Virus record (IMG/VR): IMGVR_UViG_3300035681_000001
Span: 125,764 to 189,763 of that record
Origin: a virus
Reading direction: 5' to 3' (one strand)
DNA: 64,000 nt
Each line of letters begins with the position of its first letter. Position 1 is the stretch's first letter. Made by a program: the position numbers and the translations under genes. Positions 1 to 64,000 of this stretch are shown here, in pieces. The notes beneath the pieces are model-generated. The model was not told the origin of the DNA. It searched no databases and saw nothing but the letters and a program-made list of their open reading frames with translations.

Positions 1-1
1 A

Positions 2-70
2 CCACAGGTCCCAGAACCTCAGTTGCAATTTGTAGCTGAAGACTTTCCTGCCCCGCCTGCACTGCCTTAA
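2..70 (+). CDS. 3' end of an upstream hypothetical gene (partial)
   Basis: Frame reads PQVPEPQLQFVAEDFPAPPALP* and stops just before the first terminator; Pro-rich end like the next gene. Confidence 0.5.
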   Translation, partial: PQVPEPQLQFVAEDFPAPPALP

Positions 71-84
71 TTAAGTAATCAACT

Positions 85-110
85 AAGCCCCCGGAAACGG
101 GGGCTTTTTT
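85..110 (+). terminator. Intrinsic terminator T1
   Basis: AAGCCCCCG-GAAA-CGGGGGCTT followed by a T-tract. Confidence 0.9.
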
Positions 111-141
111 GTGGGCTCCGTTAACACCCACTGAGCTAATC

Positions 142-519
142 ATGTTCAACTTTCGTGCCCGTGCTGCCAAGCCTACTTCCACCCCCATGGAGGCAGTGCT
201 TGCTCAGCAAGCGGCAGATGCTGCCGGTACTGAAGCCGCGTTGAAAGACGCGGTTTCAGTAAAGAAGCAGGCCGTGTTGCTTCGCAATGCGGCAGTAGAC
301 GCAAAACGTCTGCGGGTTGAGCTATTAAAGGCTCAAAAAGTGCAGGCTGAGGCTTGTGCTGAACTGGTCTTAGCAGAGCAAGAGGTATTTGATCTTCTTA
401 ACGGAGGGTTGGATGCTCTTACTCTGCAGCAACCAGAGCAGCCAATGCCAACGCCGCCTCCACTGCCAGTGATCCAACCACTAGCAGTGGAGGACTACTT
501 CCCTCCTAAACTTAACTAA
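142..519 (+). CDS. Hypothetical Ala-rich coiled-coil protein
   Basis: ORF 109-519, ATG at 142 preferred; bracketed by terminators. Confidence 0.75.
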   Translation: MFNFRARAAKPTSTPMEAVLAQQAADAAGTEAALKDAVSVKKQAVLLRNAAVDAKRLRVELLKAQKVQAEACAELVLAEQEVFDLLNGGLDALTLQQPEQPMPTPPPLPVIQPLAVEDYFPPKLN

Positions 520-531
520 AATTAAGTAACT

Positions 532-555
532 AAGCCCCTTAACGGGGGCTTTTTT
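532..555 (+). terminator. Intrinsic terminator T2
   Basis: AAGCCCCT-TAAC-GGGGGCTT-TTTT. Confidence 0.9.
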
Positions 556-558
556 GTA

Positions 559-626
559 AGCTTTAGCTTAACCAATAAGAGCCGTTGCTCTGGCTGTGTA
601 TCGCACAGGTTGGTTAAGTTAAAGCT
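559..626 (+). ncRNA. Candidate structured RNA (three-way junction) in an ORF-free cassette
   Basis: 17-bp stem 559-575/610-626 (one G-T) enclosing hairpins 578-591 and 594-608. Confidence 0.35.
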
Positions 627-697
627 GCACCCCCTAAACGTGCTAGCACATACGGGGGAAACTACTACTACTTATTAGTACACGGGGGCAAGTTTAT

Positions 698-732
698 AAC
701 CTTAACGTACATCCGGAAACGGGGGTTTTTTT
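698..732 (+). terminator. Degenerate terminator T3
   Basis: CCG-GAAA-CGGGGG plus T7; 5' arm of the stem is interrupted. Confidence 0.5.
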
Positions 733-738
733 GTCCTG

Positions 739-752
739 GCAATTCAGCTAGG
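739..752 (+). promoter_or_regulatory. Repeated motif GCAATTCAGCTAGG, copy 1
   Basis: Identical 14-mer at 2660-2673; both lie between a terminator T-tract and a start codon. Confidence 0.4.
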
Positions 753-763
753 CGTTAACACCC

Positions 764-2605
764 ATGGTTAAAATGACCCGCACCCGCCGCCAAGCAACTG
801 CAGCTAAGGCTGCACGCATCAAAGCCTCCCAAGTTAAAAGTGCACGTCGTGCACTCCAGTTGCAATTTGACTACTACAACTTTGAATTAGTAACTGCAGG
901 CAAAGCTGCGGTTGCATGGAACGAATCTGGAAAAGCTACACCTATAAAATTTGTTACCGGTACCGGTACCAGCCAAGCTTCTGGTTGGTACCAAGAAGCT
1001 TGTACCAAAGCTGCTGCGGTAGCAGCGGAAGCTGTTGCTAGAACAGCACGTAAAACTGAACAAGCGGCACGTGCTCCTTGGGAGCAGCTTTGGGTGCTGC
1101 TTAAAGCTCAATATGGGCTGCAATTCAGTATTACTGCTGCTGAGTGGGAATCCCGGCAGTTAGATGCTGCTAAAGCTAAAGCTTTAGGACTTAGGTCTCC
1201 TAAACTTTCAAAAGCCCTAGTAGCTTTAGGGGTACCTACCTCAGAAGTCTCCTTATTGTTAGGAGCTACTAAAACGGCGGTAACAGCTGCCGCAACTAAC
1301 ACAGACACTTGGGTGTCTAGTGATCTTAAAGACCTGTGGGATCAAGGCAATTCTAAACACTACTCAAGCTGTCAAGCTACTGACAGCCGTGCGGCTTGGG
1401 GTGGTGATACAAATTGGTGTGACATAGCTGCAGAAACTAAGCACCTAGGTCAGCACCTGTTCTTATGGCTAATAGGCCAGAGGATGTCCATAGATGGCAC
1501 CGGTTTTACGGCACGTGCTAAATTACGCGTGCTGTATTATGACGAGGAGGCTACCGAGATAGCTGGTCTTTACATAGACCGCCCTTACGGAGCAGCGAGT
1601 ACGTTAAAAGCTGGGTTAGCTCAGCTAGCTGAGTGGTGGGCTACTCGCAGCCACACTCCTATCTTTATGCCCACTACGTGGGAACGCCGAGACGGTGCCG
1701 GCAATGACTTTCAGTACCAATATGGTGGGCTACACGAGGAAAAACTATATTCACCCTCATCAACCTCAGGCTACCAGGACACCTGCACGCAGGGTGCCGG
1801 ACCTTACGACTTTATGGTGCCAGTAGCACAACACGGCAGCCTTATACGGCGTGCTTTTACCGCACGTCCCAAAGAAGGTAACGTGTACCTACTGCCCCTA
1901 GCAGCAGTTAAGTACAACCCTCAAACTGATAAGTTTACGGTACCTAAAGTGGCTACTAGGTCAGCACGGAGGCCTATTACGGAATCCTACCGCTATGTAC
2001 GTAGTTTAGCTGTCAGCCTTGGGCTAACCGACTTTAAATATGTTGGACAACAAGGAGTCGGCTATGGCACTCCTACCACTATTTACCAAGCAGGTAGTTA
2101 TAAGTTTTTCGTCAACAAGAACTTAATACAACTAACTGATGACATGGGCCACACTACATACTGTGAGTGGGAAGAAGGAAGGCTGACAGTAAAAGAAGGT
2201 AATGTAGAATTAGGCTTAGTAATATCACAATCCTTACCTTACGATTATAACGCTTCAGAGCGGTCCTTAACGGTATCAGCAGAAGAGTATTGGTGTCCAG
2301 ATGTAGTCCGGGACTATGGATTTATGAAAGCTGAAGAACTACCTTATACGCACGATAGTAAAGAACTTAGAGTGGTATCAGAGACTGGGGATTTTGAACT
2401 AGCAATAGAGCTACAGTACACCTGTAGTCCTGGACTACTAGTAGTAGTACACGAGCCCATAGGATGGTATAAAGCAGTGGCTTTAGATAAAAGTAATATA
2501 TCAGCTAATGTAGGTCACGTCTACATTAAAGACCACGAAGATTTTCTAGTGTATCATAAGCTTTTATGGGCAGAAAAGGATATTTTGTGGTGGAACTATA
2601 GATAG
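764..2605 (+). CDS. Large hypothetical phage protein (SSC / RAKLR / IDRPYG motifs)
   Basis: 613-aa ORF between terminators. Confidence 0.8.
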   Translation: MVKMTRTRRQATAAKAARIKASQVKSARRALQLQFDYYNFELVTAGKAAVAWNESGKATPIKFVTGTGTSQASGWYQEACTKAAAVAAEAVARTARKTEQAARAPWEQLWVLLKAQYGLQFSITAAEWESRQLDAAKAKALGLRSPKLSKALVALGVPTSEVSLLLGATKTAVTAAATNTDTWVSSDLKDLWDQGNSKHYSSCQATDSRAAWGGDTNWCDIAAETKHLGQHLFLWLIGQRMSIDGTGFTARAKLRVLYYDEEATEIAGLYIDRPYGAASTLKAGLAQLAEWWATRSHTPIFMPTTWERRDGAGNDFQYQYGGLHEEKLYSPSSTSGYQDTCTQGAGPYDFMVPVAQHGSLIRRAFTARPKEGNVYLLPLAAVKYNPQTDKFTVPKVATRSARRPITESYRYVRSLAVSLGLTDFKYVGQQGVGYGTPTTIYQAGSYKFFVNKNLIQLTDDMGHTTYCEWEEGRLTVKEGNVELGLVISQSLPYDYNASERSLTVSAEEYWCPDVVRDYGFMKAEELPYTHDSKELRVVSETGDFELAIELQYTCSPGLLVVVHEPIGWYKAVALDKSNISANVGHVYIKDHEDFLVYHKLLWAEKDILWWNYR

Positions 2606-2626
2606 AAATTCTAAGTTAGCTTTACC

Positions 2627-2653
2627 AGCCCCCTCTTAGGAGGGGGCTTTTTT
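2627..2653 (+). terminator. Intrinsic terminator T4
   Basis: AGCCCCCTC-TTAG-GAGGGGGCT-TTTTT. Confidence 0.9.
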
Positions 2654-2659
2654 GTCTTA

Positions 2660-2673
2660 GCAATTCAGCTAGG
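2660..2673 (+). promoter_or_regulatory. Repeated motif GCAATTCAGCTAGG, copy 2
   Basis: Identical to 739-752. Confidence 0.4.
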
Positions 2674-2691
2674 ATTTTCGCCTCGCAAAAC

Positions 2692-3267
2692 ATGTTCGAG
2701 ACTACTCGCATTGAACAGCTTGTAAAGAGCACAGACTACCGCTTTTACATTCAGGACCACCACAACGTTTTGGTGTGGTGCTTGGGGCAAGGAGAAGACT
2801 CAGATACTAGTTACGGTGGTGAGTCTTTAGAGTCTGCCTTAGAATGCTATAACGCTAGTTTAAAAGCTGAATGGCAACCTACCCAAGCTCTTAGCTTGCT
2901 GGCCAGCGACGTACAGCTGGTACGAATGGATTTACCAATAAACACAGCGTATCAATCGGAGATAGATTTTCTCCTAAACCTGGAGAGTATAATAGGTACT
3001 GAGATGATGAAGGAAGATAATGAACCTGCGGCTGCTTTTAAGAAAACTCATCGTATTGAAGCTGCCGCTGTCGCGTTGCAAAGAGGTAAAGTTGTAAGGG
3101 TCCGCAAAGGAGACTTAGGTTCAAAAGTAGGTACAGAATTACAAAGACTTAAAGTAGAAATTGAGAGGCTCCTTGTTAACAATGAGTCAAGTAACGTTGA
3201 AGATAAATGGAGGCTAAGCATAGCTCCTAGCCAAGGTGATTATCTATTGAGAGCCCGCCGCGTTTGA
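2692..3267 (+). CDS. Hypothetical protein
   Basis: 191-aa ORF between terminators. Confidence 0.8.
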   Translation: MFETTRIEQLVKSTDYRFYIQDHHNVLVWCLGQGEDSDTSYGGESLESALECYNASLKAEWQPTQALSLLASDVQLVRMDLPINTAYQSEIDFLLNLESIIGTEMMKEDNEPAAAFKKTHRIEAAAVALQRGKVVRVRKGDLGSKVGTELQRLKVEIERLLVNNESSNVEDKWRLSIAPSQGDYLLRARRV

Positions 3268-3278
3268 GTAGTTAAATT

Positions 3279-3304
3279 AAGCCCCCTTAACCGGGGGCTT
3301 TTTT
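3279..3304 (+). terminator. Intrinsic terminator T5
   Basis: AAGCCCCC-TTAACC-GGGGGCTT-TTTT. Confidence 0.9.
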
Positions 3305-3362
3305 GTGCTTCGGCATAGTGGTACCTAGCGCACTATAAAATGCTGGGTTTGCCTCAAAAAAA

Positions 3363-3890
3363 ATGAGCTCCACTAAAGATGCAGTCAAAGCCACCATTAA
3401 GTGGTTGGTTACAGAAACACCCAACCAGCCCCCGTGCTGGGTTAGGGCCACAGCCGCAGTAGTAGCACTGTTGGCTACTTACGGCATTTTAGCTTATGAG
3501 TTTATTGCTGAAGTCTGGTCCTTAGGAGTAGAAGGCTTATATGACCTAAACGATATACTGGCCGAACATTGGGTTAGCTGGTGGTGCCCTGGTTACGTAA
3601 AAGCAATAGAAACTCCAGTAAAACCTACGGTTGAGGTTACTACTAAATTTGTGGTAAAAGCTGTGGTAAAAGCTATAGAAACCGTAGTAGTAAGTGAAGT
3701 AAGTGAAGTAAGTGAAGTAAGTGAAGTAGCTACAGTAGAAACCAAGTTAGCTGAAGTAGCTGAAGTAGCTGAAGTCAAGGCAACAGCTCCCGCACCTACT
3801 GAAATCTTAGGAGAAATGGTAGATATTTTTAGTGTGAGTGCTACGCCTAACCGGGCTACTCGCCGCCGCCGCAGCCGCACCACTAAGTAA
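3363..3890 (+). CDS. Hypothetical protein with SEV/AEV repeats and Arg-rich C-terminus
   Basis: 175-aa ORF; ends RATRRRRSRTTK. Confidence 0.7.
   Translation: MSSTKDAVKATIKWLVTETPNQPPCWVRATAAVVALLATYGILAYEFIAEVWSLGVEGLYDLNDILAEHWVSWWCPGYVKAIETPVKPTVEVTTKFVVKAVVKAIETVVVSEVSEVSEVSEVATVETKLAEVAEVAEVKATAPAPTEILGEMVDIFSVSATPNRATRRRRSRTTK
3690..3776 (+). repeat. In-frame 9-nt tandem repeats (GTAAGTGAA x4; GCTGAAGTA x3)
   Basis: Seen directly; encode SEV/AEV. Confidence 0.85.
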
Positions 3891-4067
3891 TCTCTCAGCG
3901 CCGGCCGGACAGGCGCTATACAAATTAGATCACACCTACTAGTAGGGCCGGCAGCTGTGTTAAGGGACTATGAAATGAGTTACCTAGACAGTCCAGCTAC
4001 AAGTCTTGCACGTGCTAGTGCAAGACTTGAAACACTCACCCAACCCCCTCAACTCACCAACCCCCTC

Positions 4068-7000
4068 ATGAACACCGCCACCACAGCAAAAAACAAAGAA
4101 AACCAAAAAGGTAACGAAAAGACCATGCCCCAAGTGGTATTCAAGTTCTACCACCACGAGGTTAATCCAGAAGCCACCAAAGTGGCAATTCTGGCGCCAG
4201 GCCATGCTGCTGGTCCGGTGAACGCTAATGTGCCAGTTAACTTTGATACCGGCCACCTGGACAAGGCATGGGATACCATGAACCTACAAGGGGTCAACCG
4301 CCGTATTGACTGGCAAGGTACTCGCCTGGGTGCTGGATCTGCTCAGTTCCGCGAAACTGACGGTAGTTTTAGTCCGGTAGTGTGGTCCTCGACACCCCGC
4401 ACACGTAACTTGCGTGCGCCGGTGCAACTACTGTTGGCAACTTTAGTGGGAGGTCAACCTGATTGGGTAACGGGTGCGGTACCTTCTGGAAACGATGCTG
4501 CTATTCGGCAGCACGTAGCGGCAGCTATAGCTGCAGGTAAGTCACATGACTACTCGCAACACGGCTTCAGTTTGGAAGCCTACGTGTCTTTGAGTGAGAT
4601 CCTAGCTCAACCTGGAGCTATACACCCTGTAACTGGAGCACCTACCGGGCGGCATTGGTTTGGTGTAATAGGTCAAGTTTACTCCATGGATACTTGTACC
4701 ACTGGCGGTGCAGTACAAACGCGCTACAACTGTAGTGCATTTGATTTGTATTACTTGCCAGAGCCTGAATTCGGGCACAGTTCTTTAACACCACTCGACC
4801 CTTACGGTAAGTTAAATTTGTACGAGTCTTTGACTTACGTACCCGAAGCCAAGGTGCTGCCCACTACTACGGTGGTGCTGCCTGCCGTACCTACGGCAGT
4901 ACCTACTGCCGTACCTACTGCCGTAGGTAGTACCACAGTGTCAACTGCTGACACGCGTCGGTACTGGAATAGCTTTGGTATTCACGGTCTGCAGGTGCAG
5001 GAAATAACAGTAGATTCAGTAGTCCACGACTTTGATCTGATCAATAATTTTGAGGGCTGGAGTGAAATCCAATCTTTATTCCGTCTAGACGGCAGCGCGG
5101 CAGCTGCTGCAGTAACCGTTGCTGATGCAGCGCGGTATTGGGTGTCCAAGAAGATGTATGGGAGTTACCAAAAAATAGGCGACCTAGCAGCCTACGAATG
5201 GACTGTTGCAGACTTGAAAGACTTGATCGAAATCATTGTAAAAGTGGGTACCAGCCGTGGCCTTGACGCTGACCACTTACCCTGTTGGTCTGGTGAGATG
5301 CTGCAGTTTGGGGCCGGCGGTCCTGCCTTTAAGGTGCTAGATAAGCGTATATATGACTACCGTGGGCGGTTGTTGCAAAACGTAGTAGAGCTAAAGGTTA
5401 GCTCCCACGTAAACGAATCAGGTCGGATGGAGTATACCCTAGATGGTCTCCAGCAGGTCTCCAGTGCTACCCAGCTGCTTAAGTTGGTGTATTTCGGCTA
5501 CTTGCCGCTATTAGCTCAGTCCATTACACAAGTAATGGACGCACTACCTGCAAACTTTAGTGAGTTTTGTAGGAATGCCTGGGTAGGAGCTAACCTAGTT
5601 AGTTGGTCGAAAGACCAAGTACTAGAACAAAACTCCGCCGCACGGCTGCGGATGGATAACTGCTATCCGATGACTATACGTCAGCCATATAGCCCGTTGA
5701 GCGGATCCTATTGGGTTCGCCTTAACGAAGACGGCCGCTTTGCGGCTAACTTAGTTAGCCACTACGAGAAACAAATCCGGTACTCCTCCAAAGAGTGTTC
5801 GGATTTGTTTAAAGAAGCCATTCGAGTAGCTTACCGTGAAGGTGGTCTAGACTACCGCTTTGACAAAAAGCTGTTAGTTGGTGGTGGCTTAGGTGCTGTA
5901 AACTGCCGGCTGTTGGCAGCTAATGACCCTGCAGCTTTTGCTGCTTTGCAGGCTAAGTTTGGGGTTACTGAGAGCTCAGTGCTATCTGGCACCCTGAAAC
6001 TAGCTAAGGGTCTAAAGCGGCTGTTTTTGTCAATGGCACAATCAGTGCCTGTCAAAGGTGCACTCCCAGCTGGGTTCTTGTTTAGAGGCCAAGAGTCTCC
6101 TGTGGAAGGGTTTTTGGCAGCAGTAGCATTAGCACCTACTGTGGTGTTTACACCCGGTATGTCTGCCAGCGTAGGTGCTAAACCTGTAGCTGAAGTACGT
6201 AAGACCGTTAGGAATTACGTATTGCACTCTTTTGGCACTGAACCTGAGTTCTTGATGGGCTTAGGGTGTGCTATCAAGCCTAACAACGTAGTTACTGAAA
6301 CTACGCTGGGGATCACCCGTTATACGCTGGTAAGACCCACACCCATCAAGCCTAATGATTTACTGATACAAGTCGCTAACCCTAGTGGCTCAGTAAATGA
6401 TGTAGTAAACACCTCTACATTTGAGGGTGATCTACAGTGGCTGGAATGGCAAGTCGTTCCTAGTATGCTGCCAGGGCAGACAGAGCTTAAACTCAGTTGG
6501 GAATTCCTAACTTACGAGAGCGATATGAAAGCTCGCTCGATTGCTAAAGCGCTGCTGGTAGACGTTAATCCAGACGTAATATTCGCTCATAATAAAGACC
6601 TAGGTGATGTAGACATCATCCACTTCCAAGACTCTTTGAAGGTGGATTTGTGGTGGTCTTACCTGATGTGTGCTGGGACTACCTTACGTTACAACTGGGA
6701 TAAGCCTGAAGTAGCAGAACTCCGCCGGTTGGCGGTAGCCATTAACTCTAGGTTTGGGTTTGCAGCCTTTCAAGGCATACTAATAGACCCCGTGCATATA
6801 GCACTAGGTCACTACGACGCGTTCCAAGCTGAGTTCCGTAGGCTTTTCAGTCGGCCATTGTGGTTTAAGTTCGCTCAACTAGCCGAGTTCGGGCGTTTGT
6901 TATATGACATGCACCAGTCAGACCAATACGAACGGGTGGACTTGGGTGACGGTTACGAAAGTTACGTCACTAAAGGTGCTGACCCTAACGCACCAGACAC

Positions 7001-10000
7001 CAACATCACCTCTTTTGTGGTGGAGTCCGGTACCGTCACCGAAATCTGGCAGCGCGGGATGTGTCTAGTAGGCACTGAAACCTGCCCGGTTTATAACGTG
7101 GAACTCTTCGAGTCTACTACACCTAAAGAAAACGTAGGTGAGTCCTGGCAGTTCCCTTCAGAGCTGCGTGCACTGCAGTCCATCACCAGCAATGGTGTAA
7201 ACCCTAAAGCGTTGGATGAGCTCACCAACACGATAAAAGCAGACATCCTGCCTAATTTGGCTATGGCTAAAATCCTGGAAGGGATGGCTAGCGGTAGTCT
7301 ACTCGGAGGTAAGCGCACCATAGCAGTAGAAGCTGCAGCCGACGGGCACTACCAAGTATCTACTGCAGTGCACGCCCGGTTGCAGCAAATAGTAGCAGAA
7401 CTAGGTGTAAACCTAGCCGCACCCGCAGAAGCTTTTGAAAAGCTGTCTGTAAGACTAAAAGACGTAGTCTTTACCTTTAAGGTGTCTGGCAAAGAGACCA
7501 GCATTTGGCTTCCTGCATTGTGGGAACTCAATAAGCTGCGTTCTACCAACGAGTCTGGGCAAACTTTGTCCAGTGTGTTCTACCGTTATTTCTTAGTGCC
7601 GCTGTGTCTCAACAACCACGTTGAAGCTGCAGTAGTAATAAGACTTCGCGGTCAGCTTAGTTCGTTGTTGTACTCTAGCGAAACACCTAAGCTGCTGAAA
7701 GGCCGCACTAAAATAGGTGGTCGCCGTGTAGGTTTACCTTGTATCCCCATAAGTGAAACTTGGGTGTTGTATTCAGATGACCCGAGTTCTGAGTACCAAA
7801 ACGCACTGCAGTATTGCCGGCGTGCATCGTTAAACCTAGAAATAGGCCTTAACGACCACTTGGTCGGTTACAACTCACGTGCACCACTAGCAGCTGGCTG
7901 GTTGTCTAAACTGCGTGTGATTACACCTGCAGAAAACACCAGTAACTATTGGCAACTGAGCCCTTACTATTTGGGTATCAGTCCAGTAGCGCTGTACATA
8001 GACGGTGGTGATTGTGACGGTGACTCAGGCTATTGGGCTGAACAAGGACCTGAGTTTGAGAGTGAAATCCTGGACTACCAAACCGTTATAAATATCCGCA
8101 ATGCGGGTATGGATGGCGACTGTCGGTATACAGGTAGTTACGCTTACGCGCACTACACGCGTAAGGATTGGGCTAAAGCTACCGTAACTATGTCTTCGGG
8201 AGTTATCAGTGGGTGTGTAATGACAGAAGAGCAGTATTGCTCTTATAACGTCGGTGCACACATCGTACAACACGAAGCTGTCGGGTCCAGCTATAAGCTG
8301 TACATGCTAGGTGAACACTTGATTGACTGTGCTCAAGCTTATGAAAAACTAGGCATTGAGTGTGAGTTGTTGAAGCCCTTTATGGGTGCTCTAGCACCTA
8401 GTTTGGTGCTGATACTGGCAGAAATCTACGAGACTATTCTCGGCGGTTTTACTCCAGAAGCACTGGAGTTGTTTGAAAGCTACCTCAAACCGGCTATCAA
8501 ACAAGGTAAGCCTATCGCACTTAAGCAGCTTACTGATTTTCGTAAGTTGCTGGAGCGCTTTGGAGCTAACTCTTTAAGAGCTGAGGAAATCCTAAAGTTG
8601 ATCAATGTGATCTCTTTAGTAGCTGCCAGTGAAGTCAACGGGTATCTGTCCCGTGAATACACTGGTTGGGATGGCCTAGCTTTAAGTGCAGCTCATGTTG
8701 TATTCGAGCTGGGTCGCGGTCGCTTTCACGGTATGTCAGCCTTTACTAAAGGTCAAATGCCTCAAACGCGTCAAGCGTTAGGGCAAAAAGCCGCACTAGT
8801 TAAGTTCTACGAACTGCTGCTAGGTGGACTGCAGACTAACCGTGAGTTGTACCACCGCTTATCGGAGACTTCTTCAGTAATAGGTTGCGGTAGGGTGCTG
8901 TTCAAGCACCTGCACGTAGAACTCGGGTTGATTAGTTCTAATTATCCCTGGTTGCGTCCAAACCTAACAGAACTGCAATGGCTTCCAGAAGTCTTTGAGC
9001 AGTTTAAGTGCTGTCAGCTTGCACCAGCTACTACCGAACTTACTGAGACTACAACCGAAATTACAGTTGAAGCTACTACTGTAGCTACACCTGAACCTAC
9101 TACTGCTACTACTACTAAACCTATTACAGTTCAAGTTACACCGGAACCTACGTCAGCCGCACTACTTGAAACACTAAAGAAAAGTGTTTTATTTGAGCTT
9201 TGTGCTGAGCGTGGTCTTACAGTAGCCAAAAAAGCTACCAAAGAGCAGTTGGTAAGCGCTTTACTAACTGACCCTAACGGACCACCCTCAGAGGCTTTAG
9301 TTATTGAGGTTTCACAAGACCCGGCAACTAAAGCTCTGAAGCAACGTATTGCTGAACTAGAAGCTCAAGTTGCCCAACTGGAGGCTCAAGTTACGCAAGA
9401 CCCAGAAGATCCTGAAGAGCCACTCGCTGTAGTGTCTAAACCTAAACCGGACCCCAAACCTGATTCAGGTGCTGGGACAAGCGAACCCACCACACCCATT
9501 GCACCCGCTACCATGTCCGCTACATCAACGGCAGTCAACGTACCTGCAGGTATGCCGGCTGACCTAACACCTTCTCAGATTAGAGCGTTTGAGTTGTTTC
9601 AACAAGGCCACAATTTGGTCATCACTGGAGCAGCAGGTACAGGTAAAACCTACCTTAGTAACTTGCTTAGGGAATACGCCCTTAAGAAAAACTACAAACT
9701 AGTAGTAGTAGGTTCCACAGGCACTTCGGTACTAAATATCAAAGGTGACGGCACCCTTAACTCCGTATTTGGGTTGGGTCTAGGTTTTAGTGGTAAACGC
9801 CCTTCGGGGCTAGAGGCCGACAGTTTACTAGCTGCTTCCAGAAGATCCCAGATTTGTAACGAGTACTTAGCGCTTACTGATGAAGCTGGTTTGATAATAC
9901 TGGTAGACGAAGTAAGCATGGTAGATACTAAACTAGCTCGCCTAACGTGGGATATCACAGCACTACAAAACCACCCTACTCAGTGGGTGTTGATAGGCGA

Positions 10001-10916
10001 TCCAGGACAGTGTACTCCTCCAGGAGGAGAGCTGTTCTTTAAGGATTCTACGTTGGACTATGAAGACTACACTGAACCGTATGAGTCTTTGCTAAAAATC
10101 GGTGATTTTAAATGCGTAGCCTTAAAAGAAGTCGTACGTCAAGCTAACGATCCTGCTTTTTTAGCAGATCTAAACGACTTGCGAGTAGGTAAGACCCCAG
10201 GTTTAGTACTAAGAGAGCGCTTTGTGGCGTCTATTAAAGGATTACCGGAGCAAGCTATACACGCTTATTACAACAACGCAGACGTTGCTTTACACAACCG
10301 TAAGGGTACTGAACAACTTATTGCTGCCGGTGCTGAGTCTAGGGTATACCATGCCACGGTAAGAAAAATAAGTTCTGGGGCTCCTGATTGGCCCGCACAA
10401 TTCAGCCCTATTGAGCCTCAAATGACACTGGCTATTGGTATGCCAGTAATGGTACGTAAGAACCTAAAAGCAGCAGATAGAACTTTACTAGCGTCTAACG
10501 GCACCACTGGTGTGGTAATAAAACTAAATCCAGATTCAGTGGTGCTAAAACTGAAAAACGGTAAAACTATCACTATCTCCCAACAAGAACTAGACGGCCC
10601 TAAAGACGGTAAAGGTCGTGATCTAGGTAAATACAAACAACTGCCCTTGCACCCAGCGTTTGCCATTACCGGGCATAAGCTGCAAGGTCTAACCCTAGAC
10701 GAACCTTTGGTGGTACACCTCTACCAAAGCGGCAGGTACGGTCAAAGAGCAATCAATACTGCAGGCTGGTTGTACGTAGTATGCTCCAGAGTTACAGAAG
10801 CTCGACATTTATACTTTGCAGTAGGAGATGCTGATCCAACCGTAGTGTTTAATTGGTTCCTGAGTGGCAACCGAGTTGATCAGTCAGCGCTGGAATGGCT
10901 TCAGAGCCTGGAATAA
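4068..10916 (+). CDS. Single-chain two-barrel RNA polymerase fused to a Pif1/RecD-like SF1B helicase
   Basis: MKARSIAK...DVDII (6525-6620), LLKGRTKIGGRRV (7692-7730), NSRAP (7872-7886), DCDGD (8010-8024); helicase GAAGTGKT (9627-9650), DEVSM (9906-9920), GDPGQ, VVRQ, AITGHKLQG, YVVCSR. Helicase call is near certain; the polymerase call is motif-based. The start could also be 4125. Confidence 0.75.
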   Translation: MNTATTAKNKENQKGNEKTMPQVVFKFYHHEVNPEATKVAILAPGHAAGPVNANVPVNFDTGHLDKAWDTMNLQGVNRRIDWQGTRLGAGSAQFRETDGSFSPVVWSSTPRTRNLRAPVQLLLATLVGGQPDWVTGAVPSGNDAAIRQHVAAAIAAGKSHDYSQHGFSLEAYVSLSEILAQPGAIHPVTGAPTGRHWFGVIGQVYSMDTCTTGGAVQTRYNCSAFDLYYLPEPEFGHSSLTPLDPYGKLNLYESLTYVPEAKVLPTTTVVLPAVPTAVPTAVPTAVGSTTVSTADTRRYWNSFGIHGLQVQEITVDSVVHDFDLINNFEGWSEIQSLFRLDGSAAAAAVTVADAARYWVSKKMYGSYQKIGDLAAYEWTVADLKDLIEIIVKVGTSRGLDADHLPCWSGEMLQFGAGGPAFKVLDKRIYDYRGRLLQNVVELKVSSHVNESGRMEYTLDGLQQVSSATQLLKLVYFGYLPLLAQSITQVMDALPANFSEFCRNAWVGANLVSWSKDQVLEQNSAARLRMDNCYPMTIRQPYSPLSGSYWVRLNEDGRFAANLVSHYEKQIRYSSKECSDLFKEAIRVAYREGGLDYRFDKKLLVGGGLGAVNCRLLAANDPAAFAALQAKFGVTESSVLSGTLKLAKGLKRLFLSMAQSVPVKGALPAGFLFRGQESPVEGFLAAVALAPTVVFTPGMSASVGAKPVAEVRKTVRNYVLHSFGTEPEFLMGLGCAIKPNNVVTETTLGITRYTLVRPTPIKPNDLLIQVANPSGSVNDVVNTSTFEGDLQWLEWQVVPSMLPGQTELKLSWEFLTYESDMKARSIAKALLVDVNPDVIFAHNKDLGDVDIIHFQDSLKVDLWWSYLMCAGTTLRYNWDKPEVAELRRLAVAINSRFGFAAFQGILIDPVHIALGHYDAFQAEFRRLFSRPLWFKFAQLAEFGRLLYDMHQSDQYERVDLGDGYESYVTKGADPNAPDTNITSFVVESGTVTEIWQRGMCLVGTETCPVYNVELFESTTPKENVGESWQFPSELRALQSITSNGVNPKALDELTNTIKADILPNLAMAKILEGMASGSLLGGKRTIAVEAAADGHYQVSTAVHARLQQIVAELGVNLAAPAEAFEKLSVRLKDVVFTFKVSGKETSIWLPALWELNKLRSTNESGQTLSSVFYRYFLVPLCLNNHVEAAVVIRLRGQLSSLLYSSETPKLLKGRTKIGGRRVGLPCIPISETWVLYSDDPSSEYQNALQYCRRASLNLEIGLNDHLVGYNSRAPLAAGWLSKLRVITPAENTSNYWQLSPYYLGISPVALYIDGGDCDGDSGYWAEQGPEFESEILDYQTVINIRNAGMDGDCRYTGSYAYAHYTRKDWAKATVTMSSGVISGCVMTEEQYCSYNVGAHIVQHEAVGSSYKLYMLGEHLIDCAQAYEKLGIECELLKPFMGALAPSLVLILAEIYETILGGFTPEALELFESYLKPAIKQGKPIALKQLTDFRKLLERFGANSLRAEEILKLINVISLVAASEVNGYLSREYTGWDGLALSAAHVVFELGRGRFHGMSAFTKGQMPQTRQALGQKAALVKFYELLLGGLQTNRELYHRLSETSSVIGCGRVLFKHLHVELGLISSNYPWLRPNLTELQWLPEVFEQFKCCQLAPATTELTETTTEITVEATTVATPEPTTATTTKPITVQVTPEPTSAALLETLKKSVLFELCAERGLTVAKKATKEQLVSALLTDPNGPPSEALVIEVSQDPATKALKQRIAELEAQVAQLEAQVTQDPEDPEEPLAVVSKPKPDPKPDSGAGTSEPTTPIAPATMSATSTAVNVPAGMPADLTPSQIRAFELFQQGHNLVITGAAGTGKTYLSNLLREYALKKNYKLVVVGSTGTSVLNIKGDGTLNSVFGLGLGFSGKRPSGLEADSLLAASRRSQICNEYLALTDEAGLIILVDEVSMVDTKLARLTWDITALQNHPTQWVLIGDPGQCTPPGGELFFKDSTLDYEDYTEPYESLLKIGDFKCVALKEVVRQANDPAFLADLNDLRVGKTPGLVLRERFVASIKGLPEQAIHAYYNNADVALHNRKGTEQLIAAGAESRVYHATVRKISSGAPDWPAQFSPIEPQMTLAIGMPVMVRKNLKAADRTLLASNGTTGVVIKLNPDSVVLKLKNGKTITISQQELDGPKDGKGRDLGKYKQLPLHPAFAITGHKLQGLTLDEPLVVHLYQSGRYGQRAINTAGWLYVVCSRVTEARHLYFAVGDADPTVVFNWFLSGNRVDQSALEWLQSLE

Positions 10917-10991
10917 ACCTAGCTCACGTAGCGGTCATATTAGAGTAACTTAGCGTAGCAGTCATAACTTAAAAAGTATTAAGTTAAACGT

Positions 10992-11030
10992 CCCAGCGTC
11001 TCCTACCTGAGGGGGCGCGGGGGGGTTTTT
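10992..11030 (+). terminator. Probable terminator after the giant ORF
   Basis: GC-rich imperfect stem followed by T5. Confidence 0.5.
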
Positions 11031-11220
11031 AAAAAAGTAAAACGGGCGCCTCGTTTTTGCAAATGTCTCAAAAAAGCAAAGCACCTGTCAGTCCAATACT
11101 GGCAGCTTTAAATAAGGTGGAGGTCCTCAAGACCCCGCCCAAAGCTTAGTTTTTGAGCCTTATCCAAAAAAGGATAGGGCTCGTCCACCAACCCCACTCA
11201 ACTCAACGCAACCTCCTACT

Positions 11221-11619
11221 ATGACTGTTTACCTGATGAACACAACCGTCATCCCCTCGGGAACAGACGGTATCTGGGAAACTCGGGCTCTACCTGTAGA
11301 GGCAGCCCGCCTAAATCTTAAGGACTGGGTTTCCGCTGTGGGGCATGACTCCACAGCGGAGATTATGTCTGAGCTACTCGGGGTAGACATACCCGTCAAC
11401 CGGGTAGCCGTTAAGCCCGTCCCCGGCGACCGACTGCTCTGTTTTAAGTTGAAGGGCCGCGCACCAGAAGGTGTTGTGCTCGATCGCCAGCAGCTTGAAA
11501 AAATCGGATACGAATGGGTCCTCATGACCTATCACGGTACGGTTGGCGCAGCGATCGACGCTGCCTTCAAAGACGTAGATAACTACATCATGGCGGTGAG
11601 GACTCACCCTCACCTATGA
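11221..11619 (+). CDS. DUF1874 (STIV B116 / YddF-like) protein
   Basis: SAVGHDSTAEIMSELLGVDIPVNR...GDRLLCFKLKGRAPEG pattern. Confidence 0.85.
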   Translation: MTVYLMNTTVIPSGTDGIWETRALPVEAARLNLKDWVSAVGHDSTAEIMSELLGVDIPVNRVAVKPVPGDRLLCFKLKGRAPEGVVLDRQQLEKIGYEWVLMTYHGTVGAAIDAAFKDVDNYIMAVRTHPHL

Positions 11620-11718
11620 ATGGCCAGCCGGGAGCCTGTCCCGGCAACTCCCCACTGCCAATTACAATCAAGCCACAGGACAACTTCCGCTCTATTGGGG
11701 GCTCAACTTTTTGCTCAA

Positions 11719-11767
11719 TTTGCAGTAAGTCATTTTGATAAAACTGAAAACTGGGACGTATGTCCTA
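11719..11767 (+). repeat. 49-nt direct repeat, copy 1 (copy 2 at 13280-13328)
   Basis: TTTGCAGTAAGTCATTTTGATAAAACTGAAAACTGGGACGTATGTCCTA is identical at both sites. Confidence 0.9.
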
Positions 11768-12194
11768 TAGAACCACAACCCTAAACCACCTCATGTATTT
11801 CACTGAATCGCTACTAAGCTTCAATACAGAAAAACTACTAGACCTAAGTAAACATTATCAACGACTGGCATCTCAAACCTCCTACGACGACTTAAGAACA
11901 TTTCAGGCTTTCAAAAGGGCCAAGCTTGAAATTGATTGCGAAATAGCTAAGCGTAAAACCCGCCCAACCTACACGCGCTTAACTGACTACCGTACCGGCG
12001 AGCCAATCTACTTTGACTCTTCAGTAGTTCCTTTAGTGGTAAAACAGGAGAAAGACCCTGGTTACCACTACACATTAGTAGTAACTAATCACGGTAGTTA
12101 CTCCGTTAGAGAAACCGCAGCAGAAGTACTATCAGCTAGCGGATGCAGTATTTATACACCAGCTCCACGCTGGACAGCAAAAATAGCACCTTAA
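11760..12194 (+). CDS. Hypothetical protein, paralogue of 13366-13941
   Basis: Shared TFQAxKRxKLxIDCEI and PAPRWTAKIA. Confidence 0.75.
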   Translation: MSYRTTTLNHLMYFTESLLSFNTEKLLDLSKHYQRLASQTSYDDLRTFQAFKRAKLEIDCEIAKRKTRPTYTRLTDYRTGEPIYFDSSVVPLVVKQEKDPGYHYTLVVTNHGSYSVRETAAEVLSASGCSIYTPAPRWTAKIAP

Positions 12195-12214
12195 ACCACT
12201 CACCCCTTACACCC

Positions 12215-12439
12215 ATGAAACTATTCAGCTGCTACAACTGTGGTGTAGTACTAGACCCCAAAGTTCTTGCTTGGCCTACTAAACACTTCGACTACTCCAG
12301 ACAACCTAGATACTCTGGGGATCTCAGTCCATGTGGAAGGCTAGTAGCAGTGGGGCCGGAGGGCGACTTAAGATGGAAACCTACCCTACCCTGCCCTGTT
12401 TGCCAAAACCCCCTAACTGAACCTGGAGCCAATGACTAA
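12215..12439 (+). CDS. Small Zn-ribbon-like protein
   Basis: CYNC...CPVC; ATG at 12215. Confidence 0.65.
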   Translation: MKLFSCYNCGVVLDPKVLAWPTKHFDYSRQPRYSGDLSPCGRLVAVGPEGDLRWKPTLPCPVCQNPLTEPGAND

Positions 12440-12650
12440 CCTACCACCACCCGCGACTTGGGGATACATACGCTGGCATAGCAAGCTAACTAGAAGAGAA
12501 GGTGGTTGCAACTACCCAATAGCCAACCCTGCCGAGAAAGTTGCTCAGTTAAATTCGTCAAAGCCTACACTAGAGCACTGGTATATCCCTGTATCAGTAA
12601 CCCTCCCCTCACCTAGCCAATGGACTTCACCCACCCCACAAACGAAGTAA
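12432..12650 (+). CDS. Hypothetical protein
   Basis: ATGA-type overlap with the upstream gene. Confidence 0.55.
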   Translation: MTNLPPPATWGYIRWHSKLTRREGGCNYPIANPAEKVAQLNSSKPTLEHWYIPVSVTLPSPSQWTSPTPQTK

Positions 12651-13040
12651 ACCTCGAATATCAAAATGGCAATAAGTACTCAATTGATAAAGAAGGAAAT
12701 TTAATATACCGTAAGTTTGAAAACGGCGACCAAGAATGGTACGAAGGCGCAAAGCTGATTCGTAAAAAAATATGCAAATGGCAGAGAGAAATCTTATTGT
12801 TCCGCTGGTACCGTAACCTACCAACAGACTGAACAGAAGTTGGAGATTTGGTATGACGAGGGACGTATGGAAACTCGTCGTAGGTATCCTAACGGCGATG
12901 AAGAGTGGTATGACAAGTTCCATAGGGAAATAAGATCAGTTTCAGAAGGCCTTACAAAAGAATATACCTACGACGCAGATGGCTACCGTAGAGCCGTAAA
13001 TCTAAAATACAAGCAAGTTTCTCCTAAGGCCCTGTTCTGA
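12620..13040 (+). pseudogene. MORN-like repeat protein split by a +1 frameshift
   Basis: Repeated Y/FxNG units, some ending EWY, in both ORFs; removing one A from A7 at 12764-12770 joins them (RKK-YANG). Confidence 0.7.
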
Positions 13041-13057
13041 AACCTTAAAACCCTAAA

Positions 13058-13354
13058 ATGAACACTCCTGAACTAACGTGGGAATCTCGGCAAACCAGAT
13101 ATAGTAATACAGTTAAAACCTACAGAGATGACGGCCTTTGGTTAGCAGTACGTTTTAAAATCAATCAAGGTTGTTTGTCCTCTTCTGTTAAGACATACAA
13201 AACCGACACTTTACTAAACGAAATAAACCTTGATATGGGTAAGTTTAGTTCTGACGAAGGGGCCAAACTTTTCGCCCAGTTTGCAGTAAGTCATTTTGAT
13301 AAAACTGAAAACTGGGACGTATGTCCTAACTTAAAAGTCATTAGTATCTACTAA
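13058..13354 (+). CDS. Hypothetical protein
   Basis: 98-aa ORF; its 3' end is duplicated at 11719. Confidence 0.7.
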   Translation: MNTPELTWESRQTRYSNTVKTYRDDGLWLAVRFKINQGCLSSSVKTYKTDTLLNEINLDMGKFSSDEGAKLFAQFAVSHFDKTENWDVCPNLKVISIY

Positions 13355-13365
13355 CCCACACTCTC

Positions 13366-13941
13366 ATGGATTCTTACGAAGAGACCTTCCACAACTTGAT
13401 CAAAGATGTGCCCTTAGAAGAGCTACAAGAACTCAGCAAAAGAGGACAGATTGTAGCTCACGCAGCTCGCGACAATTCAACGTTTCAAGCTGCTAAAAGA
13501 ACCAAGCTCAGGATTGACTGCGAAATAGGTCGGCGTAGAGCCCAATCAGTTGCAGTATCTGACTTCCCACGTGCAGTATCTCACCTCCCACATTCCATGA
13601 ACAACTCCACTATTACTGATTCCCGGGACCAAATGTTACAGCAGCCTACGAACTCTGAAGCTCTCAAAAAAACCGAGCCAGTCAACGGGAGTAGACCTCA
13701 ACCTACAGCACCTTACGTGTGTCTGACAGAGTACGCCACTGGAGAGCTTATGTATTGTGACTTTGCAGCAGATCAGCCGTTAATGATAAGAACTATAAGA
13801 GCTCCTAACTACCATTACACGCATATTATGACAGCCCACGCTGAATACAGCGTTAAAGAAACGGCAGATGAAGTGCTGTTAGCTACCGGGCGGGGTAGCT
13901 TTAGACCAGCTCCACGCTGGACAGCAAAAATAGCACGTTAA
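13366..13941 (+). CDS. Hypothetical protein, paralogue of 11760-12194
   Basis: Shared motifs and identical 3' nucleotide block. Confidence 0.75.
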   Translation: MDSYEETFHNLIKDVPLEELQELSKRGQIVAHAARDNSTFQAAKRTKLRIDCEIGRRRAQSVAVSDFPRAVSHLPHSMNNSTITDSRDQMLQQPTNSEALKKTEPVNGSRPQPTAPYVCLTEYATGELMYCDFAADQPLMIRTIRAPNYHYTHIMTAHAEYSVKETADEVLLATGRGSFRPAPRWTAKIAR

Positions 13942-13976
13942 GTCACTACCCACCTACTAACCTACACTCTAGACTC

Positions 13977-14165
13977 ATGAACCCTAACCCCACCACCGCT
14001 ACCTACCTAAAATGCTCGATGTCTAACTCTGCCATCACACTAGCAAAAAAGTGGGAACGCAAGGGTTTTAACCTACGGGTTAAACTCCTCAAACTAAACA
14101 CCACCACCCAATGGCATCTCCTTACTGGGAACCCACAGACCAAGGTTCAGACCGAGAAGACCTAG
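13977..14165 (+). CDS. Hypothetical protein
   Basis: 62-aa ORF after a C/A-rich leader. Confidence 0.5.
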   Translation: MNPNPTTATYLKCSMSNSAITLAKKWERKGFNLRVKLLKLNTTTQWHLLTGNPQTKVQTEKT

Positions 14166-14292
14166 GTCTAGTCGAACTGTTAGAAGAAACTGCCGGAGAT
14201 CTCCGGCAAGCTTTGCTCGGTTTGATGAATAAACAGGAGGAATAAAAAAAGAAAAGCGCCAGGCTGGGTAACCACTCAGCCTGGTCAACACT

Positions 14293-14547
14293 ATGGAACC
14301 TTTAGAACTCACGCTAACCCAAAAGTTTGAACTAGAAAAGTACCAACGGATCATTAGGGAAACCGAAGACCTAGCAGGCCTTAAGAGCCTAGCGGAGACT
14401 TTATTTCAAGCTTGGCAGTCACAAAAAGCAGCCACTCAGTGGCTAATGCGCCAAAACCTCAGCAGACAAACTTATGTCAGTAGCTTGCCCACCGCGCCCA
14501 CCACGCCCGCCGAGCCCCTACCCGCCCAGCCCACCCAACCCACCTAA
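14293..14547 (+). CDS. nblA: Phycobilisome degradation protein NblA-like
   Basis: LTLTQKFELEKYQRII...LFQAWQSQKAATQWLM resembles the picocyanobacterial/cyanophage NblA pattern. Confidence 0.75.
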   Translation: MEPLELTLTQKFELEKYQRIIRETEDLAGLKSLAETLFQAWQSQKAATQWLMRQNLSRQTYVSSLPTAPTTPAEPLPAQPTQPT

Positions 14548-14561
14548 ACGGTAAACGTTAA

Positions 14562-14642
14562 GGGGGTATGGTGGAACAGCAGACACGCTTGGTTTAGGTC
14601 CAAGTGCCGAAAGGTGTGCAGGTTCAAGTCCTGTTACCCTCA
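14562..14642 (+). tRNA. tRNA-Leu (anticodon UAG), CCA not encoded
   Basis: Acceptor GGGGGTA/TACCCTC, anticodon arm CTTGG-TTTAGGT-CCAAG, variable arm, GGTTCAAGTCC T-loop. Confidence 0.95.
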
Positions 14643-14647
14643 CTACA

Positions 14648-14980
14648 ATGCCTAAAACTGATAACCGCCACATGTCTCGGGATTTTACCGGAGACATCTC
14701 TGAGTTAGACGACCAGCACCTCAAAAACGTCCTAAACCTGCACTTACGGTCTATCGCCACAGCAGGTTATGAAAACTCCTTAAACCGAGTGTGGGTGCTG
14801 CCGCCTTACTTAGCAGAAGCCCGGAAACGTAACCTAAAGTTTCCATCTAAAGGGGCATTCCCTGAAATCATTAGTCGCATAGACAATGAAGACTGGGAGT
14901 GGGAATTCGAGTCGTTAGGCCGGGCAGATGCCTACGAGTTTGAAGAATTCTATGGTATTACCTCTTACGTAGACCTTTAA
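14648..14980 (+). CDS. Hypothetical protein
   Basis: 110-aa ORF immediately after the tRNA. Confidence 0.7.
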   Translation: MPKTDNRHMSRDFTGDISELDDQHLKNVLNLHLRSIATAGYENSLNRVWVLPPYLAEARKRNLKFPSKGAFPEIISRIDNEDWEWEFESLGRADAYEFEEFYGITSYVDL

Positions 14981-15307
14981 AACTAGTGGATCGAACGCTG
15001 GTTAAACTTAGGCAACCTGAGGGGGTTGGGGCTAAGTTTAAACTCCCAGATCGGATTAACTCAAAATAAAGAGGCCCTTTAAGCTGCGGCCATAATACCG
15101 CAGCAGTTCTGTGAAACCGGATACCGGCACTAGCAGACTTGGTAGAGCCTTACTGCCACCGAGTCCACTACCACTGAGTCCACTACCACCAACCGTTGCA
15201 GGTTGGTGGTAACACTCTAGGTTGCACTTGTTAGTACTTTGAAAAACAAAGGAAAGCACACGGTCACAAGACCACCTAAAAAACCAAAAAGCCAAAAAAC
15301 CAAAACC

Positions 15308-16261
15308 ATGACTACTACTAACGCCAACACTGCCACTGCTGCCGCAACTCAAGCTCAAGCCGTCGCTGCTGGGTGTAAACGGTCGCAACCTTATGCTTTC
15401 TTCGTGAAAGAGGTCGCAAAGGATGAAAATCTCGCTCGTTGCGTACCAGCGTGCTTCAAAGCACAGGCCCAAAAAGGTGCTTCATGCTTTTCGCTGTCTA
15501 GCGAAGACATAACCCAGCGTCGTTTCTCGATCGTCATCAACGATCCGACGTTGATGCAACCGGAAATGGGAATGCTGCTGGACGACGAGACCAAAGCTAG
15601 TTTCTCGGAACTCCCGCTTAGTGCAACTGCACCTGGTAACAGGTACGCATATTTGCAAGCCAAAGTGTTGGAGCACTACAAACAAGCCTTTCAAGCCGGC
15701 AACAACCCGTACACCGGCGTGAAGCTGAAGTTGCACCTTAGTGCAATTATGGACTCACAAGGCAAAATGGTGATTCAAGTTCCTGGTGCTAAAGAGTTGC
15801 CTGAGGGTACCGGTTGGCTTAAGGGCTTTAAATCAGCCACTCTTCTGGTGGGCCCTGAATACGTAGAGCAAGGGCTTTTCTCTCTAGAGGAGTACCACGG
15901 GCTGCACGAATACGCCACTTTGGCGGGTCTTATTACCCAACTCGACGGTACCCGTTACAGCTCAGTAAACGCCAAGCAGCGTCAGTATCTAACCCCTAAA
16001 CCAGGGGTTGAGGCTACATTTCAGTTCCAGATGGTTCCTAGGCTAAATCCTACCAGTAACGTTTACGTGCCTGGCCTAGCCGACATCCGTTGGTTTGGAT
16101 TCATGGTAGTTGGTCTCAATAGCGGCGGTCTCGCACAAGAAACCGCACGCCCGGCAACCACAGCTCCTCAGGAAACTGCTGACCTGCCCCCACTGCCTCC
16201 CCTGCCCGTACCTACTACTGCCCCGGTACCTACTACCGAGGACGAGGACATTAAGTTCTAA
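15308..16261 (+). CDS. Putative single-stranded DNA-binding protein
   Basis: Pro/Thr linker then acidic tail EDEDIKF, like SSB DDDIPF tails; own terminator; no fold match checked. Confidence 0.5.
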   Translation: MTTTNANTATAAATQAQAVAAGCKRSQPYAFFVKEVAKDENLARCVPACFKAQAQKGASCFSLSSEDITQRRFSIVINDPTLMQPEMGMLLDDETKASFSELPLSATAPGNRYAYLQAKVLEHYKQAFQAGNNPYTGVKLKLHLSAIMDSQGKMVIQVPGAKELPEGTGWLKGFKSATLLVGPEYVEQGLFSLEEYHGLHEYATLAGLITQLDGTRYSSVNAKQRQYLTPKPGVEATFQFQMVPRLNPTSNVYVPGLADIRWFGFMVVGLNSGGLAQETARPATTAPQETADLPPLPPLPVPTTAPVPTTEDEDIKF

Positions 16262-16287
16262 AAAGCCTAGCTTAAAGCAGCTTAACC

Positions 16288-16313
16288 AGCCCCCTTAACC
16301 GGGGGCTTTTTTT
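16288..16313 (+). terminator. Intrinsic terminator T6
   Basis: AGCCCCC-TTAACC-GGGGGCT-T-tract; core identical to T5. Confidence 0.9.
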
Positions 16314-16388
16314 AAATAACCGGGAGCTTTTTTAAACAAACAAAGGGGCTCACTAAAAAAAGCAAAGCACTCGGTAAAGAAAAAACCA

Positions 16389-16907
16389 GTGAACCCTACA
16401 CGCTTTCGAGGCACTGTACTGACAACGGAATTCGTCCCTAAGTTGGACGAAAACCTTAGTTCGGCTCGGCAGTGTAATATGCCCGTACGAGCCCTACGGC
16501 TCCGGTTGTCAGTAACACACGCCCAACCTGAAACTGAATCTCCTGAGGGAGATTGGTACGAGATTAGGGAGCCCGGTTACCCTGATATCATAGTAGATCA
16601 ACTAGTAGGCTACACCCCCGGACAAATCCACCTCTGGGCTGGGCCTGAAGAATCCCGCTACGGCGGTAGTTATGACTTTGACCTAGAAGCCGCTACTGAA
16701 GTATGGGTTTGGTCACCTAATGATACCCCTAAAGTTAAATACATTAGCTATAACTGTCCACGACGTAGCTCCCGAGAAACCGGTAGTCGGGTGTTGCATC
16801 AATTTACATACCCAAACGTGTTTCAGCGAGTGGAGCAATCACTAGCACTAGCTCCCCCTAACGTTGAAAAATGCGTAATGCCGCTGCCGCTGCCGCTGCC
16901 GGTTTAG
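16389..16907 (+). CDS. Hypothetical protein
   Basis: 172-aa ORF. Confidence 0.65.
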   Translation: MNPTRFRGTVLTTEFVPKLDENLSSARQCNMPVRALRLRLSVTHAQPETESPEGDWYEIREPGYPDIIVDQLVGYTPGQIHLWAGPEESRYGGSYDFDLEAATEVWVWSPNDTPKVKYISYNCPRRSSRETGSRVLHQFTYPNVFQRVEQSLALAPPNVEKCVMPLPLPLPV

Positions 16908-17137
16908 GTGTTTTACTGGCATTACCCGCATGGTTCTTAAAAGACTCATCGAACCTCAGTAAAAAAGCGTACCGCTACGAAGGCCCGTATGTAATAACAC
17001 GGGCCTTTCCTAACCGTACCTACACCGTGCGGGTCTCCAACCAACTCGTAACAGTCAGTTCACTAACACCACTACCACCCACTGGCATCGCAGTAATCAC
17101 CAATGACGGCTTCGCTAAAACTATTAGTAGGCGCTAG
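16871..17137 (+). CDS. Small protein with N-terminal hydrophobic segment
   Basis: AAAAAAAGLGVLLALPAWFL. Confidence 0.6.
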   Translation: MRNAAAAAAAGLGVLLALPAWFLKDSSNLSKKAYRYEGPYVITRAFPNRTYTVRVSNQLVTVSSLTPLPPTGIAVITNDGFAKTISRR

Positions 17138-17456
17138 TATCGGACTTATCGTACTCGCGTTGCTTAACCCACCACCACCCACCGCCACCACCACTTATGC
17201 TACACGTGCTACTGTTATCAGCTCCACTACCCCCGGTAACTACATTAGTACGCCCGGTGGAGTGCTGGCCATTAATGACCGGCTCGCTGTTGGTTCTACT
17301 TGGACTAACGTTAAGGTTACTGCCGGCAGATTCTCCGGCACGCTAGTCCGTGGGGCTGGCGGGAACGTATGCCGCAGTCTTTTAAGCCCCGAGGCCAGGA
17401 GGAGTACCCTTTATCGTGATAAAGAAACCGGTACGTACGGGGTACTAGAATGCTAA
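17103..17456 (+). CDS. Putative membrane-anchored protein
   Basis: N-terminal hydrophobic helix then Pro/Thr linker. Confidence 0.65.
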   Translation: MTASLKLLVGASIGLIVLALLNPPPPTATTTYATRATVISSTTPGNYISTPGGVLAINDRLAVGSTWTNVKVTAGRFSGTLVRGAGGNVCRSLLSPEARRSTLYRDKETGTYGVLEC

Positions 17457-18487
17457 TATTTATCCCACTAGGTTTAATAGCCGTATTTACAGGTGCTCAT
17501 GGAATCGGGTCCAGTTACCTAGCAGCCGCCTTAGCACTAGGAGTTTGTAATTGGGTAGGTCTCAGCCCTACTGATACTACTTCTATAACGGTAGGTTGTT
17601 ACTTGTTAAACCTACTAGCTGGTGCAGCTCATGAATTTGGTGGCACGTCTTCAGATGCAGCTTTGGCACTAGGGGCCTATACCCCGGAACCCGTACCGGT
17701 AAGGATACTGCAGTGCAGTAATTGGAAAGCCGCCGCGTTAGGCATAAGTGCGTGCTTGCCTATAGGTAACCCACCTCACCTAATGGGTGTAGGCGGGTTG
17801 GTGCTGGCGGGTATATTACTACTACTAGTACGTAAGCTCAGCACCGGCGTGTTGGTAGTGGTAGTAGCTTCCGGAGTGTTATACGCTATAGCGTGGCACT
17901 TGGTAGCACCTACTAGTACCCTAGCTTCACTAGGGTTAATAGCTGGGTTGTTCGTACCTAGCTTATTGTGGCCCGGACCTGCACGCCCCACCGACCCAGA
18001 AACTTACCCTAACCCGCTAGGTGTATTAGCCGCTGGGTTTTACAGTTGGATAACTCCTGGTTTCACTACTGGTCTGGCTACTACTACGTTGTTAAACCCT
18101 ACTATTTACCGCCCAGCAGTAACAGCTGTAATCGGCGGGGCTATAGAAGGTTGGAACCTACAGCTAATAGAACGCGGCGGGGAATCTAGTAAAACCCCAC
18201 TAGGTAACTTACTAGGTACTCAACTAGAACCGTGCCACGGCATGATTCTACTAGCGGTGACGTTAGCCTTGGTAACTTTCTTTTTCCCTATAGGGAATAG
18301 ATTCGTACCGCACGCCAGGTGGGTTTCCATAGGGTCTTTAATAACCCAATCCGTGTTGACCACTGGGGTAATAGGAACCTTAACGTTCCTAGTAGCCGGG
18401 GTGTTAGCTCGTTACCTACAAACACTAGTACCGGGTTCAGAAGAAACCCGCAGTTTAGCTTTCCTAATCCCCGTAGCTACTAGCTAG
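17450..18487 (+). CDS. Multi-pass membrane protein (possibly remote TctA-like)
   Basis: About 9-10 hydrophobic Gly/Ala/Leu segments in 345 aa; family call is weak. Confidence 0.7.
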   Translation: MLIFIPLGLIAVFTGAHGIGSSYLAAALALGVCNWVGLSPTDTTSITVGCYLLNLLAGAAHEFGGTSSDAALALGAYTPEPVPVRILQCSNWKAAALGISACLPIGNPPHLMGVGGLVLAGILLLLVRKLSTGVLVVVVASGVLYAIAWHLVAPTSTLASLGLIAGLFVPSLLWPGPARPTDPETYPNPLGVLAAGFYSWITPGFTTGLATTTLLNPTIYRPAVTAVIGGAIEGWNLQLIERGGESSKTPLGNLLGTQLEPCHGMILLAVTLALVTFFFPIGNRFVPHARWVSIGSLITQSVLTTGVIGTLTFLVAGVLARYLQTLVPGSEETRSLAFLIPVATS

Positions 18488-18500
18488 CCGGGGGTTTTTT
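18467..18500 (+). terminator. Intrinsic terminator T7
   Basis: CCCCG...CGGGG followed by T6. Confidence 0.7.
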
Positions 18501-19580
18501 GACGTAACAGCCTTTAACCTACTAGTACCTACCTAAGCTAGTGACCCTAACACCGTACGTGGAGTTAAAACTCACCTAGCGCGGCAACCTTAGTGACTAC
18601 CCAGCTAGGTAGTACCGCGCCCGTTAAAGGTACTAGGTGACCACTAAAGTGTGACACTTGATAAACCGGCACTAAAAACTTGATTTTTACCTTTGCTCTT
18701 TTTTTACTTTACGTGCGTAAAAAAGATGCTAGTATTAGTCAAGGGGACACCCCTGCTAATTACCTACCGACTACACTACCAGCTTCACTACCAAGGGCTA
18801 GACCGAATTCCCACAGCACCTAGAGCACCCACAGCACCGTACCGAATTACGTTTAGTAAGACATCCCAAAGCGAATCCCACGGCCAGAGCGAATTCCGAC
18901 CTAAAGCGAAACCCACGGCCAGAGCGAATTACGTTTAGTAAAACCTGAAACGACCCCCACTGAGCCTAAAAACACCTGCTAGGCAGGGTAGCTTTTAACT
19001 AGTATTTACTAAGACCTAACTAACAGACTTTACTAAATACCAGTTAAAGGTTAAAATTTTTAGGGTAACAGCCCGGATAGGATAATATTTTTTTGAGGTA
19101 ACAGCCCGGATAGGATACTGTGTAGTAGTATGCTTTAAGGTGTGGGCTGTGTAAGCCCTAAAACCTGCTTTTACTTAAAGTTTTCGTCTAAGTCCTTTAA
19201 GGGGCTTATTTTTTTTGAGTGGTGTTTTCTTATTTAAAGCCGGTAAACCGGCTACTGTAAGTTTAGCTCCTTATTACCCTGCTACCTACTCTCTAGTTAC
19301 TCAGTTAATCCTAAACCTTACCTATGCTAAGGTTTTACCCTGCGGCTTTCTGCGCTTCTAGTCAGTATTATTCCCGGCCGCCGGGTCCTACCGTTTCACA
19401 GTCAGTTTTTAGCACCGGTTTTTACTACGAGTACCACCCCAAGCAGCTATCACGACGACTAAGAAAGATTTTTTGAACTTTTTACCAGTATCACTTCATT
19501 AACTATTGAATGGCTAAAGTCAGCCCGCCCTAGGGTTCCTAGGCACGCGTCAACTACTAGTACCACCTCACTTACTTCCC
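18501..19580. other. Long non-coding region with direct repeats (candidate origin or control region)
   Basis: 28-nt near repeats 18868-18895/18903-18930; 17-nt repeats 18843-18859/18925-18941; 21-nt exact repeats 19064-19084/19097-19117. Confidence 0.5.
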
Positions 19581-19583
19581 CTA

Positions 19584-19785
19584 ATGAAAACCCCAGGCTC
19601 TTTTGACCTTAACTTTTTTGGCCGGCGCTGAATTTGTTGCATCTCATGATGAATCTGGCCTAAGGTTAGGTCTTTCTAAGCCCGATTAACAACTACACCC
19701 TGAAATTAAAGTACCGCCTGAGGTAGATTGTTACTACGATAACGGTAAGATTAACGCTTTTATGGACTTTTTAAATCAAACCTGA
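19584..19785 (+). pseudogene. Degraded small ORF
   Basis: Extra T in T6 (19614-19619) plus in-frame TAA at 19687. Confidence 0.4.
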
Positions 19786-19796
19786 CCTCACCGCTC

Positions 19797-19949
19797 ATGA
19801 CACTTTACTGCTATCGAGTCACCACCAAAGCTGGTACTTTTGACGTAATGGCCGCCACACCAGCAAAAGCTATTAGCCAGGCTTTTTACCTTGCTAACAC
19901 CCGACGGCCGCCGGTAGTCATTTCTTGTCTGCAAATGGGAGAATGGTAG
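19797..19949 (+). CDS. Small hypothetical protein (MTLYCYRVTT...CLQMGEW)
   Basis: 50-aa ORF below the track cutoff, C-rich leader. Confidence 0.6.
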   Translation: MTLYCYRVTTKAGTFDVMAATPAKAISQAFYLANTRRPPVVISCLQMGEW

Positions 19950-20168
19950 GTTTGGAAGGACGGTAAATCAACTCAACCTGCTTACCCAACTTACTTTAAA
20001 CAGCTCGCATCACCGTTTATCTCCAACCCGATGAAACTATTCCTGAAGCTCTATTTAGAGTTTTAGGAATAGCACCATCCGAGAAAACAGTCCTTCCGCC
20101 AGGTATTGGTATTATTGGGAGCAACCTACGCTCCACACGCATTACCCCTCCGCACATTTTTGAGAATC

Positions 20169-20453
20169 ATGACCTACCCACTTGATAAGTCTGGAAATGA
20201 AACCTGCATTCTTTTTCAAGGATCATGGAACGTAAAGGATGGAATAGCATCCTTTACCTCCTCGCTAACAAACACCATTAGTAGATACAACCGACAAGCT
20301 CTGGAGCTTGCTATTCAAAACGTAAAAAATACTCGCTCGTCGTACAAAACTTACGATGCCTATATAGCTAGCTTGTTTCATTTTCAGAGCGGATTGTCAA
20401 TGCTTAATGCCCGCACTGGCCTGAAACTGAGCAGTACCGCTGTCAAGTGTTAA
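20169..20453 (+). CDS. Hypothetical protein
   Basis: ATG at 20169 within ORF 20106-20453. Confidence 0.6.
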   Translation: MTYPLDKSGNETCILFQGSWNVKDGIASFTSSLTNTISRYNRQALELAIQNVKNTRSSYKTYDAYIASLFHFQSGLSMLNARTGLKLSSTAVKC

Positions 20454-20980
20454 ACATGAAAGTAATCACAAAAAGCCGAAGATCGGGCAAAACAACCGAA
20501 CTATTAAAGCTCGCTCAAAACTCTCAATATGCTTTTGTGTGTTGTGATTTACATGAATACCACAGAATAAAAGCGCTGCAGCCTAATATTCCTTTGTTTA
20601 CGTTTAACGAGCTAAAACGCCAAGCGTGCAAAGGTTATAAGATTAAGGGATTTGTTATTGACAATGCCGACCTGTGTATTCCTAATACAATTTGGACTGA
20701 TAACTGGGAGGATGCTCAGACAGAGCTGATTGAATTGTCGGCAAAACACTGGAAATATATCTCTGTCTGTGAGCATTCTCAAGCTTACTCCATAGCTACA
20801 AAAGCAAAAGAGTTAGGCTATAACATTCCTTTTCCTGTTTTGCATAACGAACGCTGCCACGTCAAACCAACACTGTTTTTCGATCCAGAAAAGTACTTGC
20901 AAAAGATTGCCGGCGGACCCATTGAGTATGTGACTACTTCTAGTGTTAACACTTGTTACCTAACACTGCCACATCTCTAA
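20447..20980 (+). CDS. Small P-loop-containing protein
   Basis: RRSGKTT Walker-A-like motif; FVIDNAD Walker-B-like motif. Confidence 0.55.
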   Translation: MLNMKVITKSRRSGKTTELLKLAQNSQYAFVCCDLHEYHRIKALQPNIPLFTFNELKRQACKGYKIKGFVIDNADLCIPNTIWTDNWEDAQTELIELSAKHWKYISVCEHSQAYSIATKAKELGYNIPFPVLHNERCHVKPTLFFDPEKYLQKIAGGPIEYVTTSSVNTCYLTLPHL

Positions 20981-21729
20981 TGAGCGTCACCTTTTTGCTG
21001 CAAGTAGGTCCTGTAATGACCTCAGAAAAAGTGATTTGTGTCTTTTCTAACTATTCCTATAAGTTCTGTAAGTATGAAGACCTAAAGAAAATACCCACTA
21101 GCCGGCGCTTTGAGTACGTACCGGTAGGTTCTGTAGAGTGGACCTGTGCTTATTGTCAACACGTAGGTATTACCCTACCACCTAGCATTTCATACCTTGG
21201 CGACTCACACTTACACCGTAAGGTCCGTAAAGGGCAGTACCACGAAGCTGGTATCGACGAATTTGTAAAACCTGTACAAACCAAGATCTTTACGGGTAAC
21301 CTTAAGCGGGCTTTAGTAACTGAACAACCGCTAATTGATCCTAACACTGAAGTCTGGATTTCTGAACCGGTAACATTCGAGTCAGAATTCCGGTTCTATA
21401 TACACGACTATGCACACGGACCTGAAATCAAAGGGTGGGCTAGGTATGACGATCTTTCAATAGACAACCCAGACCCAGACCACGAATTAGTAAGGCGTAT
21501 TGCTGCAGAACTACACTCCAGCCTAGGACCTGGAGCGTATTCAATTGACATCGGGTGGCGACCTGACCTACAACGCTACACTTTAGTAGAACTTAACGAT
21601 GGGTGGTCATTAGGGTACTATGCTGGTATGCACAGCCCTACTAGGCAACAATACGCCGACATGCTAGTTGACCGCTGGCTGCAGATTCTCCTACAACTGC
21701 CCTTAAACAAAGTAAACCACGGACTCTAA
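20980..21729 (+). CDS. ATP-grasp domain protein (R2K / DUF4343-like)
   Basis: FVKPVQTKIFTG, ISEPVTFESEFRFYI, AYSIDIG, LVELNDGWSLGYY. Confidence 0.8.
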   Translation: MSVTFLLQVGPVMTSEKVICVFSNYSYKFCKYEDLKKIPTSRRFEYVPVGSVEWTCAYCQHVGITLPPSISYLGDSHLHRKVRKGQYHEAGIDEFVKPVQTKIFTGNLKRALVTEQPLIDPNTEVWISEPVTFESEFRFYIHDYAHGPEIKGWARYDDLSIDNPDPDHELVRRIAAELHSSLGPGAYSIDIGWRPDLQRYTLVELNDGWSLGYYAGMHSPTRQQYADMLVDRWLQILLQLPLNKVNHGL

Positions 21730-21790
21730 ATGAACGACTGTTGGAGTTGCACTCATTTAGAAAAAGAACACATTCAACCACTAGCTAAAA

Positions 21791-22174
21791 ATGGCGCACC
21801 TTAAACCCGTCAAAGAACTTAAAAAGTTAGACCTCTACTTTCAGCACTTGGAGTCAATAGACTCCATGATAACTAGTATTGATGAGTTTAAAGCATCACT
21901 AATCCAGTTTAAAGAAGAAGGATGGGAAGGTAATGAGTGGGATGGTTCACTAGGTAGCCTTTACAAATTTCACTGGGTAGAAGATGAAGAATATGACCGA
22001 GCAATCACTTTAGCCCTACAAAACAAACCTAGCTGGGATGAAGCTCCAGAAGACGCAGAATCTCTAGCTATTGCTATTTGGGATTCTGACTACCAATACC
22101 AGTGGGTGTGGTTTTATCACCGAGACCCTATAGATACCGTTTTTGCTGAAAACCGACCTACAAGTAAAAAATGA
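21791..22174 (+). CDS. Hypothetical acidic protein
   Basis: 127-aa ORF in the + strand gene train. Confidence 0.7.
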   Translation: MAHLKPVKELKKLDLYFQHLESIDSMITSIDEFKASLIQFKEEGWEGNEWDGSLGSLYKFHWVEDEEYDRAITLALQNKPSWDEAPEDAESLAIAIWDSDYQYQWVWFYHRDPIDTVFAENRPTSKK

Positions 22175-22282
22175 CTGACGATCCTAGACCTCAAGCAGCA
22201 CAACGAATTGCAGATGCTTTCTATTGTAAAGTCCCACCAAACTACCAACAAGGAGGACTTAGCGCTGCCCTTCGTCAATTAA

Positions 22283-22573
22283 TTGAAGAATGTGCATGAG
22301 GTGAAAACAAACAGAGTTTTTTTGTCTGTAAGAGACATTGTTGACATTATCACTGAACTGGAATCGAAAAGACTACTTAACGAAATCTACCAAGAAGCAA
22401 AGCAGATCTACGAATCTCGTCTCAGCTGGGGAGAAAAGTATCATTTGATTTTTTCCGAGAGGATTTCCAAACAAACATCATTTAGTTGGTGTGATCCAGA
22501 CACATCATACAAAGATGATGTAACCGCATACATGGACGGATTTGATTACTACATGGTGAATCAAAATGACTAA
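22283..22573 (+). CDS. Hypothetical protein (5' end uncertain)
   Basis: 96-aa ORF with TTG start. Confidence 0.5.
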   Translation: MKNVHEVKTNRVFLSVRDIVDIITELESKRLLNEIYQEAKQIYESRLSWGEKYHLIFSERISKQTSFSWCDPDTSYKDDVTAYMDGFDYYMVNQND

Positions 22574-22651
22574 TCTCCTAGTGACCCTAAATGCTTATCA
22601 AGCCCTAATACTATGTTGGGGTATTGCAGTCGCACTTAACCTACTACCTCA

Positions 22652-23149
22652 ATGAAAACAACCGGCCGCATACCACTTCCAGAATATCAAACTGAACCAA
22701 AGGTTTACACTCTTCAAATCACTGAAAAGCAGGTCCAAGCACTTAAAAAAGCAACAGACCTGCTAATGAGAGTTCAACTGGGTCAGTGGAGAGAAATCAC
22801 AGACCACCTGCCTCTAAAACAACCAATTGATTATGCTGAGCTTCATCAACACCTAGACCTTATTGGTAGGATTTTATCTGTTTACCTAATTGATTCAATT
22901 GATGGTTATGGTTCATCATTAGGTGTTGGGCACAAAAAACTTCCAGAGTCTAATAGCATCCTTTATGACCTTCATTGCATACTTCGCCGGCAACTCGCCG
23001 TTGAGAGAGCAGTTGAAAGCGGTCAGATTGAAAATGAAAATGTTCCTAGGAGTCAAATGCCTTGCGGTGTAGATTTTGATACTCCTTACCATTGGGGGTC
23101 TGAACCGTTAGCAAAAATTGAGAGAAGATCCAATGAAAAGACTATTTGA
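22652..23149 (+). CDS. Hypothetical protein
   Basis: 165-aa ORF. Confidence 0.75.
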   Translation: MKTTGRIPLPEYQTEPKVYTLQITEKQVQALKKATDLLMRVQLGQWREITDHLPLKQPIDYAELHQHLDLIGRILSVYLIDSIDGYGSSLGVGHKKLPESNSILYDLHCILRRQLAVERAVESGQIENENVPRSQMPCGVDFDTPYHWGSEPLAKIERRSNEKTI

Positions 23150-23173
23150 ATTTCTATTTCCCGCAGGAGCAAA

Positions 23174-23389
23174 ATGAAAGCTTATAAAGTTGAGTTACTG
23201 ATAGTAGATTCAGAAAACGTAGGTGAACAGGAGATTGTACACTCACTTCAGAGTGTAAGGTACTTGTACCCCACCGTAAAATCCATACAAGCTAGAGACA
23301 TTGGGTACTGGCATGACGACCACCCTCTAAACCAAGGCGATGAAAGCTACTATCAAAAGTTGTTTAAAGACCCTTTAAGTATGAAATGA
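23174..23389 (+). CDS. Hypothetical protein
   Basis: 71-aa ORF; ATGA overlap with the next gene. Confidence 0.65.
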   Translation: MKAYKVELLIVDSENVGEQEIVHSLQSVRYLYPTVKSIQARDIGYWHDDHPLNQGDESYYQKLFKDPLSMK

Positions 23390-23772
23390 AATTTTATTAT
23401 GTGGAGTGGGATGACTATTCTTTTCATGAAATTGAAGGCGAATATGTTGAAGTTTCACGAAAATTTCAACATAGAGGTAAATATGCTAAACTTGAAGGGT
23501 TAAAAAAACCTGTACCAATTGATTATGATTCTCTTTCTATAATTCATCCAAATTATAGTTCAAGTCTGGAAAAGTTAAGAAATGAAGTAATTGAATGGGT
23601 AGAAGGTCATATACTATATCACAAATATCACTTAGAGCAAACTGAAAAGACACTTGGTGAAATTAAAAATAGTCTAGAATGCCTAGAAAGAAGGACTAAG
23701 CACCTCTTTGAGGTGTTTCCTCAAAAACTACATCATGAACCCAAACCTACACTTCAAGAATTTACACCATGA
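23386..23772 (+). CDS. Hypothetical protein
   Basis: AT-rich 128-aa ORF with overlapping stop/start. Confidence 0.7.
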   Translation: MKFYYVEWDDYSFHEIEGEYVEVSRKFQHRGKYAKLEGLKKPVPIDYDSLSIIHPNYSSSLEKLRNEVIEWVEGHILYHKYHLEQTEKTLGEIKNSLECLERRTKHLFEVFPQKLHHEPKPTLQEFTP

Positions 23773-24314
23773 GCACACTACACCTCAGCGCTTCCAGAGA
23801 AGTTTACACAAAATCTGGCAAGAAGGACACTCAAACAAAGTTCATTGATCTTCTTCAAACTCCGACTGAAATCACTTATAAAATCTTAGAGTCCGGTACT
23901 TTTGAAGAGCAATTAGACGCTTATTGTAAGTGGTCTGAGCAACAAGAAGCTGAACGGGCAACAGACGAACACTACCCAGACGACTGGATGGAAATCTACG
24001 ATAGTGAGATTCGATCTAAGGAATCTTACTTAACTTTTGATATTGACATTGAACGGCATACGGCTTCAGGATACTCAGCCGAAGTTTACGATAACCTTAC
24101 AATCTTAAGGGTAGTGCTTAAAGGTGAACCTGAGTTTGATGAAATCTTGAGTCAAAAAGATAAGGATATGGCTTTTATACACCACAACGAAGCCCAGAAT
24201 CATATCGGTGTAGGTTATCGTTTAGTGGTAGAAGCTACAAATTCAGCCTCAGTTCGCAAGCAAATTTCCGCAATGCGGAGAGACGATTATGAATTGGAGT
24301 TCTTTGCTATGTAA
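23769..24314 (+). CDS. Hypothetical acidic protein
   Basis: 181-aa ORF. Confidence 0.7.
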   Translation: MSTLHLSASREVYTKSGKKDTQTKFIDLLQTPTEITYKILESGTFEEQLDAYCKWSEQQEAERATDEHYPDDWMEIYDSEIRSKESYLTFDIDIERHTASGYSAEVYDNLTILRVVLKGEPEFDEILSQKDKDMAFIHHNEAQNHIGVGYRLVVEATNSASVRKQISAMRRDDYELEFFAM

Positions 24315-24596
24315 GCAAAAAGTAATCTTGAAACTAGCACATCAAACTACTTCAATCGGAATTTACAATGCCAGTGACAACTGCTTACAACATCTACACT
24401 GAAGAAGACAATCAAGCAGACGGCGACCACGAGGGAGTGGTTCAGTACGTCAAATAGTTACACTCAAACCAGACCTTTTGAAGACTGGTATGAAGACGCT
24501 GAGCTAGTGGTAGTCTCCTGCAGGCCCTTGTAGGAACACCGCTTGACACTAAAGCGTACCTCTAATTTCACTAACCCCACTAACCTCACTAACCTA

Positions 24597-25259
24597 ATGA
24601 CCACGAGGCCTTCCACAATCGACCAGCTACTTGATTACTGGCCAGGAAACATTCCCTTTAAGACAAAACTAGTTAGCGATGACGGTTGCATGTGCGCCCA
24701 GGCTCAGGCGCTGTATTTTCTGGGAAATCTGACTGATGATGAAATCCGCGCCATGGGTCAAGCCGACGCTGATAGGCGAGTTGCCAAACTGTTTGGGATT
24801 AGCCTTGCTCACTCGGTCTTGCTGCGCATTGTAAACGACGGGCAAAAGGGTGCGCCTTCTAGTGTAATTAGAAATCCGGAACAAGTTTTAGGAGATCAAG
24901 CGCACGCTGTCCTTGCGTTTTGGCGGCATCTTGATGGTATAACGCCAGCAGCCTGGGCACCAGTCAAGGCAGCAACCGAGGCAGCAGCCGAGGCAGCAAC
25001 CATAGCCAAAAGAACAGCTGAGGCAGCAGCTGAGGCAGCAGCCGGGGGAACAGCCAAGGTAGCAGCCTGGGGAGCAGCCATGGCATCAGCCATGGTAGTA
25101 CCCAGCTCAAGACCCAACGCAGCAGCCTACGCTTCCAACGAGATCCAGGGCGCTGCTGTTATGTGTGCAAACAATAAACCGTTTTTCTATTTGCCGCTAT
25201 TTGGGTTTTCAGATCCACAAGCGGTAATTGATGCTTCTGAGACCAATACCACTTGTTAA
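24597..25259 (+). CDS. Hypothetical protein with GCMCAQ motif and Ala-rich repeats
   Basis: ATG at 24597 after (CACTAACCY)x3. Confidence 0.75.
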   Translation: MTTRPSTIDQLLDYWPGNIPFKTKLVSDDGCMCAQAQALYFLGNLTDDEIRAMGQADADRRVAKLFGISLAHSVLLRIVNDGQKGAPSSVIRNPEQVLGDQAHAVLAFWRHLDGITPAAWAPVKAATEAAAEAATIAKRTAEAAAEAAAGGTAKVAAWGAAMASAMVVPSSRPNAAAYASNEIQGAAVMCANNKPFFYLPLFGFSDPQAVIDASETNTTC

Positions 25260-25420
25260 CTAATGAAATATGAACAGCAACTGGCAGCTATTTTTCAAAT
25301 CCACGCAGTTCCTGAAAAGGTACAAATAGAGCTTAGAGCTCTATTTAAGAAAAGTAACCGCGAGTCCTTTCACCAAGGTTGGGCAGAGTGTGACACAAAC
25401 AGGTCATACGATTAACCAAC

Positions 25421-25465
25421 CCCACTAATCCCACTAATCCCACTAATCCCACTAATCCCACTAAT
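25421..25465 (+). repeat. Perfect tandem repeat (CCCACTAAT)x5
   Basis: Seen directly; ends 3 nt before ATG 25469. Confidence 0.95.
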
Positions 25466-25468
25466 CCA

Positions 25469-26242
25469 ATGACTGACACTCCCACCGAATTTGATGAAAT
25501 CCTACCAGCAGAAGCTGTATCAATCAAACTACTAAAAATCCCAGCAGGTAGCTTTTTAATGGGCTCTCCACCAGAGTCAAACTCAGATTATGAAAAACCT
25601 CAACACCTAGTAACTCTAGAGTCTTTCTGGCTTTCTCAAATACCTATTACTCAAGCCCAATGGTCTATAGTAGCAAACTGGCCGACCGTAAACGTACCCC
25701 TCAAACCAAACCCTTCTTATTTCAAGGGACCAAATAAGCCTCTAGAGCAAGTAAGTTGGGAGGATGCGATCGAATTTTGTAATCGCCTGTGCCAGCGCAC
25801 TGGCCGCTATTATAGTTTACCTAGCGAGGCACAATGGGAATATGCTTGCCGAGCTGGCACCACCACTCCTTTCCACTTTGGCGAAACGATCAGCTCTGAG
25901 TTGGCAAATTACAATGGAAATTACACCTATGGTAAGGGTCAAAAAGGGGTTTATCGCAAACAAACCACCAACGCCGGCAGCTTCCCCGCCAATGCCTGGG
26001 GGTTGCACGACATGCATGGCAACGTGTGGGAGTGGTGCGCTGATCACTGGCATGACAACTATAACGGAGCACCAGCAGATGGTAGCCCGTGGACTAACGA
26101 CACTAATTATGTAGGAACTAGGCTGCTGCGCGGCGGCTCGTGGAGCAGCAACCCCGGGATCTGCCGCTCGGCTTACCGCAGCAGCTCCCCCCCGGGCTTC
26201 CAGCTCGGCAATGTGGGGTTCCGCGTCTGTTGCCTCCCCTAA
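25469..26242 (+). CDS. FGE-sulfatase / SUMF1 (CLec-fold) protein 1, DGR-target-like
   Basis: IPAGSFLMGSP, LPSEAQWEYACRAGT, LHDMHGNVWEWC, RGGSW...CRSAYR...GFRVCCLP. Confidence 0.9.
   Translation: MTDTPTEFDEILPAEAVSIKLLKIPAGSFLMGSPPESNSDYEKPQHLVTLESFWLSQIPITQAQWSIVANWPTVNVPLKPNPSYFKGPNKPLEQVSWEDAIEFCNRLCQRTGRYYSLPSEAQWEYACRAGTTTPFHFGETISSELANYNGNYTYGKGQKGVYRKQTTNAGSFPANAWGLHDMHGNVWEWCADHWHDNYNGAPADGSPWTNDTNYVGTRLLRGGSWSSNPGICRSAYRSSSPPGFQLGNVGFRVCCLP
26123..26239 (+). other. DGR variable-region-like segment VR1
   Basis: 72% GC (84/117 counted); NNC codons at typical variable positions. Confidence 0.6.
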
Positions 26243-26276
26243 GATCAAGTTTTGCCTTTAGCTCTCAAAAGCAATT

Positions 26277-26703
26277 ATGACAGCCTTGCCAACGACGAAA
26301 GCTACCTAAAGCTTTGATTAGCTACTGGTCTTTCTTTAATTCAACGGCTCCGCTTAACCCAATCCACCAAGATTTTTTACATCCGGAGTACGCAGTGTCT
26401 CTCAATTTTGAACCAAACCCTACTGTTGCAGGGTTTAATAGCATTCCTTAAGACGAGAAGAAAGACTTAAGCGATGATCAACTACGTGAAAGGACCACCC
26501 GCAACTTTGCGGGTGATACTGTGGAAATAGCAAAACTAACTGGCGATGCTACCGCCGCTCAGCCTTTTATTGAGCGGCGCAAGGTAGTTGTTCCCTGGTT
26601 GCTAGAGTTTGCTGTTCAAGCCGCTAATAACGGTTTTCCTCGTGCTGCTGGAAAGTTGACGTTAGCTGCCCAACTTTTGGGCGAGCGTCTGGACTCTGAA
26701 TAA
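26277..26703 (+). pseudogene. Degraded hypothetical gene
   Basis: Frame of ORF 26521-26703 extends upstream past an in-frame TAA at 26449; early frameshift. Confidence 0.45.
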
Positions 26704-26849
26704 GCTAAAGCCCTCAACACAGTATTTCACTTAACGTTAGGCTAGCAGTTCAGGCAGCTTATGTGTTGTGCCCAGCAACTTTCGAGGCTGGCACAAGCGT
26801 TTTTGGTTACTGAAATTTAACTTAAACCCCACCACTCCAACTACTTCAA

Positions 26850-27128
26850 ATGACTGTAACTTCAGCTGGCGTTAATTCAACAGCTCACGCCAACTACATT
26901 AAATTGCAGACGCAGGCCTGGGATGACGCCGCGAAAGCTTGGTTTGCAGCCGCAGGCGAGCTTCGGGCTTTGCTTCAACACAAGGGTGAAGATTACCCCG
27001 AAAACAGCGAATGGCTAGACATGCGAAATCGTGGAGTCTACGCCTTGGTACAGAAAGCTGTTTTGTTAGAGACGGTAGCCAAAGGTAATCCCTCAGAGTA
27101 CATCTGGCGGGCAAAGATAGCATCGTAA
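26850..27128 (+). CDS. Hypothetical protein
   Basis: 92-aa ORF. Confidence 0.65.
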   Translation: MTVTSAGVNSTAHANYIKLQTQAWDDAAKAWFAAAGELRALLQHKGEDYPENSEWLDMRNRGVYALVQKAVLLETVAKGNPSEYIWRAKIAS

Positions 27129-27283
27129 CTGCAGCAATTTATCAAAAGTTGGCCTGTTTCGGCGATTTGCCAACATTCCTGATCGAGAGACGACAACTGC
27201 CTATCAAAATAGGCAGTTGCGAGTCCTAACACCACGACCCACCGGAGTCTATCCGGTAACTATTCATTTTTACATCAAGTACC

Positions 27284-28498
27284 ATGCAATTTTTCACCAC
27301 CAATGGCGTTCCGGTCAAAGCTTGGACTGATGGAGTACCAGTCGAAGACAAAGCTATGCAACAGCTAAATGCTCTCGCTTCGATGCCTTTTGTTTACAAA
27401 CATATTGCCGCAATGCCTGATGTTCACTGGGGACTTGGTGCAACAATAGGCTCCGTAATCGCTACCAAAGGGGCTGTAATTCCTGCCGCCGTTGGCGTTG
27501 ATATTGGCTGCGGCATGTCTGCTCAGCGGACTACATTAACCGCTAGCGATTTGCCTGACGACTTAGGGACGCTCAGGTCTGCCATCGAGGCTGTAATTCC
27601 TCATGGTCGCACAGATAACGGCGGCCCAAATGATCGGGGCGCTTGGGGGAACGCTACCCGTACAGCTGAAGCTGCAATGCAAATACTGCAGCCGGGACTT
27701 GATGGCATTACTTCCAAGCATCAGGCAATTAGCAAGGCAGCTCAACGTGCAGTCTTGCACGCTGGTACGCTCGGAGGCGGCAACCACTTTGTTGAGATTT
27801 GCCTTGACGAAGATCAAAGAGTTTGGATTATGTTGCACAGCGGGAGTCGTGGTGTTGGCAACAGGATTGGCACCTACTTTATCGAGAAAGCTCGTAAAGA
27901 GATGGAGCGATACTTCATCAACCTCCCCGACAAAGACCTTGCATATTTAGTAGACGGTAGTGAGCTGTTTGGCGACTATGTTCAAGCAGTCGGCTGGGCG
28001 CAAGATTACGCCATGGCCAATAGGTCGTTAATGATGGACGCAGCTTTACACGTATTAAAACAAGCTGTGCCGAAACCATTTGCTTGTGACTGCAGTGCAG
28101 TTAACTGTCATCACAACTATGTATCCAGGGAGCGTCATTTTGGCTCTGACGTACTACTTACTCGCAAGGGAGCCGTATCTGCCAAAGAGGGTGAGCTGGG
28201 GATTATTCCTGGCAGTATGGGAGCAAAATCATTTATCGTGAAAGGCAAGGGCAATCGCGAATCATTTTGCTCCTGCTCTCATGGAGCTGGTCGTAAGATG
28301 GGCCGAAATGAAGCCAAGAAGCGTTTTACGATTGAGGATCACATTGCTGCCACTGCCGGCATTGAATGTAGAAAGGATCTCAATGTAATCGACGAAACAC
28401 CGGCAGCATATAAAGATATTGATGCCGTTATGGCGGCACAGGCTGATCTGGTTTCGGTGGTTCACACGCTTAAACAGGTTGTTTGTATTAAAGGGTAA
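27284..28498 (+). CDS. rtcB: RNA ligase RtcB
   Basis: MPDVHWG, GVDIGCG, GTLGGGNHFVE, LHSGSRG, CHHNY, IPGSMG, HGAGR, DETPAAYKDI. Confidence 0.97.
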   Translation: MQFFTTNGVPVKAWTDGVPVEDKAMQQLNALASMPFVYKHIAAMPDVHWGLGATIGSVIATKGAVIPAAVGVDIGCGMSAQRTTLTASDLPDDLGTLRSAIEAVIPHGRTDNGGPNDRGAWGNATRTAEAAMQILQPGLDGITSKHQAISKAAQRAVLHAGTLGGGNHFVEICLDEDQRVWIMLHSGSRGVGNRIGTYFIEKARKEMERYFINLPDKDLAYLVDGSELFGDYVQAVGWAQDYAMANRSLMMDAALHVLKQAVPKPFACDCSAVNCHHNYVSRERHFGSDVLLTRKGAVSAKEGELGIIPGSMGAKSFIVKGKGNRESFCSCSHGAGRKMGRNEAKKRFTIEDHIAATAGIECRKDLNVIDETPAAYKDIDAVMAAQADLVSVVHTLKQVVCIKG

Positions 28499-28729
28499 CT
28501 CAACTCACAGCCCACCAAAGCCCATCTGCTAACTATCCCAGCGCTATTAAAACCCATGAAAGACTCCAAGCAGTTGCATTGGAGTACCCTTTACCTTTAA
28601 CTGCAAACTGCTGAGACCTACGTCGGTAATATAGTCAATATACCTGCCGGCGTAGGCTACTAGTAATCAACTCAAGTTTGGCCTACCAAAACACAAACAA
28701 AGTAAATCACAAGAAGACCAAAGGCTCTT

Positions 28730-29056
28730 ATGTCTCCAAAGCTTAAACCTCTAATCTACCTCGCTGCTGCAATTGGCGGTATTGCCTTAATTTGGGGTGT
28801 CGGCTTTTTAAGCCTCGGCTATTATTCTTTCTTTGCTCCTAAACAACAAGCTGTTGAACGGCAAGTTTTTGAATATAGCCCGTCAGCTATAAGGGGCAGT
28901 ATTCAAGACATCCGCCGCTACTATGCTGAGTACTTAGCAACCCAAGACCCAGCACAACGTGCTGCTTTAGCCATTTTGATCACCACAGCATACGATCAAA
29001 TCCCACCTGACCGTCTAAGTTTAGAAATCCAAAACATCTACGACAAAGTAAAATGA
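28730..29056 (+). CDS. Membrane-anchored phage protein
   Basis: N-terminal TM helix; coupled to the downstream lipoprotein. Confidence 0.75.
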   Translation: MSPKLKPLIYLAAAIGGIALIWGVGFLSLGYYSFFAPKQQAVERQVFEYSPSAIRGSIQDIRRYYAEYLATQDPAQRAALAILITTAYDQIPPDRLSLEIQNIYDKVK

Positions 29057-29547
29057 AAAAGCTCGTCGCCTTAGCAGCACTGTTATTGCCTTTAACTGCT
29101 TGTGGGACACCTACTGCAGATTCTACCGACCAAAAAAACCAAGAAGTCCTTCAAGCTGAATCAGTTCGTCAGGTAGGACTACCTAAAATCAAAAACTTTA
29201 CTGTTAAAAAGCAGCTCAGAAGAATCCAAGAAGCAGTAGACCAAGCTAATTTGCTGACCTACTCATACACCAAGTCAGACCACACCGGAAAACTGGTGTG
29301 GTTTTGTGACTCAGTCGGTTATACAGTATCATCTGCTGTTCAATTTACTAATCCCAGTAAGGTAGTTTACGACACCAACGGCCCGGTAGTAGTCCCTCAA
29401 GCAGATCCTGATGGTACGTTTAGGCCTACTTCTGCTGAAGGTAGCTGGGTTTTCTGTATACATAACGGAAAAGCAAAGCCCGTTTACTCAGAAGAACGCA
29501 TTAGTACTTTCCCATACCGCAGAGCTGAAATTCTAGGAAGCTATTAA
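29053..29547 (+). CDS. Phage lipoprotein
   Basis: Signal peptide with lipobox LTAC. Confidence 0.8.
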   Translation: MKKLVALAALLLPLTACGTPTADSTDQKNQEVLQAESVRQVGLPKIKNFTVKKQLRRIQEAVDQANLLTYSYTKSDHTGKLVWFCDSVGYTVSSAVQFTNPSKVVYDTNGPVVVPQADPDGTFRPTSAEGSWVFCIHNGKAKPVYSEERISTFPYRRAEILGSY

Positions 29548-29611
29548 TAAAGGTAGCCGTTAAGAGTACTGCCACCTTTACGTACGACCCGCAATCAAAG
29601 CTACACCAACT

Positions 29612-30262
29612 ATGACTAACGCCATCCAAAAGCTAATTGCAGACGACTCTTGGGCAGCTACTTTTCAAACTCTTAGACAGTACCGTAGCGCCTTACTAGA
29701 AGCACTTGCAGAAGCACCTACTACTACCCCAAAAACAGATGACGAAATCCTAGAATTTCTGGAAGAATTTCAACTGGAAAACCAACCATTACAGATTGAA
29801 GGAGATCTAGAAAGAAGTAGAGATGGTAAATTATGCTGGGTTATTGATCAAGAAATTGATGCTACAGATGCAGTTTTATACCTAGCCCGTTATGCTGTCG
29901 GCTCTTCAACAGGATCAATACTTCAACCTATAAAAGTTAAGTTTTTTCAAGACAAGAATCTACAAATTGAAGCTTGTAATCGCAAGTGTACTCATTTTGT
30001 GATTGTAAAATACGAGGGTTCGTATTACAACCGTCAAAATGAAAGATTCCTAAGTAAAAATGGTATCTGGGAGCCAAATACTGGTAATTATGAAGTGTTT
30101 CTAGAGAAATTTAGTTGGCCTACTGTACGAGAAGCTCGTCAAGCCTTAGAAGACTTTTTCCCACCAAGCCCTGTACCATTAACTTACGGACAACAAGCAG
30201 CCAGAATTACTGAACTCGAAACACAACTCCGCGCCGCACATGCCAACCACCCTAACAGTTAA
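29612..30262 (+). CDS. Hypothetical protein
   Basis: 216-aa ORF. Confidence 0.7.
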   Translation: MTNAIQKLIADDSWAATFQTLRQYRSALLEALAEAPTTTPKTDDEILEFLEEFQLENQPLQIEGDLERSRDGKLCWVIDQEIDATDAVLYLARYAVGSSTGSILQPIKVKFFQDKNLQIEACNRKCTHFVIVKYEGSYYNRQNERFLSKNGIWEPNTGNYEVFLEKFSWPTVREARQALEDFFPPSPVPLTYGQQAARITELETQLRAAHANHPNS

Positions 30263-30473
30263 CCTCACGTATTTCAAAAGCTCTGGGAAGTATTATGATC
30301 AGGGCTCTTATGAAGTTGATGCTTCAGTGTATTTACATCAAATCTGGGACCAAGTTAAACAGCTTCGTGATACTGGTCGACTTCCTGGACTACACGACGG
30401 AGCTAGCAACTATAACATCTTAATAAACGTTCCTGGTCACCCTGCTGAACACCCTCACCTTTTAATGCAATGA
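30240..30473 (+). CDS. Hypothetical protein (YFKSSGKYY)
   Basis: 77-aa ORF in an overlapping gene train. Confidence 0.65.
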   Translation: MPTTLTVNLTYFKSSGKYYDQGSYEVDASVYLHQIWDQVKQLRDTGRLPGLHDGASNYNILINVPGHPAEHPHLLMQ

Positions 30474-30808
30474 CACGTCGCAGAGAAATCAGAGAGTACG
30501 CTAAAGACCATACTGGTCAGGTCATAGAAAATGACCTTGAAGAAGAGCCATCAGACCTTAAAAGGCTTATTGAGACCCTAGAATCATTTTTGAGCCAAGG
30601 GTACACCTCACGTCAGGTCGATGTTTACCATACATTTAACGGAAACGCCGTTGCAAGAATAAAGTACTACAAAACCAGACAAGAAACAGATGAGGAAATT
30701 AAAGAGCGTGTAGAAGAAGAAAACAAACGAAAAAGACGACTTGAAAACAGACAAAAAGTTATTGATGGTCTAACACCTGAACAGAAAGAGGCTCTAAACC
30801 TAACATGA
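30470..30808 (+). CDS. Hypothetical charged protein
   Basis: ATGA overlaps on both sides. Confidence 0.7.
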   Translation: MTRRREIREYAKDHTGQVIENDLEEEPSDLKRLIETLESFLSQGYTSRQVDVYHTFNGNAVARIKYYKTRQETDEEIKERVEEENKRKRRLENRQKVIDGLTPEQKEALNLT

Positions 30809-31089
30809 TCAACACAATCTACATCAGTCCCTACACCATAAACCTAGAGCATATAGCTGCAATTAAAGACGCCCAGTACTATACTAAAGATTCTACAATA
30901 AAATTTGATATAGTGCTGATTAGTGGTGCTATACTCAAAATTGATCTAGGTGAGGCGGATGAAACAGCACTAGAGTTACAAAAAGAGTTTATTAGTTGGG
31001 TAATTGACAGTTGGAAAGCAGGTGAGTGCTTGTCTGTCACTTATAAAAAACAGTTTGCTACTCTAAAGTGGACTAAACACACTAGTTAA
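30805..31089 (+). CDS. Hypothetical protein
   Basis: 94-aa ORF ending just before the tRNA. Confidence 0.65.
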   Translation: MINTIYISPYTINLEHIAAIKDAQYYTKDSTIKFDIVLISGAILKIDLGEADETALELQKEFISWVIDSWKAGECLSVTYKKQFATLKWTKHTS

Positions 31090-31094
31090 TCTTC

Positions 31095-31174
31095 GGGGGC
31101 GTAGGAGAACGGCAGATCCAACAAACTTAAAATTTGTAGCTTCGGCATTGCGGGTTCGAATCCCGCCGTCCCCA
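31095..31174 (+). tRNA. tRNA-Leu (anticodon UAA), intron-less, CCA not encoded
   Basis: Acceptor GGGGGCG/CGTCCCC, anticodon arm ACAAA-CTTAAAA-TTTGT, GGTTCGAATCC T-loop. Confidence 0.95.
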
Positions 31175-31250
31175 CTGTTTACCTAATGACCTTGTTAGTA
31201 AAAATTGCACTAACAGTATAACCAGACTTTACCACGCCACTAGTTCTTAA

Positions 31251-31514
31251 ATGATCTACACTACACTTCAAGTTATTGCTTGGATAACACAGATATTGGT
31301 CATTGGGACTTTAATAAACCTATTAGCTCAAACCGCAGCTGACTGGGTCTTCAGCTACTTTGATAAGTTGTACGACCGCATTTATTGGCACCAGGCCAAA
31401 CGTTTGTGGATAATACTGACCTTAAGAAACTATTGCAGCACTCTAACTTATATTTTTTTGCTGGTAGTACCCATAGTAACCTGCCTACTGCACCTTAAAA
31501 ACCATTGGCCATGA
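31251..31514 (+). CDS. Small membrane protein
   Basis: Two hydrophobic segments. Confidence 0.6.
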   Translation: MIYTTLQVIAWITQILVIGTLINLLAQTAADWVFSYFDKLYDRIYWHQAKRLWIILTLRNYCSTLTYIFLLVVPIVTCLLHLKNHWP

Positions 31515-31864
31515 CTACAGACCCACACCTTTACCGAATAATAGACTACCACTACGAGAACGCCTACGTACTACCCACCAGCACGACCCTAATAACTGTA
31601 CAACACCTACAAATAGTAAAAACTACGAGGTGTGGTGTGTGGGTTAGGAAGCCAGACTTTTCACTTCGATGGGTTTCTAATAGTTCTACCAAGAGGTACG
31701 CCTGGCCTACTGAAGCTGAGGCTTGGGAATCCTTTAAAGCACGCAAAGCCAAGCAGCTAGCTATTTACCAAAATAAACTAGCTCAAGCAACCGTAGCTTT
31801 TGAACTAGCAAAATTACCAGACACACTAAAAGACCTAATAAAGAAAAACACCCGTAGCTTTTGA
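31505..31864 (+). CDS. Hypothetical protein
   Basis: 119-aa ORF; 3' end lies in the tandem duplication. Confidence 0.7.
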   Translation: MAMTTDPHLYRIIDYHYENAYVLPTSTTLITVQHLQIVKTTRCGVWVRKPDFSLRWVSNSSTKRYAWPTEAEAWESFKARKAKQLAIYQNKLAQATVAFELAKLPDTLKDLIKKNTRSF

Positions 31865-31912
31865 ACTAGCAAAATTACCAGACACACTAAAAGACCTAAT
31901 AAAGAAAAACAC
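31791..31912 (+). repeat. Perfect 61-bp tandem duplication
   Basis: 31791-31851 equals 31852-31912. Confidence 0.95.
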
Positions 31913-31992
31913 CCCTAGCCGTAATACTACTTTGGAGCTTCAGTGGGAAGCTGACCCACCGTACCCACGTAGCTTAAACACTCAAAAAATGC

Positions 31993-32211
31993 TTGATCCA
32001 GGTTTCCATAACACACTACACCTCTACTAAAATGAGTTACCTTGTGGTCAAAGCTACTGTTTATTTTTTGTGGTTTTTAGTAAACCTGTGGGTCAGCTGC
32101 AGGCTTTGCTTCTTGATTGCCTACAAAACTATGTATGGCCACAACACTAAGTTACTAGAGCTATTAGCCTACAGTATCTGGGTAGGGTGGGTAGTAGTAG
32201 TGTTCTTATAG
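31993..32211 (+). CDS. Small membrane protein
   Basis: Hydrophobic 72-aa ORF. Confidence 0.5.
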   Translation: MIQVSITHYTSTKMSYLVVKATVYFLWFLVNLWVSCRLCFLIAYKTMYGHNTKLLELLAYSIWVGWVVVVFL

Positions 32212-32393
32212 CCCTAACTAGTGTGATGTTGTACTTTGTAATTAGTACCTGCTTTTTGTGTCTAAATTTGTTGGCTGCTCGGCAGCTTTACGGTACCTTA
32301 AAGCGGTTTGTTAAGAACGACAACCTAGCTAAAAGTTATACGCTGTGGCTGCTAGGTGGTTGCTACTTTTTGGTAGTGTTGGTATTTAGGTAA
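32187..32393 (+). CDS. Small membrane protein
   Basis: Hydrophobic 68-aa ORF abutting the next gene. Confidence 0.5.
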   Translation: MGSSSVLIALTSVMLYFVISTCFLCLNLLAARQLYGTLKRFVKNDNLAKSYTLWLLGGCYFLVVLVFR

Positions 32394-32394
32394 C

Positions 32395-32907
32395 ATGGAA
32401 CGTTTTGTTTACTCAGATCCGCATTTTGGTCATCGCAAAATCGTAGGGTTTACGTTACTAGACGGCAGCCCTATGAGACCTTGGGGTACTTTAGAAGAAA
32501 TGCATGAAGCCCTAGTAGCTAACTGGAATTCTGTAGTTACTAAAAACGACCGCGTGTTGGTTGTAGGTGATGTGGTGTGGGACCTACCTACTTTACCTAT
32601 CTTAAAACGGCTAGCAGGTATCAAAACCTTAATACGCGGTAACCACGACGTATTTCCAGCTCGCAAGTACTTGGATTACTTTGAAGACGTTTTAGGTGTT
32701 CTAAAAAAAGGAAACCGGCTGTTCAGTCACTATCCTGTACACCCAGATTCAATTTCATATTCCATCCAACAAAACATCCACGGGCACTTACATGAAAAAG
32801 TAGTGTGTCTACCTGACGGCTCACCAGACCCACGATACTTTAACGTTTCGGTCGAGCGTATCAACTACACACCTTTGAGTTGGGACCTTTTACCTAAAAT
32901 CCAATGA
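32395..32907 (+). CDS. Calcineurin-like metallophosphoesterase
   Basis: SDPHFGH, VGD, RGNHD, SHYP, HGHLH, NVSVE. Confidence 0.92.
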   Translation: MERFVYSDPHFGHRKIVGFTLLDGSPMRPWGTLEEMHEALVANWNSVVTKNDRVLVVGDVVWDLPTLPILKRLAGIKTLIRGNHDVFPARKYLDYFEDVLGVLKKGNRLFSHYPVHPDSISYSIQQNIHGHLHEKVVCLPDGSPDPRYFNVSVERINYTPLSWDLLPKIQ

Positions 32908-33476
32908 CGCAGTTGCCTACCAAAACCCTAAATACAGAACAACCAACACCAAAAACACAAGCACGTTTAGTAATCTTAAGCAGACTGTTATCGTGTCCTA
33001 CTATAACAGGCCGCTGGTCCAACACTTCAGCTACTAATAAACCAGTAGTAGGAGATCTTGTTTCACTAAGCTGTGCGCCTCCTTCTAAATACTATGTGTC
33101 TTGGCTTCGAGATTTTGACCTTAAAAATGATTGGCCCCGGTACTTACTAGAAAGCATTGAAGACGGTGAGCTTTCTTGGTGAAGTAACGTCAATATCAGC
33201 ATCTATAGCCGAGAAATTGCCTGCAACCCTTCATGGCAGTGGGATGATGAGCAGTTCGCTTTTAATAACCGGTGGCTTCAAGTTTGCCGGGATAATAACG
33301 CTTACGACATTTTAGGTTGTGAGCCTGTATTTAACAACAAAACAGTTTTGTTGACCACACGCATTCGTTGGACACAAAACAAATCTGCTCGGTTATTTCC
33401 AAATTGGAAAACAGTTACCAACACGCAAATGGATGACTGGTATAAAGAATGCAAACAACAGTACGTATCAACTTAG
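32904..33476 (+). pseudogene. Hypothetical gene with an in-frame TGA at 33180
   Basis: Frame stays open for 97 codons after ELSW*. Confidence 0.6.
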
Positions 33477-33580
33477 CTGTGCTTGGTCCAGAGCCCAGCA
33501 CTAGTACCTACTAGTGCTGCATCTTTTATAAAACCTACTTACACGTAGGTAAACACTGTAATTTACCTCTCACTACCAGC

Positions 33581-34003
33581 ATGTTCGCTTTAATCGAAAC
33601 TAAAGGCGCTACTCACATAGCAGTCTGCATTCCAAGAGAAAATGCAGATAAATCAATTCCTGCTATCGTTGGCTTGTTTGAAGACAACACAAAATTTATT
33701 CAGAAAGGCTTCTCAGAACTAAGTGTCTGTAAGCCTAACATTACCATAGTGCTAGGTCAAGTACTTACTTTTGAGAACTACCAAAACGAAATGGTAGTAA
33801 CTATACCGGACAGCAACACTGTTTTTGAAGGCTACGACCCCCTAACACCTGAAGTGTTGTTATCAAATAAAAAAGCAATAGAAGCAAAAGACCAAGAAAT
33901 CGCACGCTTGAGAGCTGAACTGACTTTGACAGAAAACAGACTAGCTAGGGCAAAAGACGAACTAGCTTCAGCAGGTTTAACAACAGGAATCCTAGCTAAC
34001 TAA
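33581..34003 (+). CDS. Hypothetical protein with C-terminal coiled coil
   Basis: 140-aa ORF. Confidence 0.7.
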   Translation: MFALIETKGATHIAVCIPRENADKSIPAIVGLFEDNTKFIQKGFSELSVCKPNITIVLGQVLTFENYQNEMVVTIPDSNTVFEGYDPLTPEVLLSNKKAIEAKDQEIARLRAELTLTENRLARAKDELASAGLTTGILAN

Positions 34004-34067
34004 ATACTAGAACCTCCGGCACTGTTTCCAGCAGTGCCGGTTTAACTACACTCACCTAACCAAGCTC

Positions 34068-34259
34068 ATGGAACTGCTTGTTTGGAACAAACTGGTCATA
34101 ATGTTGTCGTTGTATATACCGCTTAACGTAGTTCCTATAGAACTAGCTCGAACCATAAAATCAAACTCCCAACACCCTTTGGTGGCTGTGCTGCTAAACA
34201 CCATAGTAGTATTGATCGCCGTAGGTAGCTTTAACACCCTAGTACACACCTTTTTCTGA
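34068..34259 (+). CDS. Small membrane protein
   Basis: Hydrophobic ORF abutting the next gene. Confidence 0.55.
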   Translation: MELLVWNKLVIMLSLYIPLNVVPIELARTIKSNSQHPLVAVLLNTIVVLIAVGSFNTLVHTFF

Positions 34260-34466
34260 ATGGATCTCACTGCTCTAAACAACACCAACCAAGAACTACT
34301 AGATATGTTCGCCGTGGTCAGCGGCCTAGTATTGGTATTCTTTGGGAGTCTTTTGTTGGGATTAGGTCTCATTAAAATCCTGGAAACTTCCAACAAAACC
34401 ACAGCTGCCCTTACGGTGTTGTTGATCGTGACCAGTATTTTCGCTTACCGCCAACTAGTACCCTAA
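34260..34466 (+). CDS. Small membrane protein
   Basis: Two TM-like segments. Confidence 0.6.
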   Translation: MDLTALNNTNQELLDMFAVVSGLVLVFFGSLLLGLGLIKILETSNKTTAALTVLLIVTSIFAYRQLVP

Positions 34467-34586
34467 AAGTACACGCTCACGCCATGCCACCCGCGCTAGT
34501 AGCCTTTAGGGTCCCAAAACAAAACCCTTGCCCACAGCCCGTTTTGGGAAGCGAGGTGGTAGACTGACAAAGTTACCTCACTACTC

Positions 34587-35444
34587 ATGAGTTTACACAA
34601 AACTTACTCGTTTGATGAAGCTGCCCTCAGAGCCCTTGTTGGATACGACGCTGCCTCCCCTACTAAATTAGTGTGGCTCCAAGACCACGGTGACTCTAAA
34701 AAAGGGGAAGTAGCCGGCAACGTAGTAGATGGTGAACCCGGCACTGTAACCGCTTACTGGCCAGGTTGTGTAGACAAAGACGGAGCATCTTACGCCAAAA
34801 AGGTAAGCCTACAAATCAAACGCGTTGTTTACTGGTTGCTATACCCACAAGAAGACCAAAACGATAAACCTGTTTTTCAAGTGTATGCCCACACTAAGGT
34901 AGACCCCCTCGCTGTAGGGATGTACTTCCAGGGTGAGCAGCCTATGTTCTCACTTCGTCTAAAAAACAGAGACTCTACGTTACCTAAAGAATACTTAGAA
35001 CAATACGCAGCCCGAGAGGCTGACCTAGCTCAACAAACCCAGCACGCTGCTGTTAGATACGCCGTTCAACAGGCCGCTCAACAGGCCGCTGAAGTACGTG
35101 CAGTAGAAAGACCAGTTGCTGATGAGTTTAACACTGAGCAAATAACTGAGCTAAACCTACAAGTTGCAGACTACAAAGGTGCTCATGACTACGTAGAGTC
35201 CGTAGACGAGGATGTAACCTCGCAGCCGCCCATTAACAAGTGGCTTAGTAGATGGGAGTGCAAGCCGGCTACGCGAACTGAACCCTACGTTAAAGTAGAG
35301 GCTAATCTTAAAGAAGAGTGTGTGCTAGTAAACATAAAACACAACATAGCTCAGGTATACCCAAACCCTACAGCAGCTAGAAATAGAGTCGATATTTTAG
35401 CTAAATCTTATTCTGGAGACTGGTCAATCCTACCCCTAACGTAA
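34587..35444 (+). CDS. Hypothetical protein; N-terminus resembles that of phage HNH proteins
   Basis: LVGYD...LVWL...GEVAG pattern, but no HNH catalytic motif seen. Confidence 0.7.
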   Translation: MSLHKTYSFDEAALRALVGYDAASPTKLVWLQDHGDSKKGEVAGNVVDGEPGTVTAYWPGCVDKDGASYAKKVSLQIKRVVYWLLYPQEDQNDKPVFQVYAHTKVDPLAVGMYFQGEQPMFSLRLKNRDSTLPKEYLEQYAAREADLAQQTQHAAVRYAVQQAAQQAAEVRAVERPVADEFNTEQITELNLQVADYKGAHDYVESVDEDVTSQPPINKWLSRWECKPATRTEPYVKVEANLKEECVLVNIKHNIAQVYPNPTAARNRVDILAKSYSGDWSILPLT

Positions 35445-35445
35445 A

Positions 35446-35709
35446 ATGAACCCTACCCCTGAAATAAAGTGGGTAGCTTTTACTCAACGTCGGTCTACTA
35501 AAGGCCGGCGTTCTTTTTTAGCTATCCACAAGTCCAACTGGTATGAATCAGACGTATATACAGTATGGTTTGATAAAATTGAGGGTAAGCTAGTGCGCTG
35601 GCCGTTGTCAGTACCGCCCACGCACTACGCTGAAATCACAGCTCCCGAACCAGTCTCTCTTACCCGCGAGGAGTGGCAGAGATTTTTTACTCAAGCTACT
35701 CCTTTTTAA
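35446..35709 (+). CDS. Hypothetical protein
   Basis: 87-aa ORF. Confidence 0.6.
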   Translation: MNPTPEIKWVAFTQRRSTKGRRSFLAIHKSNWYESDVYTVWFDKIEGKLVRWPLSVPPTHYAEITAPEPVSLTREEWQRFFTQATPF

Positions 35710-35712
35710 TTT

Positions 35713-36216
35713 ATGGACAAAAAACTCAAAGTTGCTGAATTTCTAACCTCTGTAACCCTAGTTGCAGGGTTAGGTTCCTCACGGATGGATCCACGAAAAA
35801 CTTGTACCATAGGTGCCATCAACCTAGCACTTACTGGTCTACGTAGGGATGATCCTTTGCCATGTATGTCTCCTAGTTTAACGAATTTTGTAATAGTACT
35901 ACAAGACCGCATGAGTAACGCAGCCAGAAACTCTGCAGAATGGAAAGCTATAATTCCACTACTACTAGACACTAGAAATCAAGAAGATGAAATAAAAAAA
36001 CGTATTAATACCTTTTGCAGCTGGCTTGATCTTGAAGGGGCTAGCGCACCTATTGATGCGTTTAACCCTTCTATTTTAATACGTCAAATACTAGGATTAG
36101 AGCCGCTTGAACTACGTAGGCCTTATACTACTACTTCGTCCTTTGGTAATTTAGCCACAACACTCTTTGGAGAGTTGAAGTATTACTCACTAACACTCAC
36201 ACCTAAAGCACAATGA
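35713..36216 (+). CDS. Hypothetical protein with CTIGAINLAL motif
   Basis: 167-aa ORF. Confidence 0.7.
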   Translation: MDKKLKVAEFLTSVTLVAGLGSSRMDPRKTCTIGAINLALTGLRRDDPLPCMSPSLTNFVIVLQDRMSNAARNSAEWKAIIPLLLDTRNQEDEIKKRINTFCSWLDLEGASAPIDAFNPSILIRQILGLEPLELRRPYTTTSSFGNLATTLFGELKYYSLTLTPKAQ

Positions 36217-36566
36217 AAAAGAAAACGCGTCTGAAACTAGAACACCTCATAAGCCGAGAAGTATTCGGCTCAACTTACCTTAACGACTTGAATACTATTT
36301 GTCGGCAAATCCAAAAGCACAAGAGTTCAATTCAAAGGCTGAGGTGTTACTATTTGTCACAAGACAATGACCGGCGGGAAGGTCAGGACACTTACGGATA
36401 CGCTTCCATTGAAAAAGTTCAGTCAACATTAGAGTATATATACGACAGGTTCTACTATACCTTTAGGTTGACATGGCTGCTGGGTCTGCCAGAACAACTT
36501 GACTCGCTAAAAGTTAAAGAACTTTGTGTTGACTGGTTACAGACTGCAGGTTTAGTGAAAAACTAA
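36213..36566 (+). CDS. Hypothetical protein
   Basis: ATGA overlap; ends WLQTAGLV like the next gene (WLEAAGLV). Confidence 0.65.
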   Translation: MKKKTRLKLEHLISREVFGSTYLNDLNTICRQIQKHKSSIQRLRCYYLSQDNDRREGQDTYGYASIEKVQSTLEYIYDRFYYTFRLTWLLGLPEQLDSLKVKELCVDWLQTAGLVKN

Positions 36567-36621
36567 CTTAACTTCGCCAAAGTCACTTAAAGTTGTAAAC
36601 CTTCTGTATTGACCGGACCTT

Positions 36622-36891
36622 ATGCTAGTAAGCTCAGAACCCTACACTGATTCTCTAGGTAATCAGTGTTGGTTAGTAAAAGTAGGTGGGCTAAGTACTA
36701 TCAAGAGCTCGGCCCACTTAATAAACGACGGCGTAGCCGCGCTAAAAAGATTAAGGATACAACGCATTAATGAGTTGTACACCAAGTACTGCTACTACCA
36801 AGGCATCGGTACTGACTCTCCCGACGCAGAGTTAATATGGGACGAGGCTGAAGCCCAGTATGACTGGCTAGAAGCTGCGGGCCTAGTCTAG
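36622..36891 (+). CDS. Hypothetical protein
   Basis: 89-aa ORF. Confidence 0.6.
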   Translation: MLVSSEPYTDSLGNQCWLVKVGGLSTIKSSAHLINDGVAALKRLRIQRINELYTKYCYYQGIGTDSPDAELIWDEAEAQYDWLEAAGLV

Positions 36892-37090
36892 AACTACCGA
36901 CACCTTAACTCAACCAAATCCCACTAACCTCATGGAAATCACTTTCATTATTTTGTACGCCTTGGTACTAATTGGTATTTCCTTAATTCTCCCAGAACCA
37001 ACCAAAAAGCCCCGCAGTAAATGGGATGAAGTTAAGGTTGATGATGACTAGTTAGTGCACTTAACTACAATCAACCTGCCCTAAACCACC

Positions 37091-37357
37091 ATGAAGTGCC
37101 AACCACAACCTGGACAAGTCTGGGTTAATAATAAAACCCATAATACAGCCACTGTCATCAGAGTTACCTCAGACAGGGTAATATTTAGAACTACAACAGA
37201 ATGGGACTGTTGTTATGAATTGTTTATTGAAACATATTCAATTGATGTAAAAAGTAGTATCGCAAACCTCGTAAAAGAACAGAAACTGTTAGCAGATAAC
37301 ATCAATAGACTCCTGACATACCAAAAAGAACTTGCTGAAACCAAAAACCCAGAATGA
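37091..37357 (+). CDS. Hypothetical protein
   Basis: 88-aa ORF overlapping the next start. Confidence 0.65.
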   Translation: MKCQPQPGQVWVNNKTHNTATVIRVTSDRVIFRTTTEWDCCYELFIETYSIDVKSSIANLVKEQKLLADNINRLLTYQKELAETKNPE

Positions 37358-37863
37358 GTCTCCACAAAATCTCAGGTAACCTACTCACACTAGCCGCCGA
37401 AGGTAAGTTTGATTGGGTGCTACACGGCTGCAACTGCCACCATACTTTTGGTAGTGGTATAGCTCGATCAATTGCTGAAAAATGGCCTGCGGCAGCTGCT
37501 GCAGATCGTAAAACCCCTTATGGAGATCGCAGGAAACTAGGAGCTTCTACTAATGCCCTAATAACTACTGAAGCCCGACCGTTTTACGTAGTAAACGTTT
37601 ACACACAGTTTGGCGTAAGTTCTGAAAAAGACCAATTTGAATACGAGGCCTTTGAGAGGTACTTAGTTAAACTAGCCAGACGGACTAAATTAATGCCAAA
37701 AGTTCAAATAGGTATGCCATATATCGGCTCAGGTAGAGCTAACGGAGACTGGCAACGCATCGAAAAGCTAATACAAACCTTTGCGGAAAGCAACGCAGAC
37801 GTTTATTTGGTTGACTATCGCCCACACGTGCCTCTAGACCCTCATTTGAACTTTGAAACCTGA
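37354..37863 (+). CDS. Macro domain (ADP-ribose binding/processing) protein
   Basis: GNLL...HGCNCHHTFGSGIARSIAEKWP...NVYTQ...MPYIGSG. Confidence 0.9.
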   Translation: MSLHKISGNLLTLAAEGKFDWVLHGCNCHHTFGSGIARSIAEKWPAAAAADRKTPYGDRRKLGASTNALITTEARPFYVVNVYTQFGVSSEKDQFEYEAFERYLVKLARRTKLMPKVQIGMPYIGSGRANGDWQRIEKLIQTFAESNADVYLVDYRPHVPLDPHLNFET

Positions 37864-37964
37864 AATTGAAGCAGCTATCTCAGCTTTTTGGGATGAATCC
37901 TTAAAGCACGAAACTTTAAGATCACCTGTCAGAATGGAAGCTGCTCTAACGGCAGCTTCCAAAG

Positions 37965-38378
37965 GTGCTTCAGCACTCAGCACACCTGACACCAACACCA
38001 ATCAACTTAAAAATGTTCCCTAGGTTCTTTAAGCAAATTTCATTTGCAGCCACAGCATACAAACACTATCCAACTGCAGAAAGCGGGATTGAAGCAGAAG
38101 AAATTGCCGAAAGAACTTCATTTGCCCTTGACTGCCTAAATAGCAAGACCTACTACAACCAAAGAGTTAACAGTTTTTTAGGTGAGGCTCTACCAGATAT
38201 ACTACAACTGTTTACGTGTGACGGACCTATTAAGCTACAACCACAAAATAATGACCACAGATTTATATCTAAGGTAGTTGAAAGACTAAAAAAGCTAGGC
38301 CTTACAGTTACAGTACATCAAAAAGGGCCACATTTTTATAAAACCTTAGAAGTAAACAAAGAAAACTACAAGATTTAA
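37965..38378 (+). CDS. Hypothetical protein
   Basis: 137-aa ORF; true start probably later. Confidence 0.6.
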   Translation: MLQHSAHLTPTPINLKMFPRFFKQISFAATAYKHYPTAESGIEAEEIAERTSFALDCLNSKTYYNQRVNSFLGEALPDILQLFTCDGPIKLQPQNNDHRFISKVVERLKKLGLTVTVHQKGPHFYKTLEVNKENYKI

Positions 38379-38397
38379 CATCCACGCCGCTAACCCA

Positions 38398-39078
38398 ATG
38401 GACATCGTTAATCTACCCACCCCTGTAGTTACTGTAGACCCAGCAGTACTAACTGAAGTACCCATTGCTGAAATTGCTGAAGTACCTACTGCTGAGGTAC
38501 CTACAGTAACTACAGACACGACCACACGCAAAGCTGAATTAGCAGCTAGAAAAGCTGCTCTAGCAGCTGAAGCTAAAGCTATCGTAGCTGCAGAACGTGC
38601 TGAAGCTAAAAAAGCCCGCGAATTAGCTAAAGCTAAGGTTCGCGCACAAGAAGAAGCACTAAAAGAAACAGCTAAAATGCTAATAGAGCTAGCTGTTTAC
38701 GTAAGGCGCAATTATTCCAGGTATCTTGATCAACTAGAAATAGAATTTACAACCTTCGGAGATTATATTGAAATTAGTGATATAAAAGTTATAAGTGAAA
38801 GCACAAGCGCAAGGCAAATTGAGCTAGAAACACTACAGTCCTTCTCTTATTATTATAATTTGCCAACCAGCAGTAGGCTACGAAAAGCAGGATTTACTAC
38901 ATACGATAGTATCCTAACCAACGTTATAGAAGAGCACATTTGCTGCTACCTACCACCTAATCAAGACGTTAGAGGCAAAGTAATAATAGAACCTACTGCT
39001 GCACCTGCAAACAGGGTTTTGGTGTACCTCCAAAACGAACCTGAAGCAGCACCTGCCTTTCCCGACCCAAACCCCTAA
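38398..39078 (+). CDS. Hypothetical protein with Ala/Lys/Glu helix
   Basis: 226-aa ORF. Confidence 0.7.
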   Translation: MDIVNLPTPVVTVDPAVLTEVPIAEIAEVPTAEVPTVTTDTTTRKAELAARKAALAAEAKAIVAAERAEAKKARELAKAKVRAQEEALKETAKMLIELAVYVRRNYSRYLDQLEIEFTTFGDYIEISDIKVISESTSARQIELETLQSFSYYYNLPTSSRLRKAGFTTYDSILTNVIEEHICCYLPPNQDVRGKVIIEPTAAPANRVLVYLQNEPEAAPAFPDPNP

Positions 39079-39102
39079 CTCACTAAACTCCGATTAAAAC
39101 CC

Positions 39103-39426
39103 ATGTTTGCTAACTTGGCCTACCACAGCTTTACAGCACTAACGGAAGGGCATTACCCTCCAGGTTTTGATAACTGCTTGGAACCACTGCAAACTCAACT
39201 AAAACGACAACAAAACCTAATAGAAGAGCAAGAAACAGTTGCCCTATTAAGAGAAGAAATCCTAAAACTACCCCCATTACAACGACAAATAGTAGCTTTA
39301 AGTTACTATCTAGGGAACAAGCAGACAAACGAGGTAGCTGCAACGTTAGGTCTTAGTGTTAAGGAAGTTGAAAACCAACACGAACAAGCTGTGGAAACTC
39401 TCAGGTACCAACTAAGCAACAAATAA
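39103..39426 (+). CDS. Stand-alone sigma-70 region 4 HTH protein
   Basis: LPPLQRQIVALSYY...TNEVAATLGLSVKEV...AVETLR; no region 2. Confidence 0.8.
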   Translation: MFANLAYHSFTALTEGHYPPGFDNCLEPLQTQLKRQQNLIEEQETVALLREEILKLPPLQRQIVALSYYLGNKQTNEVAATLGLSVKEVENQHEQAVETLRYQLSNK

Positions 39427-39469
39427 AAAAGTAATAAGGTGAAAACCAAAACCAAAACCAACCAAACAC

Positions 39470-39883
39470 ATGGACTCTAGTGTTCTTAAATTCTGCCAGT
39501 GCCTAAACTGGAATAAAAAGTTGGTGTCTTTGTGCTCTCGACTAATAAATGAACTGTCAGAATACAAAGCTCTTCACCCACAACACGACAAACAACTTGT
39601 AAATCACGCTCGTACGTTGCTAAGCCACCATCCTTCTATTGAAGCCTTAACTGAAATTTCAACTGAAGAACTCTCAACCAGCCAACCTACCCAATGGTTC
39701 TTTTACAGTGGATTTGAGAAGTTAACTGAAACTGAGCGAGCCTACTTTTGTGGATCTTATAAGCCTGATTGCTATAAAATGCCAGGTTGTATTGAAGTCG
39801 CAGCAAAAGAAATAGCTAGAGGTCGCAATTGCTCGGTAGAAGCCATACACCTTACAGCTTTTACTCCTTTACCTAACTCCTAA
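39470..39883 (+). CDS. Hypothetical protein
   Basis: 137-aa ORF. Confidence 0.6.
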   Translation: MDSSVLKFCQCLNWNKKLVSLCSRLINELSEYKALHPQHDKQLVNHARTLLSHHPSIEALTEISTEELSTSQPTQWFFYSGFEKLTETERAYFCGSYKPDCYKMPGCIEVAAKEIARGRNCSVEAIHLTAFTPLPNS

Positions 39884-40233
39884 TGAAAACCAAAGGTTCT
39901 AATCTTACCCCAGTAGGATCTCAAGAAGCTTTACGACTTGCTGATTGGATAAGCGCAGAAGCTGAAGCAGAAGCTCAATCAGCAGGTACCTCAGCAGTGG
40001 GTACTTCAGCTTTTTGTTATAAATGCGGACGTATTGCTGTAGCACTAAAGCAACTAGCTGCACTAACTAACAGTTCAACAGAACAAGGGTTGTGCTGTGA
40101 AGTGGATGGACCAGCTGTGCCCACAGGCAGGGAACTGGCCTCTATCAATAAGCAGTCTACAGCACACAGCTGGCCTTTTGATAAAGACTCAGTTTATGGC
40201 TACGGACCTGAACCTATTCCACAAACTGAATGA
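39883..40233 (+). CDS. Hypothetical protein
   Basis: TAATG coupling. Confidence 0.6.
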   Translation: MKTKGSNLTPVGSQEALRLADWISAEAEAEAQSAGTSAVGTSAFCYKCGRIAVALKQLAALTNSSTEQGLCCEVDGPAVPTGRELASINKQSTAHSWPFDKDSVYGYGPEPIPQTE

Positions 40234-40445
40234 GCACTATAGAAGCTGAGCTAATCAATCTGATTGACAAGCTCAGGGCTTTAGGTGCATATGCTGACGC
40301 TGCTTTAGCCGATTACCTTATGTTTCAAGCGAAAGGATACCTACCTGAATTGCTGGAACTTAAAGGTTATGCAACTACAGCACTTGAAGCTCATACCGCA
40401 ACGCTTAAAGAACGTAGCGGGCCAGATAAAGCCACAACTACCTAA
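40230..40445 (+). CDS. Hypothetical protein
   Basis: ATGA overlap. Confidence 0.55.
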   Translation: MSTIEAELINLIDKLRALGAYADAALADYLMFQAKGYLPELLELKGYATTALEAHTATLKERSGPDKATTT

Positions 40446-40519
40446 ATTAACACCTTACTGACAAACTGACAAATTCTCTAAGCTCCAAAAAAGCCCATCC
40501 AAGTATTGTAAATCTCACC

Positions 40520-40738
40520 ATGACTACCCCGAGTGTTGTAGACTTCGCCGTTGAAGTACTACAAATGAACAGAAGAATCATGGAATTAGAGGCTGAGGTT
40601 GAACGCCTTAGTTTCTTCAAAGAAGAATATTTTAAGCTAATGGAACATTCCAATAATCATACTAATAGGCTATTCGGTATTGCACTCCTAGGAGCAATTG
40701 GTGATATTGAAGGTGCTCAAGCACTAGCCGATTCTTAA
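40520..40738 (+). CDS. Small coiled-coil protein
   Basis: 72-aa ORF. Confidence 0.6.
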   Translation: MTTPSVVDFAVEVLQMNRRIMELEAEVERLSFFKEEYFKLMEHSNNHTNRLFGIALLGAIGDIEGAQALADS

Positions 40739-40773
40739 ACCTCAATTCTCTTTCACCCCTACCACCACCTACA

Positions 40774-41043
40774 ATGCTTTCCGTTCACTATCCAGGTTGG
40801 ATCCAGCACATTTCTCTTGACAGGCCAAAAGGCTCTAATCCAAAAAACTTTCCACCAGAAGGTTATAAATCAAAAGAAGCCAAAGACCTAAACGACAACT
40901 GCTTAAGTGTAATTAAAATTGAAGCTAACTATGACGAATTGCTAAAGTGCTGTCACATTTTAGGTAGGACACCTCCAGAGTCTACGATCCTTACTCACAC
41001 TTTCATAGGTGTTAATGCTCAAGAGATTGCCGCTAACTGGTAA
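40774..41043 (+). CDS. Hypothetical protein
   Basis: 89-aa ORF. Confidence 0.6.
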   Translation: MLSVHYPGWIQHISLDRPKGSNPKNFPPEGYKSKEAKDLNDNCLSVIKIEANYDELLKCCHILGRTPPESTILTHTFIGVNAQEIAANW

Positions 41044-41087
41044 ATCTATCTATAAATCACTAACCGACTAACCCACTAACCTACCTG

Positions 41088-41411
41088 ATGACTATGGACT
41101 TGCCTGTATCTGAATCTGAACTCTGGGATCTAGAACTAGAACTTTATTATGCATCGGAAACTATTGCCGGTAGGTTTTTTGAAGCTGTACAAAAACTAAA
41201 CTGGCAGCAATTTGATATCGAGGTTTGGGGAATGATTTTTAAAGGTTACATCCTAGTAACCTTGCAGGAGTTGTGGGAAGCAGGAGGGCTGGATTACGTT
41301 ACACGAGCGTTAGAAATACTGATTGAAGATCCAGCCAGTTTGCGTAAACTGCGTTCAGAAGGACAACTAACTGCATTAGCAGATTTCTACGAACAGCTAG
41401 TAAACGCATGA
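41088..41411 (+). CDS. Hypothetical protein, paralogue of 41408-41758
   Basis: KGYILVTLQELWEAGGL vs KGTFSVTLRDCWEIGGL. Confidence 0.7.
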   Translation: MTMDLPVSESELWDLELELYYASETIAGRFFEAVQKLNWQQFDIEVWGMIFKGYILVTLQELWEAGGLDYVTRALEILIEDPASLRKLRSEGQLTALADFYEQLVNA

Positions 41412-41758
41412 TTCCCAACTACGCTGCTGCAGGTATTGATCCTGTAATACAAGCTGTTCGCTTAAGAACCACAGGCCAAATTTGGCCTGTGGGGTTGTAT
41501 GATCACCCTTTATGGAATCAAGAGTTTACCCTACATTCAAACCGCAAAACAATTGCCAGTAGGTTTTTCTATGTATGTCAGTCTGGCTGGCCTGCACTTT
41601 CTACCAGTAGGTGGGAGTGGATCCTAAAAGGAACCTTTAGTGTCACTTTACGTGATTGTTGGGAAATAGGCGGGCTTTCACTAGTAAGGCAACACCTAAG
41701 AACACCTACTGTGATTCAACTTAAACTTGAAGATGTAGCAACTACAACGTCGTTTTGA
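41408..41758 (+). CDS. Hypothetical protein, paralogue of 41088-41411
   Basis: Shared motif; ATGA overlap. Confidence 0.7.
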   Translation: MIPNYAAAGIDPVIQAVRLRTTGQIWPVGLYDHPLWNQEFTLHSNRKTIASRFFYVCQSGWPALSTSRWEWILKGTFSVTLRDCWEIGGLSLVRQHLRTPTVIQLKLEDVATTTSF

Positions 41759-41759
41759 C

Positions 41760-42338
41760 GTGTACTTACCTAATCACACACCACAGCGGCGCAGCAATAG
41801 CTCCGCTCCACCCACACCCGTACTTCATGCCATGTCAATGAAAATTGAAATTGACTTAAACGACGTTTTTCGTGATGAAAGTGGCTATCCCGAAGAATCT
41901 ACCGAAGACTCAATTAGGCGACAAGTCCTTACTCGCTTAACGACTGAATACCGAGAGCGGCTTTTCAAGCGTTTTGACGATGAACTAGCTGCGATCATGC
42001 AGGCTCAGATCCAGGAAGCTATCAAGTTACAAATGCCATCTTTGGTAGATGACATTATGAACGCTGAGTTTACCCCAGTTAGCAATTACGGAGAACGCTC
42101 CAACCCCACTACTTTTAGGGAGGAGATTGTTAAAGCTATCAAATCTGAGCTGTCATACAAACCCAAGAGCTACTCCAGCGAAGAAAACGTTTTTACAAGA
42201 GCCGTGAAGGGTGTTGTTAATGAGCAGACAAAAGTTATTGAAAAAGCGCTGAGAGCAGAAATAGATGACTCATTCAAGCGTGATGCTATCGCTTTTGCCG
42301 TCACAAAGATTCAAGAAAGACTAGGTCTATCTAAGTAA
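41760..42338 (+). CDS. Hypothetical helical protein
   Basis: 192-aa ORF; ATG near 41829 likely. Confidence 0.7.
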   Translation: MYLPNHTPQRRSNSSAPPTPVLHAMSMKIEIDLNDVFRDESGYPEESTEDSIRRQVLTRLTTEYRERLFKRFDDELAAIMQAQIQEAIKLQMPSLVDDIMNAEFTPVSNYGERSNPTTFREEIVKAIKSELSYKPKSYSSEENVFTRAVKGVVNEQTKVIEKALRAEIDDSFKRDAIAFAVTKIQERLGLSK

Positions 42339-42356
42339 CCCCCTCATTCAACTCAC

Positions 42357-43001
42357 ATGACCACTCCCACCCCACCCCGTGGGTGTTTTATAGCACTAGA
42401 AGGCATTGATGGCTGTGGTAAGACTACTACTACTAAAGCTCTAGCTGAGTGGCTACCCACCAGTGGATTAATGCCCTCAGGTGCTAAGTTAGTAGTAACC
42501 CGAGAACCAGGGGGTACTGCTCTAGGTGCAGAAATACGAAAACTATTGCTGCATCCACTCAACGTACCTACCCCTACCACTGAGTTGCTTCTATTTACAG
42601 CTGATAGAGCACAACACGTAGAAACTATTATCAAGCCTGCTCTAGCAGCAGGTGATTGGGTATTATGTGATCGCTACACTGGTTCTACGGTAGCTTACCA
42701 AGGTTACGGCCGAGGTATTGATTTAGGACTCATAGCTTCTTTAGAGCAAGTAGCCACTTCAGGCCTCAAACCAGACCTTACTCTGTGGTTGTACTTGTCA
42801 GTTGAAGAGTCATTAGCTCGTAGGAAAACTAAAACCAACGACCACATCGAATCAGCAGGCGAGGCTTTCCTAAAAAGGGTTGCAGCAGGTTTTGCTGATA
42901 TAGCCTGCAAAAACTGGCATCTTATCGACGCCCATCAAACAGCCAACGCAGTTTTGTCAGACTGCCAAAAAACCATTCAACTTTATTTCCCCCACCAATG
43001 A
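42357..43001 (+). CDS. tmk: Thymidylate kinase
   Basis: FIALEGIDGCGKTT, TREPGGT, LFTADRAQH, LCDRYTGSTVAYQGYGRG, PDLT. Confidence 0.97.
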   Translation: MTTPTPPRGCFIALEGIDGCGKTTTTKALAEWLPTSGLMPSGAKLVVTREPGGTALGAEIRKLLLHPLNVPTPTTELLLFTADRAQHVETIIKPALAAGDWVLCDRYTGSTVAYQGYGRGIDLGLIASLEQVATSGLKPDLTLWLYLSVEESLARRKTKTNDHIESAGEAFLKRVAAGFADIACKNWHLIDAHQTANAVLSDCQKTIQLYFPHQ

Positions 43002-43373
43002 ACGCAAAGTACGTATTTCTCGGCGGAACCTGCAACGGTTCTACTTGTTACTACAACATGGACTGAAGTAGATAAAGCTGAAGAGCTTCGTCAGCGTGAA
43101 AGCTGTAATTACTGTCTTTATGTAATTACACCTGAAATGACTGGAGTTTACTCCACTGCTGAGGCGGTAGAAGATAGTATCAAGCGCCCTAACAAAACTC
43201 TTTTCTGCTTTTTAACAGAAGCTAACGGCAAACAGTTTGATAAACCTCAAATCAAAAGTCTTCAAGCAACATCAGAACTGATACAAAGAAACGGTGCCCG
43301 TATTTTTCAAAGCCTTGAAGGTGTAGCAGCCTGGTTAAGATTCTCCGCAGAGCATGACTCGCACCATACGTAA
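42998..43373 (+). pseudogene. Nucleoside 2-deoxyribosyltransferase-like gene with internal deletion and frameshift
   Basis: VFLGGTCNGST in one frame; WT...EELRQRESCNYCLYVITPEMTGVYS in another; the usual WR...YFNP segment is missing. Confidence 0.65.
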
Positions 43374-43716
43374 AGTTCCTATACGGCGGCAGCACCGCCG
43401 CCCTCTTACTCAAAGAACCAGAAAAGCTAAATACCTAGAACTAGCAGAACTAGACGACCTAGGTGCAAGGCTACAATCTCGGGTATCCACTTTATGGATA
43501 CCCAGCGCTTATGGAGACCTAAAAGTAAGCAGCTTAACTCAATACCACCCCTACCGGTTATGGTTGCAAAAACGATGTACCGAGTTTCTTAAAAGCCGAC
43601 CCGGTAAACTTCAGTTTGACACACCAGATTGGTATGAGTGGCACCAAAACTACTTACGAACAAAGAATAATGCAAGATCCCGCAGTTCCAGATCCACGCA
43701 ACGACGAAGACTATGA
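43354..43716 (+). CDS. Basic hypothetical protein
   Basis: 120-aa Arg/Lys-rich ORF. Confidence 0.6.
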   Translation: MTRTIRKVPIRRQHRRPLTQRTRKAKYLELAELDDLGARLQSRVSTLWIPSAYGDLKVSSLTQYHPYRLWLQKRCTEFLKSRPGKLQFDTPDWYEWHQNYLRTKNNARSRSSRSTQRRRL

Positions 43717-44561
43717 CACCTACGATTACGGTACCGAGCCCCTGCCCGGAGATCGTACCTGGCAGCGATTACCACTACTTGAACGAAACGTTTCAGAAGC
43801 TGGTAAAACTGGACATAGCCGACCTTAAATACTTACTGGTAAGTACACCTTGGGTTCATTTTTTACAGTATAGTGATGCAAAAGACAAAGTAGTCCTTAG
43901 TAGCACAGAATCTTTTAAACACGCTTGTTGGGGTAATAGCTTTATGCCTCAGGAGTATAAAGACCATTATTACTCTAATCTTTTAATAGACAAAACACTC
44001 CTGTCACCCCCCTATGGATGTAGGGTGTATAGTGGCGTACCTGATACTTTTGAAAATCCACTTACGCGATTGGTGTGGTTAGCCCTAAAAGACTCTTTCC
44101 GAGATCCAAATTTTAATCAACGTGGTGCTTGGGAAAAAATCATAAGTGCAGGGGGAGTTACAGAAGATGTTTTACTGGACATCTTTAAATGTGTGCAACC
44201 TGCCACCAAATCACGTTTTGTAGAAGATGCCCTTTATAGCACCACAGCAAATATACCATCAAGCTTTATAGACTACGTTAGCTCCGCTGGAAACTGTGGC
44301 GAGTTTAGCAGCGTGCATATCCCCAGAGCACTAGAAGTATTAAACCAGCTTGATAGGGGCCAAATACTTGGAAAATGGAAGCTGGTTGGAGCTAATAATC
44401 TGTGTCAACATGTTGCTGGTTGCATCAATGATCACTGTACTAAACCGCAGAACACTCCCACCACCACTGCCGGGGACACTACGGATAGTAGTGGATCGAA
44501 CGTCAGCGTTAGGGAACCCGTTCCCGATCACTTCGCCCGACTCGCAGGCGTTAGTAATTAA
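43713..44561 (+). CDS. Hypothetical protein
   Basis: 282-aa ORF; both ends uncertain because of overlaps. Confidence 0.6.
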   Translation: MTPTITVPSPCPEIVPGSDYHYLNETFQKLVKLDIADLKYLLVSTPWVHFLQYSDAKDKVVLSSTESFKHACWGNSFMPQEYKDHYYSNLLIDKTLLSPPYGCRVYSGVPDTFENPLTRLVWLALKDSFRDPNFNQRGAWEKIISAGGVTEDVLLDIFKCVQPATKSRFVEDALYSTTANIPSSFIDYVSSAGNCGEFSSVHIPRALEVLNQLDRGQILGKWKLVGANNLCQHVAGCINDHCTKPQNTPTTTAGDTTDSSGSNVSVREPVPDHFARLAGVSN

Positions 44562-44742
44562 ACAATACCGTGAGTGGTTGGTCAAACAACTACAAACTCG
44601 CAATAGAGCTTCAGCTGCTTTCAACCACTTACTGAAACTAGGGCAACACCACGACTTAGAACTTGTTTGCTGCAGCCCTTTAGACTGCGCAGACATCATT
44701 AAAGAACTATTAGAGCAGCGTTTGTATCCTCCTACCACTTAA
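44428..44742 (+). CDS. DUF4326-like protein
   Basis: MITVLN...VDRTSALGNPF...QYREWL...CCSPLDCAD. Confidence 0.75.
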   Translation: MITVLNRRTLPPPLPGTLRIVVDRTSALGNPFPITSPDSQALVIKQYREWLVKQLQTRNRASAAFNHLLKLGQHHDLELVCCSPLDCADIIKELLEQRLYPPTT

Positions 44743-45590
44743 TGACTGAGTCTGTTTGGGTTGATCCTGCAGCTTTTAGGGATGAAGCTAGTATTCCCAC
44801 TAGTCCTCTAGAGCAAACTACACTTTCTTACTCCAAGCTACGTACGTTACACGTCAACGGCGCCCTTACTTACCAGCGTAGGTATCTAGAGGGACTAAAA
44901 GACCCTATGACAGAAGCTCAAATCTTAGGGATTGCAACCCATAAAAAGCTACTGGAACCGGAATCGTTTGGCGAAGACTTTTTGGTTTTACCTAAATTAG
45001 ACAAACGCAAAAAAGCAGATAAGGAACAGTATGAAAACGCTGTAGAAGAAGCTGCTGTTGAGGGTAAACTCATAATTCAAGAACCAGCTGCAGAAGCTGC
45101 TGCTGCTATGGCAGCAGCAGTAAGCAGCCATCCTCTAGTAGCACCTTTACTGGAGGATGCACTAAAAGAAGTAGAACTTAGATGGCATAAAACAGCTACG
45201 TATGGAGGTCAGCAACACAATTTTCCTACCGTAGCTTATCTAGACTTCCTGAACCCCACATTAAAAGCAATGGGGGACCTAAAAGTTATCTCAGGTGGGT
45301 TTGACCCTTATCGCTTTCCTAGTAAAGCTAAAAAAGAGTTTTACCACGGCCAAACAGGGTTGTATTTAGAAGGAGCTGAAATTAACTCAATTGAAGTTGA
45401 GTCTTTTAATTTCATTTTGGTCTCATCTAAAGCACCATACGACGTAGCCGTTTGCCCTACTGAACGCGAGTTTATGGAGCGTGGTAGGGTAGCTGCTACA
45501 ACTACCACTAATGCGCTGTACCAACGGCTGTTGAGTAATAACTGGATTTCGTATCCAGAACCAATACCAGTAAACTTTGTACCCTGGTAG
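44742..45590 (+). CDS. PD-(D/E)XK nuclease, DUF3799 / RecE (exonuclease VIII)-like
   Basis: LSYSKL, GIATHKKLLEP, LDFL...DLK, YHGQTGLYLEG, FILVSSKAPY. Confidence 0.85.
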   Translation: MTESVWVDPAAFRDEASIPTSPLEQTTLSYSKLRTLHVNGALTYQRRYLEGLKDPMTEAQILGIATHKKLLEPESFGEDFLVLPKLDKRKKADKEQYENAVEEAAVEGKLIIQEPAAEAAAAMAAAVSSHPLVAPLLEDALKEVELRWHKTATYGGQQHNFPTVAYLDFLNPTLKAMGDLKVISGGFDPYRFPSKAKKEFYHGQTGLYLEGAEINSIEVESFNFILVSSKAPYDVAVCPTEREFMERGRVAATTTTNALYQRLLSNNWISYPEPIPVNFVPW

Positions 45591-45767
45591 TAATACAACT
45601 AAAGTGACAGCTCCACAGGCTAAATCTAGCGTGGTTTTTAAACACAATAGTTGTATTACAAGATCAGTACCTAAAGCAGCTATAAGCTATACTTTGTTAA
45701 AAGCTTTAACTTAAGCACTTCTTAGCAGACCCACAAACAAAGAACATCACCAGCAAAGTAAAAAACA

Positions 45768-46022
45768 ATGACCACCGATCCACTACTCAGAGAAGCTATT
45801 CGGCTGGGCTTTACAGTCACACCAGGTAGTAACCACTGGAAACTCACACACGAAAATGGAGGGAGGACCGTGCTTTCATACAACGGAGGGCACAAAAAGA
45901 AACCCAAAGCACAACAAGACTTTCTAGCTGACCTTCGCAGAATAGTACGAGGTCAATTTGCACCACCCAGGACTCAAAAACCACCTAAACTCACTAAGGT
46001 TAAAAGCCGTAAGGGCAGTTAA
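45768..46022 (+). CDS. HicA-like small RNase-fold protein
   Basis: LGFTVTPGSNHWKLTHENGGRTVL pattern. Confidence 0.6.
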   Translation: MTTDPLLREAIRLGFTVTPGSNHWKLTHENGGRTVLSYNGGHKKKPKAQQDFLADLRRIVRGQFAPPRTQKPPKLTKVKSRKGS

Positions 46023-46072
46023 GCATCTAACGTACACCTCTAAACCAAACTCACCACTCTGGTAAAAACAAC

Positions 46073-46318
46073 ATGTTGAACTTCCGTATTCCATTTCTAC
46101 GTGACTTCAAACTCTTCCTAGAAGATATTACTTTTTGTCCAATAGCATCCTTTCATAATTGGTGTTGGTTGATGACCCATCAGATTGATGAACCATATTA
46201 TGAAAGTAATTATGCTTGGTTTTGGGTTCACTTAAACTGTTACTCTGATTTAGATAATGGTGGCTGTGAACACATTCCTACTCCTGAGTTCCTAATTGAA
46301 CTAAATGGCCCGCTTTAA
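46073..46318 (+). CDS. Hypothetical protein
   Basis: 81-aa ORF. Confidence 0.6.
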   Translation: MLNFRIPFLRDFKLFLEDITFCPIASFHNWCWLMTHQIDEPYYESNYAWFWVHLNCYSDLDNGGCEHIPTPEFLIELNGPL

Positions 46319-46363
46319 AGCACCTAACCCGTACCACTACACCACACTTAACTGAGCTTTACC

Positions 46364-46741
46364 ATGAAACCATTTGAGTATTACGATCCCAGCGCCCTTA
46401 CTGCAACAGCAGACTACACTACAGTCTACGTTCACGATAGGGGCAAATTGATTTGGGAGGGTACCTTTTACGAATTTATGCGGCAACGTTTTAGTAGTAA
46501 GCTAGCTGTGCAAAAAGTAGTAGATATTGCAAAGTATAACAAGCACCAACAAGAATACGATAAAAAAAGAGCAGAACTTCGTGCAGAATTTCAAAAAGAT
46601 TTGTTTGAAGAATTTGGTGTTACTGACCACCCTAAAGCAGTCCGGATCTATAACTATGTCTACTCAAAACACCCTCATTACACCTTTAGGGAAATTTATG
46701 ATACATTCGGTGAAATTGTAACGTTACTCATAAAAGACTAA
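46364..46741 (+). CDS. Hypothetical protein
   Basis: 125-aa ORF. Confidence 0.7.
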   Translation: MKPFEYYDPSALTATADYTTVYVHDRGKLIWEGTFYEFMRQRFSSKLAVQKVVDIAKYNKHQQEYDKKRAELRAEFQKDLFEEFGVTDHPKAVRIYNYVYSKHPHYTFREIYDTFGEIVTLLIKD

Positions 46742-46892
46742 GCCGCTCACACGTTAATTAATCATGACCATTGTAATTCCAGCTTGGCTAGTAGGTTTCC
46801 TAACAACAGCAGGGTGGATAGGACTTATAGTACTGGCCGCTTTAGGCTGTGTAATGGTTTATATCATAGCTACCTTTAGGTTTTAATCACGG

Positions 46893-47138
46893 TTGACTAA
46901 AACTCCAGGCCCGCGCTCTCGTCTTAAAGTAGGAGAAACAGTTAAGGTACTAAGAAACATCTACCGTCTGCCATCAGAACCCGACCCACGTAAATCCCAA
47001 CTCTACGCAGCTGAAGGAACTGTAGGGGTAATAGAAGAACTTTTTGCTGACTTCGAGAGACCACCTAGGCACTACGCTAAAGTTAGGTCCGGAGACCAAC
47101 TTTTGACTTTAAGAATCACTTCACTAGGTAGGGTATGA
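46893..47138 (+). CDS. Small SH3-like protein
   Basis: LKVGETVKV...GTVGVIEE. Confidence 0.55.
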   Translation: MTKTPGPRSRLKVGETVKVLRNIYRLPSEPDPRKSQLYAAEGTVGVIEELFADFERPPRHYAKVRSGDQLLTLRITSLGRV

Positions 47139-47635
47139 CTGCTCACGACGACCTAGCCAAAATCGACTTGGTTCGCAGCCACATAGAAAACGTACAACGC
47201 TCTACTTACCGTTTGGGCTGCCGGTTAATTTCTAAAGGTGATGTAGAACTGGGTCGTAACCTAATAGCTAACGGCCAAATACATGACAACTCTAAGTTTA
47301 AGGGCATTGAATTCGAGCACTTGTTTTACGGAGACCCGTTGTTAGAAGACGTTCGTAGGCACCACGTTGCACTAAACCCACACCACCCAGAACACTGGGG
47401 TGGCATTAAAAAAATGCCCGCCGTATACGTAGCTGAGATGGTGTGCGACTGGTACGCACGGTCAACCGAATTCGGTTCTGACTTTCGCGGCTGGATTACA
47501 CACCAAGCTACGGCTAGGTTTGGCTTTAGTGTACAAGACCCCGTGTACCTACAAATTATGGAGTTTGTGGAGCTGCTGTTAGGTAATCCCTTTAAACCTA
47601 ATAACAATGAAGTGCAAGCTAAAGGACACAACTAA
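47135..47635 (+). CDS. HD-superfamily protein (DUF5662-like)
   Basis: HIENV, HDNSKF, NPHHPEHW, EMVCDW. Confidence 0.8.
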   Translation: MTAHDDLAKIDLVRSHIENVQRSTYRLGCRLISKGDVELGRNLIANGQIHDNSKFKGIEFEHLFYGDPLLEDVRRHHVALNPHHPEHWGGIKKMPAVYVAEMVCDWYARSTEFGSDFRGWITHQATARFGFSVQDPVYLQIMEFVELLLGNPFKPNNNEVQAKGHN

Positions 47636-47692
47636 GGCTGTTAGTTGGGCTGAACTAATCAGTAACCGTTGCTTAAAAAAAAGACCTGCAAA

Positions 47693-47736
47693 GTTACGTG
47701 AACTTAGGTAAGCTTTTAGCCCTAAGTTCACGTAAC
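47693..47736. repeat. Perfect 16-bp inverted repeat
   Basis: GTTACGTGAACTTAGG / CCTAAGTTCACGTAAC with a 12-nt spacer. Confidence 0.9.
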
Positions 47737-47786
47737 CTAAACAGCCCAAACGGGTCAGTTACTCAAGTAGTTCACAACCAACCATT

Positions 47787-47982
47787 ATGAAAATCATTGC
47801 TCATACTCCTTACGGAGTCTTTGAATCACTTGAAGCTGCTTATGATCCACAAAAATTTGAAAAGCTTGAGGAGCCGCTAAAAAAAACTTCCAGGCGCACC
47901 ATTTTTTAGCTTTAGTGCCACTAAGGGTGAGGTTTACTTTACACCCGAAATGATTAAACAATCACTGTTTATCCTAGAGTGA
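47787..47982 (+). pseudogene. Small gene with a +1 frameshift in A8 (47879-47886)
   Basis: Removing one A gives a contiguous 64-aa ORF ending just before the next gene. Confidence 0.55.
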
Positions 47983-47986
47983 AATT

Positions 47987-48214
47987 ATGGAGTCTTTGAA
48001 TCAGACCTACCGAATTACTAAAGAAATCAACCTTTTTCATACAACTGATGATTTTGGGTACTGCTTCACGGCTGATGAATATGGAACCGTGTGCATCACT
48101 GAAACACGAGGAATGGAAGCAATGACTGGTACTACTACACACCTCCACGTACGTAAAGATTGTATTCCACACTTTATTAAAGCACTTGAAAGCTTTAGTG
48201 TAGACAAAGCATGA
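47987..48214 (+). CDS. Hypothetical protein
   Basis: 75-aa ORF. Confidence 0.65.
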   Translation: MESLNQTYRITKEINLFHTTDDFGYCFTADEYGTVCITETRGMEAMTGTTTHLHVRKDCIPHFIKALESFSVDKA

Positions 48215-48493
48215 GTGACGAACAACTCCTCAAAGAATACTGCAAAGAAATTTCCCCAGCCTCGGCGTCATGCTGCAGTCTAACTGTCGCTGAGTTAATT
48301 GAAAGACATAGACGTTTAAGACAAAAAAGTATTGAATGGAATGATACCTATGGCGAAGCACTTAAAAAAAGGTTATAAAGACGGATACGACTTTGGAGTT
48401 CAAGATGCAGGCAAAAATGTCATTAAGCTACAAGACCTTCGTAAAATGACTCTAGAAGAAATTGCTAATCTGATTGGAACTGATGACTACTGA
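48211..48493 (+). pseudogene. Small gene with a +1 frameshift in A7 (48364-48370)
   Basis: ALKK + GYKDGYDFG joins after removing one A. Confidence 0.55.
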
Positions 48494-48725
48494 ACAAATA
48501 TTTAAACTTGCTAAAACGTGTGGATTTGATGAGTTCACAGGTAAAAAAGAAACAGAAGAAAGTGACGATACTTACTGGGAGTGTTAGGCCAACCAACTTT
48601 TGAACTTTGCTCAAGGAATTCGTCAAGAAACTATCAAGGATGTTATTACTACACTAAAAGGCGTTCCTAATTCAGAAGCAAATAGAACAGCAATCAATTG
48701 TATTACTAATATGGAGAATGACTAA
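48483..48725 (+). pseudogene. Small gene with in-frame TAG at 48585
   Basis: YWEC*ANQLLNFA; frame continues to a stop overlapping the next gene. Confidence 0.55.
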
Positions 48726-48933
48726 AATTCCACTTCAAGCAGTTACTGTCACTTACACTCAAAGCCTGACTATCACACCCGCAAATGAAATGTTTGAAAA
48801 TTGGGATGTGGAACCCACACAAACAGCATTTGAGGGTTACGCTTTAGCCCTATTGGAGTTAGGTGAGGGTAAGTGTAATACAACTACTACAAGACTAACA
48901 ACCGTTGAAATTAACTGGGAAGACGCCAACTAA
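48718..48933 (+). CDS. Hypothetical protein
   Basis: 71-aa ORF. Confidence 0.6.
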   Translation: MTKIPLQAVTVTYTQSLTITPANEMFENWDVEPTQTAFEGYALALLELGEGKCNTTTTRLTTVEINWEDAN

Positions 48934-49278
48934 TGAACTTTTTTGACAAACTGACTATTGGTTGGGTGCAGATGCGTGACTCCCGTTGGGAGTGGTGGTA
49001 TCACCTTACTGAAGCTCGACGAGAAAACTATTGGGAGTTCTGGCACCACTTGAACTTTGATCTAGTAGCCTACGTTGAAGAAAAGTACTATACCTAAAAC
49101 CAACCCTAGCTACTAAAAAATAGAACTACCCTAAGGTCTCAGTTACTTAAGTATCAAACAGCAGACCACACCAACGTAGTACTTAAATACACCCTTACAA
49201 CCGTAACTGAACCTAACTTAAGTCCGTTAGCAAACACGCTACCTAACTTGATTGCCACCTTATGCTAGCTAGAAACTC

Positions 49279-49944
49279 ATGAAAATCATTTCTAAATTCA
49301 AAGACTACTACGATTGGGTAGCTCAGCGTTACGGCGGTGGTGATCCACTTAATACGTGGTCGCGACTAGATTTCTTAGTCAGACACTACCACGGCGAATC
49401 AGTTTTTGACACACCAGAAACTACCTACCACGGCGTAGTAAACCACAGTTGGGGGACTCCTACAGATAACTACGGCTGGAACCTAACGTTCTGCGTACTA
49501 AATGGTAGACCCTACCCATTAGTAAACTACTGGGAGACAGATCGTCTGGGCATCACCCACGTACAACCTAAAAGGTTATTGCGTGAGGGTGATGCTTTCT
49601 TGGACTTTTACAGACAAACCCGAGGTCATCACACAAAAAAAGAAGAGCAAATACAAAGTTGGTTAAACCCTAAAGAGTCTCACCTGCTCTTGAAGGTTTC
49701 ACGAGAACTACAACAACCTGCTTTCATAATACGCGGCCGTGAACTAATCGAAGGTAAGCTACCGAGGTTGGGTGAGCTGGGCTTTGCTGCTCTATTTAGT
49801 GCCGAGCAGATGTACCAAAACCTAAGTTACTTTGTAGGTAATTATTTGCGAGAATCAGCAGACCTAAAACCACCAGTCACAATCTCAGACCGAGATCGTA
49901 TCCTACAACATGGCTTTGACCTGAAAAAATCATTCAGACGTTAA
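49279..49944 (+). CDS. Phage hypothetical protein (MKIISKFKDYYD)
   Basis: 221-aa ORF. Confidence 0.75.
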   Translation: MKIISKFKDYYDWVAQRYGGGDPLNTWSRLDFLVRHYHGESVFDTPETTYHGVVNHSWGTPTDNYGWNLTFCVLNGRPYPLVNYWETDRLGITHVQPKRLLREGDAFLDFYRQTRGHHTKKEEQIQSWLNPKESHLLLKVSRELQQPAFIIRGRELIEGKLPRLGELGFAALFSAEQMYQNLSYFVGNYLRESADLKPPVTISDRDRILQHGFDLKKSFRR

Positions 49945-49952
49945 GACACACC

Positions 49953-50174
49953 ATGGCAATTTTCACGTTTTCCTGCTATTCACGATGTGGTAGTTACTTT
50001 ACTTCTTATTTGAAAAAAGTTATAGTAAGAGCTGAAACTCTTGATCAAGCGCGTAAATACCTAGAAAAATGGCAAGAAGAACAAGGGTACAGTTTTAAAA
50101 CAGAAAATGTTCAGGTTGAACAAAATAATCAGGATACAGGAGTAATAGACTATGATTTCAGTTCTGATTATTAG
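49953..50174 (+). CDS. Hypothetical protein
   Basis: 73-aa ORF. Confidence 0.6.
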   Translation: MAIFTFSCYSRCGSYFTSYLKKVIVRAETLDQARKYLEKWQEEQGYSFKTENVQVEQNNQDTGVIDYDFSSDY

Positions 50175-50213
50175 TTTTAACTGTTTGCAACAACCAACCA
50201 ATTAGTAACCACA

Positions 50214-50918
50214 ATGTTTACGTTAAAAGACGCTAAAGTTGAAGATCAAGTTGAAGACTCAACAGGCTGAAAAGGTAAGATTCAGCATGTTACATACGGT
50301 CTTTATAAAGTTAATTTTGGACATAAAGGAACACAAACTTTTTGTGTTAATGGTGTTGCTTACGACGATCAACTGCAACCCCTCAGCGCTCCTCGTTTAG
50401 TTAAATGGTTACCAGCTGCAGCTCCTAAACTCATGAATCCCTCAACACTCAGCACACCTGAATTTAGTTTGGCCGGCGCTTCCAAAGGAGATCGAGTTAC
50501 AAATTCTGTAGACCAGCAAGGAACTATCGAGTACATTAGTGAAATTTATGGAATCAGGTTCGATAACGGTTCTATAGATCGCTATGAAAGCGACGGTTGT
50601 AGTGAGACAAACCCTCTGCCAATAGTAAGTTGGCAAAAAGCTACTACCCCTCAAACGCTACCTATACCAGCCACCTACTCTCCTACTATCACAGACATTG
50701 ACGTTAACGGAAACATACAAATACTCACATCTCGCGGCTGGGAAGTATGTTCTTGGGCAGAATACGAAAAAGAACAGTGGGCACACACTCCACTGTACCT
50801 TAAAGACCCTAAAAAGCTGGCTGGTCACATACAATGTGCTATTGATGGGGGCGCTATATCGCGTGATGTCTTGCAACAACTACTTATTTACTTAAAATTG
50901 AACACTCAGGTGCAGTAG
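50214..50918 (+). pseudogene. Repeat-domain protein with in-frame TGA at 50268
   Basis: ATG 50214 is in frame with ORF 50433-50918; repeat unit and C-terminal domain resemble 51149-52045. Confidence 0.6.
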
Positions 50919-50960
50919 CTCTTACCAAGCTGTTGCCGTACCTAAAAAACCACTCAGCCA

Positions 50961-51149
50961 ATGTCAACTACAACACTCACCGCACCTGAATTAGGAGACA
51001 CCCAAGTAATCAAAACAGGTGACTGCTATGTCGCTGAAACTTACGCTTGTGTAAAAGGCAAAAACCAATGGATCGCACTTTGTGATCCTATGCGCAGTCT
51101 TACTGAGGCTTTTAATAAAATCACTCTCACAGGAAGGTACCTCCCTTAA
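50961..51149 (+). CDS. Hypothetical protein
   Basis: TAATG coupling to the next gene. Confidence 0.55.
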   Translation: MSTTTLTAPELGDTQVIKTGDCYVAETYACVKGKNQWIALCDPMRSLTEAFNKITLTGRYLP

Positions 51150-52045
51150 TGTTAAATTTAGTAGACTGCAAAGTAGGTGACTTTGTTACCTATGCAAATG
51201 GACACGTCGGTCGGATTATTGGTAGTAACTACTTAGCTGAGACAATAACAACAAATGTGTATGTTGATGGTTCAGGGCATCATAATAGGAAACATACTCT
51301 AGAAGGCAGACATTCAAATCCAGAATGGTGCATAATTCATGTAAAACCTGAAGCTCCTGTAGACCTTCATAAAGCTCAACCAGGCGACACAGTTATCTAT
51401 AGCGACGGGGCTGCAGGTATTATTACTGAGATTCAAGTTACAGAAGATTTTAAGTTTAAGTGTAAGTGCTTGTTAAGTGGATTTCATACATACCACCGAC
51501 ATAATGGTGCGAGTAAGACTTACTCCCACAAATACCGAGTAATTGCAGTAGAGCCTGCAATAGACCTTAGTAAAGCCCAACCGGGTAACACGGTAATCTA
51601 TGCAAATGGTAGCCCTGGAGTATTTAAAGGCAATGTTGACAACTTACTGCATTATAGTAGTTACTCAATAGAACACGGCGTTTTAGCACACACAAAGTCT
51701 GGTAAGCATACTCTTAAGGATACACATCCACTAGACATAAAAACCGTAATTAGCTGTACTCACCCTAAACCAACTGAACCAATGCAACTCCCTACTGAAG
51801 GCATTACCGCTACACGACCTACTATTAAAGATGCTGACTCCCGAGAGAATGTCCAAGTACTAACTGGCGAAGGCTGGGGTATTAAAAGATGGGACCTAAC
51901 TGGAAAACTACCGTGGGCACACACACCTAATTACCGCCCACTTACTAAAAAGGACTTAGCCTTACAGCTATCAAACAACTTAGAAAAAGACGCCGCACCT
52001 TCAAGTCACCTACTAAAACTCATCCTTAACTACCTAAACGAATGA
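51149..52045 (+). CDS. Protein with three small beta-barrel-like repeats
   Basis: DCKVGDFVTYANG / KAQPGDTVIYSDG / KAQPGNTVIYANG. Confidence 0.75.
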   Translation: MLNLVDCKVGDFVTYANGHVGRIIGSNYLAETITTNVYVDGSGHHNRKHTLEGRHSNPEWCIIHVKPEAPVDLHKAQPGDTVIYSDGAAGIITEIQVTEDFKFKCKCLLSGFHTYHRHNGASKTYSHKYRVIAVEPAIDLSKAQPGNTVIYANGSPGVFKGNVDNLLHYSSYSIEHGVLAHTKSGKHTLKDTHPLDIKTVISCTHPKPTEPMQLPTEGITATRPTIKDADSRENVQVLTGEGWGIKRWDLTGKLPWAHTPNYRPLTKKDLALQLSNNLEKDAAPSSHLLKLILNYLNE

Positions 52046-52647
52046 AACACTCACGTGTAGTAGCTCTTACTTTGAGCTGCTCTTTTGTAGCTGTTAGTCT
52101 GGCAGGTTGTGGACCTGATACCCCCAGCAAAAACTACAAATCAGTTTATGAATCAGTAAAAGAATGTGTAGCAGACTCACGTAGTCAGTCTGACTGTAAA
52201 GACTACTACAACTCAGCTCTAAATAGCCACCTAGAAAATGCCCCTAGGTACGTGTCACAAAAAGACTGCCTAGCAGAAGGGTCTAATAAGTGCGTGGAAA
52301 TAGGGTTAGCTCCAGACTCAGTTTGGTTGCCTGAGATGGTAGGATTTACTGCTCAATACAACCCTGCATATCTTAGTAAAACCAACACTAGCAACCCCAA
52401 CGATCGAGTAGTAGTTGAACCGTCTAACGACGGTGACAACACATTCATTATGTTGGGGTCTTATTACAACTCTGGATCTGCTACTAGATTATCTGAAGGA
52501 ATGACAGCGGGTAACTTACGTGGAACGTCAAGTAGAGTATTTAACTCAGGTGTTACTCCTGGTAGTTACACTTCAACTACAAGTCGTAGCAGTGTAGCCT
52601 CAGTGAGCCGAGGTGGCTTTGGCTCTAGGGGAGGTGCAGGGTCTTGA
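52042..52647 (+). CDS. DUF1190 (YgiB-like) lipoprotein
   Basis: LAGC lipobox, four further Cys, APRY, C-terminal SRGGFG. Confidence 0.8.
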   Translation: MKHSRVVALTLSCSFVAVSLAGCGPDTPSKNYKSVYESVKECVADSRSQSDCKDYYNSALNSHLENAPRYVSQKDCLAEGSNKCVEIGLAPDSVWLPEMVGFTAQYNPAYLSKTNTSNPNDRVVVEPSNDGDNTFIMLGSYYNSGSATRLSEGMTAGNLRGTSSRVFNSGVTPGSYTSTTSRSSVASVSRGGFGSRGGAGS

Positions 52648-53885
52648 AAAGACACGTTGTACAACCCCGACCAAACTGGGTTTCAGAAACAGAAGCTCTA
52701 GGATGGGGATTCTTTGCTACTTCATCAGGAGAAAACGGAGATCCTTATTGGCACGAAAAAGTAGCCTATGAGTTTACAGCTGAAGAAATCGACGTTTTAG
52801 AGGAAGCCACCAACGAACTTCAAGAGCGTTGTTTAGAAGCAGTAGCTTACGTAGTTACTAAACCTAAGCTGCTTAGCAAATTAGGTATTCCCTCCAGCCA
52901 CCACGAACACGTGCGGCGGTCTTGGGAGCGTGCTGACCCTAGTCTTTACGGTCGCATGGACTTTGCCTATTTAGGCGGTAACTCACAGCCTAAATTATTA
53001 GAATACAACGCTGACACACCTACTGTAGTACTAGAAACTGCAGTATTACAGTGGCAGTGGCTATAAGCCGTAAGGCCGGGAGCTGATCAGTTTAACTCTC
53101 TACACGAAGCTTTACTGGAAAACTTCCAGGCCCTAAAAGCTAGGATCCCCGCTGGAGAAACTTTCTACTTTGCTGGTGTAGAAGAATGTGAAGAAGAGTA
53201 CTGGACTTGTGTGTACCTGCAAGACCTAGCTTCCCAAGCTGGCCTAAAAACTAAGTTTATTAACTTGCCAGACATAGGCCTACAACACGGTGCTAAAGAG
53301 TCATCCAAGTTTATAGACTTAGAGGGTAACGAAATTCGGTACTGGTTTAAGTTGTATCCTTGGGAGTGGTTAGTAGAAGAAGAATTCGGATCGGCTACAC
53401 GCTACGCATCCGGCATGGTAGAACCAGCATGGAAAATGGTGCTGTCCAATAAAGGACTGCTACCCGTGTTGTGGGATTTATTCCCCAACCACCCTAACTT
53501 ACTACCAGCGAGCTTTGATCACCCAGTAGGTGACCTAGACGGATGGGCTTACTTACAATGGGAACGTAACGCCTCAGCTGCAGATCTAGAAAGCTATGCC
53601 GCAGGTCAGTTGTACCCTTTTGACTACATTACCAAACCAATGTTGTCTAGAGAAGGAGCTAACATTGACTACTATGAAAAAGGTAAGTTAGTACACCGCA
53701 CGGGTGGTAACTACTTAGGGCCTAGAATCTACCAAGAATTTGCACCTACCTTCACTTCAGGTGAGTACAAAGCCATCATTGGTAGCTGGGTAGCTCGCCG
53801 GGCTTGTGGAACTATGGTCCGCGACGTTAAAGGTTTAATTGTTCAAGATACTACCGCAGTAGTTCCTCACTGGTTTAACCCTTAA
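52644..53885 (+). pseudogene. Glutathionylspermidine synthase-like (YgiC/YjfC) ATP-grasp gene interrupted by one TAA
   Basis: LYGRMDF, KLLEYNADTP, DQFNSLHE, FKLYPWEW, EPAWK, KPMLSREGAN; in-frame TAA at 53064-53066. Confidence 0.85.
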
Positions 53886-53901
53886 TTATTGTTCAATTGC
53901 C

Positions 53902-54789
53902 ATGAATTCTCGACACGAAAAGCTCAGCGACTCGATTGCAATAACTATGCAATCTATTCCTGCTGGATCTTTTTTAATGGGATCTCCAGAAGACGAACTT
54001 AACCGTTCAAATACCGAGAGTCCTCAACACGTAGTAAGCCTGGAAGCTTTTGAACTAAGTACTGCTACTATTACTCAAGCTCAATGGGCAGAAGTAGCTA
54101 AGTGGCCCGCCGTAAATCAAGCCCTAAAGACTGATCCTTCTAAATTTAAAGGATCAAATAAACCAGTACAAAACATAAACTGGTATGAAGCAATGGAATT
54201 TTGCACCCGGCTTAGTGCTAAAACAGGTAAAGACTATACTTTACCTAGCGAGGCACAATGGGAATACGCCTGTCGAGCAGGCACTAGTACTCCTTACAAT
54301 TTTGGATTGACAGGTTCTGACCAAATAACCCGGACAGACGCTAACTTTGACAGCCAACAACCCGTTAACGTAGGTAGTTTTTGTGCTAATACCTGGAAAC
54401 TCTATGACATGCACGGAAATGTATGGGAGTGGTGTTTAGATGATTGGCACGATAGTTATGAAAACGCTCCAACAGATGGCAGTGCTTGGGGTGGTCAAAC
54501 TATCAATAGCCGTAAGGTGCTGCGCGGCGGCTCCTGGCACAACCACCCCGGGGGCTGCCGCTCGGCCTACCGCAACCTTCACCGGCCCGGCGACGTCTAC
54601 TTCAACGTCGGTTTGCGTGTGGTCTGCCTCCCTAAAAACCTAAAAACCCAAAACACCAACCACCAACTGACTGAGCTAGCTCTAATGATGGTAGGTACTA
54701 TTGAAAAGTCTAAGCTGTTTATTCCAGAAATCACAGACACCATTCGTAAGGCCCTTACTAATCAAATGAAAAACTCAAACTACAACTAG
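53902..54789 (+). CDS. FGE-sulfatase / SUMF1 (CLec-fold) protein 2, DGR-target-like
   Basis: IPAGSFLMGSP, LPSEAQWEYACRAGT, DMHGNVWEWC, RGGSW...CRSAYR...GLRVVCLP. Confidence 0.9.
   Translation: MNSRHEKLSDSIAITMQSIPAGSFLMGSPEDELNRSNTESPQHVVSLEAFELSTATITQAQWAEVAKWPAVNQALKTDPSKFKGSNKPVQNINWYEAMEFCTRLSAKTGKDYTLPSEAQWEYACRAGTSTPYNFGLTGSDQITRTDANFDSQQPVNVGSFCANTWKLYDMHGNVWEWCLDDWHDSYENAPTDGSAWGGQTINSRKVLRGGSWHNHPGGCRSAYRNLHRPGDVYFNVGLRVVCLPKNLKTQNTNHQLTELALMMVGTIEKSKLFIPEITDTIRKALTNQMKNSNYN
54517..54633 (+). other. DGR variable-region-like segment VR2
   Basis: 70% GC (82/117 counted); aligns without gaps to VR1 over 39 codons. Confidence 0.6.
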
Positions 54790-54799
54790 TATTACTCAA

Positions 54800-55480
54800 A
54801 TGAACCTTAACCTAATTGAGCTACCTAAGTGGCCACTGTGTAGCGTAAAAGGCACCTCAGTAACCCTAGAACAAGCAATGGAAATTCTTGTTCGTACACA
54901 ATGGTATTTTAGTGGAACCCAAGAACACGAACACCTACTAAAGATCTTTTACACTACTATTCCTAAGCCTGAATGGGGATCAAATTGGTGGGTTTGGCCT
55001 CTTGGTCCTTTTAACAATTCAAAAATAGACGTAATAAAAAAGAGAAAACAATATCAAAATGAAATGGGTATCTTACCCTTAGAGTACTTAACCAATGCAC
55101 AAGCAATGTCTTGTGTACTAGAGTCTACGGGTTGGTGTGATTGGGATGGTAAAATCTCACAGCTTGAGTACCTAGCTTCAAAGTGGCCTTCAGCGATGCA
55201 AGTGTATGAAGAGTGGGTGCTGTTAGCTAAGACCTTTCCTTTTTTAGGACTTACTTGTTGTTTGTTTAGAGACGACGGTAAGATTGCCATCGTTTATGAA
55301 GTTATTAAGGGTACCGTGTCAGCTCGTGAACCACAAGAAACTGAACTAGCTAATTACCCAGCTGATGAGGCTGATGAGGCTGACGAAGCTGATTACAACT
55401 CTAAAGAATCACCCACTGACCCTGAGCTCTGGGCGAGAGCTTGTAAACTAACTGCCAACTCCCTAATCAAGAGCTTGTAA
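54800..55480 (+). CDS. Hypothetical protein
   Basis: 226-aa ORF. Confidence 0.75.
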   Translation: MNLNLIELPKWPLCSVKGTSVTLEQAMEILVRTQWYFSGTQEHEHLLKIFYTTIPKPEWGSNWWVWPLGPFNNSKIDVIKKRKQYQNEMGILPLEYLTNAQAMSCVLESTGWCDWDGKISQLEYLASKWPSAMQVYEEWVLLAKTFPFLGLTCCLFRDDGKIAIVYEVIKGTVSAREPQETELANYPADEADEADEADYNSKESPTDPELWARACKLTANSLIKSL

Positions 55481-55499
55481 ACTAACTGCCAACTCTCTA

Positions 55500-55700
55500 A
55501 TGATGAAACTAGGTTTTACTATACAAGCACCCCAACGAATTGCTAGATGTCATCACTGTAGGGAATCCATTAAGCCAGGTGAAGTTTCAGTGGTATTAAC
55601 TACTGAAACCCACGGTAAGCTTTCAAGGTTGTATATACACCTTAAGTGTTACTTAAACCTAGTACCTGAAGTACTCCAACTAACCAACTCAACTCCATGA
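55500..55700 (+). CDS. Small Zn-binding protein
   Basis: CHHC...HLKC. Confidence 0.6.
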   Translation: MMKLGFTIQAPQRIARCHHCRESIKPGEVSVVLTTETHGKLSRLYIHLKCYLNLVPEVLQLTNSTP

Positions 55701-56038
55701 CTAAATTTGCAAAATGGGTACTGTGGAACAGCACCCAACTAACACTCACTTGCCTGTGGCTATTTGCAGGTCTCGAATGGGCTGGAAACTTAGTGCGTTT
55801 TTACTTGGTAGTAGTTTTAGTCCTCAGTTTAGTGTTTGTACTAACTGCACCTAAAGAAAGCAAAGCATTTAAAGAGGTACAAAAAGAAGGACGCAGTGTA
55901 AGTAAACAACTTTCCATCACTATTGACCTCATTACAATCTGTTTGTTGGCATCACAAGGTGAATTCTGGTTTGCTGCTATAGCTCTTGGGGTCACTGGAC
56001 TTGAGTCATACGTTTTTGATAAAACACCCACTGCTTAA
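55697..56038 (+). CDS. Membrane protein
   Basis: Three to four hydrophobic segments. Confidence 0.7.
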   Translation: MTKFAKWVLWNSTQLTLTCLWLFAGLEWAGNLVRFYLVVVLVLSLVFVLTAPKESKAFKEVQKEGRSVSKQLSITIDLITICLLASQGEFWFAAIALGVTGLESYVFDKTPTA

Positions 56039-56052
56039 TCACTGCAACCTCA

Positions 56053-56256
56053 ATGGATCCAGTAAAACCAGCACACAACTCTAAAAGGTTAATTACTGAA
56101 CACTTAGCTGCACTAACTCGTGTAGTACTAGTAAACGTAGAAACCGGGCGGTTTCCACTGACTGTGGACCACCACTGTGGTTGGCTAGACCTAAATGCTA
56201 TTACCGAAAGCTGTACTGGAATCTTAGAGCTGTCCGGTGCAGCCAAGTATAAATAG
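56053..56256 (+). CDS. Hypothetical protein
   Basis: 67-aa ORF. Confidence 0.5.
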   Translation: MDPVKPAHNSKRLITEHLAALTRVVLVNVETGRFPLTVDHHCGWLDLNAITESCTGILELSGAAKYK

Positions 56257-56277
56257 GACTACCTTAAAAGTAAGTGG

Positions 56278-56583
56278 GTGGACGTAAGCTCTTTTAGTGA
56301 AGAAGACCTTGCAAACCTAGAAACAGCTAACGCTAACTATGAAGGCCTGAAAGAAATGGCTAAACACCATCGTAGAGAAGCAGAAGAAGTCCGCAGAAAA
56401 GCAGGGCGTGCGTTGAACGCACTGAACACACTAGAACAAGAGTTCTTAAAAAGGGTAACTGGTGCTATAAAAGATTTTGAAAAAGCTAATCCCGCTATAA
56501 AACTAGAAGACCTGAAAAAGCTAATAGCCGAACAAACTGTAGGTTCAGTAGAACAAGTCCAAAAAGAGCTCAAACTCCAATGA
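56278..56583 (+). CDS. Coiled-coil hypothetical protein
   Basis: 101-aa ORF. Confidence 0.6.
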   Translation: MDVSSFSEEDLANLETANANYEGLKEMAKHHRREAEEVRRKAGRALNALNTLEQEFLKRVTGAIKDFEKANPAIKLEDLKKLIAEQTVGSVEQVQKELKLQ

Positions 56584-56843
56584 AATTAGCCTGCCTCGTA
56601 GCACAAGACATCAGAAGTGAACTAATAAGCAAAGACCTAACCACTCTAATCTCACAACTACAAAAATACAAAGAACAAGGCTGGGAAAGCTTTTCGGCAG
56701 ACACAGACACAGACTACTCCTTAATGAGATGGGAACTAGAAACAGACGAAGCATATTTACTCCGAACGAATAAAAACTCACGATACGAAATGTATCTTCA
56801 ACTCAAAAAAGAATTTGAATCCCATGAAATACCGCATTGTTAA
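56580..56843 (+). CDS. Hypothetical protein
   Basis: ATGA overlap. Confidence 0.6.
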   Translation: MKLACLVAQDIRSELISKDLTTLISQLQKYKEQGWESFSADTDTDYSLMRWELETDEAYLLRTNKNSRYEMYLQLKKEFESHEIPHC

Positions 56844-57291
56844 AAGAACTGGTACAACCACTACGTACTACATAGAAGAAAGGTTTCTGTGGTTCTTCTG
56901 GAGACGCTTGTGTCCATCTATAGTAAGAGGTACTTATTATGAAGCAAATCAAACCCTTAAGGAACGTTTAACTCCACCAATTTATGAATACCTAAAACCT
57001 AACCTAAAACCTAACCCAAAGCCCACCAAAGAACCCACCAAACAACTTAACCTAGAGCAGTACTGTACTCCCTTAGTAGTAGGTATTTTTGAAGATGGTA
57101 ATAGACTAACAGGGAAACTGTTTTGCAAAGAAGGTGATTACTTTATCGAGACCTTAGGTGTTAACGTATGGCACCACGAGTGCTACGGTCCATTCACTAG
57201 TACAGGTGAAGGTAAGGAAAATTATCGAGGACCTAACCTAGTAAAAGCACAACGTCTACCACACCCTACTTCAAACCAATGCTTAAACTGA
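56815..57291 (+). CDS. Hypothetical protein
   Basis: 158-aa ORF. Confidence 0.65.
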   Translation: MNPMKYRIVKRTGTTTTYYIEERFLWFFWRRLCPSIVRGTYYEANQTLKERLTPPIYEYLKPNLKPNPKPTKEPTKQLNLEQYCTPLVVGIFEDGNRLTGKLFCKEGDYFIETLGVNVWHHECYGPFTSTGEGKENYRGPNLVKAQRLPHPTSNQCLN

Positions 57292-57614
57292 AACAACTCT
57301 GGTTGCAAGGGGTTCAGACGCTCCTGACTTTTATACTAAACACAGTTATTGAGGGGCTTAAACTATTCATTAAACTAGGAGAACTAATTGGTCGTGTTTT
57401 TCGCCTTGATAGATTAAGTATTGGAGACTATACACATTACGCAATACTAATCTGGGCAGGTGGCGTGTTGTTAACTTTAGTAGGCTGGGTGGTTAACCTA
57501 GGCAAAGTACTCTTTGCTATTCCACCCCACCTACAAGACGTAACGACTTTGTACGCACTACGAGTGATTGGTATCCCCGCCGTGCCTTTGGGTGCAGCAC
57601 TAGGATTTTTCTAA
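57279..57614 (+). CDS. Membrane protein
   Basis: Hydrophobic C-terminal half. Confidence 0.65.
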   Translation: MLKLKQLWLQGVQTLLTFILNTVIEGLKLFIKLGELIGRVFRLDRLSIGDYTHYAILIWAGGVLLTLVGWVVNLGKVLFAIPPHLQDVTTLYALRVIGIPAVPLGAALGFF

Positions 57615-57616
57615 CC

Positions 57617-58579
57617 ATGACATTTAAGCCAGGAACTTCAGAAGATCGTGCTCTAGGAGCTTTTATTGGTCTAGCTGTAGGAGATGCTTTAGGTGCTGCA
57701 GTTGAGTTTTGCACAAAAGGTAAGTACGAACCTCTAACCGACTACCGAGATGGTGGGCCATTTAACTTGATTGGAGGACAGTGGACTGATGACACCTCAC
57801 AAGCTATTTGCATAGCTGAATGGCTGTTAGGGGACTTTTTATCCGTAGGTAACCTAAGAGACCGTTTTTGTGAATGGCTGTACACAGGTAAAAATTCTTC
57901 TACAGGGGTCGCCTTTGACATCGGTAATGGTACCCGTCAAGTATTAGAACAACACCGTGTTAGGCAAGTAAACCATAGAACCTTAGAAAACTCTGGAGGT
58001 AACAACGCAATTATGCGTTTAGCTCCAGTGGCTCTTCGGTATTACAACAATTTTCGTGAGGCTTTGATTTATGCACGTCAAAGTGGTGAAGCAACCCACA
58101 GTCATAATTCTTCAGTAGACTCCGTAAGCCTACTGATTGCGATACTGATAACAGCTATTCGTGCAGAAGTAGACTTACCTAAGGTCATAGCAGGCTTAGC
58201 TGTAGCAGGTTTACTGCCAGAAGATTCTGAGCTTCGGCTCCAGTTCATGAAACTCGTCCACCAAGGAAGTCTAGCTCCAGACATCATCAACGTTGATGGG
58301 TACTCAATCACTACGTTGTTGGCTGCTACACAATCTTTCCTGAGAACTCACACTTTTGAAGAATGCGTTTTAGACGCTGTCAATAAAGGTGGTGATACTG
58401 ACTCTGTAGGTGCTGTAGCAGGTCAAATAGCCGGTGCTTACTATGGGTACTCTCAAATACCTGAACGGTTCTTGACTAAACTGTGGGATCACAATCGACT
58501 AGTTGGCCTCGGTATCCAGCTAATAAATGAACGTAAATGTTGGACTAAGGCTGATTTCTTGGAGTTTTTCCTGCAATGA
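57617..58579 (+). CDS. ADP-ribosylglycohydrolase (DraG family)
   Basis: GLAVGDALG, QWTDDT, GNNAIMRLAP, ATH, GGDTDS...IAGAYYG. Confidence 0.95.
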   Translation: MTFKPGTSEDRALGAFIGLAVGDALGAAVEFCTKGKYEPLTDYRDGGPFNLIGGQWTDDTSQAICIAEWLLGDFLSVGNLRDRFCEWLYTGKNSSTGVAFDIGNGTRQVLEQHRVRQVNHRTLENSGGNNAIMRLAPVALRYYNNFREALIYARQSGEATHSHNSSVDSVSLLIAILITAIRAEVDLPKVIAGLAVAGLLPEDSELRLQFMKLVHQGSLAPDIINVDGYSITTLLAATQSFLRTHTFEECVLDAVNKGGDTDSVGAVAGQIAGAYYGYSQIPERFLTKLWDHNRLVGLGIQLINERKCWTKADFLEFFLQ

Positions 58580-58908
58580 AATCACACGAAATCTTTCAAC
58601 CACAATGAAAGTACGGCTTAAAACAACTGAATTTACTTTCCCTAGCCTGAAAACTCAAAGGGTTTAAGCGAGAACTTTAAACACTCCTTGAAAGCTCAGA
58701 AACAGTAAAAGCCATTGAAGCTTGGTACGAGTCTTACCGCAGTATTCCAGTGGAAAAGTTTCTAGAGTGCACACCGATCCATGAACATAAAGCCCTAGTA
58801 GAGAGCATAGATGAAAAGCTAAAGATGCTGAATAGTGCTAAAAACTTAATAACTGTTCACCTCCAACTTAAAAGTGATGAAACTGTCTGCCATCAAACCA
58901 CCACCTGA
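58576..58908 (+). pseudogene. Degraded ORF with three in-frame stops
   Basis: TGA 58606, TGA 58648, TAA 58678, then 75 open codons. Confidence 0.4.
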
Positions 58909-59254
58909 ATACGGTTGGATATGCTGTGTGGCCTCTGAAAATAAACGCTGGGCACTGGGAGTGTATCCAGTAATGTTTGGTTATCGAGTAAGAGGCTGCT
59001 TAGTAAACTCCAGTAGTGTTTGTATTGACTACTGTGCAGCAAACCAAACTGACTTTTTAGCAGAGCTCTTTTTGGTACTTCAACTAATACTAGAACAACT
59101 ACCAGAAGACACCACTGAAACAGAAATGTCAAGGCTAATGCCAGGTTATACCACCAGACCTATCAACCAAGATGCTTGTTGGAGTACATTACGTAACCTA
59201 GCAATACAAGACCAAGCACTAGAAAAGTTACACAACTTACGTAAACACTCTTAA
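58874..59254 (+). CDS. Hypothetical protein
   Basis: 126-aa ORF. Confidence 0.7.
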   Translation: MMKLSAIKPPPEYGWICCVASENKRWALGVYPVMFGYRVRGCLVNSSSVCIDYCAANQTDFLAELFLVLQLILEQLPEDTTETEMSRLMPGYTTRPINQDACWSTLRNLAIQDQALEKLHNLRKHS

Positions 59255-59258
59255 TCAC

Positions 59259-59468
59259 ATGACTTACCAGCACCACCAATTAAATGATCAACTAGTCAAA
59301 CTCAAAGATCAAATTCGTGAGCTTTACTCATACATAGCCAGCGAAGCTTTTATACGTTTACCTGAAGAAGAACGTGAGCTGCTAATAATGCAACTAGAGC
59401 AAATGCAGGCTCTATACGAAACGATACAAAAACGAGTGTCAATCCAGTTGAAGTATTTGAAAAACTAG
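59259..59468 (+). CDS. Small helical phage protein (crAss001_48-like pattern)
   Basis: SEAFIRLPEEERELLIMQLEQMQALYETI. Confidence 0.65.
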   Translation: MTYQHHQLNDQLVKLKDQIRELYSYIASEAFIRLPEEERELLIMQLEQMQALYETIQKRVSIQLKYLKN

Positions 59469-59603
59469 GTCGTCCAGAGTAGAATTGGTGTGGAACCACA
59501 CCAGTTAGTCAGCTTAACACGTGCGTACGAGAGCGCCGTTTTTTCAAATAAGCTGCTAAGTACCTTAAACCAACAAATCACAAACCTCACTTACCTCTGA
59601 GTC

Positions 59604-59831
59604 ATGCTAAACAATAGGGTTAGCAGCGGGCGGAATCCTAACTGGCAGCCCACATGCAGTACATGTAACTACCTTATACGTCCAACCGACTGTAGTCACA
59701 ACGGTGGATGGTGCGGGCATCTCCAAAACCGTGTACGTCCTCAGCCGGGTTGGCCTAGTGGCTTTACTCCCAGCGTGTCGAGTACAGGCGGGTGCGACCT
59801 GTTTTCATCACTACTACCACAACCTGTGTAA
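59604..59831 (+). CDS. Small Cys-rich protein
   Basis: CSTC...C...C...C. Confidence 0.55.
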   Translation: MLNNRVSSGRNPNWQPTCSTCNYLIRPTDCSHNGGWCGHLQNRVRPQPGWPSGFTPSVSSTGGCDLFSSLLPQPV

Positions 59832-59909
59832 ACACTTAGGTAAGTACGTGTATCCTATTAACTCAGTATCTCACTACCATACCATAAACCCAATTTACTA
59901 CTCATCCTT

Positions 59910-60182
59910 TTGCAAATCACCTACCTAATCGAAGAAGTACCTGAACTAAGCACCACTCACAGTCCCCTAACAATACCAGAAAACCTATTTGAACAATATG
60001 ACTGGGAAGAAGAACTAGTACGCCAAGCTGCACAGGTTTACTACTTTGGTCAATCAGGCTGGGCTTGTGAGCACGGCTGGCCACTAACTTTTTCAGTGTG
60101 GTGCGACCAAACCACGTTGCTAACTAAACGTATAGTTTTTGTACTAGATGGACAAGACCCACCTGAATTTGATATTACGTAA
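59910..60182 (+). CDS. Hypothetical protein
   Basis: 90-aa ORF with TTG start. Confidence 0.6.
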   Translation: MQITYLIEEVPELSTTHSPLTIPENLFEQYDWEEELVRQAAQVYYFGQSGWACEHGWPLTFSVWCDQTTLLTKRIVFVLDGQDPPEFDIT

Positions 60183-60372
60183 ACCATAAAGGAACTAGTA
60201 TTCTTTACTTAGCGTTCTCAAAGCTTTCATAACCGTTGTGAGGTAAAAACTACTACCCTACTACCCACAACTACAAACCTTAGTTACGCAGACCTTAAAA
60301 CCTTTAACAACAAAATAAAAAAGAAAAGTAAGTAGGGTAAAAACCAAAACCAAAACCAAAACCAACCAGCAA

Positions 60373-60882
60373 ATGGCTCATTTTCACGAACTGTACGTAG
60401 CTAAACTAGTAAACGAAGCTCAACTAAATAAAGATGTAGTAACTCCTGCAGCAAGCTACAAAATTGTGGCTCAAAACATTTTTCAAGACGCTGTAAATAA
60501 CTTAAAAGCATTAGCTGCACAATACCAAAAAGATGTAATTGAGCCTTTTTGTGATGAGTACGAAGTAAGATTTAACGCAGACTACTCATTGTTGTATACA
60601 ACCTACGATTGGCTTGTTTTTATCGACAAAGAATGTACATTAAACCATAAGCTACTTGAATACTTAACAAAAGGTAAAGTAGTAGACCACACAGAATATG
60701 AAGTGTGGGAAAAGTATGCAGAGTTTCTGTATCAACTGCCCCCTAATTTTGAAGTACGGCTGAAGAATATTCTAGAAACCCTAGACTACTTTAACTACCT
60801 GCATGAGCATCATATAACTCTTAATATGAAAAGCTACACAGGTAAAAAACCTACCACCACTAATGAAACCACAAACCCTTAA
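60373..60882 (+). CDS. Hypothetical protein
   Basis: 169-aa ORF after an (AAAACC)n leader. Confidence 0.7.
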   Translation: MAHFHELYVAKLVNEAQLNKDVVTPAASYKIVAQNIFQDAVNNLKALAAQYQKDVIEPFCDEYEVRFNADYSLLYTTYDWLVFIDKECTLNHKLLEYLTKGKVVDHTEYEVWEKYAEFLYQLPPNFEVRLKNILETLDYFNYLHEHHITLNMKSYTGKKPTTTNETTNP

Positions 60883-61282
60883 AAACAGAATCTTCAAGAT
60901 TTTATTCCCCCAACAGTACGTAACTGACAAAGTAAATGAGTCTCTGTGTGCTCTATTACCAGAGCTTATTGAATTTGTACGTAGCGAGCGGACTAAGTTT
61001 ACGTTTAACTTAGGAGATGTAGACTATGAGTACGCAGACGTTTTAGTAACGAAATTAGGAAGCTGCAACCTATCAACAGAAGTAGTATTCAAGTCAGGTA
61101 CAGCTGAAGTAACTGTTTATACTGCCGATCACGGTGATAGCGACGATACTGTGAGCTTGACAGATCTAGGACTTAAGTTGGTAAAACTCAAGAAAGAATT
61201 TGGAATTAATATGAACGACAGTATTTACGAAGGGGTGTGCTTACTCTACTCAACCAAAACAGCTGGTAGCCAATCAAGTTAA
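60863..61282 (+). CDS. Hypothetical protein
   Basis: 139-aa ORF. Confidence 0.65.
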   Translation: MKPQTLKNRIFKILFPQQYVTDKVNESLCALLPELIEFVRSERTKFTFNLGDVDYEYADVLVTKLGSCNLSTEVVFKSGTAEVTVYTADHGDSDDTVSLTDLGLKLVKLKKEFGINMNDSIYEGVCLLYSTKTAGSQSS

Positions 61283-61457
61283 CTGACCGACCATTGAACT
61301 CATCACAAACCCGACGATTTAAACTTGAGTTGGTAAGGGACCTACTGATTGCTGCAGTAGTATTCAGCTGCTTACTAAACCTCAGTAAACCACCTAGTAA
61401 AAAACAGTGCTCTAATCCCAGCACTTACCGCACCACACACGGCCTCAAAGTCCTTAA

Positions 61458-61865
61458 TTGTTTTTAGTCATGCGCAAGTCTATGAATTGGACTGCAGCTA
61501 TTGCAGTAGCAGTAGTAGCAGTAGTAGGTGCATTAATGTTTGTGCTGCCTCAATATGGAGTGTGGCAACAGTCTCTAGAAGGTAAAGCTGAACTACAAAA
61601 AGCCGAGTACACCCGCCAGGTTGCAGTGTTAGAGGCTCAGGCTAGGCTTGATAGCGCTGGTAAGCTAAAAGAAGTTCGTATCAAGGAAGCCGAAGGTATT
61701 GCAGAGTCCAATAAAATCATTGGGGCTAGTTTGAAGGACAACCCGGAGTATTTGACCTTCCTGCAAATTCAGCACATTGCTGAGGGTGCTGCTGCAGGCA
61801 ACAAGACTTATTTCGTAGCCCCTAACCAAGGCGGCCTGCCCGTTCTGACAACACCCTTAGGTTAG
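61458..61865 (+). CDS. Membrane-anchored coiled-coil protein (SPFH C-terminal-like)
   Basis: TM helix, then AELQKAEYTRQVAVLEAQA...EAEGIAESNKIIG. Confidence 0.7.
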   Translation: MFLVMRKSMNWTAAIAVAVVAVVGALMFVLPQYGVWQQSLEGKAELQKAEYTRQVAVLEAQARLDSAGKLKEVRIKEAEGIAESNKIIGASLKDNPEYLTFLQIQHIAEGAAAGNKTYFVAPNQGGLPVLTTPLG

Positions 61866-61923
61866 TAAGAGATTTAAACCCCACTTAAGGTTTAATACTT
61901 ACCAATCACCGCACTAATCTCAA

Positions 61924-62433
61924 ATGTCTACTAACACCACTTTAACCAAAACAGCCACAACTGGTCAAATTCAATCTTTAAGCTCACTACCGCCACTGCC
62001 TTTTCAAATTGACTGGTCTGCAGTTTTTGAGTTGAACCAAGCTGCTGGTTTTGATTATCCGATAACTCAAGAAATCCTTGAAAAAGACCTTAGTTTCTTA
62101 ACACAAGAACAACAAGAAGCAAACTTACTGCACGTAGCTTTGTGGATAAAAAAGGAACCTGAGACCTTTAATATGAAGCAGTGGCACGACACAAGCACTA
62201 ATACGTACCCTGAAACTTTTGAACAAGCGGCTCACTGCAAAACAACACACTGTATAGCTGGCTTTGCCCAAGTAATGAGTGGACCTGCCGCCTTTGAGTT
62301 TTACCCAGGTTTTGTAGGTCAACTAACACTAGGTTGGGAAGCTAGTAGATACTTTTTCGTGCTAATGAGGGAGAGTAACGAAAACGAAGTAGCTCTGAAC
62401 TACTTGCATCAAGTAATCGCTAGGAATTCATGA
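61924..62433 (+). CDS. Hypothetical protein with CKTTHCIAG motif
   Basis: 169-aa ORF. Confidence 0.75.
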   Translation: MSTNTTLTKTATTGQIQSLSSLPPLPFQIDWSAVFELNQAAGFDYPITQEILEKDLSFLTQEQQEANLLHVALWIKKEPETFNMKQWHDTSTNTYPETFEQAAHCKTTHCIAGFAQVMSGPAAFEFYPGFVGQLTLGWEASRYFFVLMRESNENEVALNYLHQVIARNS

Positions 62434-62593
62434 ATTCTGACACTGAAAAGCGGCAGTTAGGTATTGACGCTCTAGCTGCTTTAGAAGCAGAGCCTAAAGA
62501 CGGGGTGATGATCATGATTGATTTGGAGCAGTTCAAAATCATCCAGAGTGCACTAAACGCACTAATTAACACTACAAACCACATTTAAACCCA

Positions 62594-62914
62594 ATGAGCT
62601 TTCAAACTTTAGTCGTAATAAACCACAACCATATCCACCAAGCAAGAAACAATCCTGAACTAGGCAACGAACTGTATAACGCTGTGTGTAGAGCATCCAC
62701 TATAAGTCCTACAGACTTTGGTCGTGGTATGGGTTTAGTTTATCGTCCTAGTCACGCTGATCAATGCTCGCTGCTAGTATTTGGTAATCTACAAGTGCAA
62801 GAACTAACCGCCACTTATGGTTATCCCAACAACCAAGAACTGCAGCTGCGTTTGTTGCGGCTCGCTGCTGATCGTTTAGGCTACCGACTGCACCGCAAAC
62901 CTGAACCTAAATGA
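62594..62914 (+). CDS. Hypothetical protein
   Basis: 106-aa ORF. Confidence 0.7.
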   Translation: MSFQTLVVINHNHIHQARNNPELGNELYNAVCRASTISPTDFGRGMGLVYRPSHADQCSLLVFGNLQVQELTATYGYPNNQELQLRLLRLAADRLGYRLHRKPEPK

Positions 62915-63237
62915 AGTTTACTAAAAACCGAGCTGTAGCTGGTTTAATTACGCTAGTAGGTTTGGTGTTTTTGGTGTTTCCGTTACTAAACCAATCATAC
63001 GAACACTATTTACAAAACCAAGCTTACCATAACGCTCAACAGACCGCAGTAAGCTGCCGGGCTAAACTAGCACTCGAAGTAGTGTCACACCCAGTGTTAT
63101 CCAAAAGCCTAGAACGTTACTTGGATACTAGCTGCGGTGTATTGCCTCAGTACAACAATTTCGTTTACGAACCTACCAACCCGATCTTAACCGTTTACCA
63201 ATGGCTAGCACAGAAAGTAACATTCATCCCGATTTGA
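62911..63237 (+). CDS. Membrane-anchored protein
   Basis: N-terminal TM helix. Confidence 0.65.
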   Translation: MKFTKNRAVAGLITLVGLVFLVFPLLNQSYEHYLQNQAYHNAQQTAVSCRAKLALEVVSHPVLSKSLERYLDTSCGVLPQYNNFVYEPTNPILTVYQWLAQKVTFIPI

Positions 63238-63569
63238 GTCAACTGTCAACAACACAACTAGTAGACAAAATCCAAGAACTCATTGATTCTGGTAAGTACT
63301 ATAAAATTGAATTTAACCTAAGGAATGAGTGCAACGGGCGATGTTACTTGGGGCTAGTATACGAAGCTCTAGTACAACTAGAGCTAGCTAGGTGGGAAAA
63401 TGACCTAGATCATTACCCGTTATTGGGTGATACTTTTCGTAACCTTGGTACTCCTGGTTATTCTGTAAATACGCTTGATAAACTCTGGAAATCAAACGAT
63501 ATAGAAAATAGGACTTACCAACAAACCCACGACCTACTAAAAGCCCTTCTCCTTAACTCACACTCCTAA
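63201..63569 (+). CDS. GRCYLG-family paralogue 1
   Basis: NECNGRCYLGLVYEALVQL. Confidence 0.75.
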   Translation: MASTESNIHPDLSQLSTTQLVDKIQELIDSGKYYKIEFNLRNECNGRCYLGLVYEALVQLELARWENDLDHYPLLGDTFRNLGTPGYSVNTLDKLWKSNDIENRTYQQTHDLLKALLLNSHS

Positions 63570-63575
63570 CTTCAA

Positions 63576-63872
63576 ATGAATCCCAAACTAATCAGCAAAA
63601 TTGAAGAGCTTATTAACTCCAACCAATATGTACAAATCAGACGTAGGCTAAGGGATGAGTGCAACGGGCGTTGTTACTTAGGGCTGGTATATGAAGCTTT
63701 AGTGCAATTAGGTCTAAATAACTGGACTACACCTTGCCGTGATCCATCAATATACGACACGTTGGATCTTATCTTAGGGCGAGAGTTAGTAGACCTACTG
63801 TGGGATGCTAATGATTTTAGAAAGCAAGACTACCTATCTGTACACCGTTTATTGCTGTCTAAGTTAACCTAA
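63576..63872 (+). CDS. GRCYLG-family paralogue 2
   Basis: DECNGRCYLGLVYEALVQL. Confidence 0.75.
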   Translation: MNPKLISKIEELINSNQYVQIRRRLRDECNGRCYLGLVYEALVQLGLNNWTTPCRDPSIYDTLDLILGRELVDLLWDANDFRKQDYLSVHRLLLSKLT

Positions 63873-63876
63873 GTTC

Positions 63877-64000
63877 ATGAGCACTTCGGCGCTACCACAA
63901 GTTTTAGAAGAAGTTCAGAAACTAATTGATTCAGGTGAATACTACCAAATCAAGAGTCAAACCCAAAATCAGTACACTGGTCGTTGTTACCTAGGACTAG
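63877..64000 (+). CDS. GRCYLG-family paralogue 3 (partial, runs off the window)
   Basis: MSTSALPQVLEEVQKLIDSGEYYQIK...TGRCYLGL. Confidence 0.7.
   Translation, partial: MSTSALPQVLEEVQKLIDSGEYYQIKSQTQNQYTGRCYLGL

Follow-up and report, generated by a model that had tools for sequence, protein, structure and literature searches.

The locus and its gene

In this study, we investigated a window of 64,000 nucleotides, that is, the whole stretch of DNA analysed, from an uncultured, cyanophage-like virus, and observed a single gene on the plus strand at 4068-10916 that encodes 2,282 aa from an ATG at 4068. The reading frame is open from a GTG at 3957 to 10916, with the stop codon at 10914-10916 (ORF list and translation), and the residue numbers of the protein (P0001) count from this GTG. 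Since the N-termini of all three close homologues start, in the alignment, at the Met encoded at 4068, this position is likely the true start of the gene. The N-terminal region has no match in Pfam, PHROG or Atlas (Table 1). About 130 aa inserted into the linker, among them a SAP-like stretch and a short coiled coil, are peculiar to this phage, and the close relatives have a linker of 37 aa at the same place; Pfam returned no SAP match and only weak coiled-coil matches here.

Table 1. Features of the polymerase-helicase gene (nucleotide positions counted from the first letter of the window)
Feature	Position	Strand	Basis
Whole gene	4068..10916	+	ORF list, translation, aligned N-termini of three homologues
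N-terminal region, unknown fold, aa 38-631	4068..5849	+	Conserved in closest relatives only
Beta/Rpb2-like module with predicted first double-psi beta-barrel, aa ~632-1061	5850..7139	+	Structural alignments, Foldseek, conservation
K858-x-R860-x3-K864, basic active-site motif of first barrel	6528..6548	+	Kept, with few exceptions, in the 52 aligned members
Inter-barrel connector, aa ~1062-1240, mostly helical	7140..7676	+	Model secondary structure; situated between the ranges that align as beta-like and as beta'-like
Beta'/Rpb1-like module with predicted second double-psi beta-barrel, aa ~1241-1649	7677..8903	+	Structural alignments, model
G1351-D1352-C-D1354-G1355-D1356, DxDGD metal-binding loop	8007..8024	+	All five G and D residues invariant or ≥90% conserved in the family
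Thr/Pro/Glu-rich linker, aa 1700-1866	9054..9554	+	Comparison with close relatives
SF1B (Pif1/RecD2/Dda-type) helicase, aa 1867-2319	9555..10913	+	Pfam, PHROG, PDB Pif1 matches

Polymerase fold, motifs and structural relatives

The initial annotation had read the central part of the protein as a single-chain two-barrel RNA polymerase (RNAP), and the fold was borne out by a confident AlphaFold2 model of aa 540-1700 (pLDDT 83.7, pTM 0.84; pLDDT <50 for model residues 1-71, aa 540-610). Only RNAP large subunits were found among the matches listed by Foldseek against the PDB, all 50 of the 50 being RNAP beta', beta or Rpb2 chains, with a probability of 1.0 for Rpb2/beta. The model joins the two barrels in one active-site module, the beta-like barrel preceding the beta'-like one. 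Model residues 93-522 are matched by Rpa135, bacterial beta and plastid beta, and residues 702-1110 by Rpb1, beta', A190 and vaccinia RNAP (Z 8.2-10.0); inside the latter range, designed DPBB proteins align to residues 712-824 (aa 1251-1363, Z 7.6). The neighbours in the ESM Atlas were clusters holding both Rpb2_6 and Rpb1_2 domains. PolD was matched at Z 5.3, far more weakly than the RNAPs.

The four polymerase motifs named in the initial annotation, DMKARSIAK (aa 856-864, nt 6522-6548), LLKGRTKIGGRRV (aa 1246-1258, nt 7692-7730), NSRAP (aa 1306-1310, nt 7872-7886) and GGDCDGD (aa 1350-1356, nt 8004-8024), were all recovered at the positions given for them, and the catalytic motifs of both barrels, together with the helicase motifs, are kept across 65 metagenomic protein clusters, down to 17-20% identity. 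In an alignment of 52 family members (17-66% identity), K858, R860, K864, D892, K895, K1245, R1308, P1310, G1351, D1352, D1354, G1355 and D1356 were invariant or at least 90% conserved, and the polymerase motifs are far beyond chance expectation. For the first motif, the R-x-x-x-K spacing held, as K858-x-R860-x3-K864, and gives the two-Lys, one-Arg basic set of the first barrel, but the downstream 'DVDII' was not conserved beyond close relatives. The aspartates of the DxDGD loop, set earlier as a test of the proposal, are conserved in nearly every homologue. The beta/Rpb2-like module also holds a conserved KxxKxxKR (aa 681-688) and D892-x-x-K895. In the beta'/Rpb1-like module, the second barrel spans aa ~1249-1379 and the module includes R1308-A-P1310, a 42-residue bridge-helix-like helix (aa 1424-1465, model helix H885-926) and a conserved YExxLGG (aa 1491-1497).

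Among solved structures, the closest were the eukaryotic RNAi enzymes QDE-1 of Neurospora (Z 14-14.5 over ~500-524 residues, spanning the whole model) and RDR2 of plants (Z 11.4), and QDE-1 was again on top of an exhaustive, Foldseek-independent search (Z 14.0, 524 residues aligned, rmsd 6.5), in which P74-26 gp62 (Z 10.8) came next and Rpb1/A190, RDR2 and P23-45 gp96 after it. The matches to the RNAi enzymes (PDB 2J7N, 7Y7P, 5FSW, 7ROZ) were the best structural ones and extended over the two barrels, connector and bridge-helix region; like the present polymerase, these enzymes are single-chain, carry the DxDGD loop and have no sigma factor. The likeness is structural only, as neither QDE-1 nor any RDR was retrieved by phmmer or by a profile search against PDB sequences, and the present protein belongs to a bacterial virus. 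No sequence method tied the polymerase part to any known family, and Pfam at E up to 1 gave no polymerase family, RdRP included. The closest relatives by structure count as RNA-dependent enzymes; a predicted structure cannot tell NTP from dNTP use, nor DNA from RNA templates.

The non-virion RNAPs of the Thermus phages P23-45 (gp64) and P74-26 (gp62), and gp96 of P23-45 (a virion RNAP fused to the tape measure), are also single-chain two-barrel enzymes (PDB 8F72, 8F5M, 8H2N). Matches to gp64 and gp62 reached Z 10.7-10.8 with 413-418 of ~592 residues aligned, compared with Z ~9.5-10 for cellular Rpb1/beta' and Z 8.0 for gp96. Unlike the present core of ~1,000 aa with its long N-terminal and linker regions, gp64 has ~600 aa and no helicase, and none of these RNAPs shares a sequence match. 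The crAss-like phages also have giant proteins built on a two-barrel core like that of QDE-1, namely phi14:2 gp66 (6VR4) and the giant Suoliviridae polyproteins cr50_1 and cr118_1, but phmmer and a PDB profile search, and tblastn against phage records, gave no sequence-level link to them, gp66 included. As gp66 was simply not among the fold-search matches listed, likeness to it is not excluded; similarly, SPbeta YonO was not among the matches listed in any search, and its absence is no evidence against membership.

The best viral structural match was from cultured Microcystis phages, in MaMV-DC ORF65L and Ma-LMM01 gp064 (1,677 and 1,673 aa), both annotated as 'hypothetical protein' (Foldseek E 1.7e-16, TM 0.58 by target). 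This homologue displays K-x-R-x3-K at aa 933 and GDADGD at aa 1351 in the same order and spacing and, with filters off, aligns weakly but co-linearly with the family profile (20 bits). It differs in its 13% identity and in having no recognisable RAP or YExxLGG, and no fused or adjacent helicase was found. A distant, helicase-less relative sits unrecognised in cultured phages which the literature describes as having no RNA polymerase.

The helicase and its pairing with the polymerase

The full SF1B helicase claimed for the C-terminal part was confirmed. The motifs GAAGTGKT (Walker A, aa 1891-1898, nt 9627-9650), DEVSM, GDPGQ, VVRQ, GHKLQG and VVCSR are all present and invariant in close homologues, and Pfam matches stood above their cut-offs for AAA_30 (3.5e-11, 43.6 bits, cut-off 27), PIF1 (1.1e-8, 35.5 bits, cut-off 25.9) and AAA_19 (7.8e-8, 33.0 bits, cut-off 25.1). 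The region also matches PHROG 325, a Dda-like helicase, at 9.5e-46, and the Pif1 structure 5fhd matches aa 1874-2261 at 1.3e-14. Pif1, RecD2 and T4 Dda match the C-terminal 450 aa over the full length with all motifs, though these are stand-alone enzymes or a RecBCD subunit and the present helicase is tethered to a polymerase. SF1B helicases travel 5' to 3' on single-stranded DNA. Judging by its sequence, this part is a complete Pif1/Dda-type SF1B helicase, with unwinding and 5'-to-3' polarity inferred from the family.

Of the 68 family sequences, about 36 carry the helicase at the C-terminus, and in all of these the polymerase comes first. The fusion is seen in three close relatives, whose JGI, SRA and ENA samples are independent of one another, and the possibility of a stop between the two parts, or of an assembly artefact, which had been raised as the way the fusion might fail, was ruled out by these relatives and by the ~36 fused sequences. 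In all three helicase-less members that could be checked (P0033, P0018, P0045), a Pif1 helicase gene lies directly downstream on the same strand, at 54-91 nt. Fused and split forms are interspersed in the tree, with at least six changes forced by well-supported branches. The pairing of polymerase and helicase, in one gene or in two neighbouring ones, recurs throughout a family that had no name before; in a tblastn search of 50,697 phage records, three of its members gave no match. The earlier statement that no helicase-fused case had been described stood in that none was found in searchable papers, but public crAss-like giants labelled 'DNA helicase' weakly match the polymerase model in BFVD (E ~5e-4, probability 0.9). 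Larger family members additionally carry NADAR, 2OG-Fe(II) oxygenase, DUF4326 and amidoligase domains, none of which Pfam detected in the present protein.

Genome context and possible functions

The gene heads an array of about 60 kb of small unknown genes on one strand, and in every relative examined it lies among co-oriented small genes; these are non-structural and early-like, apart from the structural block. The genome encodes a DNA polymerase, clamp loader, DnaB-like helicase (PHROG 16, 2.2e-63), DnaG-type primase (PHROG 47) and UvsX, with the replication module at 24-62 kb, about 70 kb from the polymerase-helicase gene, as well as a sigma-70 factor. The contractile tail sheath has relatives only in Microcystis and Microcoleus phages, and by this sheath the Microcystis phages are of the same lineage as the present phage. 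The genomic setting of the crAss-like virion RNAP, in or beside the structural block of a crAss-like genome, does not apply here, given a sheath of this type and a gene outside the structural genes.

On identity alone, we are highly confident that one polypeptide holds two enzymes, a two-barrel polymerase and an SF1B helicase, as shown by the predicted fold, the fold searches and conservation. What the protein does, polymerisation and unwinding included, is inferred. Since a primase, a DnaB-like helicase, a DNA polymerase and a sigma-70 factor are encoded separately in the genome, we prefer a role in helicase-assisted transcription to that of a replicative primase-helicase. The whole statement, mechanism included, of a helicase-assisted, sigma-independent phage DNA-dependent RNA polymerase seems to us only somewhat better supported than not, and no promoter element was identified.

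By predicted structure and conservation, a QDE-1-like single-chain two-barrel polymerase (aa ~632-1649) is joined by a flexible linker to the helicase, with the beta-like barrel giving K858/R860/K864 and the beta'-like barrel D1352/D1354/D1356, followed by the bridge-helix-like helix. According to the proposal, no sigma factor would be needed, as the protein's own helicase would supply the template. The helicase would move 5' to 3' on the non-template strand, a choice of strand that is pure inference, and since this equals the travel direction of the polymerase, it could unwind the DNA in front of or alongside a polymerase whose class prefers single-stranded DNA (QDE-1, crAss gp66). In vitro, gp66 transcribes single-stranded but not double-stranded DNA (bioRxiv 10.1101/2020.03.07.982082), and QDE-1 works on single-stranded DNA and requires RPA and the helicase QDE-3 (PMC2950127). 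That QDE-1 helicase is a separate RecQ-type protein, whereas in the present family an SF1B helicase is fused or next door. The enzyme would probably transcribe one temporal class of phage genes, and the phage sigma-70 factor would direct the host polymerase to another; a comparable division is reported for P23-45, in which phage two-barrel RNAPs serve pre-early, early and some middle genes and the host RNAP the late ones (PMC10770324). Against the transcription reading, the host polymerase with the phage sigma-70 factor could in principle do all transcription, and the distant Ma-LMM01 homologue, which has no helicase, is expressed in the middle class.

The primase-helicase alternative of the initial annotation was weakened, but is kept as a rival that we consider unlikely. 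The enzyme would lay down an RNA primer or R-loop at an origin, where its Dda/Pif1-type helicase would unwind the DNA and so let in the replisome, as a two-barrel analogue of primase-helicases. Fusion to a helicase is typical of primases, and helicases of the Dda/Pif1 type are known to take part in replication and recombination; the present helicase part is similar, at up to 31% identity, to Dda-like helicases that stand alone in many phages, and transcription could be covered by the host polymerase with the phage sigma factor. This alternative is opposed by the primase, DnaB-like helicase, DNA polymerase and clamp loader already present in a separate and distant module, by the early-like neighbourhood of the gene, and by the poor match to PolD, a two-barrel enzyme that synthesises DNA.

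An RNA-templated or conflict-related RNA synthase, making double-stranded or decoy RNA with the helicase acting on RNA-DNA hybrids in counter-defence, appears quite improbable. The nearness of QDE-1 and RDR2 and the add-on domains of larger members, typical of conflict systems, speak for it, but those domains are lacking here, no bacterial pathway is known to use such products, and QDE-1 itself is better as a DNA-dependent enzyme (PMC2950127; bioRxiv 10.1101/2020.03.07.982082). Least credible of all is a catalytically dead structural or ejection protein keeping only the polymerase fold, despite its very large size (giant phage proteins are often virion cargo) and the expression of Ma-LMM01 gp064 with middle genes, because conservation of all catalytic residues and helicase motifs to 17-20% identity in 65 clusters argues for selection on catalysis.

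Returning to the favoured transcription enzyme, a point against it is that, for the nearest cultured lineage, the Ma-LMM01 transcriptome paper assigns all transcription to the host polymerase (PMC5780444). We put forward, tentatively and with less than even confidence, a joint reading of a self-sufficient, sigma-independent transcription machine, in which a QDE-1-like polymerase would be obligatorily coupled, by fusion or as a neighbour gene, to a 5'-to-3' helicase on the non-template strand feeding it single-stranded template. Both crAss-like phages and eukaryotic RNAi (QDE-1 with QDE-3) would show the same logic independently, and helicase coupling would be the ancestral means by which this clade of polymerases handles duplex DNA. 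The pairing with a helicase may account for the reading of double-stranded DNA by such polymerases and, if the reading proposed here is true, Ma-LMM01-type cyanophages, thought to rely wholly on the host polymerase, would carry an RNA polymerase of their own.

Sequence evidence and predicted structure of the polymerase part

The virus record is 189,763 bp long, was judged to be 96% complete, and ends with the window (64 kb). Since the N-termini of three close homologues (62% identity, 2,173-2,179 aa) coincide with the ATG at 4068, the polymerase-helicase protein most likely begins there, with a predicted length of 2,282 aa; residues are numbered here from the GTG at 3957 (protein P0001). Translation recovered every motif quoted in the initial annotation, each where it had been placed. 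Its observation is confirmed and its reading as polymerase plus helicase supported, and we consider it very probable that the protein is a two-barrel polymerase joined to an SF1B helicase.

At the level of sequence, no family-library or PDB match was detected for aa 1-1700 (Pfam, PHROGs, and phmmer against all PDB sequences), a 23-sequence profile of the polymerase part found nothing among all PDB sequences, and tblastn searches of 50,697 phage records with the window's core and with two family members (P0030, P0011) were likewise without a match. The N-terminal 570 aa had neither a Pfam match nor an ESM Atlas feature neighbour. A word-indexed protein search returned the three close homologues only, and the family was recovered by an exhaustive search of 1.84 billion representative proteins with a profile of aa 540-1700 from four close sequences, which gave 65 clusters (E 1e-10 or lower for 47). 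With few exceptions these are giant proteins, 1,100-4,500 aa in length, and in the ten clusters looked up all named members were metagenomic 'hypothetical protein' entries without accessions. No paralogue was detected when the phage's own genome was searched with the family profile.

Conservation was counted across members sharing 17-30% identity with the query, and residues were accepted if invariant or conserved in at least 90%. These comprise the basic set K681, K684 and R688 (KxxKxxKR), joined by K687 in a 52-member alignment, together with K858, R860, K864, D892, K895, K1245, R1308, P1310, G1351, D1352, D1354, G1355, D1356, Y1491, E1492, L1495 and G1497. All four polymerase motifs proposed earlier are represented among them, but the 'DVDII' element included in the first motif is not conserved.

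The AlphaFold2 model of aa 540-1700, built from a 37-sequence alignment, was confident (mean pLDDT 83.7, pTM 0.84). All 50 of the 50 Foldseek matches listed against the PDB were RNA polymerase beta', beta or Rpb2 chains. In a second search, in which the model was aligned without Foldseek to about 48,000 representative chains, the eukaryotic RNAi polymerase QDE-1 ranked first (Z 14.0, rmsd 6.5, 524 residues aligned, model 1-1116), followed by gp62 of Thermus phage P74-26 (Z 10.8), then Pol II Rpb1, Pol I A190 and maize RDR2 (Z 9.5-9.6), with archaeal and vaccinia enzymes and P23-45 gp96 (Z 8.0) at lower ranks; designed double-psi beta-barrels matched model 712-824 at Z 7.6, and PolD reached only Z 5.3. 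Realignment of Foldseek's best 1,000 chains left the order unchanged (QDE-1 14-14.5, RDR2 11.4, gp64/gp62 10.7-10.8, Rpb1/beta' about 9.5-10), with Z of 8 or more in 254. The crAss-like phage polymerase gp66 (6VR4) and YonO were absent among the matches listed in the fold searches, which we do not take as exclusion. The nearest ESM Atlas clusters contain both Rpb2_6 and Rpb1_2 domains. The two-barrel fold first claimed from motifs is thus upheld by a confident model, by the RNA polymerase large subunits among the Foldseek matches and by the designed barrels. Considering the order of the modules, a 42-residue helix at the bridge-helix position and the fold matches, the predicted structure identifies aa ~632-1649 as a polymerase with two barrels in one chain, belonging to the QDE-1/phage clade and recognisable by structure only.

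The helicase part and its link to the polymerase across the family

The SF1B helicase assignment is well founded, as aa 1867-2319 exceed the Pfam curated cut-offs for AAA_30, PIF1 and AAA_19, match PHROG 325 'Dda-like helicase' at 9.5e-46, and align over nearly their full length with solved Pif1 helicases (e.g. 5fhd, 1.3e-14). Walker A, Walker B and motifs III-VI form a complete set that is invariant among close relatives. Among cultured phages the best helicase match was in Microbacterium phage Pumpernickel, where the gene stands alone and has no polymerase in its vicinity. In the linker between the two parts, a stretch resembling an SAP/HeH DNA-binding motif by eye and a short coiled coil were noticed; the SAP/HeH reading is not supported by Pfam, which gave only weak coiled-coil matches.

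The fusion could have arisen as an assembly artefact, and this is refuted: the three close relatives each have one ORF in independent JGI, SRA and ENA assemblies, and a helicase profile made from close homologues matched about 36 of 68 sequences, on the C-terminal side of the GDxDGD core. Five members without a helicase were looked up. In three (P0033, P0018 and P0045) a PIF1/AAA_30 gene lies 54-91 nt downstream on the same strand, the one beside P0033 occupying L016:14470-16284; one of the others is on a contig that stops at the gene, and the last is followed by two small unrelated genes and then the contig end. Fused and split forms are interspersed in the polymerase-core tree, with at least six changes forced by well-supported branches, though this tree was made with FastTree only and some 'unfused' rows are perhaps truncated at contig ends. 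Because of the fusion in about half of the sequences, the adjacent helicase genes and the interspersed tree, the link between polymerase and helicase is a conserved property of the family, whether as one gene or two.

Additional domains were observed in some larger members, namely NADAR and 2OG-Fe(II) oxygenase (P0013) or DUF4326 (P0009) between polymerase and helicase, and an amidoligase domain N-terminal to the polymerase (P0025); all four are absent from P0001 itself. Add-ons of this kind are typical of injected polyvalent proteins.

Genome context and relatives in cultured phages

Genes are present for a contractile tail sheath, tail fibres, ribonucleotide reductase and an SNF2 helicase. 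The relatives of the sheath among deposited phages are confined to the Ma-LMM01 group of Microcystis and one Microcoleus phage (about 29% identity), from which a cyanobacterial host may reasonably be inferred. A full set of replication genes (DNA polymerase, clamp loader, DnaB-like helicase, DnaG-type primase and UvsX) lies on the + strand at 24-62 kb of the record. The polymerase-helicase gene is remote from this replication module and heads a same-strand run of about 60 kb, mostly of small unknown genes; its homologues have similar neighbourhoods.

Features of the polymerase-helicase protein, its genome and its distant relatives (L-numbers, sequence loci; G000, the whole record)
Feature	Location	Strand	Remark
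Polymerase-helicase reading frame	window 3957-10916	+	single ORF
Beta-like module	aa ~632-1061		from fold alignments of the model
Beta'-like module	aa ~1241-1649		from fold alignments of the model
Linker	window 9054-9554	+	~130 aa longer than linkers of close relatives
Hairpins	window 85-106, 532-551, 2627-2648, 3279-3300	+	near-identical, strong; AAGCCCCC ... GGGGGCTT
RtcB-type RNA ligase	window 27284-28498	+	within small-gene array; PHROG 1075, 3.2e-148
Sigma-70-type factor	L009:7696-9618 = G000 7696-9618	+	640 aa
4,148-aa protein	L012:7328-19774 = G000 63328-75774	-	N-terminal PLD-like domain (PLDc_2, 8.9e-16); rest of the protein unknown
1,236-aa protein	L013:387-4097 = G000 76387-80097	-	intein with LAGLIDADG endonuclease; second Hint-type (PT-HINT) domain
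3,211-aa protein	L015:854-10489 = G000 108854-118489	+	adjoins tail/baseplate genes; GDYDGD at aa 2231-2236
MaMV-DC ORF65L	L024 5225-10258	-	1,677-aa 'hypothetical protein'
Ma-LMM01 gp064; early cluster gp054-gp063	L027 (AB231700) 43811-48832; 37513-43226	-	ORF65L counterpart and its neighbours

The hairpins are intergenic and precede the giant gene; each has T5-6 and GT after it. Matches to sigma-70-like promoters were depleted (3 observed against 12.8 expected from shuffles). In the phage's sigma-70-type factor about 320 residues separate region 2 (aa 93-144) from region 3 (aa 464-541), and tblastn matches with other sigma factors are split in two, together spanning about half of its length; judged from sequence alone, this points to a large insertion. 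A PLD-domain protein of Ma-LMM01 matched the polymerase model very weakly (E 0.049, probability 0.14). The GDYDGD of the 3,211-aa protein is the sole other DxDGD in the genome, and a comparable giant of 3,560 aa, with DFDGD, occurs in MaMV-DC and Ma-LMM01. The 3,211-aa protein may be a second, virion-type polymerase, of which nothing is shown; its core model was of low confidence (pLDDT 41.9, 7-sequence alignment) and we therefore make no such claim.

Among viral structures, the polymerase model matched ORF65L of MaMV-DC best (E 1.7e-16); this protein has GDADGD (aa 1351) and K-x-R-x3-K (aa 933). A search of the MaMV-DC record with the family profile gave no match, and filter-free hmmsearch gave a weak, 20-bit, co-linear one. 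ORF65L and gp064 are, on the evidence of the model, distant structural relatives of the polymerase, and neither has a fused or adjacent helicase. In Ma-LMM01, 6.7 copies of a 42-bp tandem repeat separate gp064 from gp054-gp063, which follows directly downstream; RNA-seq defined a single early gene cluster, gp054-gp063, and gp064 falls in a middle class (PMC5780444). The group is stated to have no RNA polymerase (PMC9927357) and host sigma-70 to transcribe all gene classes (PMC5780444), and lack of the enzyme with full host sigma-70 dependence is claimed for Ma-LMM01, MaMV-DC and MaMV-DH01 (PMC5780444, PMC9927357).

The literature searched describes single-chain phage two-barrel polymerases (YonO, gp66, gp64/gp96) and, as the initial annotation had it, no helicase fusion. 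That statement must be restricted, because the polymerase model has matches in BFVD to giant crAss-like proteins that carry the label 'DNA helicase' (cr50_1, cr118_1), and fusion is therefore not unique to this family. In comparison with crAss gp66, the P0001 family is a separate sequence family with no profile-level link; what is new is this separate family, its myovirus lineage and the systematically conserved helicase partner.

Proposed function and significance

Both transcription and priming had been envisaged for the protein. Its function is inferred, and we favour transcription over priming because a separate primase and replicative helicase are encoded. To our knowledge, it is unresolved how single-chain two-barrel polymerases start without sigma on double-stranded genomes. 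In vitro, QDE-1 and gp66 work on single-stranded DNA, and SF1B helicases move 5' to 3'. The fused helicase would assist the polymerase in transcription, and on the non-template strand it would travel co-directionally with it, a geometry that is inferred and has no experimental test. Such a mechanism is attractive since gp66 transcribes single-stranded or denatured DNA and not duplex in vitro (bioRxiv 10.1101/2020.03.07.982082), QDE-1 requires RPA and the helicase QDE-3 (PMC2950127), and P23-45 uses two phage two-barrel polymerases for pre-early, early and some middle genes, leaving late genes to the host polymerase (PMC10770324). Helicase-assisted transcription is the best explanation we can offer, unproven and only somewhat better than evenly supported.

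The study adds a family of 65 clusters, unnamed in databases, and extends phage two-barrel polymerases to a cyanophage-like myovirus lineage. The claim that the Ma-LMM01 group has no polymerase becomes re-examinable, in a culturable system relevant to harmful algal blooms, and a fold so close to those of QDE-1 and RDR2 is relevant to the proposal that the RNAi polymerases of eukaryotes came from phages. A polymerase coupled to a Pif1-type helicase, fused or next door, offers a concrete, testable answer to the problem of starting on duplex DNA, and gives biochemistry and cryo-EM a natural enzyme that combines the two.

Follow-up and report, generated by a model that had tools for sequence, protein, structure and literature searches.

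A variable region in a phage lectin-fold gene matches the template of picocyanobacterial diversity-generating retroelements at all but adenine positions

The lectin-fold gene described here, carried by a large, lytic-looking phage, ends in what is probably a functioning variable region (VR) of a diversity-generating retroelement (DGR) whose machinery lies outside the phage; the probable source of its diversification is host DGRs that act in trans on phage genes. The region is related to a host template repeat (TR) by adenine changes only, the phage population is polymorphic at those adenine sites, and the closed phage map holds no reverse transcriptase (RT), Avd or TR.

The window (the whole stretch of DNA analysed, 64,000 nucleotides) spans bases 125764-189763 of a linear IMG/VR record of 189,763 bp. 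The record is that of a phage, with genes for a tail sheath, helicases and a ribonucleotide reductase, and the window includes RtcB and other genes of phage families. The phage is a myovirus with a map of about 207.9 kb. A 613-aa ORF has only weak matches, in Leptolyngbya and Phormidium podophages, and identification of the phage through this ORF was dropped because they reach only about 25% identity. No IMG/VR record matched the exact phage flank, a search from which near-identical records may be hidden. Two tRNA-Leu genes, at 14562-14643 (anticodon TAG) and 31095-31175 (TAA), and the RtcB RNA ligase gene at 27284-28498 suggest a phage module for tRNA repair or supply.

Phage gene 1 (25469..26242, + strand) encodes a 257-aa stand-alone protein of the FGE-sulfatase/C-type-lectin (CLec) fold, here classed as a DGR variable protein (PF03781, E 9.7e-54, residues 22-253). 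Among PDB sequences it matches PvdO (5HHA, E 1.6e-36) as well as formylglycine-generating enzymes, and its C-terminal half, including the VR, has a sequence match to the DGR target TvpA (2Y3C, E 1.5e-19). The sole phage DNA match of the gene is one in Microcystis phage Ma-LMM01, at 71%. Its final 39 codons form VR1 (26123..26239, + strand; 117 nt, 71.8% GC). Phage gene 2 (53902..54789, + strand) encodes a 295-aa protein of the same fold (PF03781, E 2.8e-46) and contains VR2 (54517..54633, + strand; 117 nt, 70.1% GC). Each VR lies at the 3' end of the PF03781 FGE-sulfatase domain of its ORF. Gene 2 runs on for 51 AT-rich codons past VR2 (54634-54789), which makes VR2 internal; in the host genes compared, the ORF stops about 5-8 codons past the TR homology.

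The first-pass annotation, made from the window sequence, had pointed to the GC-rich end of gene 1 and to its gap-free alignment with VR2, and both observations hold in the full record. The alignment has 37 mismatches in 117 nt, and the GC contents of the two VRs compare with 44.2% for the genome. When a 100-nt sliding window was moved over all 189,763 bp, VR1 and VR2 were the top two GC peaks (0.73 and 0.71; mean 0.442, sd 0.053). The remaining peaks, at 0.68 GC or less, were rejected as extra VRs, since none matched the VR query in the phage record. The VRs are host-like in GC and the body of gene 2 is phage-like (37-47% GC), with GC rising only across the stretch that holds VR2. Another GC-rich stretch (24943-25133, 65% GC), in the ORF at 24543-25259 just upstream of gene 1, consists of repeated GCAGC-type units, is not VR-like and probably encodes an alanine-rich segment.

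Gene 1 is a mosaic relative to the cis target gene of a host DGR. Identity is 57-65% over its 5' part, rises to 92% over 273 nt (25826..26098, + strand), and falls to about 60% over the last 40 nt before the VR. The contrast between the 92% tract and the 57-65% of the rest of the gene indicates that phage and host target genes recombined in the past. In gene 2 the body lacks any such host-like tract, its best host match being 81% over about 100 nt. The interval from a small ORF to the gene 1 start codon downstream of it is filled by a run of 9-bp tandem repeats with the unit CCCACTAAT (25420..25465, + strand), which could tune expression of the variable protein. There are five exact units in the window and two, two and three in the variants L078, L079 and L080, in which the run is also shorter: L078 and L079 each have four units, of which two are imperfect, and L080 has three. 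Downstream of VR1 and VR2 we found no stable hairpin of the BPP-1 type, and z-scores were unremarkable; a hairpin was likewise absent at the one host cis-target VR tested, and this DGR clade may do without it.

Candidate templates were sought in bacterial and archaeal contigs from one genome per species, with a TR-type pattern in which AAC replaces the variable codons of the VR frame. The pattern occurred at 49 loci, most of them in freshwater picocyanobacteria and many in Lake Mendota MAGs. In an ungapped alignment over 117 nt, VR1 has no mismatch to the TR of two Prochlorococcaceae MAGs (L028 and L040) at the 92 non-adenine positions and differs from it at 14 of the 25 adenines; the chance that 14 mismatches would all fall on adenines (25 of 117 nt) is about 1e-11. 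Next come the TRs of L049 (one non-adenine and 14 A-site mismatches) and L024 (three and 14), and the remaining TR families differ from VR1 at 6-30 non-adenine positions. VR1 begins and ends with adenine-free sequence in common with this TR. The 5' homology arm is 21 nt long (26123..26143, + strand), and the TR homology begins at its 5' end (26123). The GC-rich 3' arm of 28 nt (26212..26239, + strand) has the position of an IMH-like homing end, and beyond it the TR, the host VRs and the phage sequence part ways.

The L028 locus is a complete DGR with the composition expected of a donor. It makes up the initial 8 kb of a contig that is 42.6 kb long and has about 60% GC. On one strand it encodes, in order, a 788-aa FGE-ending target with its own VR, bAvd (E 3e-13) and an RVT_1 RT (E 1e-19), followed by the TR and by another FGE target, so that RT, Avd, TR and a target VR differing at adenines are found together in a cellular context. 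Other genes on the contig are glyQ, rsmB, comEC, dprA and those for a penicillin-binding transpeptidase, a MoxR-type AAA protein and VMAP-C; glyQ, rsmB and the other housekeeping genes indicate a cellular chromosome, not a phage. All TR contigs found have 58-67% GC, and the one examined in full has housekeeping genes. The first-pass annotation had proposed that the DGR targets of a lytic-looking phage are diversified in trans, by a DGR elsewhere in the phage or by the host, and had suggested looking in the rest of the phage genome and in Cyanobium/Synechococcus genomes for a TR that differs only at A positions and lies next to an RT. Such a TR exists in L028 and L040, its relation to VR1 favours the host version of that proposal, and the variable codons that the annotation had named are the adenine-bearing codons of the host template.

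In the TR-bearing genomes (n=5, 2.6-3.6 Mb) we counted one to four DGR-type RTs each and 6-13 matches each to the VR2 query, spread over several contigs; service of dispersed targets by one RT/TR is routine in these picocyanobacteria. Host VRs of the VR1-type family differ from the TR at 0-3 non-adenine positions and 8-17 A sites. By the TR match itself, on which the assignment rests, the TR-bearing species are the putative hosts of the phage, and sample identifiers, the only indication used here, suggest that phage and host come from the same lake. The host TR/spacer RNA matched no Rfam family. When the collection of metagenome contigs was searched for the exact VR1-type TR, there were 0 matches and then one unrelated high-GC DGR (L119). 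The TR core, common to the template families considered here, had no exact match in 2.9 million IMG/VR contigs, and a wider TR pattern found one contig there, L009.

Two further features of the host loci deserve mention. In G006:C113 a MoxR-type AAA_5 ATPase and a VMAP-C protein directly adjoin the host DGR (L075:8720-11644), and bases 10001-12000 of that contig have 44% GC inside a contig of about 60% GC; this is a conflict-system setting, possibly one that was acquired horizontally. L024 (CALRTY020000002.1, a 271.9-kb contig) belongs to a MAG labelled Chitinophaga pinensis and carries a DGR of picocyanobacterial type in a locus of 58% GC, and its label or binning looks wrong.

The phage itself lacks the components of a DGR. 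In the 189.8-kb record there was no PF00078 (RVT_1) match at E<=10 and no PF22296 (bAvd) match. TRs were sought with an adenine-wildcard scan of both strands, in which the VRs were slid along the sequence and mismatches were counted only where the candidate template has no adenine; even at the closest non-self site in the record there were at least 28 of these. AAC runs, stretches dense in AAC/AAT codons and the conserved 3' extension of cyanobacterial TRs were all absent from the phage record.

The record is incomplete, as shown by an ORF that runs past its right end. We closed the gap by an outward walk with exact protein look-ups, tiling metagenome contigs from several samples, so the closure is a composite. 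At the right end L113 adds 1,739 nt and at the left end L122 adds 7,446 nt; L126 bridges the two, with an overlap of 912 nt with L113 (99.6%) and one of 2,502 nt with L122 (100%). The gap closed in this way is 18,119 nt, and with 18.1 kb missing the record is about 91% complete, compared with a CheckV estimate of 96%. The gap encodes DUF8224, an RNA ligase, a phosphoribosyltransferase, NAPRTase, DUF1937, an SMC-like ATPase, a metallophosphatase, HU and DUF7936. It contains no RVT_1 match and no unannotated ORF of RT size, and its best TR-like stretch has at least 30 non-adenine mismatches. The phage does not have a classical self-contained DGR cassette, in which RT, TR and usually Avd are on the replicon of the VR. 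The absence of an RT, Avd or AAC-rich repeat, reported in the first-pass annotation for the window, holds for the remainder of the record as well. A DGR elsewhere in the phage, which that annotation had left as a possible source, is now unlikely, given that the map closes by tiling without an RT or TR.

Variation in the phage population was measured on assembled variants. The 90%-identity cluster of the gene 1 protein comprises four alleles (n=4), and DNA was recovered for the three besides that of the window: L078 is a 5.7-kb contig syntenic with the window up to RtcB, and the other two, L079 (1.3 kb) and L080 (1.1 kb), are short. The exact VR1 allele of the window is carried by four contigs. 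Compared with the L028 TR, the four alleles have 0/14, 0/12, 0/14 and 1/15 non-adenine/A-site mismatches. The 28-nt 3' arm shows no difference among the TR and all four phage alleles, and the 21-nt 5' arm equals the TR in three of the four, with a single G/C change at position 17 in the remaining one. The gene body is polymorphic at 19 of 654 sites and VR1 at 19 of 117, against 0 of 63 in the sequence downstream of the stop codon, which is unchanged across L078, L079, L080 and the window. Polymorphism is thus about 5.6 times denser in VR1 than in the body of gene 1, and 18 of the 19 polymorphic sites in VR1 are on TR adenines (hypergeometric P about 1e-14); all 25 TR adenines occupy the first or second position of a codon. 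Such a pattern is the mark of adenine mutagenesis that has acted repeatedly, here in a phage context with phage-specific flanks, and it answers at the level of assembled variants the check on variation that the first-pass annotation had called for. Some alleles have the 5' third or the 3' two-thirds of VR1 in common, which suggests partial conversion tracts or recombination among phage alleles.

The arrangement is not confined to this phage. Eight other viral contigs carry relatives of gene 1. In two of these, L059 (phage G001, 277 kb, 98% complete) and L060, the VR differs from the TR found in a Cyanobium MAG (L034) at 15 A sites and at no non-adenine position. Phage G001 has no RT and no second copy of its VR. 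Its gene, like gene 1, contains sequence close to that of host genes, with a tract of 155 nt at 96% and 88% identity over 601 nt. The VRs of L006 and L008 differ from the L034 TR at 2-3 non-adenine positions. One FGE gene of L008 ends in two tandem VR-type units separated by 10 nt (L008:8942-9180), the first unit being out of frame after an A run and ending in its own stop codon; aberrant homing, duplication or an assembly error could account for this structure. The viral contig L009 has an ORF of two VR-type modules without a preceding CLec scaffold (L009:363-887). Its first module retains nearly all AAC codons and looks like a template, and no RT is present in the 26.8-kb record.

VR2 belongs to a different template family. 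Its closest TR, in G009:C14 (L082), is directly downstream of an RT and differs from it at three non-adenine and 10 A sites. The three non-adenine mismatches are at positions 0, 47 and 116; positions 0 and 116 are the ends, which leaves one internal mismatch. The TR of G007:C76 (L086) has six non-adenine and 10 A-site mismatches to VR2. The true host strain may be absent from the set of species-representative genomes, which could explain the internal mismatch. VR2 showed no variation between the two cluster members recovered. Judged by these alignments, VR2 is probably a target of this kind too, served by a second DGR in the same hosts. G007 and G009 each carry both a VR1-type and a VR2-type TR, and a single host lineage could serve both phage genes. 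The second DGR of G006 (C145) was rejected as a donor of VR2, its TR being of a third family with 29 non-adenine mismatches. The first-pass annotation had read the clustered amino-acid changes between VR1 and VR2 as those expected from adenine-specific mutagenesis of AAC template codons. The two VRs also have many synonymous third-position differences; together with the matches to two TR families, these led us to reject one common template for both VRs.

Three other explanations of VR1 were weighed. Host DGRs could diversify only host VRs, which repeated homologous recombination (gene conversion) would then carry into the phage gene, a version of the earlier suggestion that the phage had captured already diversified host VRs. 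This reading is live but weaker, and we consider it unlikely. Recombination between phage and host in these genes is real, as the 273-nt tract of gene 1 at 92% and the 96% tract of the L059 gene attest, and it could move VRs. In each of the four alleles the exchanged stretch is nevertheless exactly the 117-nt TR homology: the preceding 40 nt show only about 60% identity to the host gene, and the 63-nt flank on the other side is the same in every allele. Given this boundary, each recombination event would need both crossovers inside the 21- and 28-nt arms, whereas retrohoming yields an exact TR-homology boundary by design. Moreover, the nine host VRs sampled, a small number, all have at least 16 differences from any phage allele, and gene 2 is without a host-like flank.

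It is very unlikely that the phage is accompanied by a DGR that has this TR, in a structural variant, a satellite or a co-infecting element missed by the assemblies. The linear IMG/VR record with its 18 kb missing, and a closure that is composite across samples, leave room for such an element; against it, RT, Avd and TR are absent from both record and tiled gap, the TR core is found in none of the IMG/VR contigs, a second phage that is 98% complete is equally without an RT or a second VR copy, and TRs were found only in contigs of 58-67% GC, the one fully examined having housekeeping genes. Least probable, and very improbable in itself, is the reading of VR1 as a frozen relic, in which the end of a host target gene was captured a single time, is diversified no longer and has since changed by ordinary mutation. 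The four contigs that share the window's VR1 allele would fit a relic, as would the invariance of VR2 in its few contigs. For VR1 the idea is contradicted by the 5.6-fold excess of polymorphism over the gene body, by the placement of 18 of 19 sites on the 25 TR adenines, and by the retention of 92 of 92 non-adenine positions despite the diverged gene body; for VR2 a relic is possible.

Diversification by host DGRs acting in trans would proceed as follows. The phage would supply only the target, a lectin-fold gene with a 117-nt VR between 21- and 28-nt adenine-free arms that match the host TR. During infection of a freshwater picocyanobacterium, the host RT-Avd would reverse-transcribe host TR RNA, misincorporating opposite adenines. 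The mutagenised cDNA would then replace the homologous stretch in replicating phage DNA, as at the remote VRs of the host, and progeny phages would gain new alleles of the ligand-binding face of the lectin-fold protein. Direct homing of cDNA into phage DNA is what we infer.

The role of the phage proteins is a matter of speculation. They are bare CLec domains (257 and 295 aa) encoded in a region of small non-structural genes, and might act as decoys, anti-sensors or adhesins. The targets of the host DGRs are large multidomain proteins next to MoxR/VMAP genes and may be sensors, of which the phage copies, which have no effector domain, could be decoys or blockers. An extended version, in which freshwater cyanophages keep bare, antibody-like lectin-fold genes fitted with host homing arms and re-randomised in each infection, as evolving decoys or blockers of host sensors or as adhesins, strikes us as quite unlikely on present evidence. 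If true, it would mean an arms race in which phage and host use one hypermutation engine.

DGRs are usually seen as self-contained, in that the element or its carrier genome diversifies its own genes. Survey pipelines seek repeats within 1 kb of an RT, and a search of this kind would miss phage targets without an RT, or such targets would be dismissed as relics. What is new here is a remote DGR target in a virus genome without DGR machinery; the parts themselves are those of the known cyanobacterial DGRs of FGE/CLec type. A full-text search of the literature found no paper on such virus targets of a host DGR. If cDNA homes directly into infecting phage DNA, retrohoming crosses replicons, from cell to virus. 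Exact TR-VR matching would in that case provide a new and very specific link of uncultured phages to their hosts, and the hypermutation machinery of the host would be a resource or a liability in phage-host conflict.

Compared with known systems, the phage target combines familiar parts in a different genomic setting. The TvpA protein of Treponema denticola (2Y3C) is likewise a DGR variable protein with an FGE-type CLec fold, but it is a bacterial protein with the DGR in its own genome, whereas phage gene 1 has none in the genome that carries it. The system of Bordetella phage BPP-1 (mtd-avd-TR-brt) also has a phage lectin-fold protein with a C-terminal VR, adenine-specific mutagenesis as the VR is rewritten from the TR, and GC-rich adenine-free ends common to VR and TR. 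BPP-1, however, carries avd, TR and brt beside its target, and the phage here is without this machinery; the BPP-1 target is the tip of the tail fibre, and here the products are bare CLec domains of 257-295 aa from a non-structural region. Homing in BPP-1 requires a downstream hairpin (PMC3240598), the structure not found after the phage VRs described here.

The closest relatives are bacterial. In cyanobacterial DGRs, one RT/TR serves several dispersed targets of the FGE-sulfatase/CLec fold, which are recognised by TR-VR homology (Vallota-Eastman et al. 2020, PMC7517822). Like those systems, the host loci here combine a target with Avd, RT and TR and with additional targets, and the VR lies close to the 3' end; the remote targets of those systems are in the genome of their own RT/TR, whereas ours is in a large myovirus without RT, Avd or TR. 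For the trans-acting DGR loci of Thiohalocapsa PB-PSB1, the criterion was an exact match at all non-adenine sites together with natural diversification (PNAS 2024, PMC10907252), and we applied it here too. The same study proposed a MoxR/VMAP-type conflict-system setting for antigen sensors diversified by DGRs, and the host DGR here adjoins MoxR-type AAA and VMAP-C genes in a similar setting. In Thiohalocapsa PB-PSB1 trans action takes place within one bacterial chromosome, whereas the action proposed here would reach from a cellular chromosome to a virus.
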